DNA of 40,652 bases from IMG/VR virus record IMGVR_UViG_2579778674_000010; one strand, written 5' to 3'. The translations under genes were made by a program, and so were the position numbers. Origin of the DNA: a virus (lineage: Duplodnaviria > Heunggongvirae > Uroviricota > Caudoviricetes). This document shows, in pieces, positions 1 through 40,652 of this stretch. How positions within the stretch are numbered: the stretch's first letter is position 1; each line of letters begins with the position of its first letter. The notes under the pieces are model-generated. The model had not been told where the DNA came from. It did no database searches and was given only the letters and a program-made list of their open reading frames with translations.

Positions 1-501
1 CAACGGCACCTGATACAGCCCTGTGGCCTCCAGATTATCCAGATAGAGATTCTGACCGTTACGCCACCAGTTATCCCCGCGATGAAAATCCGGCATCTCA
101 ATTCCCGCCAGATGGTAAGCGTCCCGGAACAGCGTGTAACAGTCCGTCACCCCGTGCTCAAAGCGCCGCCCGGTGAGATGCGGCACACAGCGGAATTTAT
201 GAATCGCCCCCCGGCAGACCAGCCACCACGGCAAATCACTCTGTACCTGCAGCCGCCGGTCGGCCTCACTCAGCCAGGGCTGACCACCGGGGTGGCTGTG
301 GACCAGCGCCACAATCTCACCCTGCATTTCTGCCTGCAGCCAGTCTTCCGGCGACATACGGAAATACGCCTCCGGCTCACCGGAGATATTCACGCAGGGA
401 AAATATCTTTCCTCCTCCGGCGTTCTCACCACGAAGCCGCACGACTCCGCTGGCGCACATCGCCGGGCGTGCGCCAGAATCGCTGATTCTGTCTCTGTCA
501 T
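1..501 (-). CDS. Tail assembly protein K-like (JAMM/MPN plus NlpC/P60), partial; runs off the left edge of the window
   Basis: Manual reverse-strand translation from ATG at 501..499 is open to position 1 (MTETESAILAHARRCAPAESCGFVVRT...). Contains a JAMM-like HSHP...SEADR motif and a DCYTLFRDAY Cys-containing region, as in lambda gpK. Sits directly downstream of the L gene. The track ORF 82..486(+) is antisense to it. Confidence 0.85.
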   Translation of the reverse strand, partial: MTETESAILAHARRCAPAESCGFVVRTPEEERYFPCVNISGEPEAYFRMSPEDWLQAEMQGEIVALVHSHPGGQPWLSEADRRLQVQSDLPWWLVCRGAIHKFRCVPHLTGRRFEHGVTDCYTLFRDAYHLAGIEMPDFHRGDNWWRNGQNLYLDNLEATGLYQVPL

Positions 502-506
502 GGGAT

Positions 507-1205
507 TTACTGCGAAAGTTTGTTAATGGAAAGGAAGCTGCCAAAGTTGCCGACATTATTGCGAAACTTACAGCCACTCAGGCATTTGCTGCATTTATCC
601 TTCGTGATATCGGACGTCGGCTGGTCATATTCATCCGCGACCGCCGGACCGCTATAACCGCACTCATCGCCGCGATAGGTCCAGGTGCAGGTGTTGGCCA
701 GCATGATACGTCCCGGAAAAACAGCGCCATCCGTTTCAGTCGGCGTGGACAGTACAAAAGAGGCACTGACCGCGCTCAGTTCGCTGCACTGCTCGATGCG
801 CCAGCGGCTGATCACCTCCTGCTCCGGATCGGCTTCGCTGTTTCCGTTGACGAAGTTCGCCGCATCCAGAAAGCGGGCGTAAACCTTACGCCGGACCACC
901 GTTCCGCCGACCAGACTCTGCAGATCTTCCGCCATCCCGGTGATCATGCCGTGCAGGTTAGAGACCGTCAGTGTCGGACGGGCAGTACTGCCCTTGCCGT
1001 TCATCTCAAATCCACTCCCCTGAATGGGATAGGCCTGATACTGCCGACTCTGCCAGGTGACAGACTCACCTTTTTCGTTCTGCTCATTACAGAAAAAGTA
1101 GCGATCCCCGCCTACCTCGGTCAGGTCGATTTCCCAGAGCACCACGCTGGCCGACTGCTCCGCACGAATGCATTCATTCAGCGTTTCCTGTTGTATGTCC
1201 TGCAT
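507..1205 (-). CDS. Minor tail protein L (lambda gpL-like)
   Basis: 232-aa [36 protein letters not shown]... with the C-terminal Cys cluster (CSKCLSGCKF) typical of lambda gpL. Gene order H-M-L-K. Confidence 0.9.
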   Translation of the reverse strand: MQDIQQETLNECIRAEQSASVVLWEIDLTEVGGDRYFFCNEQNEKGESVTWQSRQYQAYPIQGSGFEMNGKGSTARPTLTVSNLHGMITGMAEDLQSLVGGTVVRRKVYARFLDAANFVNGNSEADPEQEVISRWRIEQCSELSAVSASFVLSTPTETDGAVFPGRIMLANTCTWTYRGDECGYSGPAVADEYDQPTSDITKDKCSKCLSGCKFRNNVGNFGSFLSINKLSQ

Positions 1206-1543
1206 CAGATCACCACTTCGTCAAACTGACACGAAAAATCGGTATAGGTGATATGTTCTGTCGCTGACCACGTTCGACACACCACTCTGATTTTTCTGTT
1301 AATACCCGGCGGGCGCCAAAAAAAAGATTTATAGCCTTCATGCCGGGCTAAAAATTTTTCAAATGAATCACGTTCATTCGCCTCAACTTTGAAATCACAG
1401 GTGAAAACGCGCAGAGAATGATTAAGTCCATTTGGACTTCGTTGCTCATAACCATCGCCAAATCTTACAGTTTTTATCGATGGTTTATTTTCTGTTTTCA
1501 TTCCATCCTCTGGTAACCAGTGAAATTCTTCCGTATTAGCCAC
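1205..1543 (-). CDS. Minor tail protein M (lambda gpM-like)
   Basis: 112-aa ORF with an RFGDGYEQR motif and overall pattern matching lambda gpM. Position between tape measure and L. Overlaps the tape-measure stop. Confidence 0.8.
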
Positions 1544-4500
1544 TTAACATTCCCCCATCACGTCGCATATTTAACAGATTGCCCTGCACCCGCTGATCAA
1601 CCATCCCCATAAGTGCTTTTATTGCCTGAGGGCCAATCTCTCCATTCTGGCCGTCATTTTGAATAGTGATTTGGTATACAGGGGCATAGGTAATATCTCC
1701 GCCTCCATTACCACTTTTACTATTAATAGCTCTGACACCAAGAGAACCATCGGAAGTTCGTGTTAATGGCATAATGGCTTCCGGACCAGCCTCACCAAAA
1801 ACACCAGCCCCTCTTGCAAAAGCAAAAAATTGCGGGGAATCATAAATACCGTTCGAATACGTGTTCAATGACGGAGACTCATAAACACCGCCCTTTGCAT
1901 TCGGAATAAATTTACTAATAGCACTCCCGATAGTTCCTAAAATCCCCCCAGAAGAACTGTTACTAATGCTGTCGAAAATCCCAGTAATTGAAGCCTTTAA
2001 TGCTATTCGACTAAGATCCGAAATCACGGAAGTAGCGAAAGAACGAAAATTTGCCTTGCCTGTCGTGACAAAATCACCCAGCGCATCGGTCATTCCATCA
2101 AACATCTGAGTCGTGGTTGATTTTATCTGCTCACTGATATCCTTAGTGTCATCCAGCCAGTTATTGAATCCCTGGGAGGCACCACTAACCCAGTCTCCTG
2201 CCTGAATATCGAGCTGCTCGTTTTTCTGTCTGACAATTTCTTTTTCTCGTTCCAGAGCATCATTCAGAGCCTGCATTTTCTCCTGAAAAACATGATTTGA
2301 CATCCCACGGGATTTATCTGCATAGTCACGTTCAAGTTGCAGACGCTGATTGTTATATTCACGTTCAATCCGCAGTAATTCCTGCTGGCGTTGCTGATTT
2401 TTATCGCCAACCCCATAACCAGCAATCTGAATATCATACCCCTGTTGACGATTATCAATCGAAGCCTGCAATGAATCACGCCATGCAGCTATTTCGGCGG
2501 ATTCCTTGATTAGCCTGTTATTTTTTTCAATCGCAACATTTTTCTCCATCAACGCGGTTATTTCTTCCCGGTGTAAGAGAAGCGATTTCTGATCCTGGGT
2601 TAATTTCGATGACGGTCGTGACTCCAGGTCGGCAATCTGCTGACGCCACTTAACCAGTTCCTGTTCAGAGGAACTTAATTTAACGGTTAATTCAGTTTGT
2701 GAACTTAGTAACGCATTCTGTTGATTCAGATGATCAATCATTCGTTGGGCAGCATCATCCGAATAACCTTTCGCCTTTGGTTGCTTTGGATCTTTATAAC
2801 GCTCATTTATTTGAGCGATAAAATTATTATATTCTTCCTTTGAATACTGACTCTTTAGCTTTTCCAGTTTTGCAAGTTCACTAGCTCTCTGCTGCTCCCG
2901 GGTCTGATATTGTTTTGAAAAGGCATCTGCTCTCTGTCTGAGTTCAATTCCTTCCTGTTGTCGCTTGTTGTAATCGTTTATTGATGAATTTAGGACGTCC
3001 TGAGCAATTTTTTCTGCTTGAAGTACGCCCAATTGCTGCTTTAATCGTGCCAGCCTTTTATTTTGAGCTCCGCCATCTCCAATGCCACCTAACCCAAAAA
3101 CTCCGGGTCGGGTATTTTTTTCTATTTCATCAATTTGACGGAGAACATCTGAGATTTTTTGATCAAGGGAGGCCTCACGGCCAATGTCCAGCATGGAATC
3201 CCATGCCCATTTTGCGGAGTCTGCGACAGCTTTCCATGCAGTCTCAAGATAACCAAGATTTTCTTTAATCTGGTTGGTGCGCTGGATCATTGAGGATGAG
3301 TATGCTTCTGTCGCAATGCGGGCGGCCTCCTGCTGGTTCCCTTCATCCTGTAGCGCCTTAATCTGGTTATAAGTCGCAATTGTCAGAAAATGGTACTGAT
3401 CATTAAGTTTTGATATGGCACTGACAGGATCCTTTGCAATTTCATTGAAGTCATTAACCAGTTGTTCGGTTGATATTCCTGTTACTTCGCTCGTTTTTAC
3501 TATCGCTGTCGTCACTTGCTCCAGCGAACTGCTCGCTACCTTTCCCGAACGCACAAGCTGGTTTAATACTGCCGCCGCAGCGCCAGTTGTCGAATCAGCC
3601 GCATTCCCGGCACGTTGAGCTATATCGGCCAATTGCCCGCTGGTTGTCCCCAACTGATTTCCGGTAAGAATAAGAGATTTATTAAATTCGTCCTGCTCCT
3701 GAGAGCCTTTATAGTAAGCCAGTCCTAAGACCCCAACGGCTGCTGCGGCCAGGGTAAAAGGATTAATTAATCCCAGCACATAAGAACCTACACCTTTGAT
3801 CGCCGGGCCAATCCCACCGAACATATCTTTTAGCTGGCCGCCCTGCTGCATTAACACCATAAATGGCGACTGACCAGTGGACAACCCAACAACAATATCC
3901 GTCATTTGTGCAGGCAACATGCGCATAGCAAAAGCCGTTTGTTTTGCCGACATTCCGGTTTTGCTTAATTGTGATTGAGTAACCTCAAGCTCACTCCGCA
4001 TAGCACGAAGTTTTCCAGAAAGCTCCTCATACATTTCAGGAGAAAGCATCCCCTTAGCTTTTGCTTCATTGAGCTGTTTCTGTTGTTCTACCAGACGATT
4101 AAAAGCAGTTCCGACAGGATCAAGTTGAGCAATCAGACGTTGCAAAGCAACAACCTGTTCATCATGCGCTTTTGCTGCTTCTCGCTCTGCCTGAGCCTCT
4201 CCGGTAAGCTCTCGCCGTGTTTCCTGTATTTTTCGGCTATAATTCTCAAACTGAGAACCATTTATTTTCCCGGATGCAAACGCAGCATTAAGTTCATCAT
4301 GCTGTTGTTCAAGATTTCTTAGCGCCGCAGCCAGAGGGTCGATCTTGTCCAGCATTCTTTGAAAGGCCTGAGCCTGCGCTTCCTGCTGGGCGGCAGCAAG
4401 TTTTCCGGCCTTCTCGGCTTCTCTCTGCGCTTGCGCAACCCCGCTCAATTCCTCTGTGGTTTCATTAAGTTTACGGACAAGAAATTCATATTCTTCTTTA

Positions 4501-4769
4501 TCAATAAGCCCTTTATCGAAAAATTTCTTTAATTCAGAATAGCGTCGACCGACAGTATCAATTGCGGCACCAACTGGATCAATAGCTGCTTTTAATTTTG
4601 CGAGCGCGTTCTTCTCATCTTCTGTTGCCTTAGTCACTTTCCCTGCGCTATTTGCAGCAGTTTCCCCAGCCTGCGTCATTTTGACTAATGAGGAGGTCAG
4701 ATTGTCAGCATTATTTTTCGCTCCAGTGCTATCAATAATTATTGCGAGACGCGAGGTTTGCTCTGCCAT
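1536..4769 (-). CDS. Tail tape measure protein
   Basis: 1077-aa ORF, alanine/glutamine-rich coiled-coil N-terminal half with repeated modules, central hydrophobic/glycine-rich segment. Lies between the tail chaperone genes and M. AGGAG ribosome-binding site before the ATG. Confidence 0.85.
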
Positions 4770-4783
4770 TTATTAAAACTCCT

Positions 4784-4814
4784 GACAACAAAAAACCCAC
4801 CGCGAAGTGGGTTT
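4784..4814 (-). terminator. Intrinsic-terminator-like hairpin between the chaperone T region and tape measure
   Basis: Plus-strand aaacccac-cgcgaa-gtgggttt (8-bp stem) preceded by an A-run, so the minus-strand RNA has the hairpin followed by UUUUGUUGU. Confidence 0.5.
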
Positions 4815-4934
4815 CAGGCGACATAATAGTAGATATAGCGATTACGAGGCCACGCAATGCTTTTCTCCAGGAGCATCATCGATTTAATTAAAGACACCAT
4901 CACATCTCTGTAACAGAGTGTACGTAATTAACAA

Positions 4935-5256
4935 CTACACACACTGCTCCTGAAAATACTGGTCATCCAGTGCAAAGATCACTGCTTCAAATTCATCGCG
5001 CTCAATCAATACCGGATGAGTGGCTAAATATTCATTTATCTCTGTCAGAGATAAAGGCAAAGGCACCCCAGCCATTCCAGCATAACGTCGGGCACGGGAT
5101 ATTACCGAATAGGCGTACAACAACTCCTTAAGCACCGGGTCTATTTCTGGTTCCGGTATCGGTGGCAACCTGAGTTTTTCTCGCTTCCATCTTGCCTTTT
5201 CCCCCCTTTCTCCCCCGAACTCCGATAACCACCGCTGGGCAGCTATGGCTTTTTTA
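4935..5256 (-). CDS. Tail assembly chaperone T-region, expressed as a G-T fusion by -1 frameshift
   Basis: The 77-aa track ORF frame stays open upstream (without an ATG) to the slippery heptamer A-AAA-AAG (minus strand, plus 5249..5255) at the end of the G ORF. Reading in -1 from there gives ...KKAIAAQRWLSEFGGERGEKARWKREKLRLPPIPEPEIDPV... Confidence 0.6.
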
Positions 5257-5704
5257 TCGTATCCTGCTTCTGCTGCTCTTTACCCTGGGCGATGCTGGCT
5301 GCTTCTGCAAGGATCTGCCAGTACAACTCTGGATTCTGCTTAAGCAGCGCGATCCCTCGTTCTGCCGTATATTCCAGTGCAACCTCAACACCATTAACCA
5401 GTTCACCAACCCCTTTCCAGTCTTTCAGCAGATAACGAGCGGCATTATCAATGAGTAAATCATCAACAGAATCCACCTCGGAAACCTTTGAAATATCAAA
5501 CTCCTTCGTTCCGACGTGCAAACTGGCATCCATTTTCTCAATGTGGCGACGGATTAATGCATTACGGGAGCGATACTGATCGTTATCGCTGCTTGCCACC
5601 AACAGTTTTAACCCGTCTACAGGTTTTAAGTCCTTCATTGGCGTAAACCAGCGTTCTCCACCAATGATAATTTTCTGATTAAGAATAAACATCCATAACC
5701 TCAT
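5243..5704 (-). CDS. Tail assembly chaperone G-like
   Basis: 153-aa acidic ORF immediately downstream of the major tail gene, ending ...DTIKKP-stop with the slippery site in its last codons. An alternative start at the second Met (5692) is possible. Confidence 0.7.
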   Translation of the reverse strand: MRLWMFILNQKIIIGGERWFTPMKDLKPVDGLKLLVASSDNDQYRSRNALIRRHIEKMDASLHVGTKEFDISKVSEVDSVDDLLIDNAARYLLKDWKGVGELVNGVEVALEYTAERGIALLKQNPELYWQILAEAASIAQGKEQQKQDTIKKP

Positions 5705-5752
5705 TCAATGCGTCCCCCTGTAGGGCAGTACCACAGGAGGAATAACGGAAAA

Positions 5753-6715
5753 TCAACTAATCGCCTCAGCACTGGCTTTTGCGATCACGGCAGCCGGGGA
5801 ATTTTTTTTTCTGGTTATCGTAGGTGCTTCATCTGCTGCGGTAATGCTCAATTGAACCTGGATAATGTCGCTATTACCCCCATCAGGCCATTCACCTGAC
5901 ACCTGAACCTTCGGGAAACTGAAAGTGTATGCCCCCTCTCCATTCGAAAGCGTGAAGCTGAACGGAACTGTTTCTCCAGTCAGTGTTTTACTCCAGATTT
6001 CCCACGCGGCTTTAGACCATGAAAGCGTCACCGTACCGGACGGTGTAAAAGTAGTCGGAATATTTGCTCCTGCATAAGGCGAGCCAGTCCCGATACAACG
6101 CTGTGTCTGGAGTTTGTTATCGAACTGAATATCAAAACTGTCGATACAAAAACCGTTACCTCCGGCAACACCATTCAGGCTTACTGCTGAAACCTCCTTA
6201 AACGAATAACGTAGCTTTCCTGCACTACCCACAGGTTCGCCTTTGATAAAATTCGTATCATCGGCCTTTGATTCCCAGTCCAGTCCGGCAAAGGTTACGG
6301 TCGCTGTAATATCGCCGTCGTTAGGGATCTGCATTTTCCATGAGCCAACCTGCGCTCCTCTGACGACAGAGGCAATTCCGACATCGGACGCATAGGTCGC
6401 CAGAGAAAATGTTATTCGCTCATTCCCCATTGTCAGAGAATCGCCTGACCATTCCGCGCCGAAACAGGATGCAAGAAAATCATCATGTTGACCCCAGCGA
6501 AATTTGGTACCAACATCACCGCCGACATCCACAGTGCCAGGCGTCGCCCCCTGAGCCATCCGGGAGCCACCAATCTCATTATTTTCGCCTTTATTCTGGG
6601 TGGGTTTTACTCCCCAGCTTGTGCGTTTTAATAAACTCCAGTCACCACTTGCTGGCGTAGTGCCTGCAACCGTCTCCCGGATAAATGCCGAGATAACCTT
6701 TGCACCTGAACTCAC
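5753..6715 (-). CDS. Major tail (tube) protein
   Basis: 320-aa ORF, Gly/Thr/Ser-rich beta-type composition, located just upstream of the chaperone and tape-measure genes. Assigned by position and composition, not by recalled sequence identity. Confidence 0.65.
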   Translation of the reverse strand: MSSGAKVISAFIRETVAGTTPASGDWSLLKRTSWGVKPTQNKGENNEIGGSRMAQGATPGTVDVGGDVGTKFRWGQHDDFLASCFGAEWSGDSLTMGNERITFSLATYASDVGIASVVRGAQVGSWKMQIPNDGDITATVTFAGLDWESKADDTNFIKGEPVGSAGKLRYSFKEVSAVSLNGVAGGNGFCIDSFDIQFDNKLQTQRCIGTGSPYAGANIPTTFTPSGTVTLSWSKAAWEIWSKTLTGETVPFSFTLSNGEGAYTFSFPKVQVSGEWPDGGNSDIIQVQLSITAADEAPTITRKKNSPAAVIAKASAEAIS

Positions 6716-6741
6716 AGGAGCCTCCTATGTCATTAATTGCG

Positions 6742-7134
6742 CTAGAGCGCGCGATATGGAATTTGAAGATTAAGCTGGAACCAGCCATTCTTTTCGCCAA
6801 CGGCTATTGAGGAAACAGCCTGGTAACTGAGACGATCGTCATCCTGAAACTCAAACAGTTCCCGCAATTTATCGGCTGTCTCAGTAATGAGTTTTGAACC
6901 AGAACCTGCGGGGACAAATAACTGAATAATGATTATCCCCGTGCGATAAACAATCGGCCCCGCGCCAATTTCATTAACTCCAGCCTGCCCGGGAATATTA
7001 CTTAACCGCGCCCAGATTAACTTACCGGAAGGATCGAACGTTGGCGCGTTCGGATACAATACGTCTTTTCCATCAATAATCGTCTGTGCCGTCATTCTGG
7101 AAATAACCGTATTTCTGATTTCAGTAAACGTCAT
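6742..7134 (-). CDS. Small tail component (tail terminator or completion protein), start taken at MTFTEIR
   Basis: The track ORF 6742..7167 begins inside IS1; the first Met outside the element is at 7134 (MTFTEIRNTVISRM...). Position immediately upstream of the major tail gene. Confidence 0.5.
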   Translation of the reverse strand: MTFTEIRNTVISRMTAQTIIDGKDVLYPNAPTFDPSGKLIWARLSNIPGQAGVNEIGAGPIVYRTGIIIIQLFVPAGSGSKLITETADKLRELFEFQDDDRLSYQAVSSIAVGEKNGWFQLNLQIPYRAL

Positions 7135-7208
7135 TTGTAAGCCTGTAAAACACGGTAATGCTGCCAACTTACTGATTTAGTGTATGATGGTGATTTTAAG
7201 GTGCTTGC

Positions 7209-7484
7209 GTGGCTTCCATTTCCATCAGATGTCCTTCCTGCTCCGCTACTGAAGGCGTGGTGCGTAACGGCAAAAGCACTGCCGGACATCAGCGCTATCT
7301 CTGCTCTCACTGCCGTAAAACATGGCAACTGCAGTTCACTTACACCGCTTCTCAACCCGGTACGCACCAGAAAATCATTGATATGGCCATGAATGGCGTC
7401 GGATGTCGCGCCAGTGCACGCATTATGGGCGTTGGCCTCAACACGGTTTTACGTCACTTAAAAAACTCAGGCCGCAGTCGGTAA
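7209..7484 (+). CDS. insA: IS1 InsA
   Basis: 91-aa [61 protein letters not shown]..., recognised as IS1 InsA (zinc finger plus HTH). Confidence 0.95.
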
Positions 7485-7906
7485 CCTCGCGCATACAACC
7501 GGGCAGTGATGTGATTGTCTGCGCTGAAATGGACGAACAGTGGGGCTACGTCGGTGCTAAATCACGTCAGCGCTGGCTGTTTTACGCGTATGACAGGATA
7601 CGGAGGACGGTTGTGGCGCACGTCTTCGGTGAACGCACTCTGGCCACACTGGAGTGTCTTCTGAGCCTGCTGTCGGCCTTTGAGGTCGTGGTATGGATGA
7701 CGGATGGCTGGCCGCTGTATGAATCACGCCTGAAGGGAAAGCTGCACGTTATCAGCAAGCGTTACACTCAGCGCATTGAGCGACATAATCTGAATCTGAG
7801 ACAACATCTGGCAAGGCTGGGACGGAAGTCACTGTCGTTCTCAAAATCGGTGGAGCTGCATGACAAGGTCATCGGGCATTATCTGAACATAAAACACTAT
7901 CAGTAA
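7403..7906 (+). CDS. insB: IS1 InsB reading frame (made as InsAB' transposase by -1 frameshift)
   Basis: 167-aa ORF ...[41 protein letters not shown]... recognised as InsB. A6C slippery motif (aaaaaac) at 7460..7466 within the insA/insB overlap. Confidence 0.9.
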
Positions 7907-7921
7907 GTTGGAGTCATTACC

Positions 7922-7981
7922 TACATCTTCCTCAATCATCCCGGCAAATATTGACGGTTCTATATCCCATGCCTTTGCCAT
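7922..7981 (-). pseudogene. 5-prime fragment (20 codons) of a phage head-tail joining gene, cut by IS1
   Basis: ATG at 7981..7979 directly follows the TAA stop of the upstream gene (TAAATG packing). MAKAWDIEPSIFAGMIEEDV then reads straight into the IS1 right end at a codon boundary. No in-frame continuation on the far side of IS1. Confidence 0.5.
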
Positions 7982-8365
7982 TTACGCTCTCCTTAACTGG
8001 ATAGAGTAAACTGATGCGGAAGGATCTACACTTGCTGTAATTACCTCGTATCGTTGTAACTGCCTTGATACAGGATCATAAATCTCAATAATATGGTCGA
8101 CAGCTGGTTTATCCGTAACCTCGCATACCAGAGCGGTTAATTTAAGGTCACCATGCAAAATATTAATCCCATCAATTCTGCCCAGCTTATAACGTGTCAA
8201 CACGCCTCGCCCGGTATAGATTGCGGTGGATTCGCCGCCAGTTTCCGTCACAGGATCCCAGTGCCGGTGCGTAACGTAAGAACCAGAAAAATCACTCACG
8301 GCGTCCGCTAAATCCTCATCAAAAGCAGCGGCAACCTCTGACTGAATCTCTTCACGAAGCCCCAT
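7982..8365 (-). CDS. Head-tail joining protein (head closure/adaptor-like)
   Basis: 127-aa ORF between the connector-like gene and the IS1-disrupted gene; start overlaps the upstream stop. Assigned by position. Confidence 0.5.
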   Translation of the reverse strand: MGLREEIQSEVAAAFDEDLADAVSDFSGSYVTHRHWDPVTETGGESTAIYTGRGVLTRYKLGRIDGINILHGDLKLTALVCEVTDKPAVDHIIEIYDPVSRQLQRYEVITASVDPSASVYSIQLRRA

Positions 8366-8760
8366 TATCCCCCCCTCACAACCCTGACTTGTGAGCGACT
8401 AAGTCCGTACGGTTTCAGCAGTGCTATCGCAAGCTGTAAATCGGGTTCAAGCAATGCAGTGCTGTTTGCTGGCAACTCAGAAAATGATTTCGATACACTG
8501 ACCCCGTCAGCCGACACGGCTTTACTGATAACAACGCCAGAATCATTTTTCTGCTGAAACAACTTACCGAATGAGGCAATTCTGGCTGCATATGCTCCCG
8601 CAAGTTTTACCTCTTCCGGAATACGGGATGGGTTAATTTTCAGGTTGAAGCCATTAAGCCAGGCATTAGCCATTAAAACAGCTTTATTTTTAGCGTTCTC
8701 ACTCGTCCAGGCGTTCCCAAACGCATTATCAACGTCATCACAGGTCACGTAAGTGATCAT
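8365..8760 (-). CDS. Head-tail connector protein (gp6-like)
   Basis: 131-aa ORF downstream of the capsid gene, in the position and size range of gp6-like connector proteins. Confidence 0.5.
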   Translation of the reverse strand: MITYVTCDDVDNAFGNAWTSENAKNKAVLMANAWLNGFNLKINPSRIPEEVKLAGAYAARIASFGKLFQQKNDSGVVISKAVSADGVSVSKSFSELPANSTALLEPDLQLAIALLKPYGLSRSQVRVVRGG

Positions 8761-8763
8761 GTG

Positions 8764-8940
8764 TTACTCCTGAGTTTTCCAGCCCATAGCCTTCCAGTTG
8801 TCAACTTCATCAGGATGAACATTAGCGATAGTTGGTGCGCCGGGAAACATCTGATAATCGGTCACCATAACCACTAACTCAATTTGCGTTTTTTGTGCGG
8901 CTTCACGCTGTGCTCTTTGCTCTTTAGTTAATCCGGCCAT
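8764..8940 (-). CDS. Small hypothetical protein (58 aa) between capsid and connector genes
   Basis: Manual translation MAGLTKEQRAQREAAQKTQIELVVMVTDYQMFPGAPTIANVHPDEVDNWKAMGWKTQE; absent from the ORF track because it is under 60 aa. G-rich stretch before the ATG; tightly packed with the next gene. Confidence 0.3.
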   Translation of the reverse strand: MAGLTKEQRAQREAAQKTQIELVVMVTDYQMFPGAPTIANVHPDEVDNWKAMGWKTQE

Positions 8941-8951
8941 ATGCCCCCCAT

Positions 8952-8972
8952 TAAAAATGGGGCCGAAGCCCC
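8952..8972 (-). terminator. Hairpin with short U-run just downstream of the capsid gene
   Basis: Plus ggggc-cgaa-gcccc at 8959..8972; the minus-strand RNA has a GGGGC-UUCG-GCCCC tetraloop hairpin followed by AUUUUUAAU. Confidence 0.4.
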
Positions 8973-8982
8973 GTTTGAATGT

Positions 8983-10122
8983 TTAACCAAGAATCAGACA
9001 ACCATGTGCCGGCTTCACTGATGAAACACCCCATGCCAGTCCAACTTCATAGCGCACCTGGCGATACTGACGATACAGTGCAATCTGGAACGTAATCCCT
9101 GAAATCGGGTCCGTAACATTCATTACATCATCAGCATTATCGCCACCTTCCGGCATTGCCGGAGTACGGGATGCCAGCAGAAACGCGTTGCGATCAAACG
9201 CCATATTTGCCGTAAAGGCCCCAACAACTGTGATGGCAGTATCATCGGCCAGATCCTGACGCAGTCCGGGCGCTGCAAGAGTAATCAGATTGCTGGTCGC
9301 TGCTGCCACAACATACTGATTCGGATCACCAGCGAACGTAACAATCTGACCTGCAGAAATACTCCCCGAACCAGTATCAATGGAAATAAGAACATCGCCT
9401 TCTTTTTTCTCTCCATTCACGAGATAACCAGTTGCAGCAACCTTTGGCGCTCGTTTCACACCTGCCGAACTGTGAATATTGAATCCCTCCAGACGCCCCA
9501 ACACGCCCTCACGCAGTAGCTGTTCAGTGCCGGATTCATTCACTTTAAACAATACAGACTGTTTTCCGCGCAAATTAGCAATGGCAGTGGAGCCAAGCAC
9601 CATCTGCAGATCGGTTGTCGGTGCGCCGTTATCCTCCAGAACCTGACGAGCCAGAGCAGCATCAGAAAGATCATCTTTAACACCAAACGGCGTTGTCCCT
9701 GCGGTTCCCACGGCGCGGGAAGCACCGAAATACAACGCACCAAGATCAGCCTCAACCTCGTTTGCAAGGGCGCGAAAAGCCTGCTTGAACTGATCAGCCA
9801 GAATGGTGTTGTAAGTCCCTGAAGGGCCAAGAGCCAGTTGTTCTTCACCATTCCATTTAACCGGTGCCATTTTGGATTTAGTAATTTTTACATCAACAGT
9901 GCCAATATTTTGATCACCGGTATTCGGAGCTGACGGCCCCGGTACGATATCTTCGGTTTTCGCCTCAGGCGCAACTGGCGCGGTTACCGTCTGATCTTTT
10001 GCTGCGGCGTCAGCTTTTGCGTTTTTTGCTACCGCAGGGATAAAACCTACCTGCTCACGGGATACAACATCCAGGGCGGTATAAATAGTCGGGATCAACC
10101 CGGTCAGGGTATTTCCAGCCAT
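8983..10122 (-). CDS. Major capsid protein
   Basis: 379-aa ORF taking the start at MAGNTLTGL (ATG 10122..10120), which has an AAGGA ribosome-binding site 7 nt upstream; the track start at 10215 lacks one. Follows the scaffold gene and is followed by a hairpin. Assigned by position and size. Confidence 0.7.
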   Translation of the reverse strand: MAGNTLTGLIPTIYTALDVVSREQVGFIPAVAKNAKADAAAKDQTVTAPVAPEAKTEDIVPGPSAPNTGDQNIGTVDVKITKSKMAPVKWNGEEQLALGPSGTYNTILADQFKQAFRALANEVEADLGALYFGASRAVGTAGTTPFGVKDDLSDAALARQVLEDNGAPTTDLQMVLGSTAIANLRGKQSVLFKVNESGTEQLLREGVLGRLEGFNIHSSAGVKRAPKVAATGYLVNGEKKEGDVLISIDTGSGSISAGQIVTFAGDPNQYVVAAATSNLITLAAPGLRQDLADDTAITVVGAFTANMAFDRNAFLLASRTPAMPEGGDNADDVMNVTDPISGITFQIALYRQYRQVRYEVGLAWGVSSVKPAHGCLILG

Positions 10123-10220
10123 AATTAAATATTCCTTAAAAATTTGCGTAATTGTGAATAGATGGAGTAATGAGCTATCCAGCCCTGACACCAGCTCCCA
10201 TCCGGAAGCTGACAAATGTG

Positions 10221-10985
10221 TTAATCAACGATTGTGATACCGTCTTTCAATGCGTTTTGCTTACCTGCAACATCCAGTGCATCAAAAGCAGAGCGTTTCA
10301 TCGTTTTCTGACCAATATCATGCTGTGTCGGACGGGAGCCGCCGCCATTGTTGCCACTGGCTTTCAGGATGTAGTCTTTCTGAGGGTAATTTTCGACAAG
10401 GAACTCCAGCGCCTCATCAAACTGCGCCAGTTCGCCAGGCTTCGCGCGGGAATAAATTTTGTTGCCGGAAGCGTCATAAGCAACGATCCTCCCTTCTTCC
10501 ACTTTGAATGCCTGCCCGAAGCGGGCTTGTAATAAATCTGCCGGGATCGCAATTTTATCGGCAATATATTTTGAACCCGCAAAACTACCGCCAATCATAG
10601 AATCGTAAAGCTGCTTCTCCAGCATCTGAGAGCGTTGCTTTTCTTCATCTAATTGCTGCTGAAAATTTTTCGTAATTTCTGCCTTAACCTGGTCAACCTG
10701 TCCCGCATCGAGCAGCTTTTTCTGGTCGATTTTTGACAGCATTTCCAGTGCCTCGATCGCCTTCTTCGGGTCTTCGATAGCGGCAAACTTAGCCAGTTTT
10801 TCCTCTGCAGCTTCTTTAGCCAGGCGATGATTTTTTGCCTCGCCATTAAGCTCTGTAATTTTTTTTGTCGCCAGCGGTGCATCGAAGCCAATTTCTTTAC
10901 CATCGTCGTGCACATAAACTGGCAGGCCAGCAGTATCAATTTCTGCGTATTGTTTTCCGTTAATCTCGACCGTTTTCAGTTTCAT
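10221..10985 (-). CDS. Scaffolding protein (probable)
   Basis: Start taken at MKLKTVEINGKQY. Charged coiled-coil-like middle (EEKLAKFAAIEDPKKAIEALEMLSKIDQKKL...). Position between the head morphogenesis and capsid genes. Confidence 0.5.
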   Translation of the reverse strand: MKLKTVEINGKQYAEIDTAGLPVYVHDDGKEIGFDAPLATKKITELNGEAKNHRLAKEAAEEKLAKFAAIEDPKKAIEALEMLSKIDQKKLLDAGQVDQVKAEITKNFQQQLDEEKQRSQMLEKQLYDSMIGGSFAGSKYIADKIAIPADLLQARFGQAFKVEEGRIVAYDASGNKIYSRAKPGELAQFDEALEFLVENYPQKDYILKASGNNGGGSRPTQHDIGQKTMKRSAFDALDVAGKQNALKDGITIVD

Positions 10986-11042
10986 ATTAGTACCTGGTTT
11001 AAGTCTTCCGACAGTTACGCTGCTCACCATCCGGATCGCAGC

Positions 11043-11070
11043 AATAAAAAAGGCCACCCGAAGGTAGCCT
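11043..11070 (-). terminator. Intrinsic-terminator-like hairpin between head morphogenesis and scaffold genes
   Basis: Minus-strand RNA AGGCUACC-UUCG-GGUGGCCU (8-bp stem, UUCG tetraloop) followed by UUUUUAUU. Confidence 0.55.
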
Positions 11071-11089
11071 GTTGTAATAAATGATTTAT

Positions 11090-12205
11090 TTAAATCCCTG
11101 CTTTTCTGAATACCTGTGCATCACGCTCACGGAGCTGCTTCAGCGTCAGCCATTCGCCTTTATCGGTGTAAAATTCATCTGGCGACATACCACCATCCCG
11201 AATCAGCTTTGCTCGGGTTTCCCCCACAATCTGTTTTTGTCTGGTGTAAGGCTGACGCAAAAACCATTCCCTGTAGGTTGTATCTCCGGCCACCACGCCA
11301 TCCATGCTGGCCCGCTCAGCCGGGGAAATATCGCGAACATCAATACCCAGTTCCTTCGCTGATTTCAGAATGAACGTTTCCGTTGAGCGGCAGCAGAAAT
11401 GAATTTTTCCCGGCCCCTGCAAATAAGGCACGCTGTGACCTACAGGTTTATTATTCAGCGTATATTTGAGGCGATCCCTGATTCGACATTGTGGCGTAGT
11501 ACGATTATCAAGCGTTGATAACCATTGCTTACCCTTAATCAAATCATTATTCGCGCTGGCAAAACTCTCACGGGCAGTAGCAGCAAGATGTCCAACCGCT
11601 GTTTTTGCAATGCTGGCCGCATTAGCCCGGCTCATCTGCAATGCACCATCCTGAAATCCCTTACTGACATGTCCCCGAATTTTTCTTGCGATCTGCTCAT
11701 TGGTATCCCCCAGCAAAAAACCCTGACGCACTGTATTTGTTATGCGTCTGAGCCGATCCGCCTCAAGATCTGAGGCCCACTCACTGAGCAGTCGTCCCTG
11801 GAATGGTCGCGCCATTGCAGCGGCATAAAGTGCATCAGGAGAGATACCAACCAGAGGGTGAACATCAGCAACAAAATCAGGTAGCATAGAATCAAACAGA
11901 CTTAACTGATAACCAGCCTCATAAATTGCCAGCTCGTTCAGCTCTCCGGAGAGACTGGTAAACATGCTGTTAATAGCAGTGCGGTTAACCTTTCTGACGC
12001 TCGCCAGAAGTGACTCCAGGCGCTTAACGGTAAAATTACCTGGATCGAGGCTGTCCAGTGCTATCAGCAGGCGAGCAGTAAGTTCCGCATCGCTGTCATT
12101 CAGTATTTTCACCATTCTGGCAGCCACGCCAGTGCTATAGCGGGATATCCAGACTGCATGAGCAATTGATTCATCACGCAGCCGTTCATTCACGGTTTGC
12201 ATCAT
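11090..12205 (-). CDS. Head morphogenesis protein (SPP1 gp7 / Mu F-like)
   Basis: 371-aa ORF immediately downstream of the portal gene and overlapping it, the usual position of F-like minor head proteins; contains a TPQCRIRDRL-type segment. Confidence 0.75.
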   Translation of the reverse strand: MMQTVNERLRDESIAHAVWISRYSTGVAARMVKILNDSDAELTARLLIALDSLDPGNFTVKRLESLLASVRKVNRTAINSMFTSLSGELNELAIYEAGYQLSLFDSMLPDFVADVHPLVGISPDALYAAAMARPFQGRLLSEWASDLEADRLRRITNTVRQGFLLGDTNEQIARKIRGHVSKGFQDGALQMSRANAASIAKTAVGHLAATARESFASANNDLIKGKQWLSTLDNRTTPQCRIRDRLKYTLNNKPVGHSVPYLQGPGKIHFCCRSTETFILKSAKELGIDVRDISPAERASMDGVVAGDTTYREWFLRQPYTRQKQIVGETRAKLIRDGGMSPDEFYTDKGEWLTLKQLRERDAQVFRKAGI

Positions 12206-13592
12206 TGATTTCCATCAGCATTACACTCTGATTTTTTAATTCATCGATCACTTCCTCTGGACGGGAATCCTGATCGATAAATTTCAACGCCTGCAACACC
12301 CGAACCGCATCAATCTGACGTATATCACCGCCCTGACGCAATGACTGAACAGCCAGCGCGGAGGATGAGTCAAACACCTGGGCAGATACATCCAGTTCAG
12401 TGCGCACATCCACATTGCCACCGCAACTCTCTCCGATCCATTCCGCCATTATCTGGAGAATATTATCGAGGGCATCTTCGAGGGAGTTCGCCATTGTATA
12501 AAGCGGCGAGTTTTCCTGCATTCGCTCTTCATTAGTCTGATCAACAGATTTGGTGGATGTATTTTCAGCACGCAGAAGTTTAGCGCCGGCATGACGCATC
12601 TGATTTTCCAGCTTCTCAAGTGATGTTTCGCCAGATTCTATCGCTGCGCCACTATGTTCAACATATTCGAGGCCATTTTTTGTTCTGTCCTCAAAAATCG
12701 TAGCGGTGGATGCACCAACCGTCAGTTCTTCATTCCTGTCCAGCCCGTAGGCCACCAGCAATGGAACGCGGGTAACATGAAGAATATTGTCCTGCTCGCT
12801 CTGGCTTTGCCAGTGCTTGATATTCAGCAAGCCAAGATTAAGCAATGGCGGTGTACCACGCATAAATCCTGTTTTCTTCGTGTACAGTGTTACCAGAGGA
12901 ATATCATCACGGCTGGTATTCCATGACTCATGAAGCGTCCAGACAGATTCGCCATTAGTGCCTTCGCTACGTCGATAAATTTCAACTCGACGGGGCATAA
13001 TATGGCGGATCTGCTCCACCTTCTTCTGCCCGAAATCATCACCATCAATAATGATGACCTCTTTTATACGCAAATCAGTGAGAACAACTTTCCCTTTTTC
13101 AACTTTCGATTTCCATCCAATAACCTGGCGTGGATTCAGCATCGTAACGTACGGACGACCACCGGTCGCGTTTTCATCGGCTTTTGTACGAATCTCTTTC
13201 ATATCCGTTCGTGGATAGTCCACCAGCGCATGTGCCACACCATACTGAAATGCGAGGCTGAAAAATTGCTGCGCCCACACATCCAGTCGGCTCCCCTCCA
13301 TGTCGATATTTTCTGCATATTCCCTGATTTTTGCCGGCGTTTCCTCACTCAATACTGTCGGCTCTGCAAATATGCGCCCAATATTTTGCTTGATGCTTTC
13401 TTCATACACAGGAAGTAGCGTAGCCACAGACAGGCGTTTTTTATAAGCGTCTTCATCTTCGTTAGGCCATTTTGGGAGATAATTTTCCCCCTGCCTGCGC
13501 ATTTCAAGCGTACCGCCCATCAGTGCGTCGTTAATATCCCACGCCTCCAGCATATCGTTATAGTCGAGGTTGGGTGTTGATATATCAGCCAT
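12186..13592 (-). CDS. Portal protein
   Basis: 468-aa ORF immediately downstream of the terminase large subunit; size and position typical of portal proteins. Confidence 0.8.
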   Translation of the reverse strand: MADISTPNLDYNDMLEAWDINDALMGGTLEMRRQGENYLPKWPNEDEDAYKKRLSVATLLPVYEESIKQNIGRIFAEPTVLSEETPAKIREYAENIDMEGSRLDVWAQQFFSLAFQYGVAHALVDYPRTDMKEIRTKADENATGGRPYVTMLNPRQVIGWKSKVEKGKVVLTDLRIKEVIIIDGDDFGQKKVEQIRHIMPRRVEIYRRSEGTNGESVWTLHESWNTSRDDIPLVTLYTKKTGFMRGTPPLLNLGLLNIKHWQSQSEQDNILHVTRVPLLVAYGLDRNEELTVGASTATIFEDRTKNGLEYVEHSGAAIESGETSLEKLENQMRHAGAKLLRAENTSTKSVDQTNEERMQENSPLYTMANSLEDALDNILQIMAEWIGESCGGNVDVRTELDVSAQVFDSSSALAVQSLRQGGDIRQIDAVRVLQALKFIDQDSRPEEVIDELKNQSVMLMEINDANRE

Positions 13593-13594
13593 AA

Positions 13595-14905
13595 TTAAAT
13601 CCGAAGTGATGTGACTCTTCCGGTCGGTTTGACAATAGGGAATTGCTTAACGATGAAATAACCTCCGGCATCATTCGGGTGATCATTGCCAGATTTTTTA
13701 TCAGGCTCCCCCTTCTCATCCCAGACCTGTTGCTCCAGAGATTCGGCATATAACGGGCAACGCTTCACATTAACTTTATAGCGACGCTCACCATTGGCAT
13801 TGCAGAACATTGCATTCATTGAGTTAACGCGATCTTTTACTGGCGGGTTCGAGCTGTTCACCACAACGTTAAAACCAGCCTGCTTAAGCTGGGCTATATC
13901 CGTCGTACTTGCGTTACTTGATTTTCTGGAATCCCCGGAAGCATCTGGATAAATATAAATTTCCCTCACTTTCCGGTAATCATTCCCATCATACAGCCAG
14001 AAGCGTTCTTTAATGATGCGGATCATATCCGGCGTATCGTAGGCATTGATGATTTCAGTTACCGCACATGGAAGCCCCAAACGCAGCACATGGACGATTC
14101 CCGCCATCTTTCCAACGTTAAAATCCATCCCAATATAAATCGGCTCCCCTGGCTGCTCCACTTCTTCGCAATTATTCAGTTTCCGGTCAAACTGATGGTA
14201 AACAGTACCACTTGTCAGGTTAGTAAACTGTCCTCGAAGATAGGCTTTAATCAGCTCTGGAGGGTATGATTCAAGAAGCGAAGGAATGTAATCTGCTGGC
14301 AGGTTCTTTTCATTATCGAAAGTAGATGCCTGCACCAGACCATACAGTGAGGCCAGCTCTGTTTTTTCACGCACGGCTTTAACAAACTGCTCGTAGACAA
14401 ATTTGAATCCTTCCGGCGTGGTTGTAACGTCAATACCGTTGCGAAGTCCATCAATCTTATAACGCATACGTGCAATTATCTTGCGCCACGCCGTTCTGGC
14501 TTTTTCCTTCGGCAAAATGTCCAGTTCATCCACCAACGCATTACCAATTTTGAAACCGACGATCGTTTGTGGCTTCTCCATCGATCTGCAGATAGTGGTT
14601 CCCCGATACTGGCGTCCGTAATAAAAGTGAACCTCTTTATTTCCCTCATTAATTTTTACGTTCAATCCCCAGTCAGCAGCAACTTCTTCCACTGTAGGGT
14701 AAAAAATATCGCGAATTTGGGGATACGTTGGCGCAAAATATCCCTGATTTATACCTGGATGCTCCCAAATCCCCTTGCATATGCCGCCACACCCAACCCA
14801 TGTTTTGCCCGAGCCAAAACCAGCAATATAGGCTTTAAATTTATGGGGCATTGAAAGAAATCGCGCCTGAGGCACATTAAGCGTCGGAGAGATCATCTTC
14901 ATCAC
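13595..14905 (-). CDS. Terminase large subunit
   Basis: 436-aa ORF with a Walker A-like motif near the N-terminus (AGFGSGKT) and acidic nuclease-type C-terminal half. Overlaps the upstream small-subunit gene. Confidence 0.85.
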   Translation of the reverse strand: MMKMISPTLNVPQARFLSMPHKFKAYIAGFGSGKTWVGCGGICKGIWEHPGINQGYFAPTYPQIRDIFYPTVEEVAADWGLNVKINEGNKEVHFYYGRQYRGTTICRSMEKPQTIVGFKIGNALVDELDILPKEKARTAWRKIIARMRYKIDGLRNGIDVTTTPEGFKFVYEQFVKAVREKTELASLYGLVQASTFDNEKNLPADYIPSLLESYPPELIKAYLRGQFTNLTSGTVYHQFDRKLNNCEEVEQPGEPIYIGMDFNVGKMAGIVHVLRLGLPCAVTEIINAYDTPDMIRIIKERFWLYDGNDYRKVREIYIYPDASGDSRKSSNASTTDIAQLKQAGFNVVVNSSNPPVKDRVNSMNAMFCNANGERRYKVNVKRCPLYAESLEQQVWDEKGEPDKKSGNDHPNDAGGYFIVKQFPIVKPTGRVTSLRI

Positions 14906-15971
14906 TCCTTACTCTGGCATCAACCACATTAATATTGATCGCCACAGGCTGGGGATGTTCATTATCTTCCACCGTTTCGATCTCTTTGCGCAGCTTCTGG
15001 TTTTCCATTCTGCGCCGTTCAATTTCCAGTTCCTGTAGCCGTTTATCTGCACATAAAGCCCCGCCAGCAGAAAACAAACGCAACAATTCACGCCGGGCGG
15101 CAGCCTTATCCTCCAGCAGGATCTCAACGCCGAATTTTCCGAATTTTGCCCCTGCATATAATTGCCGCGCATCCCCATCAAGCAGAGTGGTATCAGCCAT
15201 ATAAAGCTGTCCCGTTCCCTCACCGCAGCACTTCGGGCAGTCCGGATTGGGTATGGCGTTATCAACAAAGCCGAGGCCTCCATATTCCGGTTCGGGTTTG
15301 CCATCTCTGGAAGCCTGCGCCGCTGCCTTGTCGAATTCTGCTATATCGCGCCACTGGTAGAGATGATTCTCGCCCCAGCAATAACGGCAGTTAACACGGC
15401 GAAATTGTGCAAGCTGATTGGGGTCGGCCAGGACAATAGCCATCAACTGACTCACTAGTAAATCCAGGTCTGCGGTATAGCGTTTCTGGTACTGATTGCG
15501 GAAGTAGCTGATAGCGCGAAAAACCCTGGCATTTCTAAGCATACGACTGGCGTTGCTGTTAGCTGTCGCACCTTGCCCCTCATAACCGGCTAGTCGGTAC
15601 GCCTCTGTCGGCTTTTTACCCTGAGCAACAAGCATCGCAAACTTAGCCTGCTGGTCAGAAATGCCGAATTCATCGGGACAGAACGAAAATTCCTCCGCGT
15701 CGCCCTCATTCAGGCCCGCATCGAATACTGGCTTTTTTTCCTGAGATTTTTCGTTCCGCTTTTGTGCAGTCTGCGCAGATTTTTTCTGCGCACTTTTTTG
15801 CGCAGTTTTGCACATTTCTGTCTGCGCATTTTTCGGAGTTTTTTTGATGTAACGACGGGCTGTTGCGTAATTCAGTCCCCTTGCTTCACACCATGCCACC
15901 GGAGATATACCGGAGCGGGTGTATTCAGCAATATACTCCTGCTGCAACGCCCCCCAGTCCGGTCTGCTCAT
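14877..15971 (-). CDS. Terminase small subunit (probable)
   Basis: 364-aa ORF with an N-terminal HTH-like segment, a lysine/glutamine-rich low-complexity linker (KTAQKSAQKKSAQTAQKR), and a 3-prime end overlapping the terminase large subunit start. Confidence 0.6.
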   Translation of the reverse strand: MSRPDWGALQQEYIAEYTRSGISPVAWCEARGLNYATARRYIKKTPKNAQTEMCKTAQKSAQKKSAQTAQKRNEKSQEKKPVFDAGLNEGDAEEFSFCPDEFGISDQQAKFAMLVAQGKKPTEAYRLAGYEGQGATANSNASRMLRNARVFRAISYFRNQYQKRYTADLDLLVSQLMAIVLADPNQLAQFRRVNCRYCWGENHLYQWRDIAEFDKAAAQASRDGKPEPEYGGLGFVDNAIPNPDCPKCCGEGTGQLYMADTTLLDGDARQLYAGAKFGKFGVEILLEDKAAARRELLRLFSAGGALCADKRLQELEIERRRMENQKLRKEIETVEDNEHPQPVAININVVDARVRSDEDDLSDA

Positions 15972-15974
15972 CAG

Positions 15975-16226
15975 TTAGTCCTGATTTTTATCCACCCTGA
16001 GTAGTTCGCGCAGAGCAAAGGCATCCCCTTTTCTGGCAAGCTTAAACAATGCCGCTCGTAACTCGGCTTCACCTTTCGCTCTGCCCTTACGGATGGCCGC
16101 ATAAAAATCTGTCATTGCTTCCCGATTTTCTTTCAGTCGGTTCAGATCAACATCCAGAACGTCAGCGATTTGTTGTGCAGTCATCCGGCACGCTGCCAGA
16201 GACTCGACTTTCGAATACGGAATCAT
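15975..16226 (-). CDS. Small hypothetical protein, possibly HTH-containing
   Basis: 83-aa ORF directly upstream of the terminase small subunit. Start uncertain; it overlaps the end of the preceding ORF. Confidence 0.35.
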   Translation of the reverse strand: MIPYSKVESLAACRMTAQQIADVLDVDLNRLKENREAMTDFYAAIRKGRAKGEAELRAALFKLARKGDAFALRELLRVDKNQD

Positions 16227-17094
16227 TTGTCACCCCCATTGATATGCAGGGTGTCTTCTTCCTGTATTTTTCGTGAAGGATTTTTACTGCAGCGTTGTTC
16301 CAGGTGACCTGATGGTGAATGCGTTTATGGCTGGCACCCATCAGTGAGATTTTTACGCACGACGGCGCATACATGACGGAGTAAAAACTTTTAACGTAGG
16401 TTCCGGAATCCAGATACAGCTCGGTCATTCCGCCGCTGTTTTTCTGCGTCTGTTTCTGCCCTAACTGGACAGCACCGATCGTCATAAACAATTCACCACA
16501 GCGACCGAGATTCGTGTACGTATTCACATCCTCGTTAATGCGCCCCATGAATGAGAACGGTCGATCAACCGAACAGATAAAGCTGTTCATTGCCTTGCGT
16601 TTCACCCACGAAGCATGGCCGCCATTGTCACCAAGAAAATCCCCGCCCTGCGACATAGCGATGGAAAGAGCAGGTATTGATTCGTAGTACGCCAGCATTT
16701 CAGAAAGGATCGCATCCAGTTTCCTTATCGGAAAATAGGCCTGGTCATAGTTGCGATCCACCCGAAACTGGAACTCGTGATAATCATCATCGAGCTGAAT
16801 GAAGTATTTACACCCGACCAGTTTTGCCAGGTCGAAACAGGCATTACGGGCGTAAAAAATTGAGCGGCGGTCACAGAAATTATCGGCTTCGTCAAAACGA
16901 CTGGCGATATCGGCTTTGGAAAACACCAGCACCTGTTCACCAAATTCAGCCATGTACTGATTCCGTGTCTTATCTTCATCATCAACAACGATAAAAATTT
17001 TCCCGGTATAGCCAGCACGACGCAACGTCCGGTAAGTCAGAACTTTGTCCGGTCGCCCGTGAGTCAGAATAAAGGCGCAAAAATCATCACGCAT
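16162..17094 (-). CDS. Hypothetical phage protein, possibly nucleotide-sugar-transferase-like
   Basis: Start taken at MRDDFCAF (ATG 17094), giving an 8-nt overlap with the ParB-like gene. Contains FIVVDDEDK and IQLDDDYHEF acidic motifs reminiscent of DxD glycosyltransferases. Function not established. Confidence 0.45.
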   Translation of the reverse strand: MRDDFCAFILTHGRPDKVLTYRTLRRAGYTGKIFIVVDDEDKTRNQYMAEFGEQVLVFSKADIASRFDEADNFCDRRSIFYARNACFDLAKLVGCKYFIQLDDDYHEFQFRVDRNYDQAYFPIRKLDAILSEMLAYYESIPALSIAMSQGGDFLGDNGGHASWVKRKAMNSFICSVDRPFSFMGRINEDVNTYTNLGRCGELFMTIGAVQLGQKQTQKNSGGMTELYLDSGTYVKSFYSVMYAPSCVKISLMGASHKRIHHQVTWNNAAVKILHEKYRKKTPCISMGVTNDSVFESRVSGSVPDDCTTNR

Positions 17095-17878
17095 ATTCCT
17101 CCTCCTCACCACCATGCATGATCTCCACCATGCGCTGCGTCATCCGGACAAATCCATTTTCAATAGCCTGCTGATAATCAATGATCACCAGCGCCGACTC
17201 CTCGAAAAAACACTGAATTTCAGAGGGGGCGTGAGCGTAATAGTCCGCAATTCTGCTGAAATTAAACACCGTGTGACGTTCTGCCGCACACAGGAGGAAT
17301 TCCTCAATATCAGGCTCAAGGGACGCCGAACGTATCCGGCTGATCAGCTCCTGAGTTTTCGTATCGTCGTACAGTTCACTGATATCCGGTTTACCGCCCG
17401 ACGGCTCATAAACAGGCGTATCAATTTTCGTCGTATACGGCTCCTCCTCATTTCCTGTACCGGGCAAAACATCCGTCAACAGTTCATCAATTTCTGTCGG
17501 GATGAAGCCTGTCAGGGAGACATCAAAATCAGCATTGATTAGGTCCGACAGCTCCATCCGCAACAGATCTTCATCCCAGCCAGCATTCATCGGCAGGCGA
17601 TTATCTGCCAGGCGGTACGCCTTTTTCTGCTCATCCGTCAGGCCAGACAGAACAATGACCGGAACAGAATCCATTTTGAGCATTTCAGCCGCCATAACAC
17701 GACCGTGACCCGCAATAATTTCGCCCTTTTCGTCAATCAGCACCGGATTAGTCCAGCCGAATTGCTTAATACTTTCTACCAGTTGTGCCACCTGCTCAGG
17801 GCTGTGCGTCCTGGCGTTGTGCGCATACGGTGACAATTCTTGTAATGGGCGATAGACTATCTTTAATTTCTCGCTCAT
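17087..17878 (-). CDS. ParB-like nuclease domain protein
   Basis: 263-aa ORF with the ParB N-terminal domain signature (...NPVLIDEKGEIIAGHGRVMAA...). Lies upstream of the packaging genes. Probably the counterpart of the K-12 Rac gene ynaK. Confidence 0.75.
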   Translation of the reverse strand: MSEKLKIVYRPLQELSPYAHNARTHSPEQVAQLVESIKQFGWTNPVLIDEKGEIIAGHGRVMAAEMLKMDSVPVIVLSGLTDEQKKAYRLADNRLPMNAGWDEDLLRMELSDLINADFDVSLTGFIPTEIDELLTDVLPGTGNEEEPYTTKIDTPVYEPSGGKPDISELYDDTKTQELISRIRSASLEPDIEEFLLCAAERHTVFNFSRIADYYAHAPSEIQCFFEESALVIIDYQQAIENGFVRMTQRMVEIMHGGEEEEYA

Positions 17879-17892
17879 ACAGCCTTGCTTTA

Positions 17893-17929
17893 TGAATAAA
17901 ACGCACCCCAGCAGCCAGTGCTACTGGGG
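17893..17929 (-). terminator. Hairpin plus U-rich tract downstream of trkG
   Basis: Plus ccccag-(12 nt)-ctgggg at 17906..17929; minus-strand RNA has the hairpin followed by UGCGUUUUAUU. The loop is long, so strength is uncertain. Confidence 0.35.
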
Positions 17930-18015
17930 ACGGAGGGGTTGCTGGTAAAGTTAGGTATTGGATCAATGAGTGAGTCAACATAATATTAAACTCACAATTA
18001 TAAATCAGCCATATA

Positions 18016-19473
18016 TTAGGAGCGCCAAAAAAAACCTGAAAACAATATAATAACAGGATAAATTTCAAGGCGACCAAGAATCATAGCTATGCACATTAAA
18101 CATTTTGCAATGTCATTAAGCACTCCGAATGACGATGCAGTAGCCCCAAAACCTAATCCCATATTATTAATACATGCAGCCACTGTTGCAAATGATGTAA
18201 GAAAATCATATCCCATACCATTTAACACCAGTATAAAAAACACCGTGAAGAGAGTATAAAGAAAAAAGAAACTCCATACAGACCTCATTACACGATCTGT
18301 AACTATCTTCCCTCCTACATTTACACTCAACAACGCTCTGGGATGAGAAAGCTGATTTATCTCGTGTTTGCTTTGTTTGAAAAGTATAAGAAATCGAAGT
18401 GACTTAATTCCACCACAAGTTGAACCTATACATCCCCCAAAGAAACTTGACAACAGCAAAAACACTATCGTGTGCGTGGGCCAGTTTGCATAATCCTGCG
18501 TAGCTAAACCATTATCAGTGAGCATGGAGCTGGCAAGAAAAAACGAATGAATAAAACTTCCATGCAAGTCATACATACCTATATGCCAGACCTGGAAAGA
18601 GGTAACAATGATCACCCCTAAGGCTATTAACAGAAAGAAACGAAGTTCAATATCTCTGATTAAAGGTTTTATCGTTTTTCTGCTAATAACAATATACCAA
18701 AGAGTGAAGTTGAAAGCCGATAGCAGGGAAAAAGAACCAGCCACCAGCTCAACCAAATAGTTATTAAAATATCCGATACTCTCGCTATGAGTTGAGAAAC
18801 CACCAAGCGAAACTGTGGAAATCCCGTGACAAATAGCATCAAACAAAGGCATTCCTGCAAGTCTATAACAGACAATACAAGCAATACCTAATAAAGAATA
18901 AGTTATCCACAGTGTCCGTGACGTATCGGCCAGGCGGGGAGTGAGTTTGTCATCCTTAAATGGCCCCGGCATTTCTGACTGATAAAGCTTTGCACCACCA
19001 ATACCCAATAATGGCAATACTGCAACCGCCAGAACAATAACTCCTAAACCACCTATAAAATTTAACTGTGACCGATAGTACAAATATGCCCGAGGTAATG
19101 AACTAACATCATCAATTACAGTTGCTCCTGTTGTTGTTATTCCAGAAACCCCTTCAAACAGAGCATCAATGAACGTTAAATTAAGTTCTGAGTCAATCCA
19201 TAAAGGGAATGCACTAATAACAGAAAACAAAATCCAAAACATTACAATTATAATAAACCCATCACGGGTACGTAATTGAATGCCAGATTTCTTAGTTGTA
19301 TACCACGCTCCGCCACCAATGCAAAAAAATATAACGAAAGTTATAAAGAAAACGAACAGGCTTTTTTCTTTATAAAACAATGCTACAACCATTGGTGGCA
19401 ACATTGAAAGACTATAGAGCCAAACCAGGAACCCACACATATGAGTAACAACTCTTACATGAGATGTATTCAT
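18016..19473 (-). CDS. trkG: TrkG potassium uptake protein (TrkH family), prophage cargo
   Basis: Polytopic membrane protein. Sequence from MNTSHVRVVTHMCGFLVWLYSLSMLPP onward is recognised as the Rac-prophage TrkG of E. coli K-12; the track ORF has 6 extra N-terminal codons. Confidence 0.9.
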   Translation of the reverse strand: MNTSHVRVVTHMCGFLVWLYSLSMLPPMVVALFYKEKSLFVFFITFVIFFCIGGGAWYTTKKSGIQLRTRDGFIIIVMFWILFSVISAFPLWIDSELNLTFIDALFEGVSGITTTGATVIDDVSSLPRAYLYYRSQLNFIGGLGVIVLAVAVLPLLGIGGAKLYQSEMPGPFKDDKLTPRLADTSRTLWITYSLLGIACIVCYRLAGMPLFDAICHGISTVSLGGFSTHSESIGYFNNYLVELVAGSFSLLSAFNFTLWYIVISRKTIKPLIRDIELRFFLLIALGVIIVTSFQVWHIGMYDLHGSFIHSFFLASSMLTDNGLATQDYANWPTHTIVFLLLSSFFGGCIGSTCGGIKSLRFLILFKQSKHEINQLSHPRALLSVNVGGKIVTDRVMRSVWSFFFLYTLFTVFFILVLNGMGYDFLTSFATVAACINNMGLGFGATASSFGVLNDIAKCLMCIAMILGRLEIYPVIILFSGFFWRS

Positions 19474-19610
19474 ATCTAAATATTCTTTCAATTATAACCA
19501 CCTTGCTGCAATATTATGATTATACTGTATAAAATTTAACTCCTCTTAGATCTTACTTCACTGTTCCTTATGAAACAATCATCAAAATGAATCATATTGT
19601 AGTTAAGATT

Positions 19611-20075
19611 TTACTTTAAACACTGCTCGGTTATGTATTGCTGAGCACCTTCAAGTTGGGCCTGCATCATTACCAGTCGTTCCCGGAGGGTGAAATAATC
19701 CCGTTCAGCGGTGTCTGCCAGTCGGGGGGAGGCTGCATTATCCACGCCGGAGGCGGTGGTGGCTTCACGCACTGACTGACAGACTGCTTTGATGTGCAAC
19801 CGACGACGACCAGCGACAACATCATCACGCAGAGCATCATTTTCAGCTTTCGCATCAGCTAACTCCTTCGTGTATTTTGCATCGAGCGCAGCAACATCAC
19901 GCTGACGCATCTGCATGTCAGTAATTGCCGCGTTCGCCAGCTTCAGTTCTCTGGCATTTTTGTCGCGCTGGGCTTTGTAGGTAATGGCGTTATCACGGTA
20001 ATGATTAACAGCCCATGACAGGCAGACGACGATGCAGATAACCAGAGCGGAGATAATCGCGGTTACTCTGCTCAT
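19611..20075 (-). CDS. rzpR: Rz i-spanin
   Basis: 154-aa ORF with an N-terminal transmembrane segment and coiled-coil periplasmic domain; start overlaps the endolysin stop by 4 nt. Confidence 0.85.
19670..19855 (-). CDS. rzoR: Rz1 o-spanin lipoprotein, embedded in Rz in the +1 frame
   Basis: 61-aa ORF with a lipobox (LVVVGC) and a proline-rich mature region ([18 protein letters not shown]), lying entirely inside Rz. Confidence 0.8.
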
Positions 20076-20548
20076 ACCTCAATCTCTCTGACCGTTCCGC
20101 CAGCTTCTTTGAATTTTGCAATCAGACTGTCAGCCTTATGCTCGAACTGACCATAACCAGCGCCCGGCAGTGAAGCCCATATATTGCTGCAACGGTCGAT
20201 AGCCTGACGGATATCACCGCGATCAATCATCGGCAAAGCGCCACGCTCTTTAATCTGCTGCAGCGCTACAGCATCCTGACTTTCTGGAGAAAAATCTTTC
20301 AGGCCAAGTTGCTTGCGGTAGGCATCCCACCAGCGTGAAAGAAGCTGGTAACGTCCAGCGGCTGTTGATTTGAGTTTCGGATTTAGCGTGACAAGTTTGC
20401 GGGGGTGATCGGAGTAATCAGTGAACAGTCCGCCACCGACAATAACATCATAACCGTGATTTCTGGTTTTCTGCCGTCCGTTATCTGTTCCTTCTGACCA
20501 TGCCACCATATCAAGGAAAGCTTTACGCTGGGAATTAAGTGTCTGCAT
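20072..20548 (-). CDS. Endolysin, lambda R-type lytic transglycosylase
   Basis: 158-aa [36 protein letters not shown]...[28 protein letters not shown]..., near-identical in my recollection to lambda R. Confidence 0.9.
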
Positions 20549-20551
20549 TAA

Positions 20552-20893
20552 TTACTCCTTATGGGCACCGAACTTGTTACCGATGACCCTCATTGCCGCA
20601 CCACGAATAGCATCAACACCAATCAGCCCCACCCCACCACCAATGGCAACAGAAAGTGATTTAGGCCATCCGACATACTCAAGCGCGGATGCAAAGGTCA
20701 GCGTCAGAGCACCACAAAGCAGAATCTCAAGCGTTTTTCGTTTCCAGCCGCCGCCACAGCCAAAATAGGCAATGCGCAAACCAGCCATAATAATTGACAT
20801 AACCACTGCACCCAGCGGCGTATCTCCACGCCACCAACTTTGTAAGAGTTCCAGTAAGTCAGGCCAGGAATGAGGGGCATTGTGCATTTTCAT
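20552..20893 (-). CDS. Holin (class I-like, three predicted transmembrane segments) with MKM dual-start motif
   Basis: ATG at 20893 is preceded by GGAGGTGAGG; a second in-frame ATG lies two codons later (MKMH...) and an upstream GTG gives the track start. Three hydrophobic segments. Immediately upstream of the endolysin. Confidence 0.7.
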   Translation of the reverse strand: MKMHNAPHSWPDLLELLQSWWRGDTPLGAVVMSIIMAGLRIAYFGCGGGWKRKTLEILLCGALTLTFASALEYVGWPKSLSVAIGGGVGLIGVDAIRGAAMRVIGNKFGAHKE

Positions 20894-20991
20894 AAGCCTC
20901 ACCTCCGAGAGTTCGGATGGTGCTAAGTGTAAGATTCAGGCTCTCAGGCTTGCTAACAAGAAGTCGAGGATGTTTCCGGAGCCTAACAACG

Positions 20992-21016
20992 AAAAAGCCC
21001 CGGGACATGCCGGGGC
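20992..21016 (-). terminator. Intrinsic-terminator-like hairpin upstream of the holin
   Basis: Plus gccccgg-gacatg-ccggggc at 20997..21016 preceded by aaaaa; minus-strand RNA has the 7-bp GC-rich hairpin followed by UUUUUCGUUGUU. Confidence 0.5.
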
Positions 21017-21110
21017 CAGATGGAGTGCCAGATTAAGCTTCTGGCGGTATATACTCGTGTTTGATATCGTTAAATCGCCAAAAGTAACAATTCAAACAAA
21101 GAGGATTTTT

Positions 21111-21272
21111 ATGTCTGAAAAAAACAAACCACAAGGTGAAAATAAACCTCAGCAACCCGTGGCACCAAAACCAACTCCAACACAAAGTACTACAGACTTT
21201 GCTACACGTCGTGTTTTTGTTGGAGATTCTGCCGACTCAGTCATTGAACATATAAAAAAACAGCCGAGATAA
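21111..21272 (+). CDS. Small hypothetical protein (53 aa), proline/lysine/glutamine-rich
   Basis: ATG at 21111 preceded by AGAGGA. MSEKNKPQGENKPQQPVAPKPTPTQSTTDFATRRVFVGDSADSVIEHIKKQPR. The longer track ORF from 20880 has no such ribosome-binding site. Resembles small prophage cold-shock-associated proteins but not confirmed. Confidence 0.5.
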   Translation: MSEKNKPQGENKPQQPVAPKPTPTQSTTDFATRRVFVGDSADSVIEHIKKQPR

Positions 21273-21810
21273 ACATCGCCGCTACCGGAGCAAGGATGGT
21301 ATACATCCTTGCTTTATCGAGACTCGTGCGGATTTTCTCATTTTCCAACAGTAACTCTCTTGCTGTATCACTCAAGTCAACAAGGCGATACCTTCGTATA
21401 AGCGGCAATAACTTATCAGGTCCTAAATATCCTGCATCAGCGAATATTTTAAAGCTCGAGGGCTCCATATCCTTATATTTTTCATGATATAGATGATCAG
21501 GAGGGGCATTGATCAGGCCCCTAACCTTCACAGATAAACCAGTACATACCAAGTAAATAGCGCACCATGTCCATAGTAATGTAAATGTGGTAATTCCGGC
21601 GGTGAGAAAATCGAAATTAGTTTTCTGTGTCAGCAATAAAAAAGATGAACCAATTCCAACAATCTGAATGTTCAGAAGTTTGTATCCATTCTCAACATTG
21701 GTTTTGTTAGAAAGATGAATCTCTCGTATCGTCTCTTCCCCTTGTTTTTCAAGATAATCGACGAGCTCATCATCTACTCCTAAAAAATAATCTTTAGGTA
21801 GTTCTCTCAT
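21241..21810 (-). CDS. Hypothetical membrane protein (cargo between Q and the lysis genes)
   Basis: 189-aa ORF with GGAGGTGAG before the ATG. Two long hydrophobic stretches (IVGIGSSFLLLTQ..., ILAPVAAMFISAVFLYVQ). AT-rich codon usage. Confidence 0.6.
   Translation of the reverse strand: MRELPKDYFLGVDDELVDYLEKQGEETIREIHLSNKTNVENGYKLLNIQIVGIGSSFLLLTQKTNFDFLTAGITTFTLLWTWCAIYLVCTGLSVKVRGLINAPPDHLYHEKYKDMEPSSFKIFADAGYLGPDKLLPLIRRYRLVDLSDTARELLLENEKIRTSLDKARMYTILAPVAAMFISAVFLYVQ
21289..21318 (+). terminator. Hairpin plus U-run after the small plus-strand gene
   Basis: gcaaggatg-gtata-catccttgc (9-bp stem) followed by tttatcg, 17 nt after the stop at 21272. Confidence 0.45.
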
Positions 21811-21915
21811 CTCACCTCCACATCCTGTACTGAAAACAATTTTACCAGAATGTCTCGATTCTAGGTATTCCGCCAGGAATCGCGCTCCAGAAATGAAACA
21901 TCAGGTTCGCCAGTA

Positions 21916-21947
21916 CCAGAAACAACAAAACCCGCTCAATGGCGGGT
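21916..21947 (-). terminator. tR-prime-like intrinsic terminator downstream of the Q-like gene
   Basis: Plus aacccgc-tcaatg-gcgggtt at 21928..21947; minus-strand RNA has the hairpin followed by UUGUUGUUUCU, about 85 nt after the Q-like stop. Confidence 0.5.
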
Positions 21948-22031
21948 TCTGGTAAAGTTCATGCGCTTGGTTCGCCTCGCGATACAGCTTTGCGAAGCAT
22001 ACCGGAATTGAAGCAGTTTATGCGTAAAAAA

Positions 22032-22574
22032 TCAAGCTATTTTTTGAGCAAATGATTCTCGCATGGGAATATATAGGGCATACTCAGCAACAGCCAACCA
22101 ATTAGCAATTCGCTTTTCGCATGTGCTAAAACACCACTCAGGATGTGCATCATTTAGCAATTCAGCCATTTTGCGCTTAGTCATCCCCCGTCCTTCATAC
22201 CGTTGCCGGAGGACACTAATCAATCCAGGATGCTCTGCCAGCACCTCACTTATGACTCTATCAATACATAACGCCTCTGCATCAGTACAATGCGCCAGCC
22301 AGGTCTTTTGCTTGCCGTTGATCATCTCTCGCAAAAACGCTTCCAGCTCAGGTTTCTCTATTCCCGCTTTTTTCATCCTGCGCAGGGCTTCATTGACGGC
22401 TGTTTTCGTCAATTTTTTGGATGCCAGCAACTGGTTAAACATATTTCCCGTCTTACCGCCGCCAATATACGACCAGCGCCCCCACATGCGCAGTTTTCCC
22501 TGAATCCAGACACTTTCCAGCGTGGTGAGACGAAGGTGTTCCCCGCTTTTGCCTGTATTTGTTGGGTAAATCAT
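22032..22574 (-). CDS. Late-gene antiterminator Q-like protein (probable)
   Basis: Start taken at MIYPTNTGK (ATG overlaps the stop of the upstream gene as ATGA). Contains an LRMWGRW segment; last gene before the terminator and lysis cassette. Family assignment is from position and partial motif recall. Confidence 0.55.
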   Translation of the reverse strand: MIYPTNTGKSGEHLRLTTLESVWIQGKLRMWGRWSYIGGGKTGNMFNQLLASKKLTKTAVNEALRRMKKAGIEKPELEAFLREMINGKQKTWLAHCTDAEALCIDRVISEVLAEHPGLISVLRQRYEGRGMTKRKMAELLNDAHPEWCFSTCEKRIANWLAVAEYALYIPMRESFAQKIA

Positions 22575-22861
22575 AAATAACCTTCCTTTCTCCAGATTTC
22601 TTGTGTGCGAAAAACACCTTCTGCATGCATCAGGCGTAATTCTTCTTTGGTGTAATCGCTGGTTTTTACCCGCCCGTCGATTAAATCGTGGCATGAGCTA
22701 CAGGCAATCGCTGCCTGCATATCGTGTGGTTTTGTCGCTGTTCCGCACGTCCCCGCCAGCCTGTAATGCGCCAGCACAGAGGTTTCGGGATTGTGATTGC
22801 AGTAGCCAGGGATTCTGATTTGGCACATCTGGCCTTTAGCCGCTTTACGTAAATCCACCAT
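22571..22861 (-). CDS. YbcO-like (DUF1364) nin-region protein, putative Zn-binding nuclease
   Basis: 96-aa ORF MVDLRKAAKGQMCQIRIPGYCNHNPETSVLAHYRL...IACSSCHDLIDGR, resembling the DLP12 YbcO family; four Cys. Confidence 0.6.
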   Translation of the reverse strand: MVDLRKAAKGQMCQIRIPGYCNHNPETSVLAHYRLAGTCGTATKPHDMQAAIACSSCHDLIDGRVKTSDYTKEELRLMHAEGVFRTQEIWRKEGYL

Positions 22862-23460
22862 TACGCAAACTCCAGTAACTGTGCGGCCACATTTTCGACT
22901 TCCTCCGGAGAGGAAAATTTACGGAACAGGATCCAGTTCCACAGCACATTCAGTACAGATTTATAAACCTGCTGAAACTCGGTTTCGTCCATGTTCGCAA
23001 ATGCGATAGATTTTGCCCTGCGCCCACGACTACCATCAGGATAAATATACTCGGTGTAAAATCCTGCCTGAATGGTTACCCACTCGCGGAAAGCGTCAAA
23101 CGACTTTAGCAATGCCGTATCCCGGGTTCTGCATGTCGCAACGGTATTAAGGTATTGCTCTGCGGCATCACTCAGGGCTGGAGTGTGTTCCCGACCTACT
23201 GATTCGCACAGGTAATCAACGAAGCCCGATACCAGTTTTCGTTCGCGAGGCGTGATCGCCCCACCGACCGGAGTCCAGTAATCGAATCCCAGTTGCAGGA
23301 GTTTGAAAAAACGCTTGTGGAATGCGTAGTTACGCACACGCTTAAAGTCTGCGTGTATCCACTCACCTATTTTGATTTGATGCAAAAAATCGCAACTCTC
23401 CGGCGTCGCCGGGAGAAGTAAACCAGAAGAGGTTTGTTTGACCAGTTGTATATGCGCCAT
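22861..23460 (-). CDS. YbcN-like (DUF1367) nin-region protein
   Basis: 199-aa ORF translationally coupled to the YbcO-like gene; recalled as the DUF1367 family found in nin regions. Confidence 0.55.
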   Translation of the reverse strand: MAHIQLVKQTSSGLLLPATPESCDFLHQIKIGEWIHADFKRVRNYAFHKRFFKLLQLGFDYWTPVGGAITPRERKLVSGFVDYLCESVGREHTPALSDAAEQYLNTVATCRTRDTALLKSFDAFREWVTIQAGFYTEYIYPDGSRGRRAKSIAFANMDETEFQQVYKSVLNVLWNWILFRKFSSPEEVENVAAQLLEFA

Positions 23461-23740
23461 TTCTCAATCTCTCGATGGCGCAGCGCAGCAGATGCCAGTT
23501 GTTCAGGCTGACGAATAAAGTATAAATAAACTGGCTATGGTGTAAAGCCCCACATAGCATGAACAAACACTACATATCAAATAGCTGGTACAAGGATAGA
23601 AATACGACATTTATTATTAAAAACGATTAGATAAATTACATTTTAATGTTATGCAAAAGTTCTTTTTTATCATAACATTTCAATAAAAGCATTACAGATG
23701 CAATCATCCCGTCATCATCAATTATTTAAGGTGGTTAAAC

Positions 23741-23827
23741 ATGGAAAATAACAAGTTCGCACATCTCGCTCCTTTTTTATCCGTAATCCTTTTCGCTTGT
23801 TGTTTTATATGGGCATTATTTTTATAA
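23741..23827 (+). CDS. Candidate small hydrophobic peptide (28 aa)
   Basis: ATG at 23741 preceded by AAGGTGG at ideal spacing. MENNKFAHLAPFLSVILFACCFIWALFL, a single predicted transmembrane helix. Lies in an AT-rich intergenic region. Confidence 0.3.
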   Translation: MENNKFAHLAPFLSVILFACCFIWALFL

Positions 23828-24218
23828 AGTAGCCACATGATAAGTTGCTGGAATCATATTTCCCACTCAAGTCATTAACATTTGATAAGATATATCTAAA
23901 AGGACGCCTTTACATTATTTATGTGTATATAATTTATTTATATACACAGTAAAGGTATCCTGGGAAAATATTTATCGTTAAAAAATACATCATAAATAAT
24001 TAAGCTGAAATTTCAGAACACAACTAATATACACAATAAGGTTCAGTAACAATAATCTATGTGGACTACATCGAGATTTTTTGATTAAACTTTAATAACT
24101 TATTCCTAACACACAGAATGCATAAACTAAAAGTAAAACAAATAGTTATACGAAAAACAACCATATTTATTATATCTTCTCCTCTAATCAACATATCAAT
24201 TATGTGTTTCATAACAGC

Positions 24219-24262
24219 TTGACATAACCCTCAAAAACACGCATTTATAATGCATGTTTTTG
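24219..24262 (+). promoter_or_regulatory. Putative promoter with an overlapping inverted repeat upstream of the YeaR-like gene
   Basis: TTGACA at 24219..24224 and TATAAT at 24246..24251 (spacing longer than optimal). Imperfect inverted repeat tcaaaaacacgcat-ttataa-atgcatgtttttga spans the -10 and ends at the ribosome-binding site. Confidence 0.35.
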
Positions 24263-24273
24263 AGGAGGTGGTT

Positions 24274-24612
24274 ATGACACACAAGAGAATTCCTAAAGAT
24301 TGGGTAATCAAACGCTCAACTCCGTTCTTCACAAAAGAGAACGTACCTTCAGCGTTATTAACACATCATAATACAGCAGCAGGTGTTTTTGGGCAGTTGT
24401 GCGTAATGGAAGGTACTGTAACATATTATGGTTTTACTGATGAGAATGCTACTGAACCGGAGATAAAAGTAGTCATTAATGCTGGCGCTTTTGCAACAAG
24501 CCCACCACAATACTGGCACCGTGTTGAACTAAGCGATGATGCTCAGTTTAATATTAACTTTTGGGTCGCTCCAGACTTCTCGGGCGAAAAAGTCTATAGC
24601 ACCAAAAAATAG
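24274..24612 (+). CDS. YeaR-like DUF1971 protein
   Basis: ATG at 24274 preceded by GAGGAGGTGG. MTHKRIPKDWVIKRSTPFFTKE...GQLCVMEGTVTYYGF...AGAFATSPPQYWHRVE...FNINFWVAP aligns in my recollection with E. coli YeaR (RSTPFW..., SVMHGAV.YLGY, AGQFAVFPPEKWH, FNIDFFVAP). Confidence 0.7.
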   Translation: MTHKRIPKDWVIKRSTPFFTKENVPSALLTHHNTAAGVFGQLCVMEGTVTYYGFTDENATEPEIKVVINAGAFATSPPQYWHRVELSDDAQFNINFWVAPDFSGEKVYSTKK

Positions 24613-24641
24613 ATGATCATATTAAAAATGCTTTAACAGTC

Positions 24642-24680
24642 AGACCCGGCAGGGCTATCCCCGACGGGTCTCATTTTTGT
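24642..24680 (+). terminator. Hairpin plus U-run after the YeaR-like gene
   Basis: agacccg...cgggtct (7-bp stem with an inner GGG/CCC stem) followed by catttttgt. Confidence 0.4.
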
Positions 24681-25374
24681 AAATATATTGGTTCTACATT
24701 GACAGGAGACTTCAACCATAAGAAGTAATCTGAATACTTGAGCAATAAATTTACTTAAGATTAATGAGCGCACCTTGCCGGACAAAGATAAACCAAGGTA
24801 ACACCTTTTTTCTAGCCAGTATGTAATCAATCAGAAAGCCGCTCCATAAGAACAACAGCAAGACAATAAATTGCCATTACAGCCGCAATAGCCAGCGCAC
24901 ATTTGAGAACCAGCACGACAACCCCCTGTATTAGACGCACACCAGTCCTGATAAATATGAGGCTGTCTCGTCAGTGATTCAATACAACTATTGGGTATAG
25001 TTTCTGTGATTTTATTCTGTAGAAATGGAACACAACAACCAGTCACCACCAGCACTTCTTTAAATACGCCAAGTCCGACGCAAGCTAACCTTCTAGTCCG
25101 CTTTGAGCGAAAAGCGGACAGGAACATTCTGGTTAATAGATATCAATGCTAACAAAAAAGCTCCCGATGGAGATTTTGAAACCGCTTCCACATAATGAAA
25201 TAAAAGGATTTATTTCTGGTCATGCCCACACATTGACCACGTCGAAGTAAGTAGCTCCGCTTCGCGGAGTTACTTAAGATAATTTCTATGTAGTTCCATG
25301 CTATGATTTAATTTTCAAGTTACAAAATCTAAATCTACAAATGTCCATTTGGGTGTAAAATTACACAATCCTAT

Positions 25375-27700
<2,326 letters not shown>

Positions 27701-28001
27701 TTTAATTACCTTATATATCCAAACTCTTAATTTTCTCTTTTTTACCATAGGATTAATCCAAAATAAAGACCTTGTTGACTAAACCCTCATGTACAAAATG
27801 CACACTTACTCAAAAGGATCTGGAGGCAATCTCGACCTCCATGATTTAGTTCCTAGGGATAAGCAGAAATCTAGCACTGGATTAAAATTTAAAAATAATA
27901 ATCAATAGGTTATAATGGTTTTTATTCGCATCCATGGGATCTGCTGCTGCCCGCATGATGTTGGATGCGACGGCGCTGGCACGACCTCACCCGGTGAAAC
28001 G

Positions 28002-28448
28002 ATGAAACGCGAAAGGGTTGTTCTTCGGGAAGGTGCAGTTGGACTTTCAATCGATGACGTTGCAAAAGAGGCTGGCGTCAGTAAGGCAACGGTAATGTAC
28101 GATCATAAGTCAAAGCAAGATTTGCTCAGCGATCTCATCAGTCGCCTTATGCCAGTAGAGGAGGAACGTGTTCAGCAAGCGATAGCGGAAAGTAATAATA
28201 CCCCACATCCCGCACTCTATGGGCGAATTATTTCAGCCAGTAATGCTCTCAGTCATACTGAGAGAGCAGTAGTGCTGGCGGTCAGCGAATCGTTAACTAA
28301 CGATACGAATATCAGGGACACCATGCGTTCCTGCACAAACAAAGATTTGGATGAGATAAAAAGAGGACCAAAACCAGACGTTGCCGTCCTGGTATATTTG
28401 GCGTTATCTGGTATCTACTGCCAAGAATTTTTTGATTTTTACAAATGA
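28002..28448 (+). CDS. TetR/AcrR-like HTH protein, possibly truncated
   Basis: LSIDDVAKEAGVSKATVMYDHKSKQDLL resembles the TetR N-terminal HTH signature. Only about 148 aa from ATG 28002, shorter than typical TetR proteins. Divergent from the adjacent three-gene operon. The Cys-rich track extension from 27915 was not adopted. Confidence 0.4.
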   Translation: MKRERVVLREGAVGLSIDDVAKEAGVSKATVMYDHKSKQDLLSDLISRLMPVEEERVQQAIAESNNTPHPALYGRIISASNALSHTERAVVLAVSESLTNDTNIRDTMRSCTNKDLDEIKRGPKPDVAVLVYLALSGIYCQEFFDFYK

Positions 28449-28676
28449 TCTCCTGGCGAGCGAGATAAAATTATCGAAGGCATTCGCTGTTTGTATGAAT
28501 CATACCCTTACAAGTCTGAATAAATAATGTCTCCGGGAATGACATTTCATGTGCGACTAATTCGCGATATTCCTATACGTAAAGGTCCGCTTTTGGCACA
28601 AAGTGGACAACCACGCTAGCTCTACCCTGTGCCACAAAATGTCAATTTGCATCTGAACTAATGCACTTTAATCTCG

Positions 28677-29099
28677 TCACTTCAATAAATACCGAACATC
28701 CCCCTGATAAAACGACAATATGCGCTGCATAACTTCGCTCTTCCGGCACTCGCGACAGATTATGTTTAGGCGACTGTCGTAGCGACGTATTTCTCCGTCA
28801 GGTAACGACCAGATAAGGTCCGGATCAACCACAACCGGTTTCTTCAGCTTTGCCCTCGATAATTTTTTGCGGGCATTTTGCCAGTCTTTACGAGCCTGTT
28901 CAGACGGGAATAACCCGTAGCCAGAATTGTATACTTCGCCACTGGCAACCAGCTCTCTGGCCAGAACGCTCATCAGATATCTTGTTGCCCCAGTTTTAGC
29001 TTCCAGTTGTCGTAACGTCTCGCGACCGCTCAGACGTACAAGTTCAACAACCTGTCCTTTAATTTTTTCTCGCTCTTCTGGTGTAAATACTTTTGCCAT
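28677..29099 (-). CDS. Hypothetical phage protein
   Basis: Start taken at MAKVF (ATG 29099) preceded by GGAGG; the track start at 29114 is a TTG. Basic C-terminal region. Confidence 0.5.
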   Translation of the reverse strand: MAKVFTPEEREKIKGQVVELVRLSGRETLRQLEAKTGATRYLMSVLARELVASGEVYNSGYGLFPSEQARKDWQNARKKLSRAKLKKPVVVDPDLIWSLPDGEIRRYDSRLNIICRECRKSEVMQRILSFYQGDVRYLLK

Positions 29100-29114
29100 A
29101 GGTGCCTCCGGCAA

Positions 29115-29876
29115 TCACTTTTCCGATGCAACATGGCGGGAAGAATCAGTAATCTGTCGTACAATATCCCTGTGCTTGTTCAACTCACGCAGCGCGGCGC
29201 AGACACGCTCCCACTTCTGGACATGATTTTTCGCCCGACGCAGTTCGCGGTTTGCCATATGCAGTGATGGTAAAACCAAGTCATCCGCTCGCGTTTCAGT
29301 AAACGATGGCAGCGACTGCACAATGTCCGCCACAGTTTCTGTTTTAATATCTTCCTGTGTTGCAGCCTCCTGTACTGGTAACGCAACACCTGCGGTCTGA
29401 GGAAAGGCCTTACCATCAGTTTCCGCTACCGATGCTGCTTTCGGCTCTGCTGGTAAATTATCGCCCGGTATGCAGTAACGAAATTTACCGCCCTGATTTA
29501 CGCGAATCAGACGACCTTTGCTGATTGCCATTGCCAGCGTTGAAGCCACTTTGCGTGATGTGGTACCAAACAATGTAGCCAGCTCATCAGCCGTTTGTGG
29601 TCCTCGTTGTTCAATCGTCGCGGTTAAATCGCACTCTGAGATTTTCGCTACTGTTGCTGTGGTGATTTCTTCCGGCAGTTCTGCCTGCGCTGGCTGTTCC
29701 TGCTGAACATTGTTATCAGCCACACGCCAGGTGTACGCACTTTTATCAACAAAACCAGCCTTTTTCAGTTCCCATAGTTCGTTCAGCACTTCTTCACGAC
29801 TGATATCAAGTCGCGCAGCAAGTTCTATGGATGTGGCTTTTCCCATTGCTTTCAGTGCGTCAAAAACAGTCTCCAT
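29115..29876 (-). CDS. Hypothetical phage protein with N-terminal winged-helix-like domain
   Basis: Start taken at [43 protein letters not shown] (GGGAG ribosome-binding site); central acidic/Thr-rich linker. Lies downstream of the DnaC-like gene. Confidence 0.5.
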
Positions 29877-29898
29877 TAAATTTTTCTCCCGGTAAAAA

Positions 29899-30645
29899 TT
29901 ACTTCGCAATTCCTGGCTGGACGACATTCGGACGCCAGCTCTCCCAGTTAAAATTCACCCATCGCCCGCCGTTCATGGTCATGCGATCCATAATCCGCTC
30001 GCCGAGCAATGTTTTCATGGCCTCATAGTTCAGGTTTGTCAGCATCCCCACGCTGCGCATCGACGCTGTCCGGCGATCAACAATCTGGTGCAGTACCACC
30101 TGCTCGTTTTTCGTCTCGCGCTGAATGCCAATTTCATCAAGAACCAGCAGATCCACTTCGCACAGTTCCCGCAAAAATTTTTCGCCTGACTGCCCATCGT
30201 CATAGCTGGCGTGCAGGGCACTCATAACATCAGCCACGGTAACCACAATCACTGTCTGACCGTCTTTCAGCAGGCGATTCCCGATAGCTGCCGCTAAGTG
30301 GTTCTTCCCGGTACCAGGTTTTCCGCTGAACGCAAAATTTGTACACCCGGTCATCAGTTCATCAGCGATGGATTTCGCCTGACTCAACGCGTATCGCTGC
30401 CCTTCGTTCTGCACCTGGTAATTCGAAAACGAGCATTTGCGGTGCAATGGCTGGATGCCAGAGCGATTCAGAATTTTTTCCACCCGCAACTGACGATTCT
30501 GACGGTTGATCTCCTCACAACGTTTCTGGCCTTCGGAAAGTTGCCACTCGCGCCACTCCGCTACCGTCTTGAATGGCGCGGTTACATGTGACGGGGCCAG
30601 TCTGCGGATACGTTCAAGAACATCGCCTGTCGCAATATTTTTCAT
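29899..30645 (-). CDS. ydaV: DnaC-like replication (helicase loader) ATPase
   Basis: 248-aa ORF with Walker [18 protein letters not shown] and Walker B LLVLDEIG; recalled as Rac YdaV. Confidence 0.8.
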
Positions 30646-30651
30646 GGTCAG

Positions 30652-31509
30652 TTACCCCCTGAAGCCTGGCGGGATCGCACTATCCGGTAACGAGACGGTG
30701 TTAACCTGTCGGAGTAACGTCTCAGGTCGAACACCTTTCGGCGCGAACAAGCCCTGGTATTCATTGGCGATGCTGTGTCGAATCACCTGCTCAGGTGAAA
30801 AACCCTGCTGGCGGAATTTTTCCAGCTCCCGTATCGCCCCGTTAGCGCCCTGCTCCGTTCGAATCGGTTTTCGCAATGCCTGGCGAAATTCAACCCACTC
30901 ACGCCAAAGCGAGACAGAAATCCAGTTCGGCAAAGTAATATCCAGAGGGTCAAACTTTTTGACACCTCGATTCCCCCGGGGGGGATTTAGGGGGGGATCT
31001 GTTTTTAGATCTTTATCTGTATCTTTATTAGTTGCCTTTGTGTTGACATCATGTTCAAACACCACTTCAACATCTGTTTGAACACCTGTTAAATTTCTCT
31101 CTTGTTTTGTTTGAACATCTGCTTCCTTTCTGCTTCTTCTGGCCTGAACAGATGCTTTTCCTGCGGCTGATTTTTTGGTTAATTTTTCCCTGACTGATGC
31201 CAGATCTTCCTCAATCCGAAGATGCACCCATTCCTCGCCGTTATCGCAAAAAAACTCCTGCAAGGATGGTTCAACATCAGCCCATCGCTCGTTAGTCAGA
31301 CGGGCAATTTTTGCCAGCCTGTTTTTAGGTATTGGCTTTCCTGTTTGCCAGTAATTGAACATCAGCAACAAATACGCACCATGCTCCTCTGCTGACAAAT
31401 GCATGGTGTCAGCCAGGTAATCAGCTATGTACAGTTGCATGTATGGTAATGCGGCCATAATTGCCCCGTATGATGCTGCCCGGTGGCTTAGAATAAGCAC
31501 AAACAGCAT
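30652..31509 (-). CDS. ydaU: Replication initiation-associated protein (DUF1376-like)
   Basis: 285-aa ORF immediately upstream of the DnaC-like gene. The true start may be the internal MAALPYMQLYIADYL. Confidence 0.6.
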   Translation of the reverse strand: MLFVLILSHRAASYGAIMAALPYMQLYIADYLADTMHLSAEEHGAYLLLMFNYWQTGKPIPKNRLAKIARLTNERWADVEPSLQEFFCDNGEEWVHLRIEEDLASVREKLTKKSAAGKASVQARRSRKEADVQTKQERNLTGVQTDVEVVFEHDVNTKATNKDTDKDLKTDPPLNPPRGNRGVKKFDPLDITLPNWISVSLWREWVEFRQALRKPIRTEQGANGAIRELEKFRQQGFSPEQVIRHSIANEYQGLFAPKGVRPETLLRQVNTVSLPDSAIPPGFRG

Positions 31510-31521
31510 GGAAACTTTTGC

Positions 31522-31944
31522 TTAATGAACAATGACAGAATCGTCGGAAGAACCGCCGCCGCTGAAATGCGCTTTCCGGTAAACGGCTTGGACTGCATCA
31601 TCATGCGCATCAATTGCCGTACTTAACGCTTCCTGCGCCGCCAGTAATACACGGCGTTCCAGGGTATCGAAGATGCAGAGTCGGTGACGCAGCTCGCGCG
31701 GAAGGATTGCCAGAATTGCTGGGATCAGCTTCTGAATTTTTTCTCTTTGCGTTTTCGTTTCACCTTTCAACCAACGGTGATAGATATTCTGCTGATTGTT
31801 CCAGTCCTTGCCTGGAACCAGGGGCAATTCGCCGCCCCCCTGGCGCAGATATTCTTCAGTAATTGCATTGGCTACCCATGCCTGCCCTTTTTCGGCTGCT
31901 AGGGCAAACAACACTGATTCGATGTGCTCATGCTTGATTTTCAT
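31522..31944 (-). CDS. ydaT: YdaT (CII-like regulator / toxic protein of Rac)
   Basis: 140-aa ORF MKIKHEHIESVLFALAAEKGQAWVANAITEEYLRQGGGELP... recalled as Rac YdaT; second gene of the operon divergent from racR. Confidence 0.7.
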   Translation of the reverse strand: MKIKHEHIESVLFALAAEKGQAWVANAITEEYLRQGGGELPLVPGKDWNNQQNIYHRWLKGETKTQREKIQKLIPAILAILPRELRHRLCIFDTLERRVLLAAQEALSTAIDAHDDAVQAVYRKAHFSGGGSSDDSVIVH

Positions 31945-31966
31945 GAATCATTTGCCTCTTGATGTT

Positions 31967-32263
31967 TCAGGTATGATCAAATGAGGATTTGTTACTGTCA
32001 TTTAGTTGCTTCACTGACATATTCTGCGAACAACATGCCGAACGTCGTAAATATGACCAGTCAATATCAGGACGAAGTTCTTCGCACAGAACCTCACCTC
32101 TTGTTGCACGTTCAATTGCTGGACATCTCTCGGCAGGCAATTGACGTACCCCTTTGATCCATTGATTTACGCTTGGAGGTGATACACCTAAAAGCCTAGC
32201 CATTGCTGATTGCCCACCGACAACAGCACAAGCTTGCTTGAATGAATAGTTCTCTTTTTTCAT
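31967..32263 (-). CDS. ydaS: YdaS (Cro-like HTH protein)
   Basis: 98-aa ORF with an HTH segment (QSAMARLLGVSPPSVNQWIKG); first gene divergent from racR. Confidence 0.7.
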   Translation of the reverse strand: MKKENYSFKQACAVVGGQSAMARLLGVSPPSVNQWIKGVRQLPAERCPAIERATRGEVLCEELRPDIDWSYLRRSACCSQNMSVKQLNDSNKSSFDHT

Positions 32264-32386
32264 CGAATGAACTCCAAAAACACACAGAAATATTAGGCGA
32301 CGCCTAACGCAATTGTCAATAGGCTGTGCCTAATGCAGTAAGGGTAGGGATTGCCTAATGTAATGCGCATAGGAGAATATTAAGCA
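32264..32386. promoter_or_regulatory. Divergent racR / ydaS promoter-operator region
   Basis: Contains the perfect 15-bp palindrome TTAGGCGACGCCTAA (32293..32307) and further GCCTAAT repeats between two divergent HTH regulator genes. Confidence 0.5.
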
Positions 32387-32863
32387 ATGCTTAGTGGTAA
32401 AGACTTAGGCCGAGCGATAGAGCAGGCCATTAACAAAAAAATCGCATCGGGATCCGTCAAATCAAAGGCGGAGGTCGCACGCCACTTTAAAGTCCAACCA
32501 CCATCAATTTATGACTGGATTAAGAAAGGCTCTATAAGTAAAGATAAACTTCCAGAATTATGGCGTTTCTTTTCTGATGTTGTTGGTCCAGAGCATTGGG
32601 GGCTTAACGAATACCCCATACCAACCCCCACCAATTCAGATACAAAAAGTGAACTTTTAGATATAAACAACCTTTATCAAGCAGCCTCTGATGAAATAAG
32701 AGCGATTGTAGCTTTCCTGTTATCTGGAAATGCTACAGAACCAGATTGGGTTGACCACGATGTTCGCGCCTACATAGCAGCGATGGAAATGAAAGTGGGT
32801 AAGTATCTGAAAGCTCTTGAATCTGAACGGAAAAGCCAGAACATCACAAAAACTGGAACTTAA
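32387..32863 (+). CDS. racR: RacR prophage repressor
   Basis: 158-aa ORF MLSGKDLGRAIEQAINKKIASGSVKSKAEVARHFKVQPPSIYDWIKKG... recalled as Rac RacR; divergent from ydaS/ydaT. Confidence 0.85.
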   Translation: MLSGKDLGRAIEQAINKKIASGSVKSKAEVARHFKVQPPSIYDWIKKGSISKDKLPELWRFFSDVVGPEHWGLNEYPIPTPTNSDTKSELLDINNLYQAASDEIRAIVAFLLSGNATEPDWVDHDVRAYIAAMEMKVGKYLKALESERKSQNITKTGT

Positions 32864-32940
32864 ACTTATATGGTCTGACGGAAAACTCCTGGATTCCGTT
32901 ATTTAACCCCCCCATCACTTTCTGCTGTCGCCATCACCTA

Positions 32941-32996
32941 TTAGGTTACGCTCAAAACATTAGGCATAGCCTATTGACAATCAATTAGGCATTACC
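32941..32996. promoter_or_regulatory. Second cluster of TTAGGC-type operator-like repeats downstream of racR
   Basis: TTAGGCATAGCCTAT (32960..32974) and further TTAGG motifs. CCTATTGACAA (32970..32980) is the reverse complement of TTGTCAATAGG at 32313..32323. Confidence 0.3.
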
Positions 32997-33171
32997 TATA
33001 CTTCCAGCATACCACCCACCCCGCCCCACAGAACGCCGGGCAATACTTCGAGTTACCAGGCAGTGGTAAGGGGTTAAGTAGCCAGCCCGAGGCGTATGAA
33101 CATGACGGCGGGATTCAAATTTTGCAGTGCAGCAGTTAGTTCCGCCACCCGGCGTTAAGGGGAGAGATAAG

Positions 33172-33306
33172 ATGGTGCATTACGAAGTAGTTCAGTATTT
33201 GATGGATTGTTGCGGTATCACTTACAACCAGGCTGTGCAGGCTTTACGCAGCAACGACTGGGATCTCTGGCAGGCAGAAGTCGCTATACGTAGCAACAAG
33301 ATGTGA
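33172..33306 (+). CDS. ydaG: YdaG small protein (44 aa)
   Basis: Manual translation MVHYEVVQYLMDCCGITYNQAVQALRSNDWDLWQAEVAIRSNKM; GGAG ribosome-binding site upstream. Confidence 0.55.
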   Translation: MVHYEVVQYLMDCCGITYNQAVQALRSNDWDLWQAEVAIRSNKM

Positions 33307-33316
33307 GATTCGCAAA

Positions 33317-33472
33317 ATGCAAAAAATCGACCTCGGCAACAACGAATCCCTGGTGTGCGGCGTGTTCCCCAACCAGGATGGAACGTTCACTGCCATGACG
33401 TATACCAAAAGCAAAACATTTAAAACCGAAACTGGTGCGCGCCGATGGTTGGAGAAGCACACAGTAAGCTAA
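33317..33472 (+). CDS. ydaF: YdaF small protein (51 aa)
   Basis: Manual translation MQKIDLGNNESLVCGVFPNQDGTFTAMTYTKSKTFKTETGARRWLEKHTVS, directly after ydaG. Confidence 0.5.
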   Translation: MQKIDLGNNESLVCGVFPNQDGTFTAMTYTKSKTFKTETGARRWLEKHTVS

Positions 33473-33957
33473 CGATTAAAACGTCTACTCCTGCTGTTCC
33501 AGAATAACTTCATAAAATGGGAGTATTTTTCGGTGACGAGATAATAAGAACAGTTTGCGCTATCACTCTGATGTTGAATGATGCCCTTCCGTTCTAATTT
33601 TTTCATAACCGGGTTACGGCAAGGAGAAGTGATAATAAGATTTCCTGTTTTAAGGAAATCTTTAAATACAGCGATTTCTTTCTCAGATAAACGAAGCAAT
33701 ACTCGTTGCTCTGGTAGTAATGAATAATGCTTTTGAATATGTGCTCGCAATCTTGAGAAGGAAATGGCGACCACGAAAGAAAAGGCAAAAACGATAATCT
33801 GAAAGAGCCAAGGTATTTCAGTATAAGCATTGAATGCGACAGTAAACTCTTTCGGTATCAGCCAGAGAGTGAGACCAAAAATGATAATCGTATACATAAG
33901 TCTTTCGAGTGGCTCGTTAGCAAAAAGTTTCAACAATGGAGTAAATACATCCAACAT
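33469..33957 (-). CDS. sieB: SieB superinfection exclusion protein
   Basis: Start taken at MLDVFTPLLKLFANEPLERLMYTIIIFGLTLWLIPKEF..., recalled as Rac SieB (162 aa). The 41 extra N-terminal codons of the track ORF were not adopted. Confidence 0.85.
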   Translation of the reverse strand: MLDVFTPLLKLFANEPLERLMYTIIIFGLTLWLIPKEFTVAFNAYTEIPWLFQIIVFAFSFVVAISFSRLRAHIQKHYSLLPEQRVLLRLSEKEIAVFKDFLKTGNLIITSPCRNPVMKKLERKGIIQHQSDSANCSYYLVTEKYSHFMKLFWNSRSRRFNR

Positions 33958-34398
33958 ATCAATAACTCTCAACTGTAAGGGTATTGAAATGTTAACACAA
34001 GCTCTCGCTGTAGGGGTATAGCCGAGACCACCGAAGCCCGGAGGTGGTGAAATAAAACCGGGCACAACACGAAGGCGCATTTCCGATATCCATAAAGAGT
34101 CGGTCTTGTCTGTTAAATTTAAATGGTGGGAGTGCGCCTCCGGTTGTAAATAACGACATTGCTGTGTGTAGTCCTGGCGGCATCAGTTTTTTTCTTGAAG
34201 TTCGGCTGATGTCCGCCCTTTTTAAAGTGAATTTTGTGATGCGGTGAATGCGGCTAAGCGCACGTGGCACAGTTAAAAGTCATGTTAGTCCTTATTGGTT
34301 TGGGTGGGAAAGCCGACTGTAATTGTTAACTGGTTGCAGTCACCTGGAGGCACCAGACACCGCATCAACAAAGTTCATTTGTAAAAATGGAGATAATT

Positions 34399-34620
34399 AT
34401 GATTGCACATCACTTCGGAACTGATGAAATACCACGTCAGTGTGTGACTCCTGGCGATTATGTTCTTCATGAAGGCCGGACATATATTGCCTCGGCAAAC
34501 AATATTAAAAAGCGAAAACTATATATTCGTAACCTGACCACAAAAACATGCATTACTGACCGCATGATTAAAGTCTTCCTCGGTCGTGATGGTTTACCTG
34601 TAAAGGCGGAGTCATGGTGA
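34399..34620 (+). CDS. kilR: KilR cell-division (FtsZ) inhibitor
   Basis: [46 protein letters not shown]..., recalled as Rac KilR (73 aa). Confidence 0.85.
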
Positions 34621-34790
34621 TGACTAAGAAAATAAAATGTGCTTACCACCTTTGCAAAAAAGACGTTGAAGAAAGCAAAGCTATTGAAAGAATGCTTCAC
34701 TTCATGCACGGGATTTTATCAAAAGACGAACCGAGAAAATATTGCAGTGAAGCTTGTGCCGAAAAAGACCAGATGGCACATGAACTTTAA
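34620..34790 (+). CDS. ydaE: YdaE small Cys-rich (zinc-binding) protein
   Basis: Manual translation [56 protein letters not shown]; start overlaps the kilR stop. Confidence 0.7.
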   Translation: MTKKIKCAYHLCKKDVEESKAIERMLHFMHGILSKDEPRKYCSEACAEKDQMAHEL

Positions 34791-34864
34791 TTAATTGACT
34801 ATTCGAAACTGAATTTATGCCAGAAATGGCAGGTATTCGCTCAACCTTAATTAAGGAGAAAAAC

Positions 34865-35140
34865 ATGATTACCAATTATGAAGCCACTGTTGTAACTACC
34901 GATGACATTGTTCACGAGGTGAATCTGGAAGGAAAGCGCATTGGCTACGTAATTAAAACAGAAAATAAAGAAACCCCATTCACTGTGGTTGATATCGATG
35001 GTCCATCAGGCAACGTAAAAACACTTGATGAAGGTGTCAAAAAAATGTGCCTGGTGCATATCGGAAAGAATCTGCCCGCAGAAAAAAAAGCCGAATTTCT
35101 GGCAACTCTAATTGCAATGAAATTAAAAGGTGAAATCTGA
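34865..35140 (+). CDS. racC: RacC
   Basis: Start taken at MITNYEATVVTTDDIVHEVNLEGKRIGYVIK... with AAGGAGA upstream; recalled as Rac RacC (91 aa). Confidence 0.8.
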   Translation: MITNYEATVVTTDDIVHEVNLEGKRIGYVIKTENKETPFTVVDIDGPSGNVKTLDEGVKKMCLVHIGKNLPAEKKAEFLATLIAMKLKGEI

Positions 35141-35241
35141 AAGAAATAGCCTGCGTATGGCGCAGGCTATGAACAGTGTGTATCCGGCAAGATCATTCAC
35201 TGAACAAAACGAATTTTAATCTGAGTTGAGGTTAAAAAACA

Positions 35242-37842
35242 ATGAGCACAAAACCACTCTTCCTGTTACGGAAAGCGAAAAAATCATCCGGTGAACCTGA
35301 CGTCGTCCTGTGGGCAAGCAACGATTTTGAATCGACCTGTGCCACTCTGGACTACCTGATCGTTAAGTCAGGTAAAAAACTGAGCAGCTATTTTAAAGCT
35401 GTTGCCACGAATTTTCCTGTCGTTAATGACCTGCCCGCTGAAGGTGAGATCGATTTTACCTGGAGTGAACGCTATCAACTCAGCAAAGACTCCATGACAT
35501 GGGAACTAAAACCGGGAGCAGCACCAGACAACGCTCACTATCAAGGCAATACCAACGTCAACGGCGAAGACATGACTGAGATTGAGGAGAATATGCTACT
35601 CCCAATTTCTGGCCAGGAACTGCCCATTCGTTGGCTTGCTCAACACGGCAGCGAAAAACCGGTAACGCACGTTTCACGCGACGGACTCCAGGCATTACAC
35701 ATTGCTCGGGCTGAAGAACTACCGGCTGTTACTGCCCTGGCTGTTTCCCACAAAACCAGCCTGCTCGACCCACTGGAAATTCGCGAACTCCACAAACTGG
35801 TTCGTGACACTGACAAAGTTTTCCCTAATCCTGGTAATTCAAACCTGGGACTGATAACTGCTTTTTTCGAAGCATACCTGAACGCTGACTACACCGATCG
35901 AGGACTGCTGACAAAAGAGTGGATGAAGGGTAATCGTGTTTCACACATCACTCGCACGGCTTCCGGTGCTAATGCTGGCGGCGGAAACCTCACCGATCGC
36001 GGCGAAGGTTTCGTACACGATCTGACGTCACTGGCGCGCGACGTAGCCACTGGCGTACTGGCCCGTTCAATGGATCTGGACATCTATAACCTTCATCCGG
36101 CACACGCTAAACGCATTGAGGAAATTATCGCTGAAAATAAACCGCCCTTTTCTGTTTTCCGCGACAAATTCATCACCATGCCTGGCGGGCTGGATTATTC
36201 CCGCGCCATCGTGGTTGCGTCCGTAAAAGAAGCACCAATTGGGATCGAGGTCATCCCCGCGCACGTCACTGAATATCTGAACAAAGTACTGACTGAAACC
36301 GATCATGCCAACCCTGATCCGGAAATCGTGGATATTGCCTGCGGTCGCTCCTCTGCCCCGATGCCGCAGCGAGTAACAGAAGAAGGAAAACAGGATGATG
36401 AAGAAAAACCGCAACCATCTGGAACAACGGCAGTTGAACAGGGAGAGGCTGAAACAATGGAACCGGACGCAACTGAACATCATCAGGACACGCAGCCGCT
36501 GGATGCTCAGTCACAGGTAAATTCTGTTGATGCGAAATATCAGAAACTGCGGGCAGAACTCCATGAAGCCCGAAAAAACATTCCATCAAAAGATCCTGTC
36601 GATGCCGATAAATTGCTTGCTGCATCACGTGGTGAATTTGTTGACGGAATTAGCGACCCGAACGATCCGAAATGGGTAAAGGGGATCCAGACTCGCGATT
36701 CTGTGTACCAGAACCAGCCAGAAACGGAAATAATCAGCCCGGATGCGAAACAACCTGAGCCAGTAGTGCAACAGGAACAGGAAATAGTCTGCAATGCCTG
36801 CGGTCAGACTGGCGGGGATAACTGTCCTGACTGTGGTGCGGTGATGGGCGACGCAACATACCAGGAAACATTCGGTGAAGAGAATCAGGTTGAAGCTAAG
36901 GAAAAAGATCCGGAGGAAATGGAAGGCGCTGAACATCCGCACAATGAGAATGCTGGCAGCGATCCGCATCGCGATTGCAGTGATGAAACTGGCGAAGTCG
37001 CAGATCCCGTAATCGTAGAAGACATAGAACCCGGTATTTATTACGGAATTTCGAATGAGAATTACCACGCGGGTCCCGGTGTCAGTAAGTCTCAGCTCGA
37101 TGACATTGCTGATACTCCGGCACTGTATTTGTGGCGTAAAAATGCCCCCGTGGACACTACAAAGACAAAAACGCTCGATTTAGGAACCGCTTTCCACTGC
37201 CGGGTACTTGAACCGGAAGAATTTAGTAACCGCTTTATCGTAGCACCTGAATTTAACCGCCGTACAAACGCCGGAAAAGAAGAAGAGAAAGCGTTTCTGA
37301 TGGAATGCGCAAGCACAGGAAAAACGGTTATCACTGCGGAAGAAGGCCGGAAAATTGAACTCATGTATCAAAGCGTTATGGCTTTGCCGCTGGGGCAATG
37401 GCTTGTTGAAAGCGCCGGACACGCTGAATCATCAATTTACTGGGAAGATCCGGAAACAGGAATTTTGTGTCGGTGCCGTCCGGACAAAATTATTCCTGAA
37501 TTTCACTGGATCATGGACGTGAAAACCACAGCGGATATTCAACGATTCAAAACGTCTTATTACGACTACCGCTATCACGTTCAGGATGCATTCTACAGTG
37601 ACGGTTATGAAGCACAGTTTGGTGTGCAGCCAACTTTCGTTTTTCTGGTTGCCAGCACAACTGTTGAATGCGGACGTTATCCGGTTGAGATTTTCATGAT
37701 GGGCGAAGAAGCAAAACTGGCAGGCCAGCAGGAATATCACCGCAATCTGCGGACCCTGGCTGACTGCCTAAATACCGATGAATGGCCAGCTATTAAGACG
37801 TTATCACTGCCCCGCTGGGCTAAGGAGTATGCAAATGACTAA
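35242..37842 (+). CDS. recE: Exonuclease VIII (RecE)
   Basis: 866-aa [44 protein letters not shown]... recalled as Rac RecE; immediately followed by an overlapping recT. Confidence 0.95.
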
Positions 37843-38668
37843 GCAACCACCTATCGCAAAAGCCGATCTGCAAAAAACTCAGGGAAACCGTGCACCAGCA
37901 GCAGTTAACGATAAGGATGTGCTGTGCGTGATTAACAGCCCGGCAATGAAAGCGCAACTGGCAGCAGCTCTGCCACGTCACATGACAGCGGAACGCATGA
38001 TCCGCATTGCTACAACAGAAATCCGTAAAGTACCGGAACTAAGAAACTGTGACTCGACGAGTTTTATCGGTGCCATCGTACAGTGTTCACAGCTCGGACT
38101 TGAGCCAGGTAGCGCCCTCGGTCATGCATATCTGCTACCGTTCGGCAACGGAAAAGCAAAAAACGGTAAGAAGAACGTACAGCTGATCATCGGTTATCGC
38201 GGCATGATCGACCTTGCCCGTCGATCAGGTCAAATCATCAGTCTGTCAGCTCGTGTTGTCCGTGAATGTGATGAATTCAGCTATGAACTTGGCCTTGATG
38301 AAAAACTGGTTCATCGTCCCGGTGAAAACGAAGATGCCCCTATAACCCATGTCTATGCTGTTGCAAAACTGAAAGACGGAGGAGTGCAGTTTGAAGTCAT
38401 GACCCGCAAACAAGTAGAAAAAGTTCGCGACACACACAGCAAGGCGGCAAAAAACGCAGCGTCAAAAGGGGCGTCGTCCATCTGGGATGAACACTTTGAA
38501 GACATGGCCAAAAAGACAGTGATACGAAAACTGTTCAAGTATCTGCCGGTATCTATTGAAATCCAGCGTGCAGTATCGATGGATGGAAAAGAGGTGGAAA
38601 CAATTAATCCAGACGACATATCGGTTATAGCCGGGGAATACAGTGTAATCGATAATCCAGAAGAATAA
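37835..38668 (+). CDS. recT: RecT single-strand annealing protein
   Basis: Start taken at [18 protein letters not shown]..., which overlaps the recE stop (ATGACTAA); recalled as Rac RecT. Confidence 0.9.
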
Positions 38669-38712
38669 TCCAGCCTGGCGGTGTAATGCACCGCCAACGT
38701 GAGATAGTTTTT

Positions 38713-38919
38713 ATGACAAAAACTTTGAGATATGACGATGTTAAACCATGTCCGTTTTGTGGTTGTCCATCAGTAACGGTGAAAGACATTTCAGGATATT
38801 ACCGGGCAAAATGCAACGGATGCGAATCCCGAACTGGCTATGGTGGAAGTGAAAAAGAAGCGCTCGAAAGATGGAATAAACGAACCACTGAAAATATTAA
38901 TGGAGGCGTTCATGTATAA
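38713..38919 (+). CDS. ralR: RalR (Lar) restriction-alleviation protein
   Basis: Start taken at MTKTLRYDDVKPCPFCGCPSVTVKDISGYYRAKCNGCESRTGYGGSEKEALERWNKR... (Cys4 zinc-ribbon-like); position downstream of recT as in Rac. Confidence 0.75.
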   Translation: MTKTLRYDDVKPCPFCGCPSVTVKDISGYYRAKCNGCESRTGYGGSEKEALERWNKRTTENINGGVHV

Positions 38920-39100
38920 AATTACCGCTACAATTGAAAAGGAAGGTGGCACTCCTACTAACTGGACAAGATATTCAAAATCTAAACTAACGAAATCAGA
39001 ATGCGAAAAAATGCTCTCAGGTAAAAAAGAAGCAGGCGTTTCCAGAGAGCAGAAAGTAAAACTGATAAATTTTAATTGCGAGAAACTTCAGTCCTCGTGA
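38912..39100 (+). CDS. ydaC: YdaC (DUF1187) small protein
   Basis: Start taken at MYKITATIEKEGGTPTNWTRYSKSKLTKSECEKMLSGKKEAGVSREQKVKLINFN... with GGAGG upstream; overlaps the ralR 3-prime end. Confidence 0.7.
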   Translation: MYKITATIEKEGGTPTNWTRYSKSKLTKSECEKMLSGKKEAGVSREQKVKLINFNCEKLQSS

Positions 39101-39132
39101 ATTGCATTGTATTCAAATTAAAACTTCATAGC

Positions 39133-39148
39133 TGATTATTAATAATCA
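39133..39148. promoter_or_regulatory. Perfect 16-bp palindrome upstream of xisR
   Basis: TGATTATTAATAATCA is its own reverse complement; it lies 52 nt upstream of the xisR start codon in an AT-rich intergenic region. Confidence 0.3.
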
Positions 39149-39199
39149 ACATCAGGCGTCAATTTCAGTCTAACATTGGCGCCTGCCAGAGGTGATGCG

Positions 39200-39415
39200 A
39201 TGGCACAAGTAATCTTTAATGAAGAGTGGATGGTTGAATACGGCCTGATGCTTCGCACTGGTCTGGGGGCCAGACAAATTGAAGCATACCGCCAGAACTG
39301 TTGGGTGGAGGGCTTCCACTTCAAACGAGTATCTCCTTTAGGTAAGCCAGACAGCAAACGAGGGATTATCTGGTACAACTATCCAAAGATAAATCAGTTT
39401 ATCAAAGACTCATGA
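39200..39415 (+). CDS. xisR: Excisionase-like protein (XisR / YdaQ)
   Basis: Start taken at [54 protein letters not shown]... Immediately upstream of the integrase. Confidence 0.75.
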
Positions 39416-39416
39416 T

Positions 39417-40652
39417 ATGTCTAAATTACCAACAGGTGTCGAGATTAGAGGTAGAAACATTCGCATCTGGTTCATGTTTCGAGGAAAACGATGTCGGGAA
39501 ACATTAAAAGGCTGGGAGATTACAAACAGTAATATTAAAAAAGCCGGAAATTTAAGAGCGCTGATAGTTCATGAAATAAACTCCGGTGAATTTGAGTATT
39601 TAAGACGTTTTCCCCAGTCCAGCACTGGGGCAAAAATGGTGACAACGAGAGTCATAAAAACGTTCGGGGAGCTTTGTGATATCTGGACAAAAATTAAAGA
39701 GACAGAGTTAACAACAAACACAATGAAGAAAACGAAATCACAATTAAAAACACTCAGAATAATAATTTGTGAAAGTACCCCGATATCATATATTCGTTAT
39801 AGCGATATCTTAAACTACCGGAATGAACTGCTGCATGGAGAAACGCTTTACCTGGATAATCCAAGATCCAACAAAAAAGGAAGAACCGTGCGCACAGTTG
39901 ATAACTATATCGCCCTGCTCTGTTCGCTGTTACGTTTTGCGTATCAGTCGGGATTTATATCAACCAAACCATTTGAAGGAGTAAAAAAATTACAGCGAAA
40001 CAGAATAAAGCCTGACCCGTTATCTAAAACAGAATTCAATGCATTAATGGAAAGTGAAAAAGGACAGAGCCAAAACTTGTGGAAATTTGCCGTTTACTCC
40101 GGGCTTCGTCACGGGGAACTGGCAGCTCTGGCGTGGGAGGATGTGGATTTCGAGAAGGGAATTGTGAATGTCAGAAGAAACCTGACGATACTTGATATGT
40201 TCGGTCCCCCAAAAACAAATGCCGGGATCCGGACGGTAACATTACTACAGCCAGCTCTTGAAGCACTGAAGGAGCAATACAAACTGACCGGGCATCATCG
40301 CAAAAGCGAAATCACTTTTTATCATCGGGAGTACGGCAGAACCGAAAAGCAAAAACTGCATTTTGTTTTCATGCCCAGGATGTGTAACGGAAAACAGAAA
40401 CCTTATTACTCGGTAAGCAGTTTGGGTGCGAGATGGAATGCAGCAGTAAAACGTGCTGGTATTCGCCGCCGTAATCCGTACCATACGCGACATACTTTTG
40501 CCTGCTGGCTGTTGACGGCAGGAGCGAACCCGGCATTTATAGCCAGCCAGATGGGGCATGAAACTGCGCAGATGGTGTATGAAATTTACGGTATGTGGAT
40601 TGATGACATGAACGACGAACAGGTAGCTATGTTGAATGCGCGGTTATCGTAG
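39417..40652 (+). CDS. intR: Tyrosine-recombinase integrase (IntR)
   Basis: 411-aa ORF with tyrosine-recombinase C-terminal residues (R...HTRHTFACWLL...; Y near the end). Ends with TAG at the last base of the window, so the attachment site lies outside it. Confidence 0.9.
   Translation: MSKLPTGVEIRGRNIRIWFMFRGKRCRETLKGWEITNSNIKKAGNLRALIVHEINSGEFEYLRRFPQSSTGAKMVTTRVIKTFGELCDIWTKIKETELTTNTMKKTKSQLKTLRIIICESTPISYIRYSDILNYRNELLHGETLYLDNPRSNKKGRTVRTVDNYIALLCSLLRFAYQSGFISTKPFEGVKKLQRNRIKPDPLSKTEFNALMESEKGQSQNLWKFAVYSGLRHGELAALAWEDVDFEKGIVNVRRNLTILDMFGPPKTNAGIRTVTLLQPALEALKEQYKLTGHHRKSEITFYHREYGRTEKQKLHFVFMPRMCNGKQKPYYSVSSLGARWNAAVKRAGIRRRNPYHTRHTFACWLLTAGANPAFIASQMGHETAQMVYEIYGMWIDDMNDEQVAMLNARLS

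Follow-up and report, generated by a model that had tools for sequence, protein, structure and literature searches.

Terminator-type hairpins between gene blocks of the late operon in a Rac-like E. coli prophage

The window (the whole analyzed stretch of 40,652 nucleotides) comes from a Rac-like lambdoid E. coli prophage with one late operon, probably Q-antiterminated, and three hairpins followed by T-runs lie on the minus (coding) strand of this operon: T1 ahead of the scaffold gene, T2 after the major capsid gene, and T3 ahead of the tape measure gene (Table 1). Judged from their sequence anatomy, all three are genuine elements of the Rho-independent-terminator type, and comparison with related phages indicates that they are maintained by selection, with compensatory changes in T1, turnover of the stem in T3, and near-invariance of T2. 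We propose that they act as boundary terminators, which would stop unmodified polymerase, be read through under Q, and double as RNA-end hairpins, a reading to which we assign a probability of roughly 0.55.

Table 1. Features discussed in the text and their positions in the window
Feature	Position	Strand	Description
Tape measure gene	1536..4769	-
T3	4784..4815	-	8-10 bp hairpin and U-run; between chaperone region and tape measure
Tail assembly chaperone region	4935..5704	-
Second chaperone-region ORF	4935-5168	-	weak Phage_TAC_18 match
YdaY	5243-5704	-	chaperone-region ORF; phrog_313
IS1 insertion	7154..7919	+
58-aa gene	8764..8940	-	conserved; phrog_1514, unknown function; its SD abuts T2
T2	8952..8972	-	GGGGC-UUCG-GCCCC hairpin and A-U5; directly 3' of capsid stop
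Major capsid gene	8983..10122	-	P22-coat-like (PF11651)
Hairpin E (capsid leader)	10172..10185	-	GGGCU-GGAU-AGCUC; 99.4% paired; double changes in 3/5 pairs
Hairpin D (capsid leader)	10189..10214	-	10-11 bp stem, C-GGAU-G cap; double changes in 9/10 pairs
Scaffold gene	10221..10985	-	DUF6651; phrog_206 head scaffolding protein
Hairpin B (scaffold leader)	11001..11014	-	GUC-GGAA-GAC (relatives GGUC-GGAU-GACC); double changes in 4/5 pairs
Hairpin A (scaffold leader)	11019..11042	-	GCUGC/GCAGC outer stem, 3x3 internal loop, CC-GGAU-GG cap
T1	11043..11070	-	8-bp hairpin, C(UUCG)G loop and U6 tract; between MuF-like minor head gene and scaffold
Terminator after trkG cargo gene	17906..17929	-	strong; z = -3.25
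Q-family antiterminator gene	22032..22694	-	PF06530 and DUF1133; upstream of late genes

Anatomy and placement of the hairpins

All three elements lie in intergenic gaps, outside coding sequence and downstream of a gene, and combine a stem within the range typical of intrinsic terminators (about 5-14 bp, G+C-rich) with a 4-nt loop and a U-run after the stem. The T1 stem (11070..11051) reads AGGCTACC-TTCG-GGTGGCCT, with eight pairs including one G.U, and its tail TTTTTTATT, which reaches 11043, provides the U tract UUUUUUAUU; it is flanked by the stop of the MuF-like gene at 11090 and the scaffold ATG at 10985. T2 has a stem of five pairs, all G-C (8972..8959, GGGGC-TTCG-GCCCC), and the tail ATTTTT to 8952. 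Its start is 10 nt past the capsid stop at 8983, and its end, 12 nt ahead of the ATG at 8940, lies just 5' of the SD of the 58-aa gene. The T3 stem (4815..4792) reads AACCCACT-TCGC-GGTGGGTT or, alternatively, CCCAC-TTCGCG-GTGGG, and lies in a gap of 165 nt between the stop of a chaperone-region ORF at 4935 and the tape measure ATG at 4769; its U-run continues from the stem to 4784 and stops 2 nt short of the tape measure SD (CAGGAG). In RNAfold predictions on windows of about 50 nt, each hairpin is both the MFE and the centroid structure, with energies of -13.8 kcal/mol for T1, -14.1 kcal/mol for T2 (inside a larger fold), and -16.1 kcal/mol for T3.

The late strand (507-20893), whose intergenic share is 953 of 20387 nt (4.7%), contains 17 matches to a loose terminator consensus. 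The four with dG <= -9.6, namely the terminator after the trkG cargo gene, T1, T3, and T2, are all intergenic, which has a chance of about 5e-6 under uniform placement, and the other 13, with dG >= -6.7, all fall inside genes. The preliminary description had reported three hairpin-plus-T-run elements of intrinsic-terminator type on the minus strand at gene boundaries, and the stems, the U-runs, and the conservation with compensatory changes described below bear this out, with the T3 stem starting at 4815. The trkG terminator was absent from that description.

The most likely gene starts are 10122 for the capsid and 10985 for the scaffold gene, as in the PGAP models of identical prophages; the GTG at 11057 falls within the T1 stem and does not start the scaffold gene. 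The late operon is also interrupted between T2 and T3 by an IS1 copy, overlooked earlier, which took the place of 296 bp of phage DNA and destroyed the tail-completion/Neck1 gene. Because this insertion lies within the operon, T1-T3 may no longer operate in this prophage copy.

Conservation of T1, T2, and T3 in related phages

Of the three elements, T1 shows the strongest conservation. Sequence comparisons of 157 unique DUF6651 leaders from enteric, Pseudomonas, Acinetobacter, Mannheimia, and beta-proteobacterial phages revealed a hairpin (dG <= -7) abutting a run of at least five T in 142 of them, and about 30 distinct compensating stems are found among the leaders that carry such an element. 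In an alignment of 40 sequences the T-run is invariant and the helix is 95% paired, with double changes in five of the eight pairs; none of 500 shuffles was as good, and slid controls were at most 55% paired. At the T2 position, a hairpin with dG <= -7 is present in 93 of 101 unique relatives, compared with 15 of 101 control windows. This hairpin is near-invariant and conserved far above its T-run, which is the weakest of the three, has an A between stem and run, and is degenerate in many relatives; high-GC relatives (Cupriavidus, Janthinobacterium, Xanthobacter, and Desulfuromonadales) keep the hairpin without a U-run. T3 is 100% identical in the Rac remnant of E. coli K-12, between ydaY and ynaA (tmpR). 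Every relative with an alignable tape measure N-terminus has a hairpin and T-run right before the SD, formed by at least six unrelated stems. A K-12 3'-end map contains no 3' end at the T3 copy, but the region is essentially silent there, which makes this absence uninformative (PMC7815308 supplement).

In relatives, the slot that T3 closes carries cargo genes encoding Ail/Lom, ORF6N proteins, and others, and extra genes lie upstream of T1 in PS-1, Acinetobacter, and Mannheimia phages; this association of T1 and T3 with cargo slots had gone unnoticed before. Accessory genes that come with their own terminator and are inserted between late genes are reportedly what Hendrix and Juhala described as morons. 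T3, and T1 in other phages, resemble this arrangement in ending a slot that holds cargo in relatives, as does the trkG cargo gene with its own terminator. Unlike in a moron, the window has only the 165-nt spacer in the T3 slot, where a 28-codon ORF is possible, and nothing in the T1 slot; L072 has a terminator directly after the chaperone ORF and no cargo.

Terminator hairpins in late operons are a known kind of element and are annotated in the records of HK639, P22, and a Mannheimia phage. The annotated HK639 terminator at 4901-4922, between the MuF-like gene and the DUF6651 scaffold, is a T1 homolog, and Mannheimia phage 1152AP2 has a T1 homolog or analog before its DUF6651 scaffold; both annotations were made by prediction only. 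The Mannheimia phage has another terminator after its capsid gene, and the terminators in the HK639 tail region are part of a different tail module.

GGAU hairpins in the scaffold and capsid leaders

The scaffold gene has a conserved, structured leader that opens with T1, a point the preliminary description missed. Covarying GGAU-tetraloop hairpins follow T1 on the 3' side and are repeated ahead of the capsid gene. The outer helix of hairpin A is 99.3% paired, with double changes in four of five pairs, and both of its inner pairs covary. T1 always lies immediately 5' of this array, with the fixed junction TTTTTTAT(G/T). The hairpins track DUF6651 scaffold genes in alpha-, beta-, and gamma-proteobacterial phages, including Rhizobium phage P106B and relatives, Caulobacter phage DMCA, and Cupriavidus and Pararobbsia prophages. 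Their loops are GGAU in 246 cases, GGAA in 55, and GGAC in 3, their spacing is 18-26 nt, and the last loop lies 15-29 nt ahead of the ATG. In Rhizobium, Salicola, and Caulobacter phages the hairpins occur without the T-run element, so T1 is not required for the array. A whole-window search against Rfam 15 gave no match in 4700-11100 at E <= 1, and a search of 10100-11100 at E <= 10 gave only chance-level matches far below the gathering threshold. The array before scaffold and capsid genes is widely conserved and apparently undescribed.

CsrA/RsmA proteins bind GGA hairpins, both in the CsrB/RsmZ repeats and in mRNA leaders that have a GGA hairpin together with a GGA in the SD, and the CsrB repeat reads CAGGAUG. 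The GGAU hairpins, as distinct from the terminators, resemble such sites: They are short tandem hairpins with GGA in the loop, their spacing of 18-26 nt falls within the 10-63 nt typical of two or more such sites, the last hairpin is at or next to the SD, and their CGGAUG is similar to the CsrB repeat. However, they have a GGAU tetraloop closed by C-G in place of a penta- or hexaloop with A(N)GGA. Furthermore, CsrA is probably not encoded by every host in which the hairpins are conserved: Rhizobium and Burkholderiaceae phages also carry them, and from these lineages S. meliloti and B. cepacia/cenocepacia have been reported to lack a chromosomal csrA (PMC7366521).

The conserved hairpins in the two leaders are also candidates for operator-like elements. 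Wyckoff and Casjens are said to have described post-transcriptional autoregulation of the P22 scaffolding protein in 1985; unlike here, P22 has a scaffold of a different family, and its gene 8 has no such leader.

Read-through under Q and the role of the elements

The Q-family gene (PF06530 match of 27 bits against a cut-off of 26) is followed on the same strand by holin, endolysin, and Rz genes, and strong hairpins with T-runs lie downstream of it at 21951..21926, which is tR'-like, and at 21017..20996. A consensus scan of the minus strand for sigma-70-like sites found none between T1, T2, or T3 and the start codon that follows. As the Q gene lies upstream and none of the elements is followed by a promoter-like site, read-through of T1-T3 is required, as had been suggested earlier. 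Polymerase modified by Q is largely resistant to terminators, as with lambda and phage 82 Q.

We propose that polymerase unmodified by Q, derived from leaky late transcription, from promoters of cargo genes such as trkG, or from inserted elements, would stop at T1-T3, and that Q-modified polymerase would pass through them in lytic growth. From their positions, the elements may insulate the scaffold-capsid and the tape measure/tail-tip blocks in the lysogen and thereby make expression of these blocks strictly Q-dependent. T1 and T3 would form the downstream boundary of the slots that hold accessory genes in relatives. In the read-through transcript the hairpins would persist as RNA structures, where T2, and possibly T1, could hold back decay and thereby allow the scaffold-capsid segment between them to outlast its neighbors; T1 would also set a fixed 5' boundary for the GGAU-hairpin leader. 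T1-type elements are also present in PS-1 and Acinetobacter phages, and Q-dependence may not extend to every phage that has one.

Overall, the window shows no enrichment of matches to the loose terminator consensus (25 sites against 19.6 +/- 3.7 in shuffles), as would be expected of chance palindromes without function, but the placement statistics, the covariation in T1, and the positional conservation over many genera already refute this reading, to which we attach a negligible probability. The preliminary description, whose interpretation is partly supported overall, favored stoichiometry control, in which partial terminators would step down transcript levels along the operon in lytic growth. 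This idea fits T2, which directly follows the capsid gene, and T3, which directly precedes the tape measure gene with its low-copy product, and T-phi of T7, which sits after gene 10, offers a precedent. T1, however, follows the low-copy terminase, portal, and MuF-like genes and precedes scaffold and capsid, the most abundant products, where a step-down would oppose the required ratios, and yet it is the best conserved of the three. The interval between T2 and T3 holds both low-copy connector genes and a high-copy tail tube gene, which one step cannot fit, and the terminator resistance of Q-modified polymerase would limit attenuation at T2 and T3 during lytic growth. Partial termination is one of the roles listed for such elements in phage L (PMC8022706); here we consider it unlikely.

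RNA processing or stability elements that are not terminators in practice, the earlier fallback, would lengthen the life of scaffold-capsid mRNA by blocking 3' exonucleases or by shielding the 5' ends that arise when RNase E cleaves the neighboring U-rich single strand. The genes enclosed by T1 and T2 are precisely those for scaffold and capsid, C(UUCG)G loops are extra stable, and the processing of papBA mRNA and the f1 gene VIII mRNAs that end at one terminator are precedents. For T2, this is the better fit, since its hairpin is conserved far more than its T-run and persists without it in distant relatives; T2 may be a poor terminator that serves mainly to stabilize RNA. A hairpin with that role does not require a U-tract, but T1 has an invariant T-run and T3 is never without one, and for the three elements together we give this reading a rather low probability. 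Stability and terminator roles are not exclusive. Finally, the fixed position of T1 directly 5' of the GGAU array could mean that its hairpin and U-tract serve the scaffold leader, as a U-rich platform for S1, Hfq, or standby binding or as a fold insulator, and not termination. The terminator shape of T1 is complete on its own, though, and the GGAU hairpins of other phages do without it, making this improbable.

Boundary terminators read through under Q also have a parallel in phage L and P22, which likewise have a single late promoter, a Q-family antiterminator (Q/gp23), and intra-operon Rho-independent terminators, including one that closes the procapsid (scaffold-coat) module; the phage L genome paper describes the roles of such terminators as unknown and names the blocking of transcription without antitermination as the other possibility (PMC8022706). 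Unlike in these phages, the head module here has a DUF6651 scaffold, a MuF-like gene, and a terminator before the scaffold; the P22 scaffold gene begins 13 nt past the end of the portal gene, without a T1-like element. The P22 stem-loop after the coat gene matches T2 in position and has nearly the same sequence, AGGGGC-UGCG-GCCCCU followed by UUCUUUAU, and in both phages the SD of a small ORF comes immediately afterwards. The two capsid proteins, in contrast, share only a remote relationship (PF11651, E = 1e-12), and the small ORFs are unrelated. The P22 record (NC_002371.2) describes this stem_loop as 'similar in location to stem-loops in phage HK97 and phage lambda'.

Hairpins at gene boundaries of the late operon

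The prophage in the window is a full-length Rac-like lambdoid prophage of E. coli. Its positions 4500-5594 match the K-12 Rac remnant (ydaY, ynaA/tmpR, ynaK) at 100% identity, and the RalA and DicF-like RNAs (see table) are as expected for a Rac-type prophage. The same structural module is carried by ~700 complete E. coli genomes and by induced phages such as vB_EcoS-666R9. All late genes lie on the minus strand, beginning with a Q-family antiterminator (PF06530), holin, endolysin, Rz, the trkG cargo gene, a ParB-like gene and a TAGT glycosyltransferase, followed by TerS, TerL, portal (DUF4055), a MuF-like gene, scaffold (DUF6651/phrog_206) and a P22-coat-like capsid; after the capsid come a 58-aa ORF, connector genes, tail terminator, tail tube, chaperones and tape measure. 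The ParB_N-domain protein, which is K-12 YnaK in full-length form, may constitute a DNA-modification module together with the PF20691 glycosyltransferase. The late operon is broken by an IS1 copy, which the vB_EcoS-666R9 type lacks, and the prophage copy in the window is probably defective.

The preliminary description had placed terminator-like hairpins before the scaffold gene (T1), after the capsid gene (T2) and before the tape measure gene (T3). All three exist at exactly these positions, and each folds as predicted. A loose terminator consensus is not enriched in the sequence (25 found, 19.6 expected). It gives 17 hits on the late strand, of which four have dG <= -9.6: T1, T2, T3 and a terminator 3' of trkG, between the lysis and packaging genes. 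These four are all intergenic, in an operon of which 4.7% is intergenic, and the 13 weaker hits all fall within genes; hairpin stability, not the loose consensus, sets signal apart from noise. Rfam 15, searched with the whole window at E <= 1 and with 10100-11100 at E <= 10, returned no match at T1-T3 or at the GGAU hairpins described below. Upstream of T1-T3 are the Q gene and a tR'-like hairpin, and no minus-strand sigma-70-like site was found in the stretch from each of the three to the following start codon, so that the genes downstream need read-through. A further strong terminator-like hairpin lies inside the small terminase gene, antisense to it.

Features of the prophage referred to in the text (A and B, scaffold-leader hairpins; D and E, hairpins before the capsid gene)
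Feature	Position	Strand	Description
RalA	38918-39096		Rfam, 218 bits, above threshold
DicF-like RNA	34163-34218		Rfam, 39 bits, below threshold
trkG terminator	17906-17929	-	10-bp stem, z = -3.25; strongest coding-strand terminator of the late region
ParB_N-domain protein and TET-associated glycosyltransferase (PF20691)	16162-17878	-	just upstream of the small terminase gene
Antisense hairpin	15761-15792	+	TGCGCAGA-TTTTT-TCTGCGCA + CTTTTTT, dG -12.9
T1	11043..11070	-	AGGCUACC-UUCG-GGUGGCCU + UUUUUUAUU; 19 nt past MuF-like stop, 58 nt ahead of scaffold ATG
Hairpin A	11042..11019	-	scaffold leader, between T1 U-run and scaffold ATG
Hairpin B	11014..11001	-	scaffold leader, between T1 U-run and scaffold ATG
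Hairpin D	10214..10189	-	scaffold-capsid gap
Hairpin E	10185..10172	-	scaffold-capsid gap
T2	8952..8972	-	GGGGC-UUCG-GCCCC + AUUUUU; 10 nt past capsid stop
IS1	7154-7919	+ (transposase)	between T2 and T3; 296 bp of phage DNA replaced, tail-completion/Neck1 gene destroyed
T3	4784..4815	-	AACCCACU-UCGC-GGUGGGUU + U-run; ends 2 nt ahead of tape measure SD

Conservation of T1, T2 and T3 among relatives

Capsid and scaffold relatives were gathered from IMG/VR, GTDB genomes and GenBank phages. T1 is the best conserved of the three elements. In an alignment of 40 sequences its T-run is invariant and its helix is 95% paired, with changes on both sides in 5 of 8 pairs; none of 500 shuffles matched these values, and slid controls reached at most 55% pairing. 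A hairpin (dG <= -7, median -14) that abuts a run of at least five T is present in 142 of the 157 unique DUF6651 scaffold gene leaders, and 30 different T1 stems are represented. Among the hosts are enteric genera, Pseudomonas, Acinetobacter, Mannheimia, Cupriavidus and Janthinobacterium. In PS-1 and in the Acinetobacter and Mannheimia phages, one to three extra genes occupy the slot between the MuF-like gene and the terminator. Phage HK639 (L135; L-numbers denote the collected loci of relatives) has an unannotated hydrophobic 38-codon ORF (MPQIMVGLVSIALGLAAIVISSRSIYEMWRFMREQKNK) at 4786-4902, between its head-morphogenesis gene and the T1 homolog.

A hairpin (dG <= -7) follows the capsid gene in 93 of 101 unique sequences, compared with 15 of 101 control windows inside the gene. 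The T2 stem GGGGC/GCCCC is near-invariant in Enterobacterales with differing flanking sequence, compensated stems (GGGGA/UCCCC and GGGGG/CCCCC) occur in Photorhabdus, and in distant relatives the G+C stems are longer, unrelated to it and often not followed by a T-run; conservation of the hairpin is far above that of its U-run. In the window (8940-8972, minus strand) the 3' arm of T2 (GCCCC) can also pair with the Shine-Dalgarno sequence (SD) GGGGGG of the 58-aa gene, and the minimum free energy fold of a 56-nt segment uses this pairing. A conserved switch was rejected, as the SD is GGAGGG in most relatives and no such pairing forms. A search for homology between this 58-aa ORF and P22 orf69 found none.

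At the T3 position, every relative with an aligning tape measure N-terminus has a hairpin and T-run directly before the SD, built from at least six unrelated stem sequences. In six loci (L053, L035, L082, L081, L095, L104) the chaperone-tape measure junction is a cargo slot upstream of this terminator, which holds an Ail/Lom outer-membrane protein, an ORF6N-domain protein, a 103-aa CxxC protein or a 232-aa unknown protein, each cargo gene being followed by its own hairpin and T-run. In L072 the terminator stands without cargo, and in the window the slot is taken by a 165-nt spacer. Within this spacer, 4816-4934 (minus strand) contains a possible 28-codon ORF (MVSLIKSMMLLEKSIAWPRNRYIYYYVA) with its TGA just ahead of the T3 hairpin; its copies are all over 95% identical, so that conservation is uninformative, and ATA replaces the ATG in some relatives.

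T3 varies between E. coli prophages that are otherwise nearly identical (window 4792-4815 compared with L020, L025, L034 and L038). Its loop is TTCG in most of them, with a 2-nt CG insertion in the window and in K-12, and in some copies the base of the stem is mismatched (GTGGGC, GGTGGT). Because of these changes between such close relatives, T3 seems to be under weaker constraint than T1. In the supplement of a K-12 Term-seq study, an antisense 3' end in ynaA is the sole entry for this region and none falls at the T3 copy (PMC7815308), which is uninformative because the Rac remnant is silent.

Proposed roles in termination, read-through and mRNA decay

The comparison of relatives shows selection on structure and U-tract at given module boundaries. 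In the best-supported reading, which draws on anatomy, position and established Q biology, T1, T3 and the trkG terminator would be true intrinsic terminators at module and cargo boundaries, stopping polymerase that has not been modified by Q and being read through by polymerase that has. In the long read-through transcript the hairpins would stay on as decay barriers, and this is the main likely role of T2, because there the hairpin is so much better conserved than the U-run. A serious rival, compatible with termination, extends such a role to all three sites and makes them purely RNA stability or processing elements; we consider it unlikely as the whole explanation. A processing model implies RNase E-dependent monophosphate 5' ends within UUUUUUAU.

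The placement of the hairpins had initially been read as stoichiometry control combined with Q-dependent read-through. Stoichiometry control agrees with T2 and T3, but T1, which lies ahead of the two most abundant products, contradicts it; the earlier interpretation is partly supported, and the three hairpins are real and selected. The tie of two sites to cargo-gene slots suggests a concrete, testable role, namely insulation against polymerase without antitermination, for a feature to which the literature assigns no known function: terminators within late operons are described as common, with roles not known, in the phage L genome paper (PMC8022706), and the revisited SPP1 genome carries the same remark for late gene clusters (PMC6316719).

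T1-T3 are well supported and of an ordinary kind. For two decades annotators have recorded terminators and stem-loops within the late operons of lambdoid phages, above all downstream of the capsid gene. The HK639 record labels the T1 homolog 'terminator', a Mannheimia phage record has annotated terminators before the scaffold gene, in the scaffold-capsid gap and after the capsid gene, and in the P22 record a stem-loop downstream of the coat gene, described as 'similar in location to stem-loops in phage HK97 and phage lambda', has almost the sequence of T2.

A GGAU hairpin array in scaffold and capsid leaders

The part that looks new is a series of small hairpins in the leaders of the scaffold (A, B) and capsid (D, E) genes. 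A and B are capped by C-GGAU-G or C-GGAA-G, and in many relatives a third scaffold-leader hairpin, C, abuts the SD. A/B are 93.6% paired, with double changes in 10 of 12 pairs, as counted on a fixed-length A-B segment because the MAFFT alignment misplaces hairpin A between two leader types; D/E are 94.4% paired, with double changes in 12 of 15 pairs (0 of 500 shuffles in both cases). Covariation likewise supports B/C. Over the 157 leaders the loops read GGAU (246), GGAA (55) or GGAC (3), with a C-G closing pair in 290 of 304, a loop spacing of 18-26 nt and the last loop 15-29 nt ahead of the ATG; control tetraloop words gave at most 2 hits. Clusters of at least two such hairpins are almost confined to scaffold and capsid leaders in the 2.4 Mb of collected loci. 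In PS-1 and Acinetobacter phages, which have a capsid of a different family, they still accompany the DUF6651 scaffold, and none were found in capsid relatives whose scaffold is missing the DUF6651 N-terminal part. The array spans alpha-, beta- and gamma-proteobacterial phages and occurs in Caulobacter, Rhizobium and Salicola phages.

A DNA palindrome serving as a dimeric DNA-binding site was rejected, since the arms covary and the asymmetric loop is invariant and strand-specific; arms that vary around a fixed loop are what marks an RNA recognition hairpin, not a DNA operator. CsrA-type recognition is the nearest known analogy, although the loop geometry differs. Some of the host lineages are reported to be without csrA (PMC7366521), and CsrA was rejected on host range as a general binder, though it could act in enterics. 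Since the loops are unlike CsrA-type ones and the motif is kept in those lineages, a phage-encoded binder is the likelier option, and the first candidate would be the linked scaffold protein, by analogy with P22, in which the scaffold is autoregulated.

We tentatively propose, at somewhat less than even odds, that the array is an undescribed, widely conserved cis-regulatory RNA operator, in which a protein on the Y-GGAW-R loops, most plausibly free DUF6651 scaffolding protein in an assembly-coupled feedback, would control translation or stability of the scaffold/capsid mRNA, with T1 and T2 delimiting the cassette. Literature searches on DUF6651, scaffold autoregulation operators and HK639 transcription gave nothing relevant and no description of GGAU hairpins, and a PDB sequence search with the scaffold gave chance-level matches only. 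The array is a by-product of the study of T1-T3, and the more valuable part. If it is a protein-binding operator, it would represent a new family of phage cis-regulatory RNAs across these three proteobacterial classes and would allow experiments on how the synthesis of scaffold and capsid is adjusted to assembly.

Paraglaciecola virus JLT2 (L138), whose scaffold is of another family, lacks GGAU hairpins; its leader contains instead, at ~2285-2310, a palindrome (TCTCTATCAGTGATAGA) resembling a pair of tet-operator half-sites. In Caulobacter phage DMCA (L136, 2010-2118), the annotated scaffold start seems to be 36 codons too early, and the extra N-terminal stretch spans two GGGC-GGAA-GCCC leader hairpins.

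Follow-up and report, generated by a model that had tools for sequence, protein, structure and literature searches.

A predicted programmed -1 frameshift site joins the ydaY and T frames of a tail assembly chaperone locus in a Rac-type Escherichia coli prophage

In the stretch of virus DNA analysed here (Caudoviricetes; IMG/VR record IMGVR_UViG_2579778674_000010; 40,652 nucleotides), which is in the following referred to as the window, a programmed -1 ribosomal frameshift very probably gives rise to two tail assembly chaperones that share one start codon. In the proposed mechanism, most ribosomes would translate the 149-aa protein G and stop at a UAG located one codon past the slippery heptamer A_AAA_AAG, and a small fraction, holding tRNA-Lys at both the AAA of the P site and the AAG of the A site, would slip back by one base. 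These slipped ribosomes would read GCC AUA GCU and onwards for 104 codons, yielding the 252-aa fusion protein GT. The process would proceed by tandem tRNA-Lys slippage from AAA-AAG to AAA-AAA, and the single tRNA-Lys of E. coli pairs better with AAA than with AAG (PMC5009743). If the lambda model applies here, the tape measure protein would be coated by G and by the G portion of GT, with the T portion bringing in the tail tube protein, and neither of the two chaperones would be part of the virion. A G/GT frameshift is established for lambda, P2, L5, TM4, phiC31, HK022 and HK97 (PMC5009743; PMC5313236).

Results

Gene G, a member of the YdaY family, occupies positions 5243..5692 of the minus strand and encodes a predicted tail assembly chaperone of 149 aa followed by a stop, as defined by the list of open reading frames, the translation and a match to PHROG 313. 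The listed ORF extends further upstream to an alternative ATG at 5704 (5243..5704, 153 aa). Since all G homologues start with M[FLI]I at the equivalent methionine and a GAGG is located 6 nt upstream of the ATG at 5692, this ATG is probably the true start, giving 149 aa. At the 3' end of G, the 0 frame reads ...CAG GAT ACG ATA AAA AAG CCA TAG, with the stop TAG at 5245..5243. The minus-strand sequence thus bears out the end AUA AAA AAG CCA UAG described in the original prediction, whose span of 5243-5260 for the site is correct. The heptamer A_AAA_AAG (5249..5255, minus strand) lies in the X_XXY_YYZ phase, AU[A AAA AAG] in the 0 frame, with its AAA and AAG both being 0-frame codons and a single codon (CCA) separating it from the G stop.

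The -1 frame is closed upstream by a TAA at 5280..5282 (minus strand) and open from 5279. It contains just 10 open codons, without a start, ahead of the post-slip codon, and the heptamer sits within an 11-codon overlap of the two open frames. From there, the T segment (4935..5249, minus strand) extends over 104 codons of the -1 frame, the first being GCC (5249), and is closed by TAG (4937..4935). Of the suggestion that this frame would continue for about 105 codons past the slip, the open frame has stood, with an exact count of 104 sense codons, and the downstream 77-aa ORF (4935..5168), which had been proposed to be part of it, indeed shares the -1 frame with T. The predicted GT fusion comprises 148 + 104 = 252 aa, with ...QDTIKK of G meeting AIAAQRWLSEF... 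of T in the predicted junction peptide ...DTIKKAIAAQRWLSE.... The +1 frame was considered as a coding continuation and rejected, since it runs into a stop after 38 codons and lacks conservation.

The sequence AAAAAAG is found in 26 copies on both strands of the window (15.1 +/- 3.7 expected), at a frequency of about 3e-4 per position, and the probability of a chance in-phase heptamer within the overlap, which offers about 11 eligible in-phase positions, is about 0.004. A single one of the 26 copies, the one at the G/T site, lies in the X_XXY_YYZ phase of a long ORF (150 open 0-frame codons precede it) and is followed both by an early stop in the 0 frame and by a long open stretch in the -1 frame.

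The G/T pair is placed between the genes of a tail tube and a tape measure protein, all on the minus strand, which supports the predicted G/GT arrangement next to the tape measure gene. Directly upstream of G resides the tail tube protein gene (5753..6715, minus strand; 320 aa; Pfam Phage_tube_2, E=2.3e-31; RefSeq 'phage tail tube protein'), and a tail terminator gene (6742..7167) lies ahead of the tube gene. The next gene downstream of T encodes a tape measure protein of 1077 aa (1536..4769, minus strand; Pfam TMP_2, E=1.1e-81, and Tape_meas_lam_C, E=3.9e-26; PHROG 24). It begins 165 nt past the T stop, and no ORF is found within the intervening gap (4770-4934). The presence of the RalA sRNA (38918..39096, minus strand; Rfam RF02694, 218 bits), the antitoxin of the RalR/RalA system of the Rac prophage, defines the window as a Rac-type E. 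coli prophage. Positions 4900-5594 are 100% identical to the ydaY region of E. coli K-12 genomes, beyond which the K-12 sequence abuts ynaK, and ydaY of K-12 is thus a copy of G that lacks the 5' end.

Between T and the tape measure gene, we find a terminator-like hairpin (4792..4815, minus strand), which consists of a 10-bp stem with a UUCG loop, GAAACCCAC-UUCG-CGGUGGGUUUU, followed by a U-run. A hairpin with U-run directly after T is also present in the relatives L004, L006, L016 and L025, in weaker form in L015, and equally in the unrelated Sakai prophage Sp9 (L013, ~20688-20715). The element at 4792-4815 is not part of the frameshift signal and might act as an internal late-operon terminator or as an RNA-stability element. 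Other relatives contain extra small ORFs between T and the tape measure gene (L003 at 1425-1900, L022 at 2016-2300, L017 and L019). One small ORF following T in relatives is lipoprotein-like (MKK...LLLSGC), and the T/tape measure junction seems to serve as a site where accessory genes insert.

Relatives carrying the locus in two frames were collected by tblastn with the fusion (Klebsiella, Erwinia, Pseudomonas and Acinetobacter phages), and scans of genomes and viral contigs added Citrobacter, Raoultella, Siccibacter, Pantoea, Scandinavium and 80 IMG/VR contigs, resulting in a comparative set of 14 diverged loci and 80 viral contigs. A_AAA_AAG is found in 80/80 of the IMG/VR relatives, whose G proteins are 79-100% identical, although such counts overstate the number of independent observations as the relatives are phylogenetically non-independent. 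At the homologous site of the 14 diverged loci, A_AAA_AAG is present in 11, G_GGA_AAG in two and C_GCA_AAG followed by TAA in one. G_GGA_AAG (GUG GGA AAG) is used in Raoultella, Pantoea and Acinetobacter phages, G_GAA_AAG in Pseudomonas phiPSA1-like phages and GCA AAG UAA in an Erwinia phage, and the A_AAG core and the AAG codon of the A site are invariant across relatives. The position of the G stop shifts among them (1, 7, 19 or 35 codons past the heptamer), with heptamer and T N-terminus remaining fixed. Where other loci read GUA AAA AAG, Raoultella and Pantoea contain GUG GGA AAG. Three bases have changed together from AAA to GGG. They include the synonymous third base of the preceding Val/Ile codon, which is in every case identical to the two bases that follow it. 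In E. coli reporters, A_AAA_AAG and G_GGA_AAG shift at 0.29% and 0.28% when no stimulator is present, at 4.3% and 3.8% with the IS911 stimulator and at 39% and 43% with that of IS3 (PMC4066793 Table S3). That the heptamer is either kept or swapped for G_GGA_AAG at the homologous site supports its designation as a programmed -1 site.

The change of the coding phase at the heptamer is reflected in the variability of the alignment. In 12 ungapped relatives, the mean column entropy upstream of the heptamer peaks at the third position of the 0 frame (1.19 bits vs 0.44 and 0.28 bits at the other two), and immediately downstream it peaks at the third position of the -1 frame (1.15 vs 0.49 and 0.45). 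When comparing T codons 1-38 to those of the Erwinia phage, 8, 9 and 31 changes are found at codon positions 1, 2 and 3, respectively, and 21 codon changes are synonymous and 11 non-synonymous. T is under purifying selection from Escherichia to Pantoea and Erwinia and remotely to Pseudomonas and Acinetobacter phages, isolated phages included. Its first 27 codons are conserved as protein across relatives, and no ATG, GTG or TTG occurs in the -1 frame between the upstream TAA and T codon 28. The switch of the coding phase at the heptamer and a T frame devoid of a conserved start of its own thus agree with the prediction that a slip joins the two frames.

Several loci deviate from this organisation. 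In three otherwise near-identical viral contigs, T is shortened to 61 (L046), 50 (L048) and 39 codons (L063), and these are presumably decaying prophage copies. In E. coli NB16F79_39920 (P0001), a 35-nt deletion between 10-nt direct repeats (GCAGAAGCAG), at about 5265-5315 of the window, places T in frame with G and results in a fused protein of 240 aa that does not involve a frameshift. Judged from its sequence, this variant would make GT only, and in lambda such a GT-only imbalance blocks tail assembly.

Profile searches assign G to PHROG 313 'tail assembly chaperone' (E=4.9e-46, profile positions 15-149 of 258) and T to PHROG 1189 (E=1.4e-36), with a weak match of T to positions 173-246 of PHROG 313 (E=0.0097). 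With respect to Pfam Phage_TAC_18 (PF23812), T scores 20.7 bits, which is below the curated cutoff of 27 bits, and the same family is detected at E<0.01 in 6/13 T relatives. This sub-threshold hit was the only Pfam match of T, for which NCBIfam gave none, and G found no match in either Pfam or NCBIfam, with G homologues carrying the precomputed Pfam label PF27119.1.

About 1075 of 5426 complete E. coli genomes carry the G/T locus, and in these G is named "protein YdaY" or "phage-derived protein YdaY family protein". In the intact prophage record L001, the RefSeq model of YdaY covers 119 aa (CDS 5243-5602, starting at TTG 5602) and the ORF 149 aa. The start of this model, which matches the K-12 relic in size, looks too far downstream. 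T is either not called or annotated in RefSeq/GenBank as a separate 'hypothetical protein' of 66 or 61 aa. The T frame contains a strong Shine-Dalgarno-like AAGGAG (5124-5129, minus strand), which is spaced by 0 or 3 nt from two subsequent TTG codons that are not conserved in relatives, and which probably prompts gene-calling programs to begin a separate T ORF at this point. A frameshift annotation is absent from all inspected records of the YdaY family, and a literature search for ydaY in combination with frameshifting returned no relevant report. The frameshift site is new and unannotated, the G/GT mechanism itself being well established.

As to elements that could stimulate the shift, RNA folds of the 107 nt and 59 nt following the site are no better than those of shuffled sequences (z = -0.5 and +0.8), and a consensus fold of 10 relatives (alifold) amounts to -2.2 kcal/mol with 0 compensatory pairs. 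An AGGA located 6 nt upstream of the heptamer in most relatives, and absent in L004 and L023, is confounded with Gln/Lys-Glu/Asp codons. The site thus lacks the features of a stimulated cassette, which would contain a downstream stem-loop or pseudoknot at 5-8 nt and/or a Shine-Dalgarno-like element about 10 nt upstream. As no conserved stimulator was found, the efficiency of the shift is expected to be low, probably ranging from some tenths of a percent to a few percent, and it may be as low as the approximately 0.3% of the reporter lacking a stimulator. This range fits the G:GT ratio of roughly 30:1 described for lambda (PMC5009743).

Discussion

Our study has delineated the sequence anatomy and gene order of the G/T locus and the selection acting on its heptamer and its T frame across relatives, and we infer from sequence that the GT fusion is produced. 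The features by which a conserved G/GT frameshift is recognised at this level (Xu, Hendrix & Duda 2004), namely its position, an overlapping frame without its own start, an in-phase slip site and conservation, are all found at this locus.

The proximity to lambda (slip site G_GGA_AAG; Levin 1993; Xu, Hendrix & Duda 2004, 2013 and 2014, as reviewed in PMC5009743) is pronounced in the overlapping ORFs between the major tail and tape measure genes, in a second ORF that resides in the -1 frame and lacks its own start, in a heptamer that ends in A_AAG near the end of G, and, at the window locus, in the lack of a conserved RNA stimulator. Some relatives of the locus even use the exact heptamer of lambda, the window itself containing A_AAA_AAG. 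In contrast to lambda, the tube protein of the window belongs to Phage_tube_2, and a gap of 165 nt with a terminator-like hairpin precedes the tape measure gene. Neither G nor T matches lambda-type Pfam families, BLASTP yielded no alignment of the window G with the G protein of the lambda-like Sakai prophage Sp9 (ECs_1801), and hhalign assigned a probability of 0.7% to the comparison of the T profile with T of Sp9 (ECs_1802). As far as can be judged from these comparisons, the window pair represents the same arrangement as the lambda-like pairs, whose type is represented by Sp9, in a different protein family. The naming of G and T by analogy to lambda is therefore appropriate for the arrangement but does not extend to a sequence relation with the lambda-like pair of Sp9.

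The Sakai pair is nevertheless instructive with respect to its organisation. Its gene ECs1801 (E. coli O157 Sakai Sp9) underlies cluster A_AAA_AAG_25, which is listed as 'tail assembly chaperone; [true]' (Sharma et al. 2014; PMC4066793 Table S4). As in the window, A_AAA_AAG is located at the very end of a prophage G-type gene, the T extension in the -1 frame covers about 102 codons and a hairpin with U-run precedes the tape measure gene, whereas the stop of ECs1801 directly follows AAG and one CCA codon intervenes in the window. We considered whether the window locus would be identical to this published cluster and rejected the assignment, as ECs1801 shares the heptamer but belongs to an unrelated G family. 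In the searched supplementary files of PMC4066793, a site of the YdaY family was not found among the prophage clusters. A homologous case is provided by the Acinetobacter phage vB_AbaS_TRS1 (NC_031098), whose T is a distant homologue of the window T (39% identity over 80 aa). This phage shows the same gene order, and its chaperone frameshift is already annotated as joined CDS TRS1_19. It contains an in-phase G_GGA_AAG in the overlap, with the 0-frame G running for about 27 codons past the slip, and its G is too diverged from that of the window for detection by tblastn. The identical heptamer A_AAA_AAG, with the same re-pairing of tRNA-Lys from AAG to AAA in the same host, is used by E. coli dnaX and by IS911/IS3 (PMC5009743). 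Sites of the dnaX/IS3 type reach 40-50% shifting with the help of a strong hairpin or pseudoknot on the downstream side and of an upstream element that resembles a Shine-Dalgarno sequence, at a distance of about 10 nt, whereas the window has no conserved downstream structure and solely a partly conserved AGGA 6 nt upstream.

Different scenarios could in principle account for two overlapping frames. T might be translated alone by initiation within the -1 frame (at TTG 5168, GTG 5135 or TTG 5120), with the heptamer being incidental. Such starts have been annotated, GTG 5135 in RefSeq and TTG 5120 in a phage record, leading to the hypothetical proteins of 66 and 61 aa, and AAGGAG (5129..5124) is found just before TTG 5123/5120. 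However, its spacing of 0 or 3 nt to the TTG codons is too short for a normal ribosome binding site, and the 27-43 codons upstream of the candidate starts evolve as coding sequence of the -1 frame. Of 14 relatives, only 2-3 have a start codon at the positions of the window's candidates (TTG 5168, GTG 5135 and TTG 5123/5120), and in two of the relatives, L022 and L025, no start-like codon precedes T codon 59, although the T protein is conserved from codon 1. Since independent initiation would also leave the coordinated change of the heptamer from AAA to GGG unexplained, we regard it as extremely unlikely. Equally at odds with the conservation of T is its interpretation as a dead frame in a defective prophage, where a fusion would neither be made nor needed. 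Although the Rac prophage of E. coli K-12 retains G only as a 5'-truncated copy, and truncated T frames are found in the viral contigs L046, L048 and L063, the genes of G, T, tube and tape measure protein are all intact in the window, and the purifying selection on T spans genera and includes isolated phages, leaving decay as an exceedingly improbable explanation.

The same GT protein would result from transcriptional slippage, if RNA polymerase added one A on the run of six consecutive adenines at the site, as a single extra A encodes an identical fusion. Efficient slippage of the E. coli RNA polymerase needs longer runs, and the sites G_GGA_AAG, G_GAA_AAG and GCA_AAG of relatives, with 3-4 adenines, would be too short, yet the two-frame arrangement is kept. 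Moreover, what the relatives share is the X_XXY_YYZ codon phase with AAG at the A site, a signature of the ribosome. Slippage of the polymerase as origin of the fusion is thus very unlikely, and a small contribution of this process in members with a run of six adenines is possible. The programmed ribosomal frameshift is, in contrast, reflected in the interchange of heptamers of equal efficiency by a coordinated change of three bases, which includes a synonymous position and points to direct selection on the frameshift signal.

It is conceivable, though we consider it quite unlikely, that the hairpin following T is a conserved attenuator or RNA-stability element, which together with the stimulator-less frameshift sets the stoichiometry between chaperones and tape measure protein. 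If true, it would add a transcriptional layer to a ratio that has hitherto been explained by frameshifting alone.

The recognition of a G/GT organisation at ydaY would correct two gene models, and its value lies mainly in annotation. The assignment of YdaY as a G-type tail chaperone with a 252-aa GT product would provide a function for a widespread gene of unknown function.

Follow-up and report, generated by a model that had tools for sequence, protein, structure and literature searches.

An IS1-associated deletion in the tail completion gene of a Rac-type prophage of Escherichia coli FCH1

A complete copy of IS1 stands among the head–tail joining genes of a prophage of E. coli FCH1, and the 9-bp direct target-site duplication by which a simple insertion of an IS1 family element is recognised is absent. 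This raises the question of how the element came to lie where it does and what the phage lost in the process.

The window analysed here (the whole stretch of DNA, 40,652 nucleotides) is the reverse complement of the first 40,652 bases of AYKD01000013.1 (GCA_000511545.1). AYKD01 is the assembly of E. coli FCH1 (PMC6455142), a CTX-M-1 isolate from human faeces that was obtained on a farm for a study covering isolates from pigs and pig farmers, and its genome was assembled with SOAPdenovo from Illumina 500-bp inserts (PMC4270446); the reads are filed under PRJNA224245. The prophage is a Rac-type lambdoid phage integrated next to ttcA, with its late genes on the minus strand. The assignment was made via the annotation of TUM11353, which is ~99.98% identical to positions 20000–40652 of the window (7 substitutions) and displays the ttcA/intR site, xisR, recET, racR-ydaS/T, kilR, sieB, trkG and ydaY. 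The early genes annotated there are intR, which ttcA adjoins, xisR, ralR, recT, recE, racC, kilR, sieB, racR and ydaS/T/U/V; the annotation further lists a Q-like antiterminator followed by holin, endolysin and Rz, then trkG, and the genes for packaging, head, neck and tail as far as stfR/tfaR. PHROG matches bear out the Q-like protein and the lysis genes. The contig ends within a K-like tail gene, with the distal tail genes (the rest of K, I, J, stf, tfa) lying off it.

IS1 and the gene it interrupts

The element has the following features:

7154–7921, plus strand (transposase genes): complete IS1, 768 bp, the sole IS1 copy within the window
7154–7176, plus strand: left terminal inverted repeat of IS1, GGTAATGCTGCCAACTTACTGAT, with 20 of 23 positions identical to the right repeat
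7899–7921, minus strand: right terminal inverted repeat of IS1, GGTAATGACTCCAACTTACTGAT, with the same 20/23 match to the left repeat
7209–7484, plus strand: insA, 91 amino acids
7460–7466, plus strand: A6C programmed −1 frameshift site of IS1, context TTAAAAAACTC
7209–7906, plus strand: insAB′ transposase frame, 232 amino acids after the −1 shift, uninterrupted, ending at 7906

The initial annotation had described a complete IS1 of 768 bp with both inverted repeats and with insA and insB joined at an A6C motif, and both the repeats and the open 232-aa InsAB′ frame bear this out. The called InsAB′ product carries matches to the Pfam families Zn_ribbon_InsA, HTH_Tnp_IS1 and DDE_Tnp_IS1 (PF03811, PF12759 and PF03400 reported; precomputed for the source contig). 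In its length (~768 bp), imperfect repeats of ~23 bp, A6C-joined InsAB′ and high identity to known copies the element is a member of the IS1 family. It is a variant diverged by ~8%, displaying 91.7% identity to an IS1A copy. In 4951 of 5426 complete E. coli genomes there is a copy that covers 80% or more of the element; among the IS1 copies in these genomes the best match reaches 99.5% over the full length, and an exact copy of the FCH1 sequence was found in none of the 5426. Judged by its sequence, the element is functional-looking.

The 9-bp stretches that flank IS1 differ, as had been observed from the outset (GTAAAACAC at 7145–7153 versus TACATCTTC at 7922–7930). The target-site duplication is missing because of a 298-bp deletion; its absence bears on how the insertion came about and leaves the classification of the element untouched. 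The flanks comprise two remnants of a single gene and the genes that surround it:

7922–7981, minus strand: 5′ remnant of the tail completion gene (Neck1 / HK97 gp10-like), codons 1–20, MAKAWDIEPSIFAGMIEEDV, 100% identity to the intact 126-aa protein
7131–7153, minus strand: 3′ remnant of the tail completion gene, VLQAYK plus stop, 23 nt
7841–7981, minus strand: 46-aa junction open reading frame, 20 phage codons followed by 26 codons from the IS1 end, which marks the allele
6742–7134, minus strand: tail terminator gene, 130 amino acids, intact (PF13554, 4e-8; PHROG 179, 3e-41; 100% identity to SE11)
7982–8365, minus strand: head closure Hc1 gene, 127 amino acids, intact (PHROG 161, 1.5e-28; 100% identity to SE11)
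8365–8760, minus strand: head–tail adaptor Ad1 gene, intact (PHROG 493, 7e-49)
5753–6715, minus strand: tail tube gene, intact (PF18906, 2e-31; full-length SE11 match)

The stop codon of the Hc1 gene abuts the next ATG as TAAATG, and exactly 20 codons follow this start (7981–7922 on the minus strand) before the IS1 end is reached, just as the initial annotation had it. On the other side, the ATG of the tail terminator gene lies at 7134, with IS1 upstream and 19 nt between the two. Here the earlier reading was correct in placing the next gene close to IS1, but it had found no frame continuing the interrupted gene, of which VLQAYK and a stop codon are in fact preserved, the stop overlapping the tail terminator start as ATGA.

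The extent of the loss emerges from the comparison that had been proposed at the start, namely with related prophages lacking IS1: in each intact relative inspected (AH65, SE11 and TUM11353), the flanks are exactly 298 bp further apart. The spacing was also surveyed with a 1733-nt query in which the two flanks were joined and IS1 was removed. This query matched 762 of the 5426 complete E. coli genomes, 707 of which cover at least 80% of it, and among the matches listed it spans 2031 bp, or 298 bp extra, in 29 of 30 E. coli genomes and likewise in 10 of 10 phage-collection records. The 298-bp segment falls wholly within one annotated 381-bp gene encoding 126 amino acids (60 + 298 + 23 = 381 nt), so that 78% of the gene is lost and 83 nt of remnants survive (20 and 6 codons, plus the stop). 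In TUM11353 the intact gene occupies NZ_CP134380.1 2490749–2491129, and the 126-aa protein carries the accession WP_001029815.1. The flanks are collinear and are separated in the uninterrupted locus, the break is positioned exactly at the IS end, and the junctions contain no extra or ambiguous bases, except that 2 nt (CC) may overlap at the right IS1 end.

At the level of aligned sequences, an IS1-associated deletion of one small structural gene is proven. The initial annotation had suggested that most of one or more small genes had been removed; the deletion stands, and the number of genes comes down to one. With just 20 of its 126 codons left at the 5′ end and a further 6 at the 3′ end, the tail completion gene is null.

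Identity of the lost gene

The intact 126-aa protein of the relatives matches PHROG 169, 'tail completion or Neck1', with an E-value of 1.3e-54, and PGAP labels it 'HK97 gp10 family'. The PHROG assignments of its neighbours as Hc1 and tail terminator agree with the earlier placement of the lost gene between the head-closure and tail-terminator genes. The gene order, which runs adaptor, head closure, lost gene, terminator, tube, parallels both HK97 gp6-gp7-gp10-gp11-gp12 and lambda FII-Z-U-V, and HK97 gp10 and lambda Z, which belong to PHROG 5 and PHROG 27, respectively, carry the same label as PHROG 169.

Direct sequence comparisons are less explicit. The intact protein has no match in Pfam, in NCBIfam or among the sequences of solved structures. 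Its close homologues match PF04883 (HK97-gp10_like) in 21 of 26 cases, weakly, with a best value of 0.0014. An exhaustive profile search yielded 6446 family representatives, of which 122 were sampled for a Pfam test; 21 of these match PF04883, with a best value of 5e-8, and no other family was matched in the sample. In an hhalign comparison with HK97 gp10 the alignment is confined to a PVDTGRFR-type motif of 26–28 residues, and a profile comparison of the lost protein with lambda gpZ gave no match.

Structure prediction adds to this picture. A first model, built from an alignment of 26 sequences, had a pLDDT of 51 and was discarded as poor, and the AlphaFold model obtained with the 122-sequence alignment from the exhaustive profile search has a pLDDT of 96.2. 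When compared to BFVD, the latter matches an HK97 gp10 family protein (Xp15; E 1e-6, TM 0.77/0.80) and a tail completion protein (SSP002; E 1.4e-4, TM 0.77). Among solved structures there is a single plausible match, to a chain of 9mu2, which contains the SaPI1/80alpha neck with its tail completion protein, and this match is weak (E 1.1, TM 0.54/0.62).

Considering (i) the membership in PHROG 169, (ii) the position between the head closure and tail terminator genes, and (iii) the fold matches of the model, we conclude that the product of the lost gene belongs, as a divergent member, to the class of tail completion proteins (TCPs). The known proteins of this class (HK97 gp10, lambda gpZ, SPP1 gp16.1 and 80alpha gp51) have the position between head closure and tail terminator in common, and the lost protein resembles them in its small size, its conserved P-V-D-T-G-R motif, the shared PHROG label and its predicted gp10-family fold. 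It differs from them as a divergent branch, which forms PHROG 169 as opposed to PHROG 5 or PHROG 27 and on its own falls below the Pfam threshold.

Public assemblies also contain 129-aa variants of this protein. These were considered as further IS fusions and rejected, as they are frameshift variants with no IS junctions.

Age and origin of the lesion

IS1 and the deletion together constitute the sole structural difference between the FCH1 window and TUM11353, in which the tail completion gene is intact; over 39.9 kb the two otherwise display 15 substitutions and one compensated 1-nt indel pair. Twenty late-region proteins of SE11, from minor tail protein L to Rz, are present in the window at full length, gapless and with 96–100% identity, and the SE11 K protein aligns without gaps up to the contig end. 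Because TUM11353 is near-identical with the gene intact, and because the remaining late genes of the window have kept their full length, the lesion is, by this comparison, recent and private to FCH1. In a megablast search with IS1 and its flanks, none of the 5426 complete E. coli genomes displayed the FCH1 junctions, and the GTDB species-representative genomes contain no exact match to the left junction. The 46-aa junction reading frame comes from a single contig, and its cluster has no further member among ~15 billion proteins.

Adjacent deletions are made by IS1 through intramolecular transposition. The account that we favour, and consider likely as a whole, is that an IS1 insertion was followed by an adjacent deletion of 298 bp, leaving a null tail completion gene and a phage that produces few or no infectious particles. 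IS1 would have transposed into the 381-bp gene at the site of one of today's junctions and generated a 9-bp duplication there. One end of the element would then have attacked a nearby site on the same molecule, upon which the intervening 298 bp and the second copy of the duplication would have been lost, and IS1 would have been left intact between non-matching flanks. The features of IS1-mediated adjacent deletions that we find here are the intact IS, a deletion edge exactly at the IS terminus, the lack of a duplication, and flanks that were ancestrally separated. The FCH1 case does not differ in kind from the known ones; it is small and confined to one gene.

Adjacent deletion is the usual route to IS copies without duplications, and in the long-term evolution experiment all IS-associated deletions were traced to a prior insertion (PMC11708052). 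In FCH1 the order of events, insertion and then deletion, is one that we infer rather than read from a precursor, because a precursor allele, in which the full gene would carry IS1 at one or the other junction flanked by a 9-bp duplication, was found in none of the 5426 complete E. coli genomes.

The observed product, a single IS1 with flanks from two sites in one gene, is also what would be obtained if two IS1 copies in the same orientation had been present at both junctions and RecA-dependent recombination had deleted one copy together with the 298 bp and the inner duplications. Independent insertion of IS1 into the tail completion gene does occur, as 118C_1_fosA3 (NZ_AP045737.1) carries an IS1A in it at a third position, flanked by a clean 9-bp duplication, TGCATAAGG. 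This insertion and that of FCH1 have the gene, the prophage type and the IS family in common, whereas the IS1 subtypes are 91.7% identical, the 118C_1_fosA3 site is located inside the segment deleted from FCH1, and the event is a simple insertion without a deletion. The recombination route requires, however, that two insertions occurred within 300 bp and in the same orientation in a prophage that is otherwise near TUM11353, and neither single insertion was found in the 5426 complete genomes, which makes this an unlikely origin of the FCH1 allele.

The lack of an intermediate among these genomes also fits a one-step event, in which IS1 entered the gene at a gap or double-strand break, with simultaneous loss of the 298 bp and without ever producing a duplication. 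New IS insertions that lack a duplication and coincide with deletions have been described, and insertion at DNA breaks was proposed for them, but in the long-term evolution experiment it was IS150, and not IS1, that took part in the deletions associated with IS elements (PMC11708052). As the final sequence of the FCH1 locus fits the one-step and the two-step course alike, it lends the former no advantage, and we regard a one-step origin as improbable.

The deletion could, finally, be unreal. Were the true locus IS1–298 bp–IS1, or some other arrangement, with IS1 collapsed during assembly, the gene would still be disrupted but nothing would have been deleted. The genome was assembled with SOAPdenovo from short reads with a 500-bp insert size (PMC4270446), an IS1 inside such a short-read contig is unusual, and the FCH1 element is identical to no copy in the 5426 genomes, as the consensus of several copies might be. 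Against this, the window contains zero Ns, and the junctions are clean, fall in the same gene, are collinear and have sequence with 99.9% identity to TUM11353 on both sides. Furthermore, a repeat longer than the insert size normally breaks a contig and is not bridged, and two insertions in one 381-bp gene would again be required. We therefore hold an artefact to be very improbable. The short-read assembly and the lack of an exact match to a known copy do mean that the interior of the IS1 could be a consensus of several copies.

Adjacent deletion thus ranks well above recombination, one-step insertion and assembly collapse, because each of these three calls either for two insertions in a small gene or for something out of the ordinary. 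Adjacent deletion by IS1 and the decay of prophages both belong to textbook knowledge, and the present case is an ordinary and well-understood one.

Consequences for the phage

All studied phages with a defective TCP are non-viable (PMC11099176), but the defects take different forms. Mutants of lambda gpZ and of Mu gpG produce normal-looking, mostly non-infectious particles (PMC11099176, PMC11784142). In SPP1 without gp16.1, the joining of tails to heads is reduced and ~96% of the particles are non-infectious, while ~4% infect (PMC11099176, PMC11784142); the non-infectivity stems from DNA ejection outside the cell (PMC11099176; PMC11784142; bioRxiv 10.1101/2024.12.10.627806). In mutants of P2 gpS and TP901-1 ORF40, heads and tails remain unjoined (PMC11099176, PMC11784142). 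The TCP of 80alpha is located inside the neck, where it touches the DNA end and the tape measure protein (PMC11099176; PMC11784142; bioRxiv 10.1101/2024.12.10.627806).

By analogy, the prediction that the FCH1 prophage has lost the production of infectious particles is well supported. The prophage should retain excision, replication, cell lysis and the production of heads and tails, and without its TCP either the joining of tails to heads would be impaired or the DNA would be misdelivered, with few or no infectious particles as the outcome. The initial annotation had considered the prophage 'probably unable to assemble virions'. The loss of infectious particles that this implies is indeed what we predict, but a block in assembly is too specific a claim because TCP-null phenotypes vary between phages: such a block would be just one possible phenotype, and 'cannot make infectious virions' is better supported by the precedents than 'cannot assemble virions'.

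In the mouse gut, KingRac, a related full-length Rac-type prophage, forms particles and establishes lysogeny in new hosts (PMC6731689), and as it does so, an intact ancestor of the FCH1 prophage could plausibly have been active as well. The ON4706xx 'phage' records were considered as evidence of viable intact relatives and set aside, as they are located in clinical isolate genomes according to the paper that names them. Many Rac-type prophages are decayed, such as that of AH65 with its frameshifted capsid and truncated tape measure genes; with the distal tail genes of FCH1 off the contig and some SPP1 particles infecting without gp16.1 (PMC11099176), the lesion might be of little consequence, either because the prophage was already non-functional or because the missing protein is supplied from elsewhere or dispensable. 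This we doubt. Every late gene that the window shows has its full length, at the identities to SE11 given above, the gene content of the early region equals that of TUM11353, in which nothing is flagged as a pseudogene, and non-viability is common to all the TCP-defective phages studied (PMC11099176). In addition, TCPs are too divergent for easy cross-complementation, as the lost protein, HK97 gp10 and lambda Z are spread over three PHROGs.

The cryptic Rac prophage of E. coli K-12 occupies the same ttcA/intR site and has racR, ydaS/T/U/V, kilR, sieB, recET, ralR, xisR, trkG and ydaY in common with the FCH1 prophage, and both have been inactivated by IS elements and deletions. K-12 Rac, from which most of the late region has been lost, is far more reduced, whereas the FCH1 copy is nearly full length with a single small lesion in the window. 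An apparently complete Rac-type prophage of ~46 kb in a human ESBL E. coli isolate has in this way been struck by one precise, recent and inactivating lesion, of a type that a scoring of prophage intactness by gene content would probably miss. The lesion is, moreover, a natural TCP null allele in a lambdoid phage for which near-identical intact counterparts exist (TUM11353, CH423/425/458), and null and intact forms together offer a means of studying what TCPs do, a matter still under debate. Beyond correct annotation, its significance is small.

A more far-reaching reading, to which we give very little credence, is that the knockout is not neutral decay but a 'taming' lesion that was selected for. 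In that event, excision, replication, lysis and the production of heads and tails would be kept, and the particles would be dead ends that adsorb to cells and waste their DNA outside them. The host would keep the cargo of the prophage (trkG, a SIR2/deaminase cassette, recET, superinfection exclusion) while competitors received no phage from it, and the particles that it released might act as decoys or killers; the independent IS1A of 118C_1_fosA3 would hint at a recurrent targeting of the tail completion gene.

The tail terminator gene retains a 19-nt upstream region with a weak AGG, and any translational coupling to the gene upstream is gone. A scan of both strands of IS1 found no intrinsic terminator. 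As the element is predicted to contain none and the prophage encodes a Q-like antiterminator, we would not expect a strong polarity of IS1 on the downstream tail genes, and any polarity that it does exert on them would need Rho.

Insertion sequences in the neck and tail module of other strains

The tail completion gene of a second strain, E. coli 118C_1_fosA3 (NZ_AP045737.1), carries an independent IS1A insertion (positions 1774-2541 of the extracted locus L003), flanked by a clean 9-bp duplication, TGCATAAGG. Its site differs from the IS1 junctions of the FCH1 prophage and falls within the segment that FCH1 has lost. The neck/tail segment of E. coli USDA-ARS-USMARC-50748 (NZ_CP104117.1, 2688431-2693058), where the match is divided into four pieces over 4.6 kb, is broken up by IS2 and IS3 family elements and is a further case of decay of this module by insertion sequences.

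Decay by other routes and related records

Decay is also seen outside the neck. In the Rac-type prophage of E. coli AH65 (locus L001), the neck genes are intact, the capsid gene is frameshifted, and truncated, fused versions stand in place of the tape measure and tail fibre genes. Several public assemblies encode variants of the tail completion protein of 128-129 amino acids (proteins P0069, P0079, P0083, P0100 and P0107), one cluster of which has 21 members. These variants share an out-of-frame C-terminus that is entered at differing points, and they are frameshifts, either genuine or the product of sequencing errors.

Phage-collection records named ‘Escherichia phage vB_EcoS-...’ (ON470581-ON470616) match the window at about 99%. 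Their source is a preprint that describes phages found within the genomes of clinical isolates producing carbapenemases, and some are only 20-23 kb long. The records appear to be prophage sequences and should therefore not count as evidence of a viable phage.

At the start of the window, the K-like C40 peptidase tail gene is cut by the contig end, with 167 of its 247 codons present (window 1-501). Compared with the near-identical prophage of E. coli TUM11353, positions 133-358 contain five clustered substitutions and a compensated pair of 1-nt indels; this cluster may reflect a repeat that also occurs in other lambdoid prophages and at which the assembly broke.

Non-structural genes and a cargo cassette

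Non-structural genes lie amid the late region, with the lysis genes on one side and the terminase genes on the other. A cargo cassette separates the replication genes from the Q/nin region.

Genes of the two regions
Window 16162-19491, late region:
trkG, potassium transporter
ParB/Srx-domain protein
310-aa protein, with a match to a PHROG of glucosyltransferase annotation (Pfam TAGT)
Window 25375-28448, cargo cassette:
SIR2-domain protein, 264 aa (PADLOC ThsA-type SIR2, E 9e-32)
HAM1-like non-canonical purine NTP pyrophosphatase, 184 aa
Adenosine-deaminase-like amidohydrolase, 342 aa (deaminase part of PADLOC CARF_ADA, E 3e-36)
TetR regulator, following these, divergently transcribed

For the four cargo-cassette proteins, the PADLOC models yielded no full-length match. 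The SIR2/HAM1-like/deaminase cassette appears to be a candidate anti-phage module of the nucleotide-depletion kind.

Follow-up and report, generated by a model that had tools for sequence, protein, structure and literature searches.

Two overlapping minus-strand genes of an intact Rac-type E. coli prophage, carried on a stretch of 40,652 nucleotides (hereafter the window), encode an obligate module composed of a glycosyltransferase of the TAGT ('TET-Associated Glycosyltransferase') family and a ParB-like partner protein. The constant part of the partner is not its ParB domain but a C-terminal segment, called here TPD for TAGT-partner domain, which matches no described family. We propose, tentatively and with slightly less than even confidence, that the module carries out a partner-dependent, late glycosylation of phage DNA that serves as counter-defence and uses an acceptor other than those known. 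Phage DNA glycosylation is a classic counter-defence strategy, and it has supplied enzymes that are in wide use for mapping 5hmC. Of 753 phage genomes with TAGT genes surveyed in 2026, 288 had 'solitary' TAGTs, whose function was left unexplained (PMC13216743). Our study makes this question concrete: the solitary TAGTs examined here have an obligate, undescribed partner domain that is often fused to a ParB domain, and they are nearly always found beside packaging genes, in genomes without the pathway for the usual acceptor.

The glycosyltransferase and its coupled partner gene

The downstream gene of the pair (16162..17094, minus strand) codes for a 310-aa GT-A glycosyltransferase related to TAGT and GREB1 proteins. 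It matches Pfam PF20691 with E=8.4e-35 and 121 bits (cut-off 27.5) over positions 4-205 of the 205-position profile, as well as PHROG 842 (1e-103), and PGAP names it 'GREB1-related protein'. Its AF2 model has a GT-A fold, with pLDDT values mostly >90 over residues 1-215; the last 90 residues are of low confidence because the alignment is shallow, all its sequences being at least 59% identical. Foldseek matched the model to GT-A enzymes of the PDB and, with TM scores of 0.7-0.8, to TAGT proteins of phages in BFVD, and a T4-like beta-glucosyl-HMC-alpha-GT was found with a structural E of 4e-7. The earlier note had guessed a nucleotide-sugar transferase fold from two acidic motifs, KIFIVVDDEDKT and FIQLDDDYHEF, both indeed present in the 310-aa protein, had raised the possibility of a DNA or protein modification module, and had proposed a Foldseek search as a check. 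The profile match, the model and the structural neighbours, of which the closest are GT-A enzymes, bear out that guess, which was right because the DDxD, DDD and NED motifs are invariant within the TAGT/GREB1 family.

Three motifs stand out in an alignment of 39 sequences. The DDED motif (D38-D41; 16972..16983, minus strand) lies at the end of beta-strand 2, formed by residues 32-38 in the model; D38 and D41 do not vary, and D39 is kept in at least 90% of the sequences. The corresponding residues of GT-A enzymes touch the nucleotide part of the sugar donor, and a similar contact is predicted for the TAGT. The DDD motif (D102-D104; 16783..16791, minus strand) follows beta-strand 4 (residues 97-101), is invariant, and is the predicted DxD motif for metal and diphosphate binding. 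As for the NEDV motif (N187-V190; 16525..16536, minus strand), N187, D189 and V190 are invariant and E188 is at least 90% conserved. Given where it lies relative to the DxD motif, and since TAGT is reported as a sister of GT2 (PMC13216743), E188/D189 would be a candidate catalytic base region, placed as in inverting GT2-type GT-A enzymes. The protein is basic, with a pI of 8.0.

The upstream gene (17087..17878, minus strand) encodes the 263-aa ParB-like partner, an intact form of ynaK, identified by PF02195 (1.2e-6), PHROG 620 (2e-90) and PGAP, which calls it 'ParB/Srx family N-terminal domain-containing protein'. The pair occupies 17878-17087 and 17094-16162. The open reading frame listed for the second gene is 16162..17115 on the minus strand, and both its homologues and PGAP place the start at the ATG at 17094, which yields the 310-aa product beginning with MRDDF. 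At the junction, the coding strand reads GAGGAGGAGGAATATGCGTGATGAT, with the TGA stop of the partner gene at 17089-17087 and the ATG of the TAGT gene at 17094-17092. The two genes therefore share the 8 nt ATGCGTGA (17087..17094, minus strand), in agreement with the overlap that had been noted before, and a Shine-Dalgarno sequence, GAGGAGGAGGA, is found just 5' of the TAGT ATG. The overlap and this ribosome-binding site indicate translational coupling of the pair. A terminator-like hairpin, CCCCAG...CTGGGG followed by TTTTATT (17896..17929, minus strand), separates the trkG moron from the partner gene; a late antiterminated transcript would presumably read through it.

The partner is strongly acidic (pI 4.4). 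Its AF2 model comprises a ParB/Srx domain (residues 1-95), helices (103-134), a disordered segment (137-169) and a helical C-terminal domain (170-245). By both sequence and fold, the N-terminal domain (residues ~1-100; 17579..17878, minus strand) belongs to the ParB/Srx superfamily (PF02195), with box-II-like AGHGR and box-III-like YRLADN motifs. We compared its nucleotide pocket with the residue set for CTP binding and hydrolysis, namely Q/R in box I, GERR in box II and EN in box III. G57-x-x-R60 and D92-N93 are invariant; box II has His and Gly in place of the Glu and the first Arg. The box-I residues are not conserved within the family, some close homologues having Met instead of the Arg. 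Over its first ~140 residues, the partner also resembles ParB-methyltransferase fusions (PHROG 498, 1e-50; PADLOC MTase_II, 2e-38).

The linker and the C-terminal domain together make up TPD (residues 137-263; 17090..17470, minus strand), as delineated from an alignment of 53 diverse copies. The C-terminal domain proper, of ~110 aa, has the consensus FLxxAAxRHxVFNYxKIAxYYAH..QxLMExSALVIID..AIxNG[YF], followed by an acidic tail. No significant match to it was found in Pfam, NCBIfam or the PDB. Its relatives form 1188 clusters at 50% identity among 1.84 billion representatives, and in nearly all of the best 150 hits the match reaches the C-terminus, the exceptions being a few fragments and chimeras. 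In many loci, TPD is a stand-alone protein of ~130 aa encoded directly upstream of the TAGT gene. The linker holds a linear motif, Y-[TS]-x-K-[IV]-x-x-P-x-Y-x-P (residues 148-159, YTTKIDTPVYEP; 17402..17437, minus strand), within a region, residues 137-169, that is predicted to be disordered and has pLDDT values <50. P155 and Y157 never vary in the 53 sequences, which come from several phyla, and Y148 and K151 are each kept in at least 90% of them.

An obligate but accessory module beside the terminase genes

The coupling of the two genes is far above chance. In essentially all of ~90 loci collected with the TAGT as seed, which include species genomes of several bacterial phyla and cultured phages, the partner gene lies directly upstream of the TAGT gene wherever the sequence permits checking. 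Conversely, all 80 loci collected with TPD as seed have a TAGT gene, directly downstream in 70 of them. Most of these TPD-seeded loci encode TPD without any ParB domain, and it is therefore TPD, rather than the ParB domain, that is the true partner. The pair occurs in Proteobacteria, Bacteroidota, Firmicutes, Acidobacteriota and CPR bacteria and in the archaeal virus HHTV-2. TAGTs of different phyla are 50-57% identical, and the pairing is retained at TAGT identities as low as 27%. The distance matrices of TAGT and TPD are correlated (r=0.54, a value reached in none of 2000 permutations), the correlation between TAGT and the ParB N-domain being only r=0.32. The two proteins have opposite charges, with pI values of about 4.5 for the partner and about 8.9, the family median, for TAGT, whose C-terminal region (residues 218-288) reaches 9.7. 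Both genes are under strong purifying selection, with dN of 0.14-0.30; as dS is saturated, the dN/dS ratio is an upper bound. In some loci, other genes are inserted between those for TPD and TAGT, coding for a CofD-like protein together with an NTP-transferase, a cytidylyltransferase, a radical SAM protein, a methyltransferase or a second TAGT. These nucleotide-sugar and tailoring genes speak for a glycan-pathway character of the module. Aeromonas phage 65 is a member of a group of phages that make hmC DNA; no TPD gene adjoins the gene of its T4-like TAGT. The literature held nothing relevant on a characterised ParB-glycosyltransferase pair, on ynaK or on DNA modification in HHTV-2; Iyer et al. 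2013 may already note ParB-TAGT associations without TET.

The module adjoins terminase genes nearly always. In the window, its conserved downstream context consists of the genes for TerS (14877..15971), TerL (13595..14905) and the portal protein (12186..13592), all on the minus strand and identified by PGAP, with Pfam Terminase_2 and Terminase_6N/6C matches for TerS and TerL. The pair had been described as lying immediately upstream of the terminase genes. They are indeed close downstream, but a small gene (15975..16226, minus strand) that begins within the 3' end of the TAGT gene intervenes before TerS. Its product, small and basic, has 83 aa when read from the first ATG (the PGAP version, 15975-16184, has 69 aa) and matches PHROG 309, 'terminase small subunit', at 8e-23; jackhmmer searches relate it to the gene of TerS size that comes after TAGT in distant loci. 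It is missing from sibling phages that lack the module. We considered it as a third component of the module and rejected this idea in favour of a TerS-like packaging protein; the gene is thus a packaging gene that is not demonstrably part of the module.

In ~50 diverse loci, the genes after TAGT code for TerS and TerL of at least four different Pfam types, the TerL types being Terminase_6, Terminase_3, GpA and T7-type. The complete 31.8-kb phage c5 shows the order cos, partner, TAGT, TerS, TerL. In sibling phages with homologous TerS and TerL, the module is missing or its slot is occupied by toxin morons, and the module is thus not needed for packaging. It was found neither to be co-inherited with nor to be required by one terminase type, and it is an accessory rather than a core module. 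The inducible Rac-type prophage that carries it occurs in roughly one in six complete E. coli genomes (867 of 5426). The acceptor, the sugar and the role of the module can therefore be determined by standard E. coli genetics and mass spectrometry.

What might be glycosylated

To our knowledge, all phage DNA glycosylation requires a hydroxymethylated pyrimidine, and we know of no glycosyltransferase that glycosylates a canonical DNA base. We considered whether a TET/JBP enzyme or a hydroxymethylase might be hidden nearby and rejected this possibility on the basis of the PGAP annotation, phage c5 and Pfam scans of the neighbouring genes. No genes for TET/JBP, dCMP/dUMP hydroxymethylase (thymidylate-synthase-like) or C5-methylase were found in the annotated part of the prophage or anywhere in phage c5. 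They were likewise absent from the 25 most frequent Pfam families listed per scan near ~50 loci, in which 150 downstream and 88 upstream proteins were covered (three downstream and two upstream genes per locus). No primary alpha/beta-GT was found in association with this TAGT in the same prophage annotation, phage or scans. As this phage and other small phages with the module make no 5hmC or 5hmU, the acceptor must differ from those of all characterised TAGT enzymes.

DNA is the substrate of all characterised phage TAGTs (PMC13390438, PMC13216743, PMC8256090), and it is also the target that we favour. The pair would constitute a self-contained glycosylation module expressed late, whose TAGT, a GT-A enzyme dependent on Mn2+ and a nucleotide sugar, would work only together with the product of the coupled upstream gene. 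The acidic C-terminal TPD would be the essential part of the partner and bind the basic TAGT. The ParB/Srx domain, in turn, might bring TAGT to double-stranded phage DNA or activate it there, a mode of targeting that cannot be universal since most TPD-seeded loci have no ParB domain. Because the module is transcribed with the terminase genes, we propose that the sugar is added once phage DNA has been replicated, as packaging is about to start or is under way. In the next host, it might then shield the incoming genome from restriction or from other defences that sense DNA. Several observations go against DNA as the target: the partner is very acidic, with no HTH detected, the box-I residues of its nucleotide pocket are not conserved, and late accessory genes in general also use the position before the terminase genes. 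Furthermore, the GREB1 member of the family is reported to be a protein O-GlcNAc transferase (PMC7968844).

In an unlikely but far-reaching form of the DNA proposal, the pair would put a sugar straight on an unmodified DNA base or on another position of the DNA, with no hydroxymethyl handle, and TPD would open or present the double-stranded DNA. If this were true, it would represent an undescribed DNA modification chemistry and TPD would be a new type of cofactor. Such sugar chemistry would be found in about one sixth of complete E. coli genomes and in tailed viruses that infect haloarchaea or members of many bacterial phyla.

The main alternative is that a protein is glycosylated, either the partner itself in a glycogenin-like manner, which is the most economical form of this idea, or another phage or host protein recruited by TPD. 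The linear motif of the linker would then offer the hydroxyls of its Tyr, Thr or Ser residues to the active site, and the glycosylated acidic partner might serve, for example, as a DNA mimic, an injected anti-restriction factor or a packaging factor. The universality of TPD rather than of the ParB domain, its two invariant or nearly invariant Tyr and conserved Thr/Ser in a predicted disordered acidic stretch, and the lack of a DNA acceptor pathway in the annotated prophage and in phage c5 are all consistent with a protein acceptor, as is the GREB1 precedent. The TAGT of phage 65 also fits, if TPD supplies here what hmC DNA supplies there. The best fold matches in the PDB, ColGalT1, LH3, GalNAc-T2 and glycogenin, are protein-modifying GT-A enzymes, but at ~10% identity such matches mirror what has been crystallised. 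A docking peptide would explain the conserved linear motif equally well, and the basic character of TAGT is as expected for a nucleic-acid-binding protein. Together with the fact that every characterised phage member of the family acts on DNA, the frequent fusion of TPD to the ParB module of DNA methyltransferases and the likeness to ParB176, discussed below, point to DNA, and we regard a protein acceptor as somewhat unlikely.

We find it improbable that the acceptor is a small molecule, such as the hydroxyl of a nucleoside or nucleotide, an immune signalling nucleotide or a cell-envelope precursor, with the partner as a nucleotide-binding regulatory subunit. AvpGT with the bound nucleoside Ara-A is among the better structural matches of TAGT (TMq 0.47), and nucleotidyl-transferase and CofD-like genes are present in some loci. 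Nothing else in the context points this way, TAGT has no PADLOC hit and most TPD loci do without the ParB domain; such an acceptor would also leave the juxtaposition with terminase genes and the DNA precedent of the family unexplained.

Lastly, it is highly improbable that the ParB-like 'nuclease' is a packaging accessory that aids the terminase in recognising or cleaving pac or cos while TAGT travels along, or that the pair is a decaying remnant of a larger TET-ParB-GT hypermodification cluster: the module does lie directly before TerS/TerL in most loci and after cos in phage c5, and clusters of ParB, 5mYOX and glycosyltransferase genes exist, but sibling phages with homologous TerS/TerL do without it, its TerL neighbours belong to at least four unrelated families, TAGT and TPD are always kept whereas the ParB domain is often missing, and decay is ruled out by the TAGT identity across phyla, the invariant catalytic residues and a dN far below the saturated dS.

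Relation to known ParB-like proteins and TAGT systems

Like canonical ParB, Spo0J and KorB proteins, the partner has an N-terminal domain of the ParB/Srx fold with GxxR and DN motifs. Unlike them, it is strongly acidic and has no helix-turn-helix DNA-binding domain detectable in its AF2 model or sequence, the annotation of the prophage stretch covered lists no parA gene, and parS-like repeats were not found near the locus; its TIGR00180 score is under the cut-off. A role in plasmid or chromosome partition was rejected on such grounds and because the gene lies in an integrated lambdoid prophage, and the partner is not a partition protein. A closer likeness is to phage ParB-DNA methyltransferase fusions (PHROG 498), whose ParB-plus-helical module is the same as that of the first ~140 residues of the partner. 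A ParB-CTPase fold fused to N6_N4_Mtase has been described, and these fusions are enriched in prophages (PMC12704722). In contrast with them, TAGT is predicted to be attached non-covalently, via TPD, and a sugar rather than a methyl group would be transferred.

As for the enzyme, the TAGT family (PF20691) includes the T2/T6 beta-glucosyl-HMC-alpha-glucosyltransferase, which adds a second glucose to glucosyl-hmC DNA, and the TET/5mYOX-coupled 5hmC DNA glycosyltransferases, with JGT and GREB1 as distant relatives. The TAGT described here shares with them the GT-A fold, the DxD and catalytic-acid motifs, the phage origin and presumably the expression with late genes. It differs in that no alpha/beta-GT, TET/JBP, hydroxymethylase or C5-methylase was found here, so that 5hmC, 5hmU and glucosyl-hmC are unavailable as acceptors. 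Unlike the one T4-like TAGT examined, this subfamily also has an obligate TPD partner.

The closest parallel for the pair as a whole is the thymine dioxygenase 5mYOX176, which requires ParB176, specifically on double-stranded DNA (O'Toole et al., PNAS 2026, PMC13229309). In both cases, an orphan ParB-like protein without a recognisable DNA-binding domain is found beside an enzyme of a DNA-base-modification type, and the two form cognate, co-evolving, phage-borne pairs. Compared with ParB176 as described, the partner shows the same layout, a nucleotide-binding domain, a short helical segment, a disordered linker of ~35-50 aa and a C-terminal domain, and the same adjacency to its cognate enzyme. 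The enzyme here is a glycosyltransferase and not an Fe/2OG dioxygenase and, unlike that of ParB176, the C-terminal domain of the partner is often found without any ParB domain. Whether the module is responsible for a new DNA modification or for a glycosylated ParB-like protein, either would be new for such phages, and both would extend the emerging theme of orphan ParB proteins as cofactors of DNA-modifying enzymes.

The glycosyltransferase and its partner

The earlier note described a ParB-like gene overlapping, by 8 nt, a gene with acidic DDxD-type motifs, the two lying immediately upstream of the terminase genes. Both ORFs are present on the minus strand, at 17087-17878 (263 aa, hereafter the partner) and 16162-17094 (310 aa), and the overlap is visible in the coding-strand junction GAGGAGGAGGAATATGCGTGA, which is preceded by a strong ribosome-binding site. 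The ATG at 17115 is not the start of the second gene; its homologues and the PGAP annotation begin at MRDDF. The pair does precede the small and large terminase genes (TerS and TerL), but an ORF of 83 aa (69 aa according to PGAP) intervenes before TerS.

The nucleotide-sugar transferase fold proposed in that note for the 310-aa protein is borne out by matches to Pfam PF20691, 'TET-Associated Glycosyltransferase' (TAGT; E=8e-35), and to PHROG 842 (1e-103). Its AlphaFold model, built with 39 homologues, has a confident GT-A fold over residues 1-215, the last 90 residues being conserved in sequence and poorly modelled. Foldseek searches with this model returned GT-A enzymes of ~10% identity from the PDB, and phage TAGT proteins (TM 0.7-0.8) and a T4-like beta-glucosyl-HMC-alpha-glucosyltransferase (E 4e-7) from BFVD. 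Both acidic motifs are found in the protein, where strands 2 and 4 of the model end; in GT-A enzymes these positions bind the nucleotide and the metal-diphosphate. Invariant or near-invariant residues are D38/D39/D41, D102-D104, Q149-G-G-D152, N187-E-D-V190, G221-G-M-T224 and R258-x-H-H261; as is usual for this fold, the first two groups are the presumed nucleotide and metal-diphosphate sites. The evidence from sequence and structure, as far as it goes, supports the earlier interpretation.

The TAGT family comprises at least 8000 clusters at 90% identity, and its conservation is unusually high for a phage gene, with 50-57% identity among Enterobacteria, Bacteroidota, Firmicutes, Desulfovibrionaceae and others. 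Enterobacterial copies differ from one another by a dN of 0.14-0.19, with dS saturated. The enzyme is basic (pI 8.0, family median 8.9), particularly at residues 218-288 (pI 9.7), and the partner is strongly acidic (pI 4.4, family median 4.6).

Over residues 3-141 the partner matches the ParB module that phages fuse to DNA methyltransferases (PHROG 498, 1e-50; PADLOC MTase_II, 2e-38). After this module, the model places helices at 103-134, then an acidic, disordered stretch (137-169) and lastly a helical domain (170-245). No helix-turn-helix was detected in the partner, the annotation of the prophage stretch covered contains no parA, and parS-like repeats are lacking nearby. In several loci, the gene upstream of TAGT corresponds only to the last ~130 residues (equivalent to 140-255) and lacks the ParB domain, as is also the case in Vibrio jumbo phages. 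We call this C-terminal part the TAGT-partner domain (TPD). An alignment of 53 copies reveals a linear stretch of conserved residues, Y-[TS]-x-K-[IV]-x-x-P-x-Y-x-P, whose P and second Y are invariant, and a helical domain with the consensus FLxxAAxRHxVFNYxKIAxYYAH...QxLMExSALVIID..AIxNG[YF].

Pairing of TAGT with the partner domain

TAGT relatives were collected from viral contigs and from genomes sampled once per species, and mechanically called ORFs were searched with the proteins of the window. In essentially all loci with enough sequence to check, TAGT has a partner homologue directly upstream that abuts or overlaps it. These include the cultured Lactobacillus phage c5 and its relatives, L. 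gasseri phi jlb1, the haloarchaeal virus HHTV-2 and Porphyromonas phages, which keep the pair at only 27% TAGT identity. Conversely, a TPD profile was used to fetch 80 viral loci, every one of which contains a TAGT gene; it lies directly downstream of the TPD in 70 of them, and 57 of the 80 have a TPD without an attached ParB domain. The two genes form an obligate module centred on the TPD, not on the ParB domain. In a set of 51 loci, the distances of TAGT correlate with those of TPD (r=0.54, a value reached in 0/2000 permutations and to which the shared ancestry of adjacent genes contributes), more strongly than TAGT and ParB N-domain distances (r=0.32). The ParB domain is also much less conserved, with a mean p-distance of 0.70 versus 0.54 for TPD and 0.48 for TAGT. 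In the single T4-like example, Aeromonas phage 65, no TPD was found within 3 kb of the TAGT gene.

Some loci have additional genes between TPD and TAGT, which code for donor-synthesis or tailoring enzymes. These may be, for example, a CofD-like (phospho-)transferase with a MobA-like nucleotidyltransferase, reminiscent of F420 CofC/CofD logic, a histidine phosphatase-cytidylyltransferase fusion, a second TAGT, a radical SAM enzyme or a SAM methyltransferase. Such metagenomic phage loci are L160:2845-5282, L162:3107-5474, L212:1419-2384, L215:4380-5336, L147:4381-5358 and L220:4380-5261 (L-numbers denote fetched loci); an epimerase and a sugar nucleotidyltransferase also occur as extra genes. 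The inserted enzymes hint at more elaborate, possibly phospho-linked glycan decorations. Two TAGT paralogues surround one TPD, one before and one after it, or stand in tandem in L106:2970-5117, L127:3581-6161 and L160 (1531-2385 with 5289-6140), one of them being 564 aa long. This suggests the stepwise addition of two sugars.

The locus in the prophage and in other phages

The window, an intact E. coli prophage of the lambdoid, Rac type, shares 99.97% identity with NZ_CP134380.1 across 30 kb. Of 5426 complete E. coli genomes, 867 contain a 2.2-kb query spanning the pair (>=80% coverage), as do ten sequenced induced phages. On the minus strand, the late region reads, in transcriptional order, Q-like/nin, holin, lysozyme, Rz, trkG moron, partner, TAGT, small TerS-like ORF, TerS, TerL, portal, head and tail. 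The small basic ORF (15975-16226, minus strand) overlaps the 3' end of the TAGT gene. PHROG 309 (small terminase) and an iterative search tie it to small terminase genes found after the pair in distant phages, and we therefore count it with the packaging genes. A GT-A TAGT with intact catalytic residues and a TPD-containing partner are thus encoded by a conserved pair of translationally coupled genes, predicted to be expressed as part of the late operon, just ahead of the terminase genes.

Downstream of TAGT come small terminase, large terminase and portal genes, the large terminases being of several unrelated Pfam types: Terminase_6N (21), Terminase_3 (15), T7-type (5), GpA (3) and others. 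Phage c5 has the order cos, partner, TAGT, TerS, TerL. Genes upstream of the module are heterogeneous (replication, recombination, lysis). Phages with homologous TerS and TerL but without the module exist, such as Yersinia vB_YenM_210.17 and Klebsiella phi9.2, and LT-IIa toxin genes occupy its slot in Rac-SA53. The module is thus an accessory cassette rather than part of the packaging machine, and a pure packaging or remnant role for the pair is very improbable.

Several other features of the prophage were observed. As the 15975-16226 ORF is homologous to part of the PHROG 309 family, the phage has a mini TerS-like protein in addition to a 364-aa TerS; this ORF is missing from sibling phages without the module. 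Clustered in the 5' part of the TerS gene (15747-15846) are some five direct repeats, degenerate and 12-21 nt long, which all contain the palindrome TGCGCA and together encode a repetitive SAQK/TAQK peptide stretch; they could be a pac-type recognition site or a mere low-complexity linker. The inserted potassium transporter moron trkG (18016-19491) separates the lysis cassette from the ParB-like gene, and is followed by a terminator-like hairpin (17896-17929; CCCCAG..CTGGGG and a T-run) just 5' of the partner start codon. The sole stretch differing from an otherwise 99.9%-identical reference prophage, 7153-7920 (versus 11724-12021 of locus L001), is a segment replaced or inserted amid head-tail connector genes. 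Finally, a low-GC (35-37%) moron island (24250-28450) harbours a three-gene minus-strand operon (25375-27748), with one gene for an amidohydrolase resembling adenosine deaminase (PADLOC CARF_ADA deaminase domain, 3e-36), one for an ITPase-like pyrophosphatase of non-canonical purine NTPs and one for a SIR2 protein of the ThsA type (9e-32). Flanked by a TehB-like gene and a TetR regulator gene (plus-strand stretches 24250-24612 and 27915-28448), it looks like a candidate defence or counter-defence cassette.

Possible acceptors and known systems

The T2/T6 enzyme that adds a second glucose to glucosyl-hmC is a TAGT (PMC13390438; PMC13216743), and phage TET-coupled glycosyltransferases act on 5hmC (PMC8256090; 2023 preprint). 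We found no TET/JBP, hydroxymethylase or C5-methylase among the families listed for the neighbour genes, in the annotated part of the Rac-type prophage or in the complete 31.8-kb phage c5; the module occurs in genomes without a route to hydroxymethyl-pyrimidines. ParB folds are often fused to DNA methyltransferases in prophages (PMC12704722), and phage thymine dioxygenases require orphan ParB proteins as activators when they act on double-stranded DNA (PMC13229309). These ParB proteins comprise a nucleotide-binding domain, a short helical segment, a ~50-aa unstructured linker and a C-terminal domain, without a recognisable DNA-binding domain (PMC13229309). Our preferred reading is that the acidic TPD binds the basic enzyme and that the ParB module, where present, couples it to double-stranded phage DNA, by analogy with the methyltransferase fusions and with ParB176, the activator of a thymine dioxygenase. 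The product would be glycosylated phage DNA resisting host defences. As a whole, this scenario is plausible, if slightly short of an even chance. The acceptor is its weak point, because to our knowledge no glycosyltransferase acts on a canonical base.

The main alternative is protein glycosylation, with the invariant Tyr/Thr motif of the TPD as the most economical acceptor. It would account for the universality of the TPD, which the ParB domain does not share, and for the missing TPD in the one hmC-type phage examined; GREB1, a distant TAGT relative, is reported to O-GlcNAcylate protein (PMC7968844). Nevertheless, we consider it rather unlikely. That TAGT targets a small molecule is more doubtful still, and a modest share of the probability falls to none of these readings.

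As for solitary TAGTs, they are present in 288 of 753 phage genomes in a study that left their function open (PMC13216743), and ~65% of mined phage glycosyltransferase contigs have no 5mYOX or thymidylate-synthase neighbour (2023 preprint). The locus described here makes this question experimentally approachable in E. coli. No description of the ParB/TPD-TAGT pair or of the TPD was found in the literature searched, a scope outside which the TAGT-defining paper of 2013 falls. The enzyme family and the general link between ParB proteins and modification are already known; new relative to that literature are the absence of any known acceptor pathway, the stand-alone form of the TPD and its obligate partnership with TAGT.

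Follow-up and report, generated by a model that had tools for sequence, protein, structure and literature searches.

The locus analysed here, at the junction between a late antiterminator gene and the lysis genes of a prophage, raises the question of what kind of cargo it holds and whether this cargo is switched on simply by Q, in the manner of the stx genes, or is governed by signals of its own. The window, i.e., the whole 40,652-nucleotide stretch of DNA that was analysed (IMG/VR record IMGVR_UViG_2579778674_000010), carries on its minus strand, in this order, a Q-like gene, the terminator T1, the gene of the 189-aa protein M189, the terminator T2 and a lambda-S-type holin gene, and on its plus strand a gene of 53 codons, S53, that converges on M189 and overlaps its 3' end by 32 nt (Table 1). 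The gene order around Q (DUF1367, YbcO, Q, holin, endolysin, Rz) places the region between the nin region and the lysis cassette. It is read here, with about an even chance of being right, as the Q-to-lysis junction of a Rac-like lambdoid E. coli prophage that holds an autonomous two-gene moron, M189 plus S53. All elements described in the original prediction are present and a single coordinate was corrected: the convergent 53-aa gene proved to be a real gene that starts at 21111, not at 21108. Taken alone, a count of 4 terminator-like sites over the region, compared with 2.4 +/- 1.6 for shuffled sequences, is not significant, and no Rfam family was found in 20500-22700.

Table 1. Features of the Q-to-lysis junction, with their positions in the window.
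Feature	Position	Strand	Basis
Q-like late antiterminator gene, DUF1133 type, 180 aa	22032..22574	-	Pfam and PHROG matches
Candidate late promoter of the Q module	21996..22035	-	Conservation after DUF1133 Q genes
T1, predicted intrinsic terminator, tR' equivalent	21916..21951	-	Terminator scan, folding, conservation
Candidate promoter of M189, TGGTAAAAT, extended -10-like, without clear -35	21839..21847	-	Conservation
M189, 189 aa, three hydrophobic helices	21241..21810	-	ORF, AlphaFold2 model, phrog_11870
3' hairpin of the S53 transcript, inside M189	21287..21315	+	Folding, conservation
S53, 53 aa, hydrophilic, Pro/Gln/Lys-rich (end includes the stop codon)	21111..21272	+	ORF, conservation, phrog_14506
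Candidate promoter of S53, TGATATCGT, extended -10 (TGnTATnGT)	21062..21070	+	Conservation
H1, hairpin in the M189 3' untranslated region	21054..21103	-	Folding, covariation
H2, second hairpin in the M189 3' untranslated region (GCCAGA...UCUGGC)	21027..21045	-	Folding, pairing kept elsewhere
T2, predicted intrinsic terminator, end of the moron	20988..21017	-	Terminator scan, folding, covariation
Holin, lambda-S type, first gene of the lysis cassette	20552..20893	-	PF05106 at 5.9e-27
Endolysin	20072-20548		ORFs, annotation of a 99.8%-identical phage
Rz	19611-20075		ORFs, annotation of a 99.8%-identical phage
Rz1	19670-19855		ORFs, annotation of a 99.8%-identical phage

The Q-like ORF matches PF06576 (DUF1133; 2.8e-109), PF06530 (Phage_antitermQ; 28.0 bits for a cut-off of 26) and phrog_753, annotated as 'anti-termination protein Q-like', and these matches point to homology with the Q family through a remote link. 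A literature search found no experimentally tested DUF1133 antiterminator, and the sole paper found named a DUF1133 protein Q antiterminator by HHpred alone (PMC8136144). The late promoter candidate consists of TTGATT (22035-22030), a 17-nt spacer and TTCAAT (22012-22007), and a second -10-like hexamer, TATGCT (22001-21996), falls in its initial transcribed region. This candidate is absent from the consensus promoter scan list; the arrangement TTGnnn, 17 nt, TTCAAT, 6 nt, TA(N)GCT is kept after DUF1133 Q genes of only 52-100% identity. By its likeness to lambda pR', we infer that the element comprises a late promoter and a pause element. The hairpin that had been noticed after the Q stop codon was confirmed by the terminator scan and by folding as T1 (21951-21926, U-tract to ~21916), which begins 80 nt downstream of the stop and folds with -16.1 kcal/mol (z = -4.0; 0/200 shuffles as stable). 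The same T1 sequence follows DUF1133 Q genes in other E. coli prophages with different cargo, namely tRNA genes, TerB/DUF3927/SASA esterase genes or another small gene pair (three loci, L010, L011 and L012, have the same Q module and T1 followed by cargo other than M189/S53), and the T1 sequence alone occurs in ~370 further E. coli genomes beside other cargo. By these occurrences T1 is part of the DUF1133 Q module, not created by the cargo, and because Q gene, promoter-like stretch and T1 travel as one module, T1 would act as the tR' of the module.

M189 is preceded by GGAGG (21819-21815), and its AlphaFold2 model (pLDDT 82) shows three long helices (H14-62, H68-92 and H134-188) with three hydrophobic segments, in agreement with the membrane protein gene with a strong ribosome-binding site that had been predicted. 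The family, which corresponds to a PHROG without assigned function, conserves a VGIGSSF motif, and its members fall into 104 clusters at 90% identity and 100 at 50%. S53 is preceded by GAGGA at 21101-21105 and carries a DFxxxRxxVGDSA motif and a basic tail. In a set of 34 non-redundant cassettes from several enterobacterial genera (28 of the main family and 6 from tail-gene regions), the convergent small ORF is kept in every one, with a ribosome-binding site and an overlap of 20-35 nt, and S53 shows a dN/dS of ~0.37. M189 homologues at 28-32% identity still have a convergent overlapping Pro-rich ORF of 45-53 aa. S53 and its relatives are real genes and are to be annotated as such, and M189 and S53 are by this comparison an obligate pair across genera and phage-genome positions. 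S53 is no incidental antisense gene but the invariant partner of M189 in the whole cassette set.

Each of the two genes has a promoter candidate of its own. TAA[A/G]AT is found by regular expression 34-41 nt upstream of the M189 start in 30 of the 34 cassettes, the divergent tail-region subfamily included, and an extended -10 element lies 37-48 nt upstream of the S53 start codon in all 28 main-family cassettes. Neither candidate is on the consensus promoter scan list or has a recognisable -35; their conservation suggests promoter activity at 21839..21847 for M189 and at 21062..21070 for S53. Three other proposals for S53 were considered and dropped: a sigma-70 promoter that includes a -35, a TAAC-based -10, the positions of which co-vary as a stem, and a sigma-54 site near H2, in which the -12 element is absent. 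Downstream of S53, a 12-bp hairpin (21287-21315 on the plus strand; -18.4 kcal/mol, z = -3.7) is present in 34/34 cassettes and in most of them is more stable on the S53 strand than on the opposite one. This conserved, stable hairpin is what had been called the small gene's own terminator; the U-tract that follows (UUUAU) is weak, and the terminator scan did not list the site. The hairpin sits in the part of M189 that codes for the third hydrophobic helix.

The 3' region of M189, which is antisense to the beginning of S53, is also structured. H1 is antisense to the ribosome-binding site, leader and -10 element of S53 and has the loop UUUUGGCGAUU; six of its pairs show two-sided changes, as many as 2 of 500 shuffles attained, and it is more stable on the minus (M189) strand in 24 of 28 cassettes. 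The H2 stem reads GCCGC/GCGGC elsewhere, its pairing being preserved in other cassettes. The second hairpin that had been placed upstream of the holin is supported by the terminator scan, folding and cassette conservation: T2 (hairpin 21017-20996, U-tract to 20988) folds with -16.4 kcal/mol (z = -2.6; 4/200 shuffles as stable), its consensus structure has both-sided changes in 6 of 8 pairs and G-U pairs on the minus strand, and by strict criteria it is found in 20/28 main-family and 0/6 tail-region cassettes. As a predicted intrinsic terminator, T2 would end the moron and shield the holin. In L012 an S53-type leader precedes a different antisense gene, and H1, H2 and T2 constitute a portable module of promoter candidate, leader and terminator that is re-used by a different gene pair. 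If the transcripts extend as these signals predict, the M189 unit (~21832 to T2) would enclose in antisense the whole S53 unit (~21077 to the 21315 hairpin). S53, on the plus strand between M189 and the holin gene (both on the minus strand) and with its conserved extended -10, has the layout of a noncontiguous operon, in which M189 and the holin gene would be the operon members. For the overlapping transcripts and reciprocal regulation of an excludon, what is seen is the 32-nt overlap of the coding regions and the S53 hairpin within M189.

Several features mark the cassette as a moron. It is AT-rich (GC 0.38-0.43 over 21150-21900 versus ~0.50 on either side), begins directly after T1 and has terminators on both flanks; it is present in some relatives and absent from others, deviates in base composition and has a well-supported terminator of its own in T2; as candidates for promoters of its own it has conserved -10 elements. 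The cassette occurs in 223 of 5426 complete E. coli genomes (~4%) and in many prophages of Klebsiella, Citrobacter, Serratia, Yersinia, Proteus and Providencia; phi80 lacks M189, which is carried by only five phage records. The M189/S53 pair is found behind five PHROG families of Q-like proteins and precedes several types of holin and endolysin, one subfamily lies behind major tail and Rha-like genes in the tail-gene region, and a remote relative adjoins a cI-like repressor in the immunity region (L109, a very remote 'homologue' in a non-phage context, was left out of the evidence). Because it sits behind at least five Q families and also in tail and immunity regions, the pair is not tied to Q or lysis. 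The suggested Q-dependent cargo slot is retained as a slot of variable cargo between Q/tR' and lysis genes, and its occupant is not simply Q-dependent but has promoter candidates of its own and terminators that insulate it; the occurrence of the pair outside late operons speaks against late cargo in the simple stx manner.

The homology searches that the original prediction had called for returned, for the 189-aa and 53-aa proteins, PHROGs without function only (phrog_11870 and phrog_14506). Neither protein matched Pfam or NCBIfam, no PADLOC family was found at E <= 1, all matches in a PDB sequence profile search had E > 0.2 and fold searches gave generic helical bundles only, so that the earlier statement that no toxin is recognised stands. 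An Stx-like toxin cargo was rejected, as neither M189 nor S53 matches a toxin family; nor does either match a family of defence, toxin-antitoxin, holin or exclusion systems, and the source names of >200 homologues are all 'hypothetical' or 'membrane protein'. When 71 remote family members were compared with Pfam, only scattered sub-threshold matches to the membrane families 8xMP, DUF6249, YLATT and PycTM appeared. PycTM was matched by 1/71 members (E = 0.016, 16.1 bits for a cut-off of 27.2) and YLATT by 3/71 (best E = 0.054), all below the gathering score, and a membrane effector of the PycTM, SLATT or YLATT type was set aside because no Pfam match exceeds that score; a precomputed PycTM flag on the member P0146 was not reproduced at significance. 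Fused domains were not found in the longer members of the M189 family, in which the extra length consists of N-terminal extensions without Pfam match (probably mis-called starts) or, in P0180, of a low-complexity repeat. The window also encodes a genuine SieB, away from M189/S53; a relationship of M189 with it was rejected (hhalign of the M189-family profile A2 with this SieB, probability 0.1%), as was homology with Tai, with which M189 has no sequence relationship. Holin or antiholin identity was likewise discarded, given that there is no Pfam holin match and that the pair also lies in immunity and tail regions.

The layout of the locus resembles several known systems. Lambda-type late control, as in Stx phages (933W), has the same order of nin-region gene, Q, promoter and short terminated transcript (both predicted here), variable cargo and lysis genes (holin, endolysin, Rz/Rz1). 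Here, however, Q is of the DUF1133 type, and the non-toxin cargo brings along a terminator and promoter candidates and has one of its genes on the other strand. Morons, which were reportedly defined for HK97 and HK022 by Juhala et al. and Hendrix et al. in 2000, are likewise extra segments present in some relatives, with deviant base composition, a promoter at the 5' side (here a candidate) and an intrinsic terminator at the 3' side; unlike these, the present moron consists of two convergent overlapping genes instead of one and has a structured antisense 3' region. Prophage membrane or abortive-infection functions are under the control of cis-antisense RNA in P22 sieB/esc, with the antisense RNA sas, and in type I toxin-antitoxin pairs with overlapping 3' ends from B. 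subtilis prophages, e.g., bsrG/SR4. In these systems the two transcripts converge and their 3' ends overlap, a plan that M189/S53 would share although M189 is not SieB-like. Type I toxins have fewer than 60 aa and go with non-coding antitoxins, whereas M189 has 189 aa and S53 is a coding ORF.

Parallels in wiring, and precedents for prophage defence genes with a small antisense-nested inhibitor, come from two phage operons. The Tai/Ati pair of phi80 lies in the Q operon, its larger gene, for immunity, being antisense and its small counter-defence gene sense; expression of Q reduces the product of the antisense gene, and transmembrane segments of Tai are not mentioned (PMC11364771); the orientation is reversed in the present pair, in which the larger M189 is sense and the small S53 antisense. 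The Tha/Ith pair of the staphylococcal phage 80alpha consists of an effector in operon orientation and a small antisense-nested inhibitor with its own promoter, transcription of the two being mutually exclusive, and Tha is a cytoplasmic HEPN RNase encoded in the cI operon of a Gram-positive phage (PMC11087260). Similarly, M189 is the larger, operon-oriented gene and S53 small, antisense-nested and endowed with a promoter candidate; M189 is unrelated to Tha in sequence. Our best guess is that M189 and S53 are a membrane effector and its small partner, antisense-nested as in Tha/Ith or Tai/Ati.

In the mechanism proposed here, RNA polymerase starting from the late promoter would halt at T1 in the lysogen, where M189 and S53 would each be transcribed from a promoter of its own and would keep the other in check by pairing of their RNAs or by collision of polymerases; T2 would block read-through from the moron into the holin gene. 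Read-through of T1 and T2 is to be expected from what is established for lambda Q: upon induction, Q-modified polymerase would pass both terminators, yielding more sense M189 RNA, silencing S53 and turning on the lysis genes. S53 would thereby be a gene nested in antisense within a late operon, i.e., a 'noncontiguous operon'. It is possible, if clearly short of an even chance, that M189/S53 cassettes are undescribed, widespread prophage conflict modules in which a small opposite-strand partner checks a three-helix effector through an antisense switch. Instances of this wiring would be the structured loop of H1, which faces the S53 leader, and the position of the S53 terminator within M189. Abortive infection, superinfection exclusion or toxin-antidote addiction would be the mode of action of the module, and it would be mobile among the moron slots of Enterobacterales phages, with a remote form in other Gram-negative phages. 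Least certain of all are the roles of the two products: M189 may be a membrane-acting effector in phage-phage or phage-host conflict, in superinfection exclusion or abortive infection, and S53, as RNA, protein or both, its regulator or antidote. Lytic transcription, whether late or early-left, would bring M189 up and S53 down, which is awkward if M189 is toxic to phage development. As prophage cargo the cassette has an ordinary layout, and it is reasonable to consider the pair a candidate phage-conflict module of a new kind. If the conflict function is true, the cassette would be a compact two-gene addition to prophage-encoded defences and a third, sequence-independent case of an effector and a small partner placed sense and antisense in a phage operon, which would lend weight to the idea that phages generally use such wiring to couple accessory functions to the lysogeny-lysis switch. 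If it is wrong, the membership of T1 in the DUF1133 Q module, the flanking terminators that delimit a slot of cargo exchange and the portable H1-H2-T2 module re-used by another gene pair would still stand.

Other readings of the pair were weighed against this one. M189 might serve as lysogenic conversion cargo that alters host physiology (ion balance, envelope stress or colonisation) with S53 as its regulator. The prophage bears further host-physiology cargo, e.g., TrkG, the moron architecture suggests expression in the lysogen and the pair matches no defence family; yet the cassette occupies positions of the exclusion or defence type (immunity region, tail and late moron slots), M189 is repeatedly disrupted and the tight antisense pairing is like that of self-immunity circuits, and this reading is considered unlikely. 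Still less credit is given to purely Q-dependent, stx-like late cargo, as originally suggested, in which M189 would be made only after read-through of T1, either for the lytic cycle or for release at lysis, with S53 as a minor regulator in antisense. M189 is indeed oriented like the late operon and directly follows the tR'-like T1, related prophages fill the same slot with other cargo, and in L012, where an alternative pair fills the slot, the late-strand gene of that pair begins 12 nt beyond T1, which leaves no space for a promoter. However, TAAAAT keeps its distance to M189 also in cassettes outside late operons, the pair is present beside a cI-like repressor and among tail genes, and M189 still has a terminator in front of it in loci whose Q lies kilobases away (L004, L005).

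It is highly doubtful that M189 is an accessory of lysis timing that acts with the adjacent holin as antiholin, holin modulator or membrane-priming protein. In most loci the gene of this small membrane protein directly precedes that of the holin, and it would be co-transcribed with the lysis genes after antitermination, but T2 stands between the two genes, M189 accompanies unrelated holins (lambda-S type, phrog_20 and others), is also found far from lysis genes and has no holin or antiholin family match. Hardly probable at all is the view that S53 is non-coding, so that only its antisense RNA matters or the ORF arises incidentally from the 3' untranslated region of M189. The shortness and low complexity of the ORF, the highly structured opposite strand and the variable length of an A7 tract speak for it; against it, the frame is open in all of the divergent cassettes with a correctly spaced ribosome-binding site, the C-terminal motif is kept while the DNA diverges, at the low dN/dS given above, and a similar small ORF accompanies the M189 homologues at 28-32% identity.

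Natural disruptions of the pair bear on the roles proposed in the preferred reading, that of effector and small partner. In L030, M189 is intact and S53 has a frameshift in the A7 tract, perhaps through an error in sequencing; were the frameshift genuine, the S53 protein would not be an essential antidote. Repeatedly, M189 is broken and S53 intact, through frameshifts (P0033, L007) or IS insertions (P0002, L008), a pattern that fits a costly effector and could also be plain prophage decay. It is the single, indirect hint of toxicity of one partner neutralised by the other. One common E. coli variant carries an IS3 element in the loop of the S53 3' hairpin, inside M189.

The late region of this Rac-like lambdoid prophage is well supported as a Q module with its tR' equivalent, followed by a terminator-insulated moron carrying a sense/antisense gene pair and then by the lysis genes. 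The 180-aa DUF1133 protein at its head matches Phage_antitermQ at 28.0 bits (Pfam cut-off 26) and also phrog_753 'Q-like', the holin after the pair is of the lambda S type, and a 1.2-kb stretch recurs at 99.8% identity in four induced E. coli phages. All elements of the original prediction were found: the terminators T1 (3' of the Q-like gene) and T2 (before the holin), the 189-aa membrane protein ORF (M189), the convergent 53-aa ORF (S53, together with M189 the cassette) and a hairpin after S53. S53 starts at 21111 rather than 21108, however, and the hairpin proposed as its terminator is present but has a weak U-tract. The proposed Q-dependent cargo slot is partly borne out: this type of layout is familiar, while what it carries is an uncharacterised gene pair that is clearly real and widespread. 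Terminator-like sites in the region are not more numerous than expected by chance; T1 and T2 are convincing because of comparative data, not because of the raw site count.

Features of the late region and the cassette
Feature	Position	Strand	Details
Late genes	23460 down to 18016	-	DUF1367 (NinB-like), YbcO, DUF1133 protein, cassette region, holin, endolysin, Rz/Rz1, TrkG
T1	21951-21926	-	-16.1 kcal/mol, z = -4.0
Candidate M189 -10 element	21847-21839	-	TGGTAAAAT
M189	21241-21810	-	189-aa ORF, GGAGG upstream
S53 3' hairpin	21287-21315	+	12 bp, -18.4 kcal/mol, z = -3.7, weak U-tract
S53	21111-21272	+	53-aa ORF, M189 overlap 32 nt
H1	21103-21054	-	late-strand RNA hairpin between S53 start and T2
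Candidate S53 extended -10 element	21062-21070	+	TGATATCGT
H2	21045-21027	-	late-strand RNA hairpin between S53 start and T2
T2	21017-20996	-	-16.4 kcal/mol, z = -2.6

A single conserved stretch (TTGnnn, 17 nt, TTCAAT, 6 nt, TA(N)GCT, TCGCAAAGCTGTATC), ending in the T1 hairpin, lies downstream of DUF1133 Q genes that share 52-100% identity with that of the window. In E. coli the cargo beyond it is tRNA-Ile, tRNA-Arg, TerB, DUF3927 and a SASA esterase in O157:H7, tRNA-Thr and tRNA-Gly ahead of essD in an ETEC Rac-like prophage, and a different small gene pair in CM2010-0578/1. This recurrence before different cargo, together with T1-only matches in about 370 of the 592 matched genomes, argues that T1 is the tR' equivalent of the DUF1133 Q type. 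Divergent DUF1133-type Q genes have in common two -10-like hexamers in tandem, TTCAAT and TA(N)GCT (window 21996-22035), with TCGCAAAGCTGTATC between them and the terminator; these look like a late promoter plus pause signal. By analogy with lambda pR', TTGATT (22035-22030) and TTCAAT (22012-22007) may be read as the candidate late promoter, in which case TATGCT (22001-21996) would be a -10-like element early in the transcript, within its initial transcribed region, and termination at T1 would leave a leader of about 80 nt. The candidate is absent from the consensus promoter scan listing, Rfam has no family match in the region, and no experimental work on the DUF1133-type Q family was found.

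In E. coli CM2010-0578/1 (locus L012), positions 2400-3260 correspond to window 20988-21951; T1 and the H1-H2-T2 module are those of the window, but the convergent overlapping pair that they surround is another one. This consists of a 76-aa gene on the late strand, starting 12 nt after T1, and a 92-aa antisense gene that re-uses the TGATATCGT leader; neither protein has a Pfam match. The arrangement indicates that cargo is swapped while the terminators stay in place: the leader-terminator module (H1-H2-T2 occurs in 254 E. coli genomes) is portable, and the slot between the terminators is an exchange site.

M189 homologues form 104 clusters at 90% identity, in which no protein bears a name, from Escherichia, Klebsiella, Citrobacter, Enterobacter, Serratia, Yersinia, Proteus, Providencia, Morganella, Pantoea and Sodalis; an exhaustive search at 50% identity gave 100 clusters. 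The 88 loci gathered were reduced to 34 non-redundant cassettes, all 34 of which carry a convergent ORF; it encodes 47-64 aa, has a ribosome-binding site and shares 20-35 nt with the stop region of M189. S53 has an N-terminal MS(E/Q)xNKP..., a Pro/Gln-rich linker, the motif DFxxxRxxVGDSA and a basic tail. Its conservation in every cassette, its dN/dS of ~0.37 (overlap excluded) and the convergent overlapping 45-53-aa Pro-rich ORF beside the remote homologues P0146 and P0135 (only 28-32% identical to M189) argue that S53 is a genuine gene which invariably accompanies M189. In L107, a high-GC remote M189 relative lies beside an HTH_3 repressor, and a 27-aa Pro-rich ORF with a strong ribosome-binding site (4540-4625) converges on the membrane-protein gene, ending at the stop codon of the latter, and may represent S53 in a very short form. 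The A7 tract in S53 codons 3-5 (window 21117-21126) is A6 in L030 and A8 in L101, shifting the frame in both, with M189 intact in the former and also frameshifted in the latter; errors in sequencing or a tract prone to slippage could account for the differences.

The AlphaFold2 model of M189 (pLDDT 82) is a long three-helix bundle (H14-62, H68-92, H134-188) with hydrophobic segments at about 45-62, 68-92 and 169-188, the first hydrophobic helix bearing an invariant Gly/Ser-rich VGIGSSF; the positive-inside rule would place the N-terminus and the 93-165 loop in the cytoplasm. Disrupted copies with intact S53 are recurrent: a frameshift variant in 37 blocks of the contig collection, IS or frameshift disruptions in Symbiopectobacterium and Leclercia, and an IS3-family element exactly in the loop of the S53 3' hairpin inside M189 (L111 2500-2651; window ~21300). 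IS3 insertion produces the 176-aa variant P0002, a cluster with 102 member sequences, which is missing the third hydrophobic helix.

Both genes have conserved promoter candidates. In 30 of 34 cassettes, the divergent tail-region subfamily included, TAA[A/G]AT lies 34-41 nt 5' of the M189 start, and all 28 main-family cassettes have TGnTA(T/C)nGT 37-48 nt 5' of the S53 start. At least 24 of the 34 have a terminator ahead of M189, and strict criteria find T2 downstream in 20 of the 28 belonging to the main family; the T2 consensus structure has changes on both sides in 6 of 8 pairs and many G-U pairs on the late strand. In L045, L048 and L050 T2 is absent and a late-strand tRNA gene directly follows the H1 region, ~100-140 nt beyond the S53 start. 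H1, H2 and T2 together reach z = -4.4. H1, which spans the antisense of the S53 ribosome-binding site, leader and -10 element, has six pairs changed on both sides (equalled by only 2 of 500 shuffles) and in 24 of 28 cassettes folds more stably on the M189 strand, the opposite of the intragenic hairpin, which favours the S53 strand in most. Each transcript thus appears to have its own strand-specific 3' structure within the territory of the partner gene, and the predicted S53 unit (~21077-21320) would lie wholly inside the predicted M189 unit (~21832-20990).

The cassette is bound neither to Q nor to lysis. Its commonest position is between the Q-like gene and the lysis genes, where the preceding Q proteins belong to five PHROG families (753, 127, 304, 943, 79) and holins and endolysins vary by locus; a cassette subfamily from Klebsiella- and Citrobacter-type phages has the major tail protein, DUF6246 and a Rha-like gene before it and the tape-measure gene after it, and P0146 adjoins a cI-like repressor in the early-left region. 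In main and tail-region cassettes and at P0146, M189 is co-oriented with the neighbouring phage genes and S53 opposed. The AT-rich composition (GC 38-43%, against ~50% in the flanks) and patchy presence (223 of 5426 complete E. coli genomes) are a moron signature.

The predicted M189/S53 arrangement matches the noncontiguous operon layout that experiments have demonstrated for Tha/Ith of phage 80alpha (PMC11087260) and, within the phi80 Q operon, for Tai/Ati (PMC11364771). In the lysogen, unmodified polymerase would be halted at T1, both moron promoters would fire, with mutual restraint through RNA pairing or polymerase collision, and T2 would bar moron transcription from the holin; upon induction, Q-modified polymerase would pass both terminators, raising M189 RNA and silencing S53. 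With low confidence, M189 might be a membrane effector and S53 a small regulator or antidote, serving superinfection exclusion or abortive infection; indirect support comes from slots typical of such genes, from the obligate pairing and from the repeated inactivation of M189 with S53 intact. This effector/antidote reading is weakened because lytic transcription would raise the presumed effector and because L030 combines an intact M189 with a frameshifted S53, the latter perhaps a homopolymer sequencing error. Proof of a role in defence or as a toxin-antidote pair would make the cassette more interesting.

Other accessory genes occur in the prophage. Just downstream of TrkG lie genes for a ParB_N-domain protein (17087-17878, -) and a TET-associated glycosyltransferase (TAGT) family protein (16162-17115, -), which may be a DNA-modification pair; a genuine SieB (PF14163) is at 33469-34080 (-). 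The genes for a DUF1971 protein (24250-24612, +) and a TetR-like regulator (27915-28448, +) run counter to the late genes. The holin opens with Met-Lys-Met (20885-20893), a dual start like that of lambda S (holin and antiholin), and the leader upstream of it is shared with a Trabulsiella prophage holin (L002).

Follow-up and report, generated by a model that had tools for sequence, protein, structure and literature searches.

We identified a 28-codon open reading frame (ORF) in the spacer between the nin region and the cargo island of an Escherichia coli Rac-like prophage, which very probably is a real gene for a 28-residue single-pass membrane peptide. The explanation that best accounts for the evidence, to which we assign a probability of roughly 55%, is that it is a self-contained small-protein gene in the backbone of Rac/Qin-type lambdoid prophages, marking the left border of a cargo hot spot and encoding a membrane peptide whose translation is gated by the leader of its mRNA. 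The window, that is, the whole stretch of viral DNA analysed here (IMG/VR record IMGVR_UViG_2579778674_000010), is 40,652 nt long, and its best match, a chromosomal prophage of APEC O78:H4, is 100% identical to it. The gene and its ribosome binding site are located as follows.

23741..23827, + strand: small-protein gene encoding MENNKFAHLAPFLSVILFACCFIWALFL, with the stop codon TAA at 23825-23827; polar N-terminus (residues 1-8) and a hydrophobic helix (residues 9-28) reaching the C-terminus
23728..23734, + strand: Shine-Dalgarno (SD) sequence AAGGTGG, with TTAAAC (6 nt) between it and the ATG

An earlier note on this DNA had pointed to a 28-aa ORF with a near-ideal SD in an AT-rich spacer, and its peptide agrees with the one above, as does the SD, AAGGTGG placed 6 nt before the ATG. 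The 790-nt spacer has a GC content of 25-33% versus 46-55% in the flanking nin genes, a difference in base composition of the kind by which morons are recognized, and by our estimate from base composition the AAGGTGG 7-mer is expected ~0.03 times in this spacer. Elsewhere the SD reads AAGGTGA, AAGGTAG, AAAGTGA or AAAGCGA, and its spacing to the ATG is identical across lineages. The polar N-terminus and single hydrophobic helix described in the note are also recovered, with a mean Kyte-Doolittle hydropathy of -1.4 for residues 1-8 and 2.5 for residues 9-28; the latter value stays at 2.4-2.5 across all peptide variants, each of which retains M1-E2-N3-N4, H8, P11 and W24, together with one or more Cys at positions 20-22. 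The note had further placed the ORF between the nin region and the cargo island, and indeed nin/Q genes lie to its left, and DUF1971 and SIR2-Ham1-adenosine deaminase genes to its right. We infer that the peptide is a small inner-membrane protein, which would act in the host membrane of the lysogen.

Distribution of the gene in Escherichia genomes

A sensitive blastn search with window positions 23660-23900 as the query matched 1174 of 5426 complete E. coli genomes (22%), 464 of them over the entire query. In ~700 further genomes only positions 47/62/67-169 of the query matched, with ~80% identity; these correspond to 23706/23721/23726-23828 of the window, i.e., the SD and the ORF, and end one base beyond the stop codon. 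No tandem copies of the ORF were present in the E. coli genome matches. The more than 200 copies extracted from E. coli genomes, IMG/VR and metagenomes represent 20 intact nucleotide haplotypes and ~19 peptide variants (~17 in the main set and two known from metagenome contigs only), each of exactly 28 codons. The sole broken copy, at locus L006 (3016-3153), has an IS1 inserted within codon 20, and an apparently truncated copy at locus L174 merely reaches the end of the extracted stretch. Conservation of the ORF in related prophages, proposed in the earlier note as a check, is therefore borne out. At locus L003, an IS1 lies ~60 nt upstream of the conserved box described below.

Outside E. coli, we found the gene only in Shigella flexneri and Escherichia ruysiae when one genome per species was searched for 185,579 species, and a degenerate metagenome scan yielded nothing beyond this family and unrelated chance matches. 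The family, as delimited by these searches, is narrow, being confined to Escherichia and Shigella, although its lineages have diverged widely at synonymous sites (dS 0.6-1.3). The K-12 Qin prophage lacks the ORF and has rem at this site, and such presence in some related prophages (in 22% of the E. coli genomes) and absence from others is likewise a feature of morons. The gene has also escaped annotation: an exact look-up of four peptide variants in a collection of 15 billion proteins gave no match, RefSeq shows no gene between DUF1367 and DUF1971, and the peptide strings did not occur in a literature search, nor in the supplementary text files of two surveys, one of intergenic small genes in Sakai and one of the Enterobacteriaceae microproteome (PMC11188072).

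The reading frame is maintained by purifying selection

We compared three lineages of the gene, namely, the window type, the hokD-linked type and the L047 type. The ORF contains no indels across the 20 intact haplotypes, whereas the leader has several, and its frame alone is open in all haplotypes. A 38-aa antisense ORF (23722-23838, - strand) overlaps it, which we rejected as a gene since it is closed in other lineages. The dN/dS ratio calculated by the Nei-Gojobori method is 0.06-0.31 between the three lineages; the window and L047 types, for example, differ by 10 synonymous and 5 non-synonymous changes on 16.2 and 67.8 sites, respectively. The minimum numbers of changes at codon positions 1, 2 and 3 are 6, 12 and 22 (binomial p = 0.004). 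When the observed substitutions were redistributed over sites with the same base, and the outcomes scored for the lack of a stop codon together with no more amino-acid changes than observed, the permutation P values for the three lineage pairs were 1.5e-4, 1.8e-3 and <5e-5. Moreover, the replacements in the helix are hydrophobic-for-hydrophobic or small-residue swaps (A/V/T, I/V, L/V, C/F/L/S/G). As the dN/dS ratios, the codon-position counts, the permutation results, the indel-free frame and the conservative replacements all agree, the nucleotide comparisons show that the frame is under purifying selection as a protein. Hydrophobic ORFs readily arise in T-rich DNA (PMC11188072), a point that we counted against our preferred explanation. 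The comparative evidence is decisive in placing this ORF beyond chance. The earlier note had named a synonymous/nonsynonymous pattern inconsistent with coding as a sign against the ORF; the pattern found is instead that of a coding sequence.

A conserved box and the limits of the module

The similarity between lineages extends upstream of the ORF to a conserved box, which contains candidate promoter elements.

23610..23653, + strand: conserved upstream box TTTATTATTAAAAACGATTAGATAAATTACATTTTAATGTTATG, 44 nt; left edge of the module and probable promoter region
23614-23619, + strand: candidate sigma-70 -35 element TTATTA, inside the box
23637-23642 or 23632-23637, + strand: candidate -10 element TACATT or TAAATT, respectively, inside the box

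Across the 21 aligned haplotypes (alignment A3), no part of the module is as conserved as the box, which is 91-95% identical between lineages (93% for the segment). By comparison, the identity is 54-58% in the loop and 3' arm of the leader hairpin, 46-56% in the leader spacer, which contains indels (48% for the segment), 67-78% in the SD region and 80-84% in the ORF (80% for the segment), and beyond the stop codon the lineages are unrelated. A search with the box alone returned 120 loci, in 119 of which the ORF follows, the exception lying at a contig end, and the window contains no second copy of the box. These alignments show that the stretch from the box to the stop codon has evidently been inherited as a unit of ~220 nt with sharp edges.

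The promoter candidate in the box, TTATTA-17-TAAATT/TACATT, is kept in 20 of the 21 haplotypes and is weak (7/12 consensus matches), and this AT-rich DNA contains several alternative candidates. The conservation of the box exceeds what a promoter requires, so that a second role is probable. We found no terminator on the + strand in the window, and in the hokD-type lineage the ORF is followed by the shared hokD hairpin, which has no T-run on the ORF strand.

Some of these patterns might suggest that the module is a non-coding element with an incidental ORF, acting as a DNA site that regulates the divergent nin promoter, as an RNA, or as an anchor for recombination at the border of the cargo hot spot. 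Such an element would suit the box as the most conserved part, the near-invariance at the nucleotide level of CCTTTTTTATC and of the final 18 nt of the ORF, the end of homology between contexts at the stop codon, like that at a mosaic junction, and the presence of the nin promoter stretch next to the module in 198 of 203 loci. However, it would leave the excess of third-position changes and the low dN/dS ratios unaccounted for, as well as the lack of any indel or stop codon in 20 haplotypes, the conservative hydrophobic replacements and the constant spacing of the SD. We therefore consider it very unlikely.

The leader is predicted to fold with the Shine-Dalgarno sequence paired

Between the box and the ORF, we identified a 5' hairpin (H1ext) and two segments that could pair with the SD.

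23645..23679, + strand: 5' hairpin H1ext, AATGTTATGCAAAAG...CTTTTTTATCATAACATT, 13 pairs; probably at or near the mRNA 5' end
23667..23678, + strand: anti-SD arm of helix H2, pairing with 23724-23734 (SD)
23714..23719, + strand: local anti-SD AUCAUC, predicted to pair with GGUGGU of the SD in the minimum-free-energy fold of the window lineage

H1ext, which is formed by the arms AATGTTATG…CATAACATT plus four inner pairs, was recovered both as an inverted repeat and by RNAalifold. In the alignment, 93% of its cells are paired and three inner pairs show compensatory changes, the covariation in the leader stemming from few independent events in the three lineages; none of 500 shuffles attained the observed values. 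Since the G-U pairs of H1ext would become C-A mismatches on the other strand, the + strand RNA appears to be the folded strand. The transcript would thus have to start at or before 23645, which places the promoter inside the box.

For H2, 94.6% of the cells are paired, versus 25-51% when the partner is slid, and two pairs are altered on both sides (C-G/U-G/U-A; C-G/U-A). As its anti-SD arm overlaps the 3' arm of H1ext, the two structures are mutually exclusive. According to the partition function, H2 is populated in some haplotypes only and is not the dominant predicted fold in the window's lineage, where the partner of the SD is the local AUCAUC or the early coding region and the predicted unpaired probability of the SD is 0.15-0.25. 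In the hokD-linked lineage, CUCrUUU pairs with the SD and CCAUA with UAUGG (87.7% paired, with an A-U/G-U/G-C series). Thus, the helices that pair with the SD differ in architecture between lineages, and the SD is predicted to have an unpaired probability of 0.02-0.34 in eight of nine haplotypes, L047 being largely open (0.56). These folding models suggest, with moderate confidence, selection for a partly occluded ribosome binding site. Equally, we have moderate confidence that the module is self-contained, having a promoter within the box and a structured leader by which translation is limited.

Two copies of the decamer CTTTTTTATC are present in the module, at 23662-23671 in the leader hairpin and at 23772-23781 in codons 11-14 of the ORF, and the second copy lies within a stretch of the ORF where synonymous sites hardly vary. 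According to RNAalifold, this copy is paired with the 5' portion of the box (A3 columns 8-22 / 174-188), a predicted pairing that hints at a possible long-range 5'-3' interaction.

Antisense strand and comparison with type I toxins

The earlier note had suggested a search for an overlapping antisense RNA. We found a promoter-like site on the - strand that is present in all haplotypes, but no conserved terminator, fold or Rfam match.

23721..23747, - strand: candidate antisense promoter with -35 TTTCCA (23747..23742) and -10 AATAAT (23726..23721), present in 21 of 21 haplotypes

This site is the best-scoring conserved promoter candidate, with a spacer of 15 nt in the window and 16 nt in other lineages, and its -10 element takes the forms CATAAT, TATGAT, TATTCT, AATAAT and AACAAT. 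RNA transcribed from it would be antisense to the leader and the box. However, its -35 element is fixed by the coding sequence, as TTTCCA is the complement of TGGAAA in ATG-GAA-A (the Met-Glu-Asn codons), and its -10 element sits in AT-rich DNA. A small hairpin followed by a T-run occurs on the - strand inside the box of the hokD-linked lineage; it is lost or very weak in the window lineage and lacks the T-run in L047, and no fold or terminator on this strand is conserved among the haplotypes. We thus rejected a conserved - strand terminator or sRNA fold, as it is confined to the hokD-type lineage. A search of Rfam at the gathering threshold and at E <= 10 gave no match in or near the ORF. The sole gathering-threshold match in the window is the RalA sRNA (the RalR antitoxin; 38918-39096, - strand, 218 bits), which confirms the identity of the prophage as Rac-type.

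ShoB, Ibs, DinQ and TisB are peptides of 19-29 residues with one hydrophobic helix, and ShoB ends in …LLFL. The 28-aa product is within the size limit for type I toxins (<60 aa) and is hydrophobic, and its size, hydrophobicity and …ALFL end fall within the range of these four peptides. Their mRNAs are structured, with the ribosome binding site occluded, and their genes, like the small ORF, have often been missed by standard annotation. In a classical type I toxin-antitoxin system, the peptide would be depolarising, and a cis-antisense RNA starting from TTTCCA/(A/C)ATAAT and running across the leader and box would block translation or trigger decay. Such a system would make use of the conserved antisense promoter-like site, and it agrees with the mostly paired state of the SD in the predictions, with the hairpin and T-run on the - strand of the box in the hokD-type lineage, and with the residence of hokD and relBE at the same site; the extreme conservation of the box would suit a constraint on both strands. 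On the other hand, the window lineage and L047 have no - strand terminator or a very weak one, the G-U pairs in the covarying helices suit the + strand only, the antisense -35 is set by codons, and no tandem copies exist. Furthermore, since the synonymous sites of the ORF vary freely (dS 0.6-1.3), no antisense RNA constrains the coding part. The ORF has no sequence similarity to ShoB, Ibs, DinQ or TisB, no antitoxin RNA was found at its locus, and it differs from these genes in being prophage-borne and restricted to Escherichia and Shigella. In addition, searches of Pfam and NCBIfam showed no similarity to the Hok/Gef, Ldr, Ibs, ShoB, TisB or DinQ models. We therefore consider a type I system of this design unlikely, and it is doubtful that the peptide is the toxin of any such system.

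The prophage site of the small ORF, between the replication/cargo genes and the nin/Q genes, is also that of hokD (relF) and hokW-sokW of lambdoid prophages (PMC8621323), and Hok is likewise a small membrane peptide with conserved Cys. However, hokD is a separate module: the small ORF occurs without hokD in the window and L047, and hokD without the ORF in K-12 Qin. The ORF also encodes 28 rather than ~51 residues, and has neither an overlapping mok-like frame nor a Sok match. The hokW-sokW paper (PMC8621323) does not mention the neighbouring genes.

The gene lies at the constant edge of a variable cargo site

To the left of the ORF, the - strand carries DUF1367 (22861-23460), YbcO/DUF1364 and a Q-type antiterminator, followed by lysis genes and trkG. 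To its right lie DUF1971 (+ strand), the SIR2-Ham1-adenosine deaminase operon with a TetR gene, and the ydaS-W replication region. Among 203 loci, the ORF is followed by a convergent hokD in 131 (65%), by DUF1971 at a distance of 420 nt in 60, and by other genes in the rest, so that it is found in three or more downstream contexts. By contrast, the upstream 100 nt, a stretch containing a promoter-like site ahead of the nin genes, are present in 198 of the 203 loci, both where DUF1367 comes next and where a 92-aa hypothetical gene and DUF968 take its place. Because of this linkage, the small gene resembles backbone more than cargo. Gene order across these loci indicates that it behaves as a constant element of the backbone, bordering on the left a variable cargo/defence site, which holds SIR2-Ham1-deaminase in the window, hokD and AbiH at L004, and rem-hokD-relBE in K-12 Qin.

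Where hokD is present, it and the small ORF are arranged tail to tail, ~110 nt apart. At L003, L004 (3022-3370) and related loci, only ~20 nt separate the stop codon of the ORF from the hokD terminator hairpin AACCCGCTTCGGCGGGTT, which has its T-run on the - strand. As hokD is convergent and its terminator is this close, transcripts of the small gene that read through would be complementary to the hokD mRNA.

We made several further observations at this site. Upstream of DUF1367, the conserved stretch 23460-23560 contains a promoter-like sequence, TTTACA-16-TATACT (23546..23519, - strand; 10/12 matches), and an internal promoter ahead of the nin/Q genes would be unexpected for a lambdoid early operon. 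About 100 nt beyond the small ORF, at 23922-23948, there is a perfect 11-bp AT-rich palindrome, TGTGTATATAA/TTATATACACA, with a 5-nt loop and no T-run. A 17-nt inverted repeat at 24229-24265 (94% complementary, 3-nt spacer) covers the start of DUF1971 (YeaR-like) and is flanked by a perfect TTGACA (24218) and TATAAT (24245), with 21 nt between them; the repeat may be an operator, reminiscent of the NsrR sites of yeaR. The cargo operon (25375-28448, - strand) encodes a SIR2 protein (ThsA-like, PADLOC E = 9e-32), a Ham1/ITPase and an adenosine deaminase that matches the deaminase part of CARF_ADA (E = 3e-36), and the TetR gene is divergent to it. To judge from these matches, the trio looks like a candidate NAD/ATP-targeting anti-phage system with an ITP-cleaning enzyme.

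Relationship to known small proteins

We found no match for the peptide in Pfam and nothing significant in PHROG (E-values >= 0.1), and the lone NCBIfam match was a lipoprotein signal peptide below threshold (E = 0.03, 14 bits vs a cut-off of 35). We rejected a lipoprotein, which weak Rz1-/Lp6.6-like matches might suggest, because the lipobox [LVI][ASTVI][GAS]C is not conserved, as the commonest variants, …FVLCC and …FVFCC, have L or F at position -1; moreover, the N-region MENNK has no net positive charge, and the mature part would be just 8-9 residues. A leader peptide or uORF was also rejected, since no constant co-oriented gene lies downstream in the 203 loci.

KdpF, AcrZ and CydX are small E. 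coli peptides that modulate membrane proteins. KdpF, CydX, AcrZ, YohP and YnhF (PMC12648545) resemble the product of the small ORF in size class, in having a single helix, and in their discovery via conservation or Ribo-seq; however, their genes are chromosomal and usually adjoin, or are co-transcribed with, those of the partner complex, whereas the small ORF has no constant protein-coding neighbour. The intergenic smORF families of Enterobacteriaceae (PMC11188072) are similar in being hydrophobic, located in AT-rich intergenic DNA and under purifying selection, and differ in that the leader and box of our ORF are conserved as well. The Pfam and NCBIfam searches, which covered the models for known small membrane proteins, matched none of these, so that sequence supports membership neither in these families nor in those of the small toxins. 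We class the small ORF as a new gene family of an already known kind. Of the two functions proposed in the earlier note, type I toxin-like or membrane-modulating, the small hydrophobic peptide common to both stands; the type I part is doubtful, in view of the lack of a known family, an Rfam antitoxin and a conserved antisense structure. We consider a membrane-modulating small protein at least as likely as a type I toxin.

The peptide might also be a non-toxic accessory membrane protein, for example, for superinfection exclusion or the tuning of a transporter or sensor, which is made constitutively in the lysogen, with the leader serving mRNA stability only. This differs from our preferred explanation only in rejecting gated translation and membrane damage. 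Many characterized E. coli peptides of 25-40 residues bind and modulate larger membrane proteins (PMC12648545), and a hot spot with defence genes adjoins the ORF (SIR2-Ham1-deaminase in the window and AbiH at L004). In addition, the conserved H8, P11, W24 and Cys at 20-22 would suit a peptide with a specific contact surface better than a generic pore former. However, both neighbours vary, so that no conserved neighbouring gene offers itself as a partner, and the predicted occlusion of the SD is unexpected for a constitutive protein. A purely accessory role thus seems quite unlikely.

A model for expression and function

In our preferred explanation, the leader-gated backbone gene, a weak sigma-70 promoter in the box would give rise to an mRNA whose first nucleotides form the hairpin at 23645-23679. 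Its leader of ~100 nt would pair the SD with 23667-23678 or with the local AUCAUC, and since the leader can fold with the SD paired, translation would be held low or conditional. The product would be a 28-residue tail-anchored single-pass inner-membrane peptide with a cytoplasmic N-terminus. As transcription of the gene opposes the phage early operon, expression is expected mainly in the lysogen, where the peptide may act on the host membrane, either by perturbing it in a toxin-like manner or by binding a host or phage membrane protein.

A bolder version, which we hold to be distinctly improbable, is that the module founds a family of type I-like membrane toxins that is new, prophage-borne and restricted to Escherichia, and which acts as a fixed sentinel at the border of the defence hot spot under the control of a leader-helix switch. 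The switch would be between the 5' hairpin and the anti-SD helix and would be flipped by an antisense RNA from the promoter-like site over the start codon or by temperature, the G-U-rich SD helix resembling a thermometer of the fourU type. Such a peptide might have a part in abortive infection or help to time prophage induction.

Biological meaning

With the gene as delimited here, about one fifth of the complete E. coli genomes carry a gene that is missing from RefSeq and from a protein collection of 15 billion sequences. Its omission from annotation can be attributed to its length of just 28 codons, and the Ribo-seq surveys of small proteins in K-12 could not detect it since K-12 lacks it. 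As it is widespread, unannotated, absent from K-12 and located at the edge of a prophage defence hot spot, we consider it to be of moderate interest. If the peptide is inert, the gene would still correct the annotation and provide a landmark for the prophage hot spot with hokD, relBE, AbiH or SIR2-type cargo, whose constant edge it marks. If it is membrane-active, it would add a new family to the small prophage toxins and modulators, equipped with a compact leader switch.

Follow-up and report, generated by a model that had tools for sequence, protein, structure and literature searches.

A DUF1971 gene with a predicted NsrR operator in a Rac-like lambdoid prophage

The gene, its signals and its prophage setting

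The window (the whole stretch of DNA analysed, 40,652 nt) contains an AT-rich island with a single DUF1971 gene, the sole plus-strand gene between a minus-strand ninB-like DUF1367 gene and a minus-strand SIR2/HAM1/deaminase operon. GC content in the DUF1971 stretch is 27-41%, lowest in the upstream spacer (27%) and 41% in the gene itself, against about 49-54% in the flanks. Orientation, composition, and the predicted promoter and terminator all agree with the original prediction of a self-contained plus-strand gene among minus-strand genes in an AT-rich island. The features discussed below are:

24219-24224, plus strand: -35 hexamer TTGACA, read from the sequence and aligning with the invariant cTTkACA -35 of the orthologous promoters of the Kluyvera/Leclercia group
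24229-24265, no strand assigned: extended palindrome of 37 bp with 17-nt arms and a TAT centre, holding the predicted operator together with the ribosome-binding site's first GAGG
24236-24258, no strand assigned: predicted NsrR operator, an 11-1-11 inverted repeat, AACACGCATTT-A-TAATGCATGTT, from the matrix match and orthologues
24242-24251, plus strand: candidate -10 hexamers, CATTTA at 24242-24247 (17 nt from the -35) and a perfect TATAAT at 24246-24251 (21 nt)
24262-24271, plus strand: ribosome-binding site GAGGAGGTGG, with core GGAGG at 24264-24268, 5 nt 5' of the ATG
24274-24612, plus strand: DUF1971 coding sequence, ATG at 24274 and TAG at 24610-24612, 112 aa, STM1808/3DL3 lineage
24642-24678, plus strand: predicted intrinsic terminator, a hairpin at 24642-24671 followed by CA and TTTTT at 24674-24678

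The ribosome-binding site is as strong as originally proposed, and in an alignment its GGAGG is kept at the same position in orthologues. The start codon chosen in the annotation of phage 666R9, ATG 24250, was discounted: it has no Shine-Dalgarno sequence and lies inside the operator, and orthologues begin at the equivalent of 24274. A minus-strand ORF at 24066-24212, with no Shine-Dalgarno sequence and absent from the RefSeq annotation, was treated as non-coding. The terminator hairpin went uncalled in a simple terminator scan because of its internal loop; the predicted hairpin and U-run were instead found by hand and by folding (-19.4 kcal/mol, z = -2.1), with a stem of AGACCCG/CGGGTCT (24642-24648 / 24665-24671) and inner GGG/CCC pairing. 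The terminator is kept in the ST70-type allele of the cassette, and a related, diverged hairpin is found in the 666R9-type allele.

The cassette is present in 466 of 5426 complete E. coli genomes (~9%), including avian, swine, bovine and human isolates among others, and in three sequenced phages. Its ORF is intact in at least 455 genomes. Alleles A and B differ at 12 positions of the coding sequence, yet in only three residues and the stop, all but one of these in the C-terminal tail; the coding sequence appears to be under purifying selection. The adjoining DUF1367 gene is found in 1329 genomes, compared with 466 for the DUF1971 cassette, and in strain GS04 hokD stands in place of the DUF1971 gene. 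The latter behaves as the edge of a conserved backbone beside a variable cargo slot (occupied here by a Kongming defence system) and not as a freely moving cassette, although it is nonetheless missing from related prophages at that position. A literature search found no mention of the prophage DUF1971 gene in any paper.

Phage morons in the sense of Hendrix and colleagues include lambda bor and lom and the HK97-type morons. The DUF1971 gene has in common with them a predicted promoter and terminator of its own, opposed orientation, deviant composition and patchy presence. It differs in that its promoter is predicted to have been captured along with the gene and to be wired to a host stress repressor, and in that, within the Rac-like lineage, it behaves as conserved sequence flanking a cargo slot.

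Lineage of the encoded protein

The product matches Pfam PF09313 (DUF1971, the TehB-like N-terminal domain) over the full model (1-80/80), at 92 bits against a cutoff of 23.1 (E = 2.3e-26), and the same coding sequence appears in RefSeq as WP_000149055.1, named 'TehB family protein'. The SAM-dependent methyltransferase domain of full-length TehB is absent: the match to the 289-position TehB model is confined to residues 11-106 and reaches 49 bits (cutoff 303). The protein thus consists of one domain standing alone and is not TehB, despite its RefSeq name. Two of its histidines, H32 and H82 (in ..HN.. and ..WH..E motifs), align with histidines of YeaR, 3DL3 and Haemophilus influenzae TehB.

The gene had been described as YeaR-like, which holds for the family and fails for the lineage: the protein is 41% identical to K-12 YeaR, as against 75-82% to chromosomal orthologues of a second DUF1971 lineage. 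E. coli YeaR (PDB 3BB6) belongs to the same Pfam family, has the same two conserved histidines and has an NsrR site over its promoter, as predicted for the prophage gene; the site is published for the K-12 chromosome as AAATGGTATTTAAAATGCAAATT and is equivalent in promoter position. It is unlike the prophage protein in its distinct lineage and in having a partner in the yeaR-yoaG operon: no yoaG (DUF1869) gene lies downstream in the window, where a terminator comes after the stop codon and convergent komC, 760 nt away, is the next annotated gene. The chromosomal yeaR is, moreover, NarL-dependent.

Closer relatives are found in Salmonella, where a 113-aa protein encoded after dsbB is 77-79% identical over 112 aa (loci L033 and L081; gene order nhaB, dsbB, DUF1971 in L081), its S. 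Typhimurium orthologue being annotated 'cytoplasmic protein'. From this gene order and the LT2 numbering, we take the Salmonella gene to be STM1808. Karlinsey and colleagues are said to have reported in 2012 that STM1808 binds zinc (H32/H82) and helps growth under nitrosative stress. PMC7527575 likewise places STM1808 in the NsrR regulon and ascribes to it a part in virulence. Like the prophage gene, the Salmonella gene is a single-gene unit with H32 and H82 at the same positions and an NsrR box, AAGGTGTATATTAAATACATATT, over the predicted -10. It differs in occupying a fixed chromosomal locus (nhaB-dsbB-STM1808) rather than a Rac-like prophage, in its GC content (51% vs 41%), in the position of the box, centred at -39 compared with -27 in the prophage (the Kluyvera/Leclercia promoter type), and in lacking the degenerate left half-site of the prophage gene.

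The nearest solved structure is PDB 3DL3 (E = 3.5e-59, residues 1-111 aligned), a structural-genomics entry for a Vibrio fischeri 'tellurite resistance protein B'. Vibrionaceae orthologues of this type, unlike the prophage gene, mostly have no upstream NsrR box. The E. coli chromosome proper is without the STM1808/3DL3-type lineage.

The palindrome as a predicted NsrR operator

The original prediction placed an imperfect 14-bp inverted repeat over the -10. The repeat is real but larger, with arms of 17 nt rather than 14 (24229-24245 / 24249-24265, 16/17 complementary). Within it, the 23-mer AACACGCATTTATAATGCATGTT (24236-24258) scores higher than any other site in the window on an NsrR 11-1-11 matrix derived from 26 published sites, partly PatSer predictions in the source paper. 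Its score, 19.55 bits, is expected by chance 0.005 times per window and was reached in none of 300 Markov simulations of the AT-rich island, in keeping with the earlier remark that the GCATTT and AATGCA elements resemble NsrR half-sites. By leave-one-out scoring (c0118 20.2, ygbA 19.7, hmp 16.8) the site would rank about sixth among the 26 published ones, and it is identical to the ytfE site at 19 of 23 positions. The 11-1-11 geometry, the GCATTT/AATGCA cores and the overlap with the predicted -10 are common to this site and the validated E. coli operators of ytfE, hcp, hmp and ygbA; it departs from them in having C for the conserved T at left-half position 5, and in a symmetry that extends to 37 bp. 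A second NsrR-like site, over the komA start codon (27692-27714; 15.85 bits), was set aside: it has a single good half-site, and 0.04-0.09 such matches are expected in the island.

The decisive evidence for reading the 23-mer as an NsrR operator is comparison with chromosomal orthologues, on sequence grounds. Among 80 fetched loci, 53 have a box of 17-29 bits: 50 are enterobacterial orthologues, two come from Photobacterium, and one is a Shigella prophage copy that matches the window exactly. The boxes are centred 27-39 nt before the ATG except in one Photobacterium (-55), and mostly read AAGATGTATTTTAAATGCATCTT or a near variant. In chromosomal orthologues from about 50 enterobacterial species the box is near-consensus (22-29 bits) and lies over the predicted -10, and in the alignment the -35, box, Shine-Dalgarno sequence and ATG match the window column for column. 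Conservation in homologous loci, one of the refuting tests set for the original prediction, thus came out in its favour: the core of the inverted repeat is kept in the E. coli prophage alleles, and the chromosomal orthologues have their box in the same register.

The same comparison bears on the promoter. The proposed TTGACA and TATAAT are both present, but their 21-bp spacer is outside the 16-18 nt range, and a consensus promoter scan left the pair uncalled; they do not form a canonical promoter because of this spacing, and homologous promoters pair the -35 with the hexamer 4 bp on the upstream side of TATAAT. Of 55 loci with an NsrR box, 45 have their best sigma-70 -10 match at positions 7-12 of the 23-mer, where the window reads CATTTA, at 17-bp spacing and without the key final T. 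Whichever hexamer may be used, both candidates lie within the predicted NsrR site, as orthologous promoters agree, and the promoter is non-canonical.

Another possibility is that the palindrome is the operator of a different regulator, for instance Fur, a phage repressor or the island's own TetR-family protein. At 37 bp the palindrome exceeds an NsrR site by 7 bp on either side, an extension that NsrR binding alone leaves unexplained; the AT-rich island has a TetR-family gene at a distance of 3.3 kb; and the closest chromosomal orthologues, those of Kluyvera and Leclercia, have a Fur-box-like element upstream of the -35. That element lies at about -75, however, away from the palindrome, and the window has a match to it only elsewhere and at chance level (12/19), so Fur control was rejected. 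The TetR gene was rejected likewise: it accompanies the Kongming operon even outside prophages (TetR and KomABC without DUF1971, in locus L109), and prophages without TetR or KomABC still have DUF1971 and its operator. With a core that fits the NsrR consensus, and near-perfect NsrR boxes at the orthologous non-phage sites, a different regulator appears very unlikely.

Operator alleles, and a predicted role under nitrosative stress

Three major E. coli alleles of the operator score 19.5 (the window), 25.6 and 24.5 bits. All three keep the core GCATTTATAAT(G/A)CAT, with single-base changes in rare variants, whereas the outer 7+7 bp of symmetry is confined to the window allele, where two 3-nt replacements have created it: the GGT (24238-24240) and ATG (24261-24263) of the other alleles have given way to CAC and TGA. 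The C at position 5 of the left half-site, AACACGCATTT, is seen in none of 52 known half-sites, and this half-site scores 7.9 as against 14.0 in the other alleles; the right half-site, at 11.5 bits, is above 40 of the 52. By these comparisons the window operator is a derived, weaker allele, in which the left half-site has lost strength and the palindrome has grown longer.

Has the operator then become a decaying relic, its left half-site drifted and the gene expressed constitutively from TATAAT or hardly at all, with no useful NO control? The loss of 6 bits relative to the other alleles, the unprecedented C, the non-canonical promoter spacing, and variants that strike TATAAT (T24251C) and the Shine-Dalgarno sequence are all consistent with this. 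It nonetheless still scores above validated sites, hmp among them, its right half is strong, and the passage of PMC5320621 that cites Partridge (2009) gives a single NsrR half-site as sufficient. The selection on the coding sequence also argues against decay, as does the fact that no other allele is so common in E. coli (143 exact and 145 near-exact genomes); decay is considered unlikely.

A second question is whether the palindrome works mainly as a nucleic-acid hairpin, instead of or besides an operator, either sequestering the first GAGG, and so blocking translation, in transcripts that start upstream of 24229 or stabilising or pausing transcripts of either strand, the antisense phage early transcript among them. 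Folded as RNA, it gives -21.9 kcal/mol (z = -6.1; none of 200 shuffles equal it), the other allele folding too (-16.9 kcal/mol), and the right-hand replacement in the window allele is complementary to the left arm at 3/3 positions, drawing the Shine-Dalgarno sequence into the stem. The promoter scan also found a plus-strand promoter-like site upstream, at 24028-24056, from which such a transcript might arise. A transcript from either candidate -10, however, would start within the right arm, so that the hairpin could not form in the gene's own mRNA. The stem has no trailing U-run on either strand, its outer pairs are polymorphic within the allele (G24264T in two of three fetched near-window variants), and orthologues retain the NsrR box without the outer symmetry or the Shine-Dalgarno pairing. 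It matches no Rfam family: a sub-threshold miRNA-precursor match, the only one returned, is meaningless here. A primary role as a hairpin is therefore considered unlikely.

A more elaborate version, for which we see only a slim chance, is that the window allele has been remodelled rather than left to drift: the mirror-placed trinucleotide swaps may have built a near-perfect 37-bp palindrome that pairs with the Shine-Dalgarno sequence and exerts two-layer control, or may reflect quasi-palindrome template-switch mutagenesis fixed in the phage population. If so, the weakened operator could make the promoter leakier or responsive to lower NO, and the hairpin could silence translation of read-through transcripts from the AT-rich upstream region. 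A single template-switch event behind both replacements is not parsimonious, because both arms are changed and the left cluster reads CAC where templating would give CAT.

The reading preferred here, and a probable one on sequence criteria, is that of an NsrR-controlled lysogenic-conversion gene of a ttcA-integrated Rac-like lambdoid prophage: an intact DUF1971 gene of the second lineage, acquired with its native promoter. The predicted NsrR operator forming the promoter palindrome, backed by matrix score and by register with orthologues, is in line with the stress-regulated fitness gene originally suggested. In a lysogen, a sigma-70 promoter of its own would drive the gene, in antisense orientation to the phage early operon, which is repressed. 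The host Fe-S NO sensor NsrR, bound at 24236-24258, would cover the -10 and the predicted start site, blocking RNA polymerase; NO would nitrosylate the NsrR cluster and release the repressor, and a short-leader mRNA would then be translated from the strong GGAGG, with the hairpin and U-run (24642-24678) terminating transcription. If STM1808 is a guide, the product may be a small metal-binding protein (H32, H82) aiding growth under nitrosative stress. Retention of the predicted NsrR site across the promoter suggests that the phage probably supplies its host with an extra NO-inducible protection gene, which would make it a tidy instance of lysogenic conversion, though one with precedents.

Salmonella, Citrobacter, Klebsiella, Kluyvera and related genera have a chromosomal STM1808-type DUF1971 gene under predicted NsrR control, and some 9% of complete E. 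coli genomes regain such a gene through a Rac-like prophage, with the predicted NO-sensor operator attached. If both the regulation and the protective role hold, this would be a clean case of a host stress regulon gaining, by way of a phage, a member whose control is already in place; the NsrR regulon would differ between strains according to prophage content, and the gene could count as a candidate fitness factor where NO is abundant (for example inflamed gut, macrophages, urinary tract). The three natural operator alleles form a ready series for relating NsrR half-site quality to level of repression.

The DUF1971 gene and its prophage setting

In E. coli APEC E12049, a Rac-like lambdoid prophage integrated at ttcA matches the window at 100% identity. 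As originally predicted, the DUF1971 gene is a plus-strand gene among minus-strand genes in an AT-rich island: GC content is 27-41% in its region and about 49-54% in the flanks, and the early and late phage genes all lie on the opposite strand, in the order ydaS/T/U/V, DUF1627, DUF977, island, DUF1367 (ninB-like), DUF1364, Q-like DUF1133, lysis genes, trkG, and head and tail genes.

Features of the DUF1971 cassette
24219-24224, plus strand: TTGACA hexamer
24229-24245 / 24249-24265: inverted repeat, 17-nt arms, 16/17 complementary, TAT centre
24236-24258: predicted NsrR operator AACACGCATTTATAATGCATGTT, 19.55 bits, sharing its dyad axis with the palindrome
24246-24251, plus strand: TATAAT hexamer, 21 bp from TTGACA
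24262-24271, plus strand: ribosome-binding site GAGGAGGTGG, GGAGG core 5 nt ahead of the ATG
24274-24612, plus strand: DUF1971 ORF, intact, 112 codons, ATG start, TAG stop at 24610-24612
24642-24648 / 24665-24671, plus strand: predicted terminator, 7-bp GC-rich stem with an inner 3-bp extension, then CA and TTTTT

The ribosome-binding site and terminator claimed for the gene are both there, with GGAGG at the spacing listed and the hairpin and T-run folding at -19.4 kcal/mol (z = -2.1); a simple scan missed the terminator because of its internal loop.

The product matches the Pfam DUF1971 model end to end (92 bits, cutoff 23.1). Only its N-terminal third matches the NCBIfam TehB model, far under the cutoff, so it is a stand-alone DUF1971 protein rather than a methyltransferase. 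The description "YeaR-like" holds for family membership but not for lineage: identity to K-12 YeaR is only 41%, against 75-82% to 112-113-aa chromosomal proteins of Kluyvera, Leclercia, Enterobacter, Pantoea, Citrobacter, Klebsiella, Raoultella, Salmonella, Vibrio, Photobacterium and Shewanella. It also matches V. fischeri 3DL3 (E = 3.5e-59), whose structure is solved and which has no assigned function, and its H32 and H82 align with histidines of YeaR, 3DL3 and H. influenzae TehB. The Salmonella orthologue, whose name in S. Typhimurium is "cytoplasmic protein", is the next gene after nhaB and dsbB. LT2 numbering makes those two STM1806 and STM1807, and the orthologue's conserved histidines fall precisely at H32 and H82; on these grounds we take it to be STM1808. 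According to PMC7527575, which cites Karlinsey et al. (2012), STM1808 is a putative cytoplasmic protein that belongs to the NsrR regulon and has a role in virulence.

Compared with other prophages and phage vB_EcoS-666R9, 23000-24609 is contiguous backbone, followed by a variable cargo slot running from the DUF1971 stop codon (24610; 24987 in one lineage) to about 28693, before the DUF977 gene. In the window the slot holds a TetR gene and an adenosine deaminase/HAM1/SIR2 operon (Kongming); elsewhere it holds QueH (strain ST70) or Hok/Gef and KilA-N (strain E686 and vB_EcoS-666R9). The DUF1971 cassette occurs in 466 of 5426 complete E. coli genomes. Among 50,697 phage records three carry it, each of them an E. 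coli phage of this type. The adjoining DUF1367 gene occurs in 1329 genomes, and in a related prophage hokD stands where DUF1971 would be expected, so the gene is accessory, as expected of a moron. Its coding sequence differs at 12 positions between the window and the 666R9 type, with protein changes only at T55A, two C-terminal tail residues and the stop codon; this and an intact ORF in at least 455 genomes argue against a decaying gene.

A predicted NsrR operator at the promoter

The promoter does carry an inverted repeat, though a larger one than was first described. The NsrR matrix scan proposed with the original prediction used a symmetrised position weight matrix built from 26 distinct 11-1-11 sites (two 11-nt half-sites around a 1-nt centre; Table 4 of PMC5320621), and its top match across the whole 40.6 kb is the 23-mer at the centre of this repeat. 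Set beside the published sites, each scored leave-one-out, the 23-mer comes about sixth: yeaR (20.8) and c0118 (20.2) are slightly higher, ygbA (19.7) is level with it and hmp (16.8) is lower. Such a score is expected by chance 0.005 times per window and 0.003 times in the AT-rich island, and 300 first-order Markov simulations of the island never produced one as high.

The original prediction was made to depend on conservation of the repeat in homologous loci, and a site of 17-29 bits was found in 53 of 80 fetched loci (one Shigella prophage copy identical to the window, 50 enterobacterial orthologues and two Photobacterium), centred 27-39 nt before the ATG, or at -55 in one Photobacterium. 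Most of these sites come close to the consensus, as in AAGATGTATTTTAAATGCATCTT or AAGATGTATATTAAATACATCTT; in one additional locus the box is the same but for a 1-bp deletion at its centre, and no box was found in most of the Vibrionaceae and other marine loci among the 80. In 45 of 55 box-bearing loci the -10 of the best sigma-70 match falls on positions 7-12 of the 23-mer, with the -35 17-18 nt upstream. In a multiple alignment of the window with the Kluyvera/Leclercia group, the -35 (cTTkACA), box, GGAGG and ATG are column-matched, which indicates that the prophage carries the gene along with its native promoter, under predicted NsrR control. Chromosomal yeaR has its published NsrR site at the equivalent promoter position.

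The TTGACA and TATAAT hexamers originally named are both present, but they are 21 bp apart and a consensus scan called no promoter there. Homology with the orthologous promoters pairs TTGACA with CATTTA (24242-24247), 17 nt downstream, which is without the important final T; the perfect TATAAT begins 4 nt further on. Since both lie inside the predicted NsrR site, occlusion would work with either. The transcript start predicted from either falls inside the palindrome's right arm, giving a leader of 16-20 nt that carries the Shine-Dalgarno sequence. A hairpin with a purely RNA- or DNA-level role is quite unlikely: it could still act on read-through transcripts, but such a role is improbable for the gene's own mRNA and finds no support in the orthologues. 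The mechanism with the best support, and a likely one, is repression by NsrR that NO relieves, binding and induction being what we infer. The original call of a prophage-borne gene with an NsrR-type operator was correct, with the corrections noted. NsrR operators, DUF1971/STM1808 and phage morons are each already known; a literature search found no published description of this prophage gene or its regulation.

Operator alleles in E. coli

Three main operator alleles occur in complete E. coli genomes, the counts for B and C being identity bands of a 61-bp operator query (90-95% and 80-90%).

Operator alleles
A (window): AACACGCATTTATAATGCATGTT, 19.5 bits, 143 genomes exact and 145 with 1-2 changes
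B (phage 666R9 type): AAGGTGCATTTATAATGCATGTT, 25.6 bits, 119 genomes
C (ST70 type): AAGGTGCATTTATAATACATGTT, 24.5 bits, about 51 genomes

Because the left end is AAGATG or AAGGTG in the orthologues, allele A is the derived one. Two trinucleotide replacements separate it from B: GGT has become CAC at 24238-24240, and ATG has become TGA at 24261-24263. They are mirror-placed about the dyad axis, set A apart from the other alleles and are always linked, with no intermediates in 36 loci. With the right-hand replacement, all three positions become complementary to the left arm, giving a 37-bp palindrome that runs into the Shine-Dalgarno sequence; the left-hand one adds two pairs and breaks one. 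A single template-switch origin fits poorly: both arms changed, and the left cluster is CAC rather than CAT. The upstream spacer, too, has frequent dinucleotide replacements.

With the left-hand replacement, the left half-site scores 7.9 instead of 14.0 and has C at position 5, a base found there in none of 52 known half-sites. A relic operator giving poor control in allele A is nevertheless unlikely; the right half-site is still strong (11.5), and allele A, with both replacements, is the commonest in E. coli. Its sub-variants G24264T (outer stem), T24251C (TATAAT) and A24266G (Shine-Dalgarno) indicate that the outer symmetry is not strictly maintained.

Other regulators and neighbouring cargo

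25375-27700, minus strand: Kongming anti-phage operon, three genes (KomA, KomB, KomC)
28002-28448, plus strand: TetR-family gene, divergent from the Kongming operon

That the palindrome is the operator of another regulator is very improbable. The TetR gene travels with the adjacent defence operon rather than with DUF1971, and TetR and that operon also occur together beside AbiH in a non-prophage locus (L109). As for Fur, a conserved Fur-box-like element, GATAATGAGATTTATTATC, lies about 75 nt before the DUF1971 ATG, just upstream of the -35, in the closest chromosomal orthologues (loci L004-L025: Kluyvera, Leclercia, Enterobacter, Pantoea, Pseudescherichia, Buttiauxella; 13-17 of 19 consensus matches), which points to joint control by Fur and NsrR at those loci; no such element can be recognised in the prophage copy, which speaks against Fur control in the window. 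In Kluyvera-group loci (6400-6573 of L008 and the matching place in others) DUF1971 and a hairpin are followed by a small conserved Cys-rich ORF of 57 aa (MMSFF...VDYGEQECC...), and the two genes may form an operon like yeaR-yoaG; the ORF is absent from the prophage.

The Kongming products carry adenosine deaminase (KomA, PF00962), HAM1-like (KomB, PF01725) and SIR2_2 (KomC, PF13289) domains and keep the published functional residues with identical numbering (KomA H15/H17, KomB N9/K12/E15, KomC H146; bioRxiv 10.1101/2024.12.20.629578); PADLOC 2.0 (2023) has no Kongming model. The second-best NsrR-matrix match, AAGATCCATTTTAATTACCTTAT at 27692-27714 (15.85 bits), lies over the komA start codon; only its left half-site is good (11.8 bits versus 3.9), and it is probably fortuitous, about 0.04-0.09 such matches being expected by chance in the island.

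The 800-bp non-coding spacer (27% GC) from the ninB-like gene to the DUF1971 promoter contains a perfect 11-nt inverted repeat, TGTGTATATAA / TTATATACACA, with a 5-nt loop (23922-23948), and an imperfect 19-nt one (23640-23684). No gene is annotated in the roughly 700 nt (24680-25374) that separate the DUF1971 terminator from the end of komC; the sole ORF there (24831-25127, minus strand), unannotated, Cys-rich and 98 aa long, has no Pfam match. Homology with the ST70-type prophage extends to 24986, and the stretch may be a remnant of earlier cargo.
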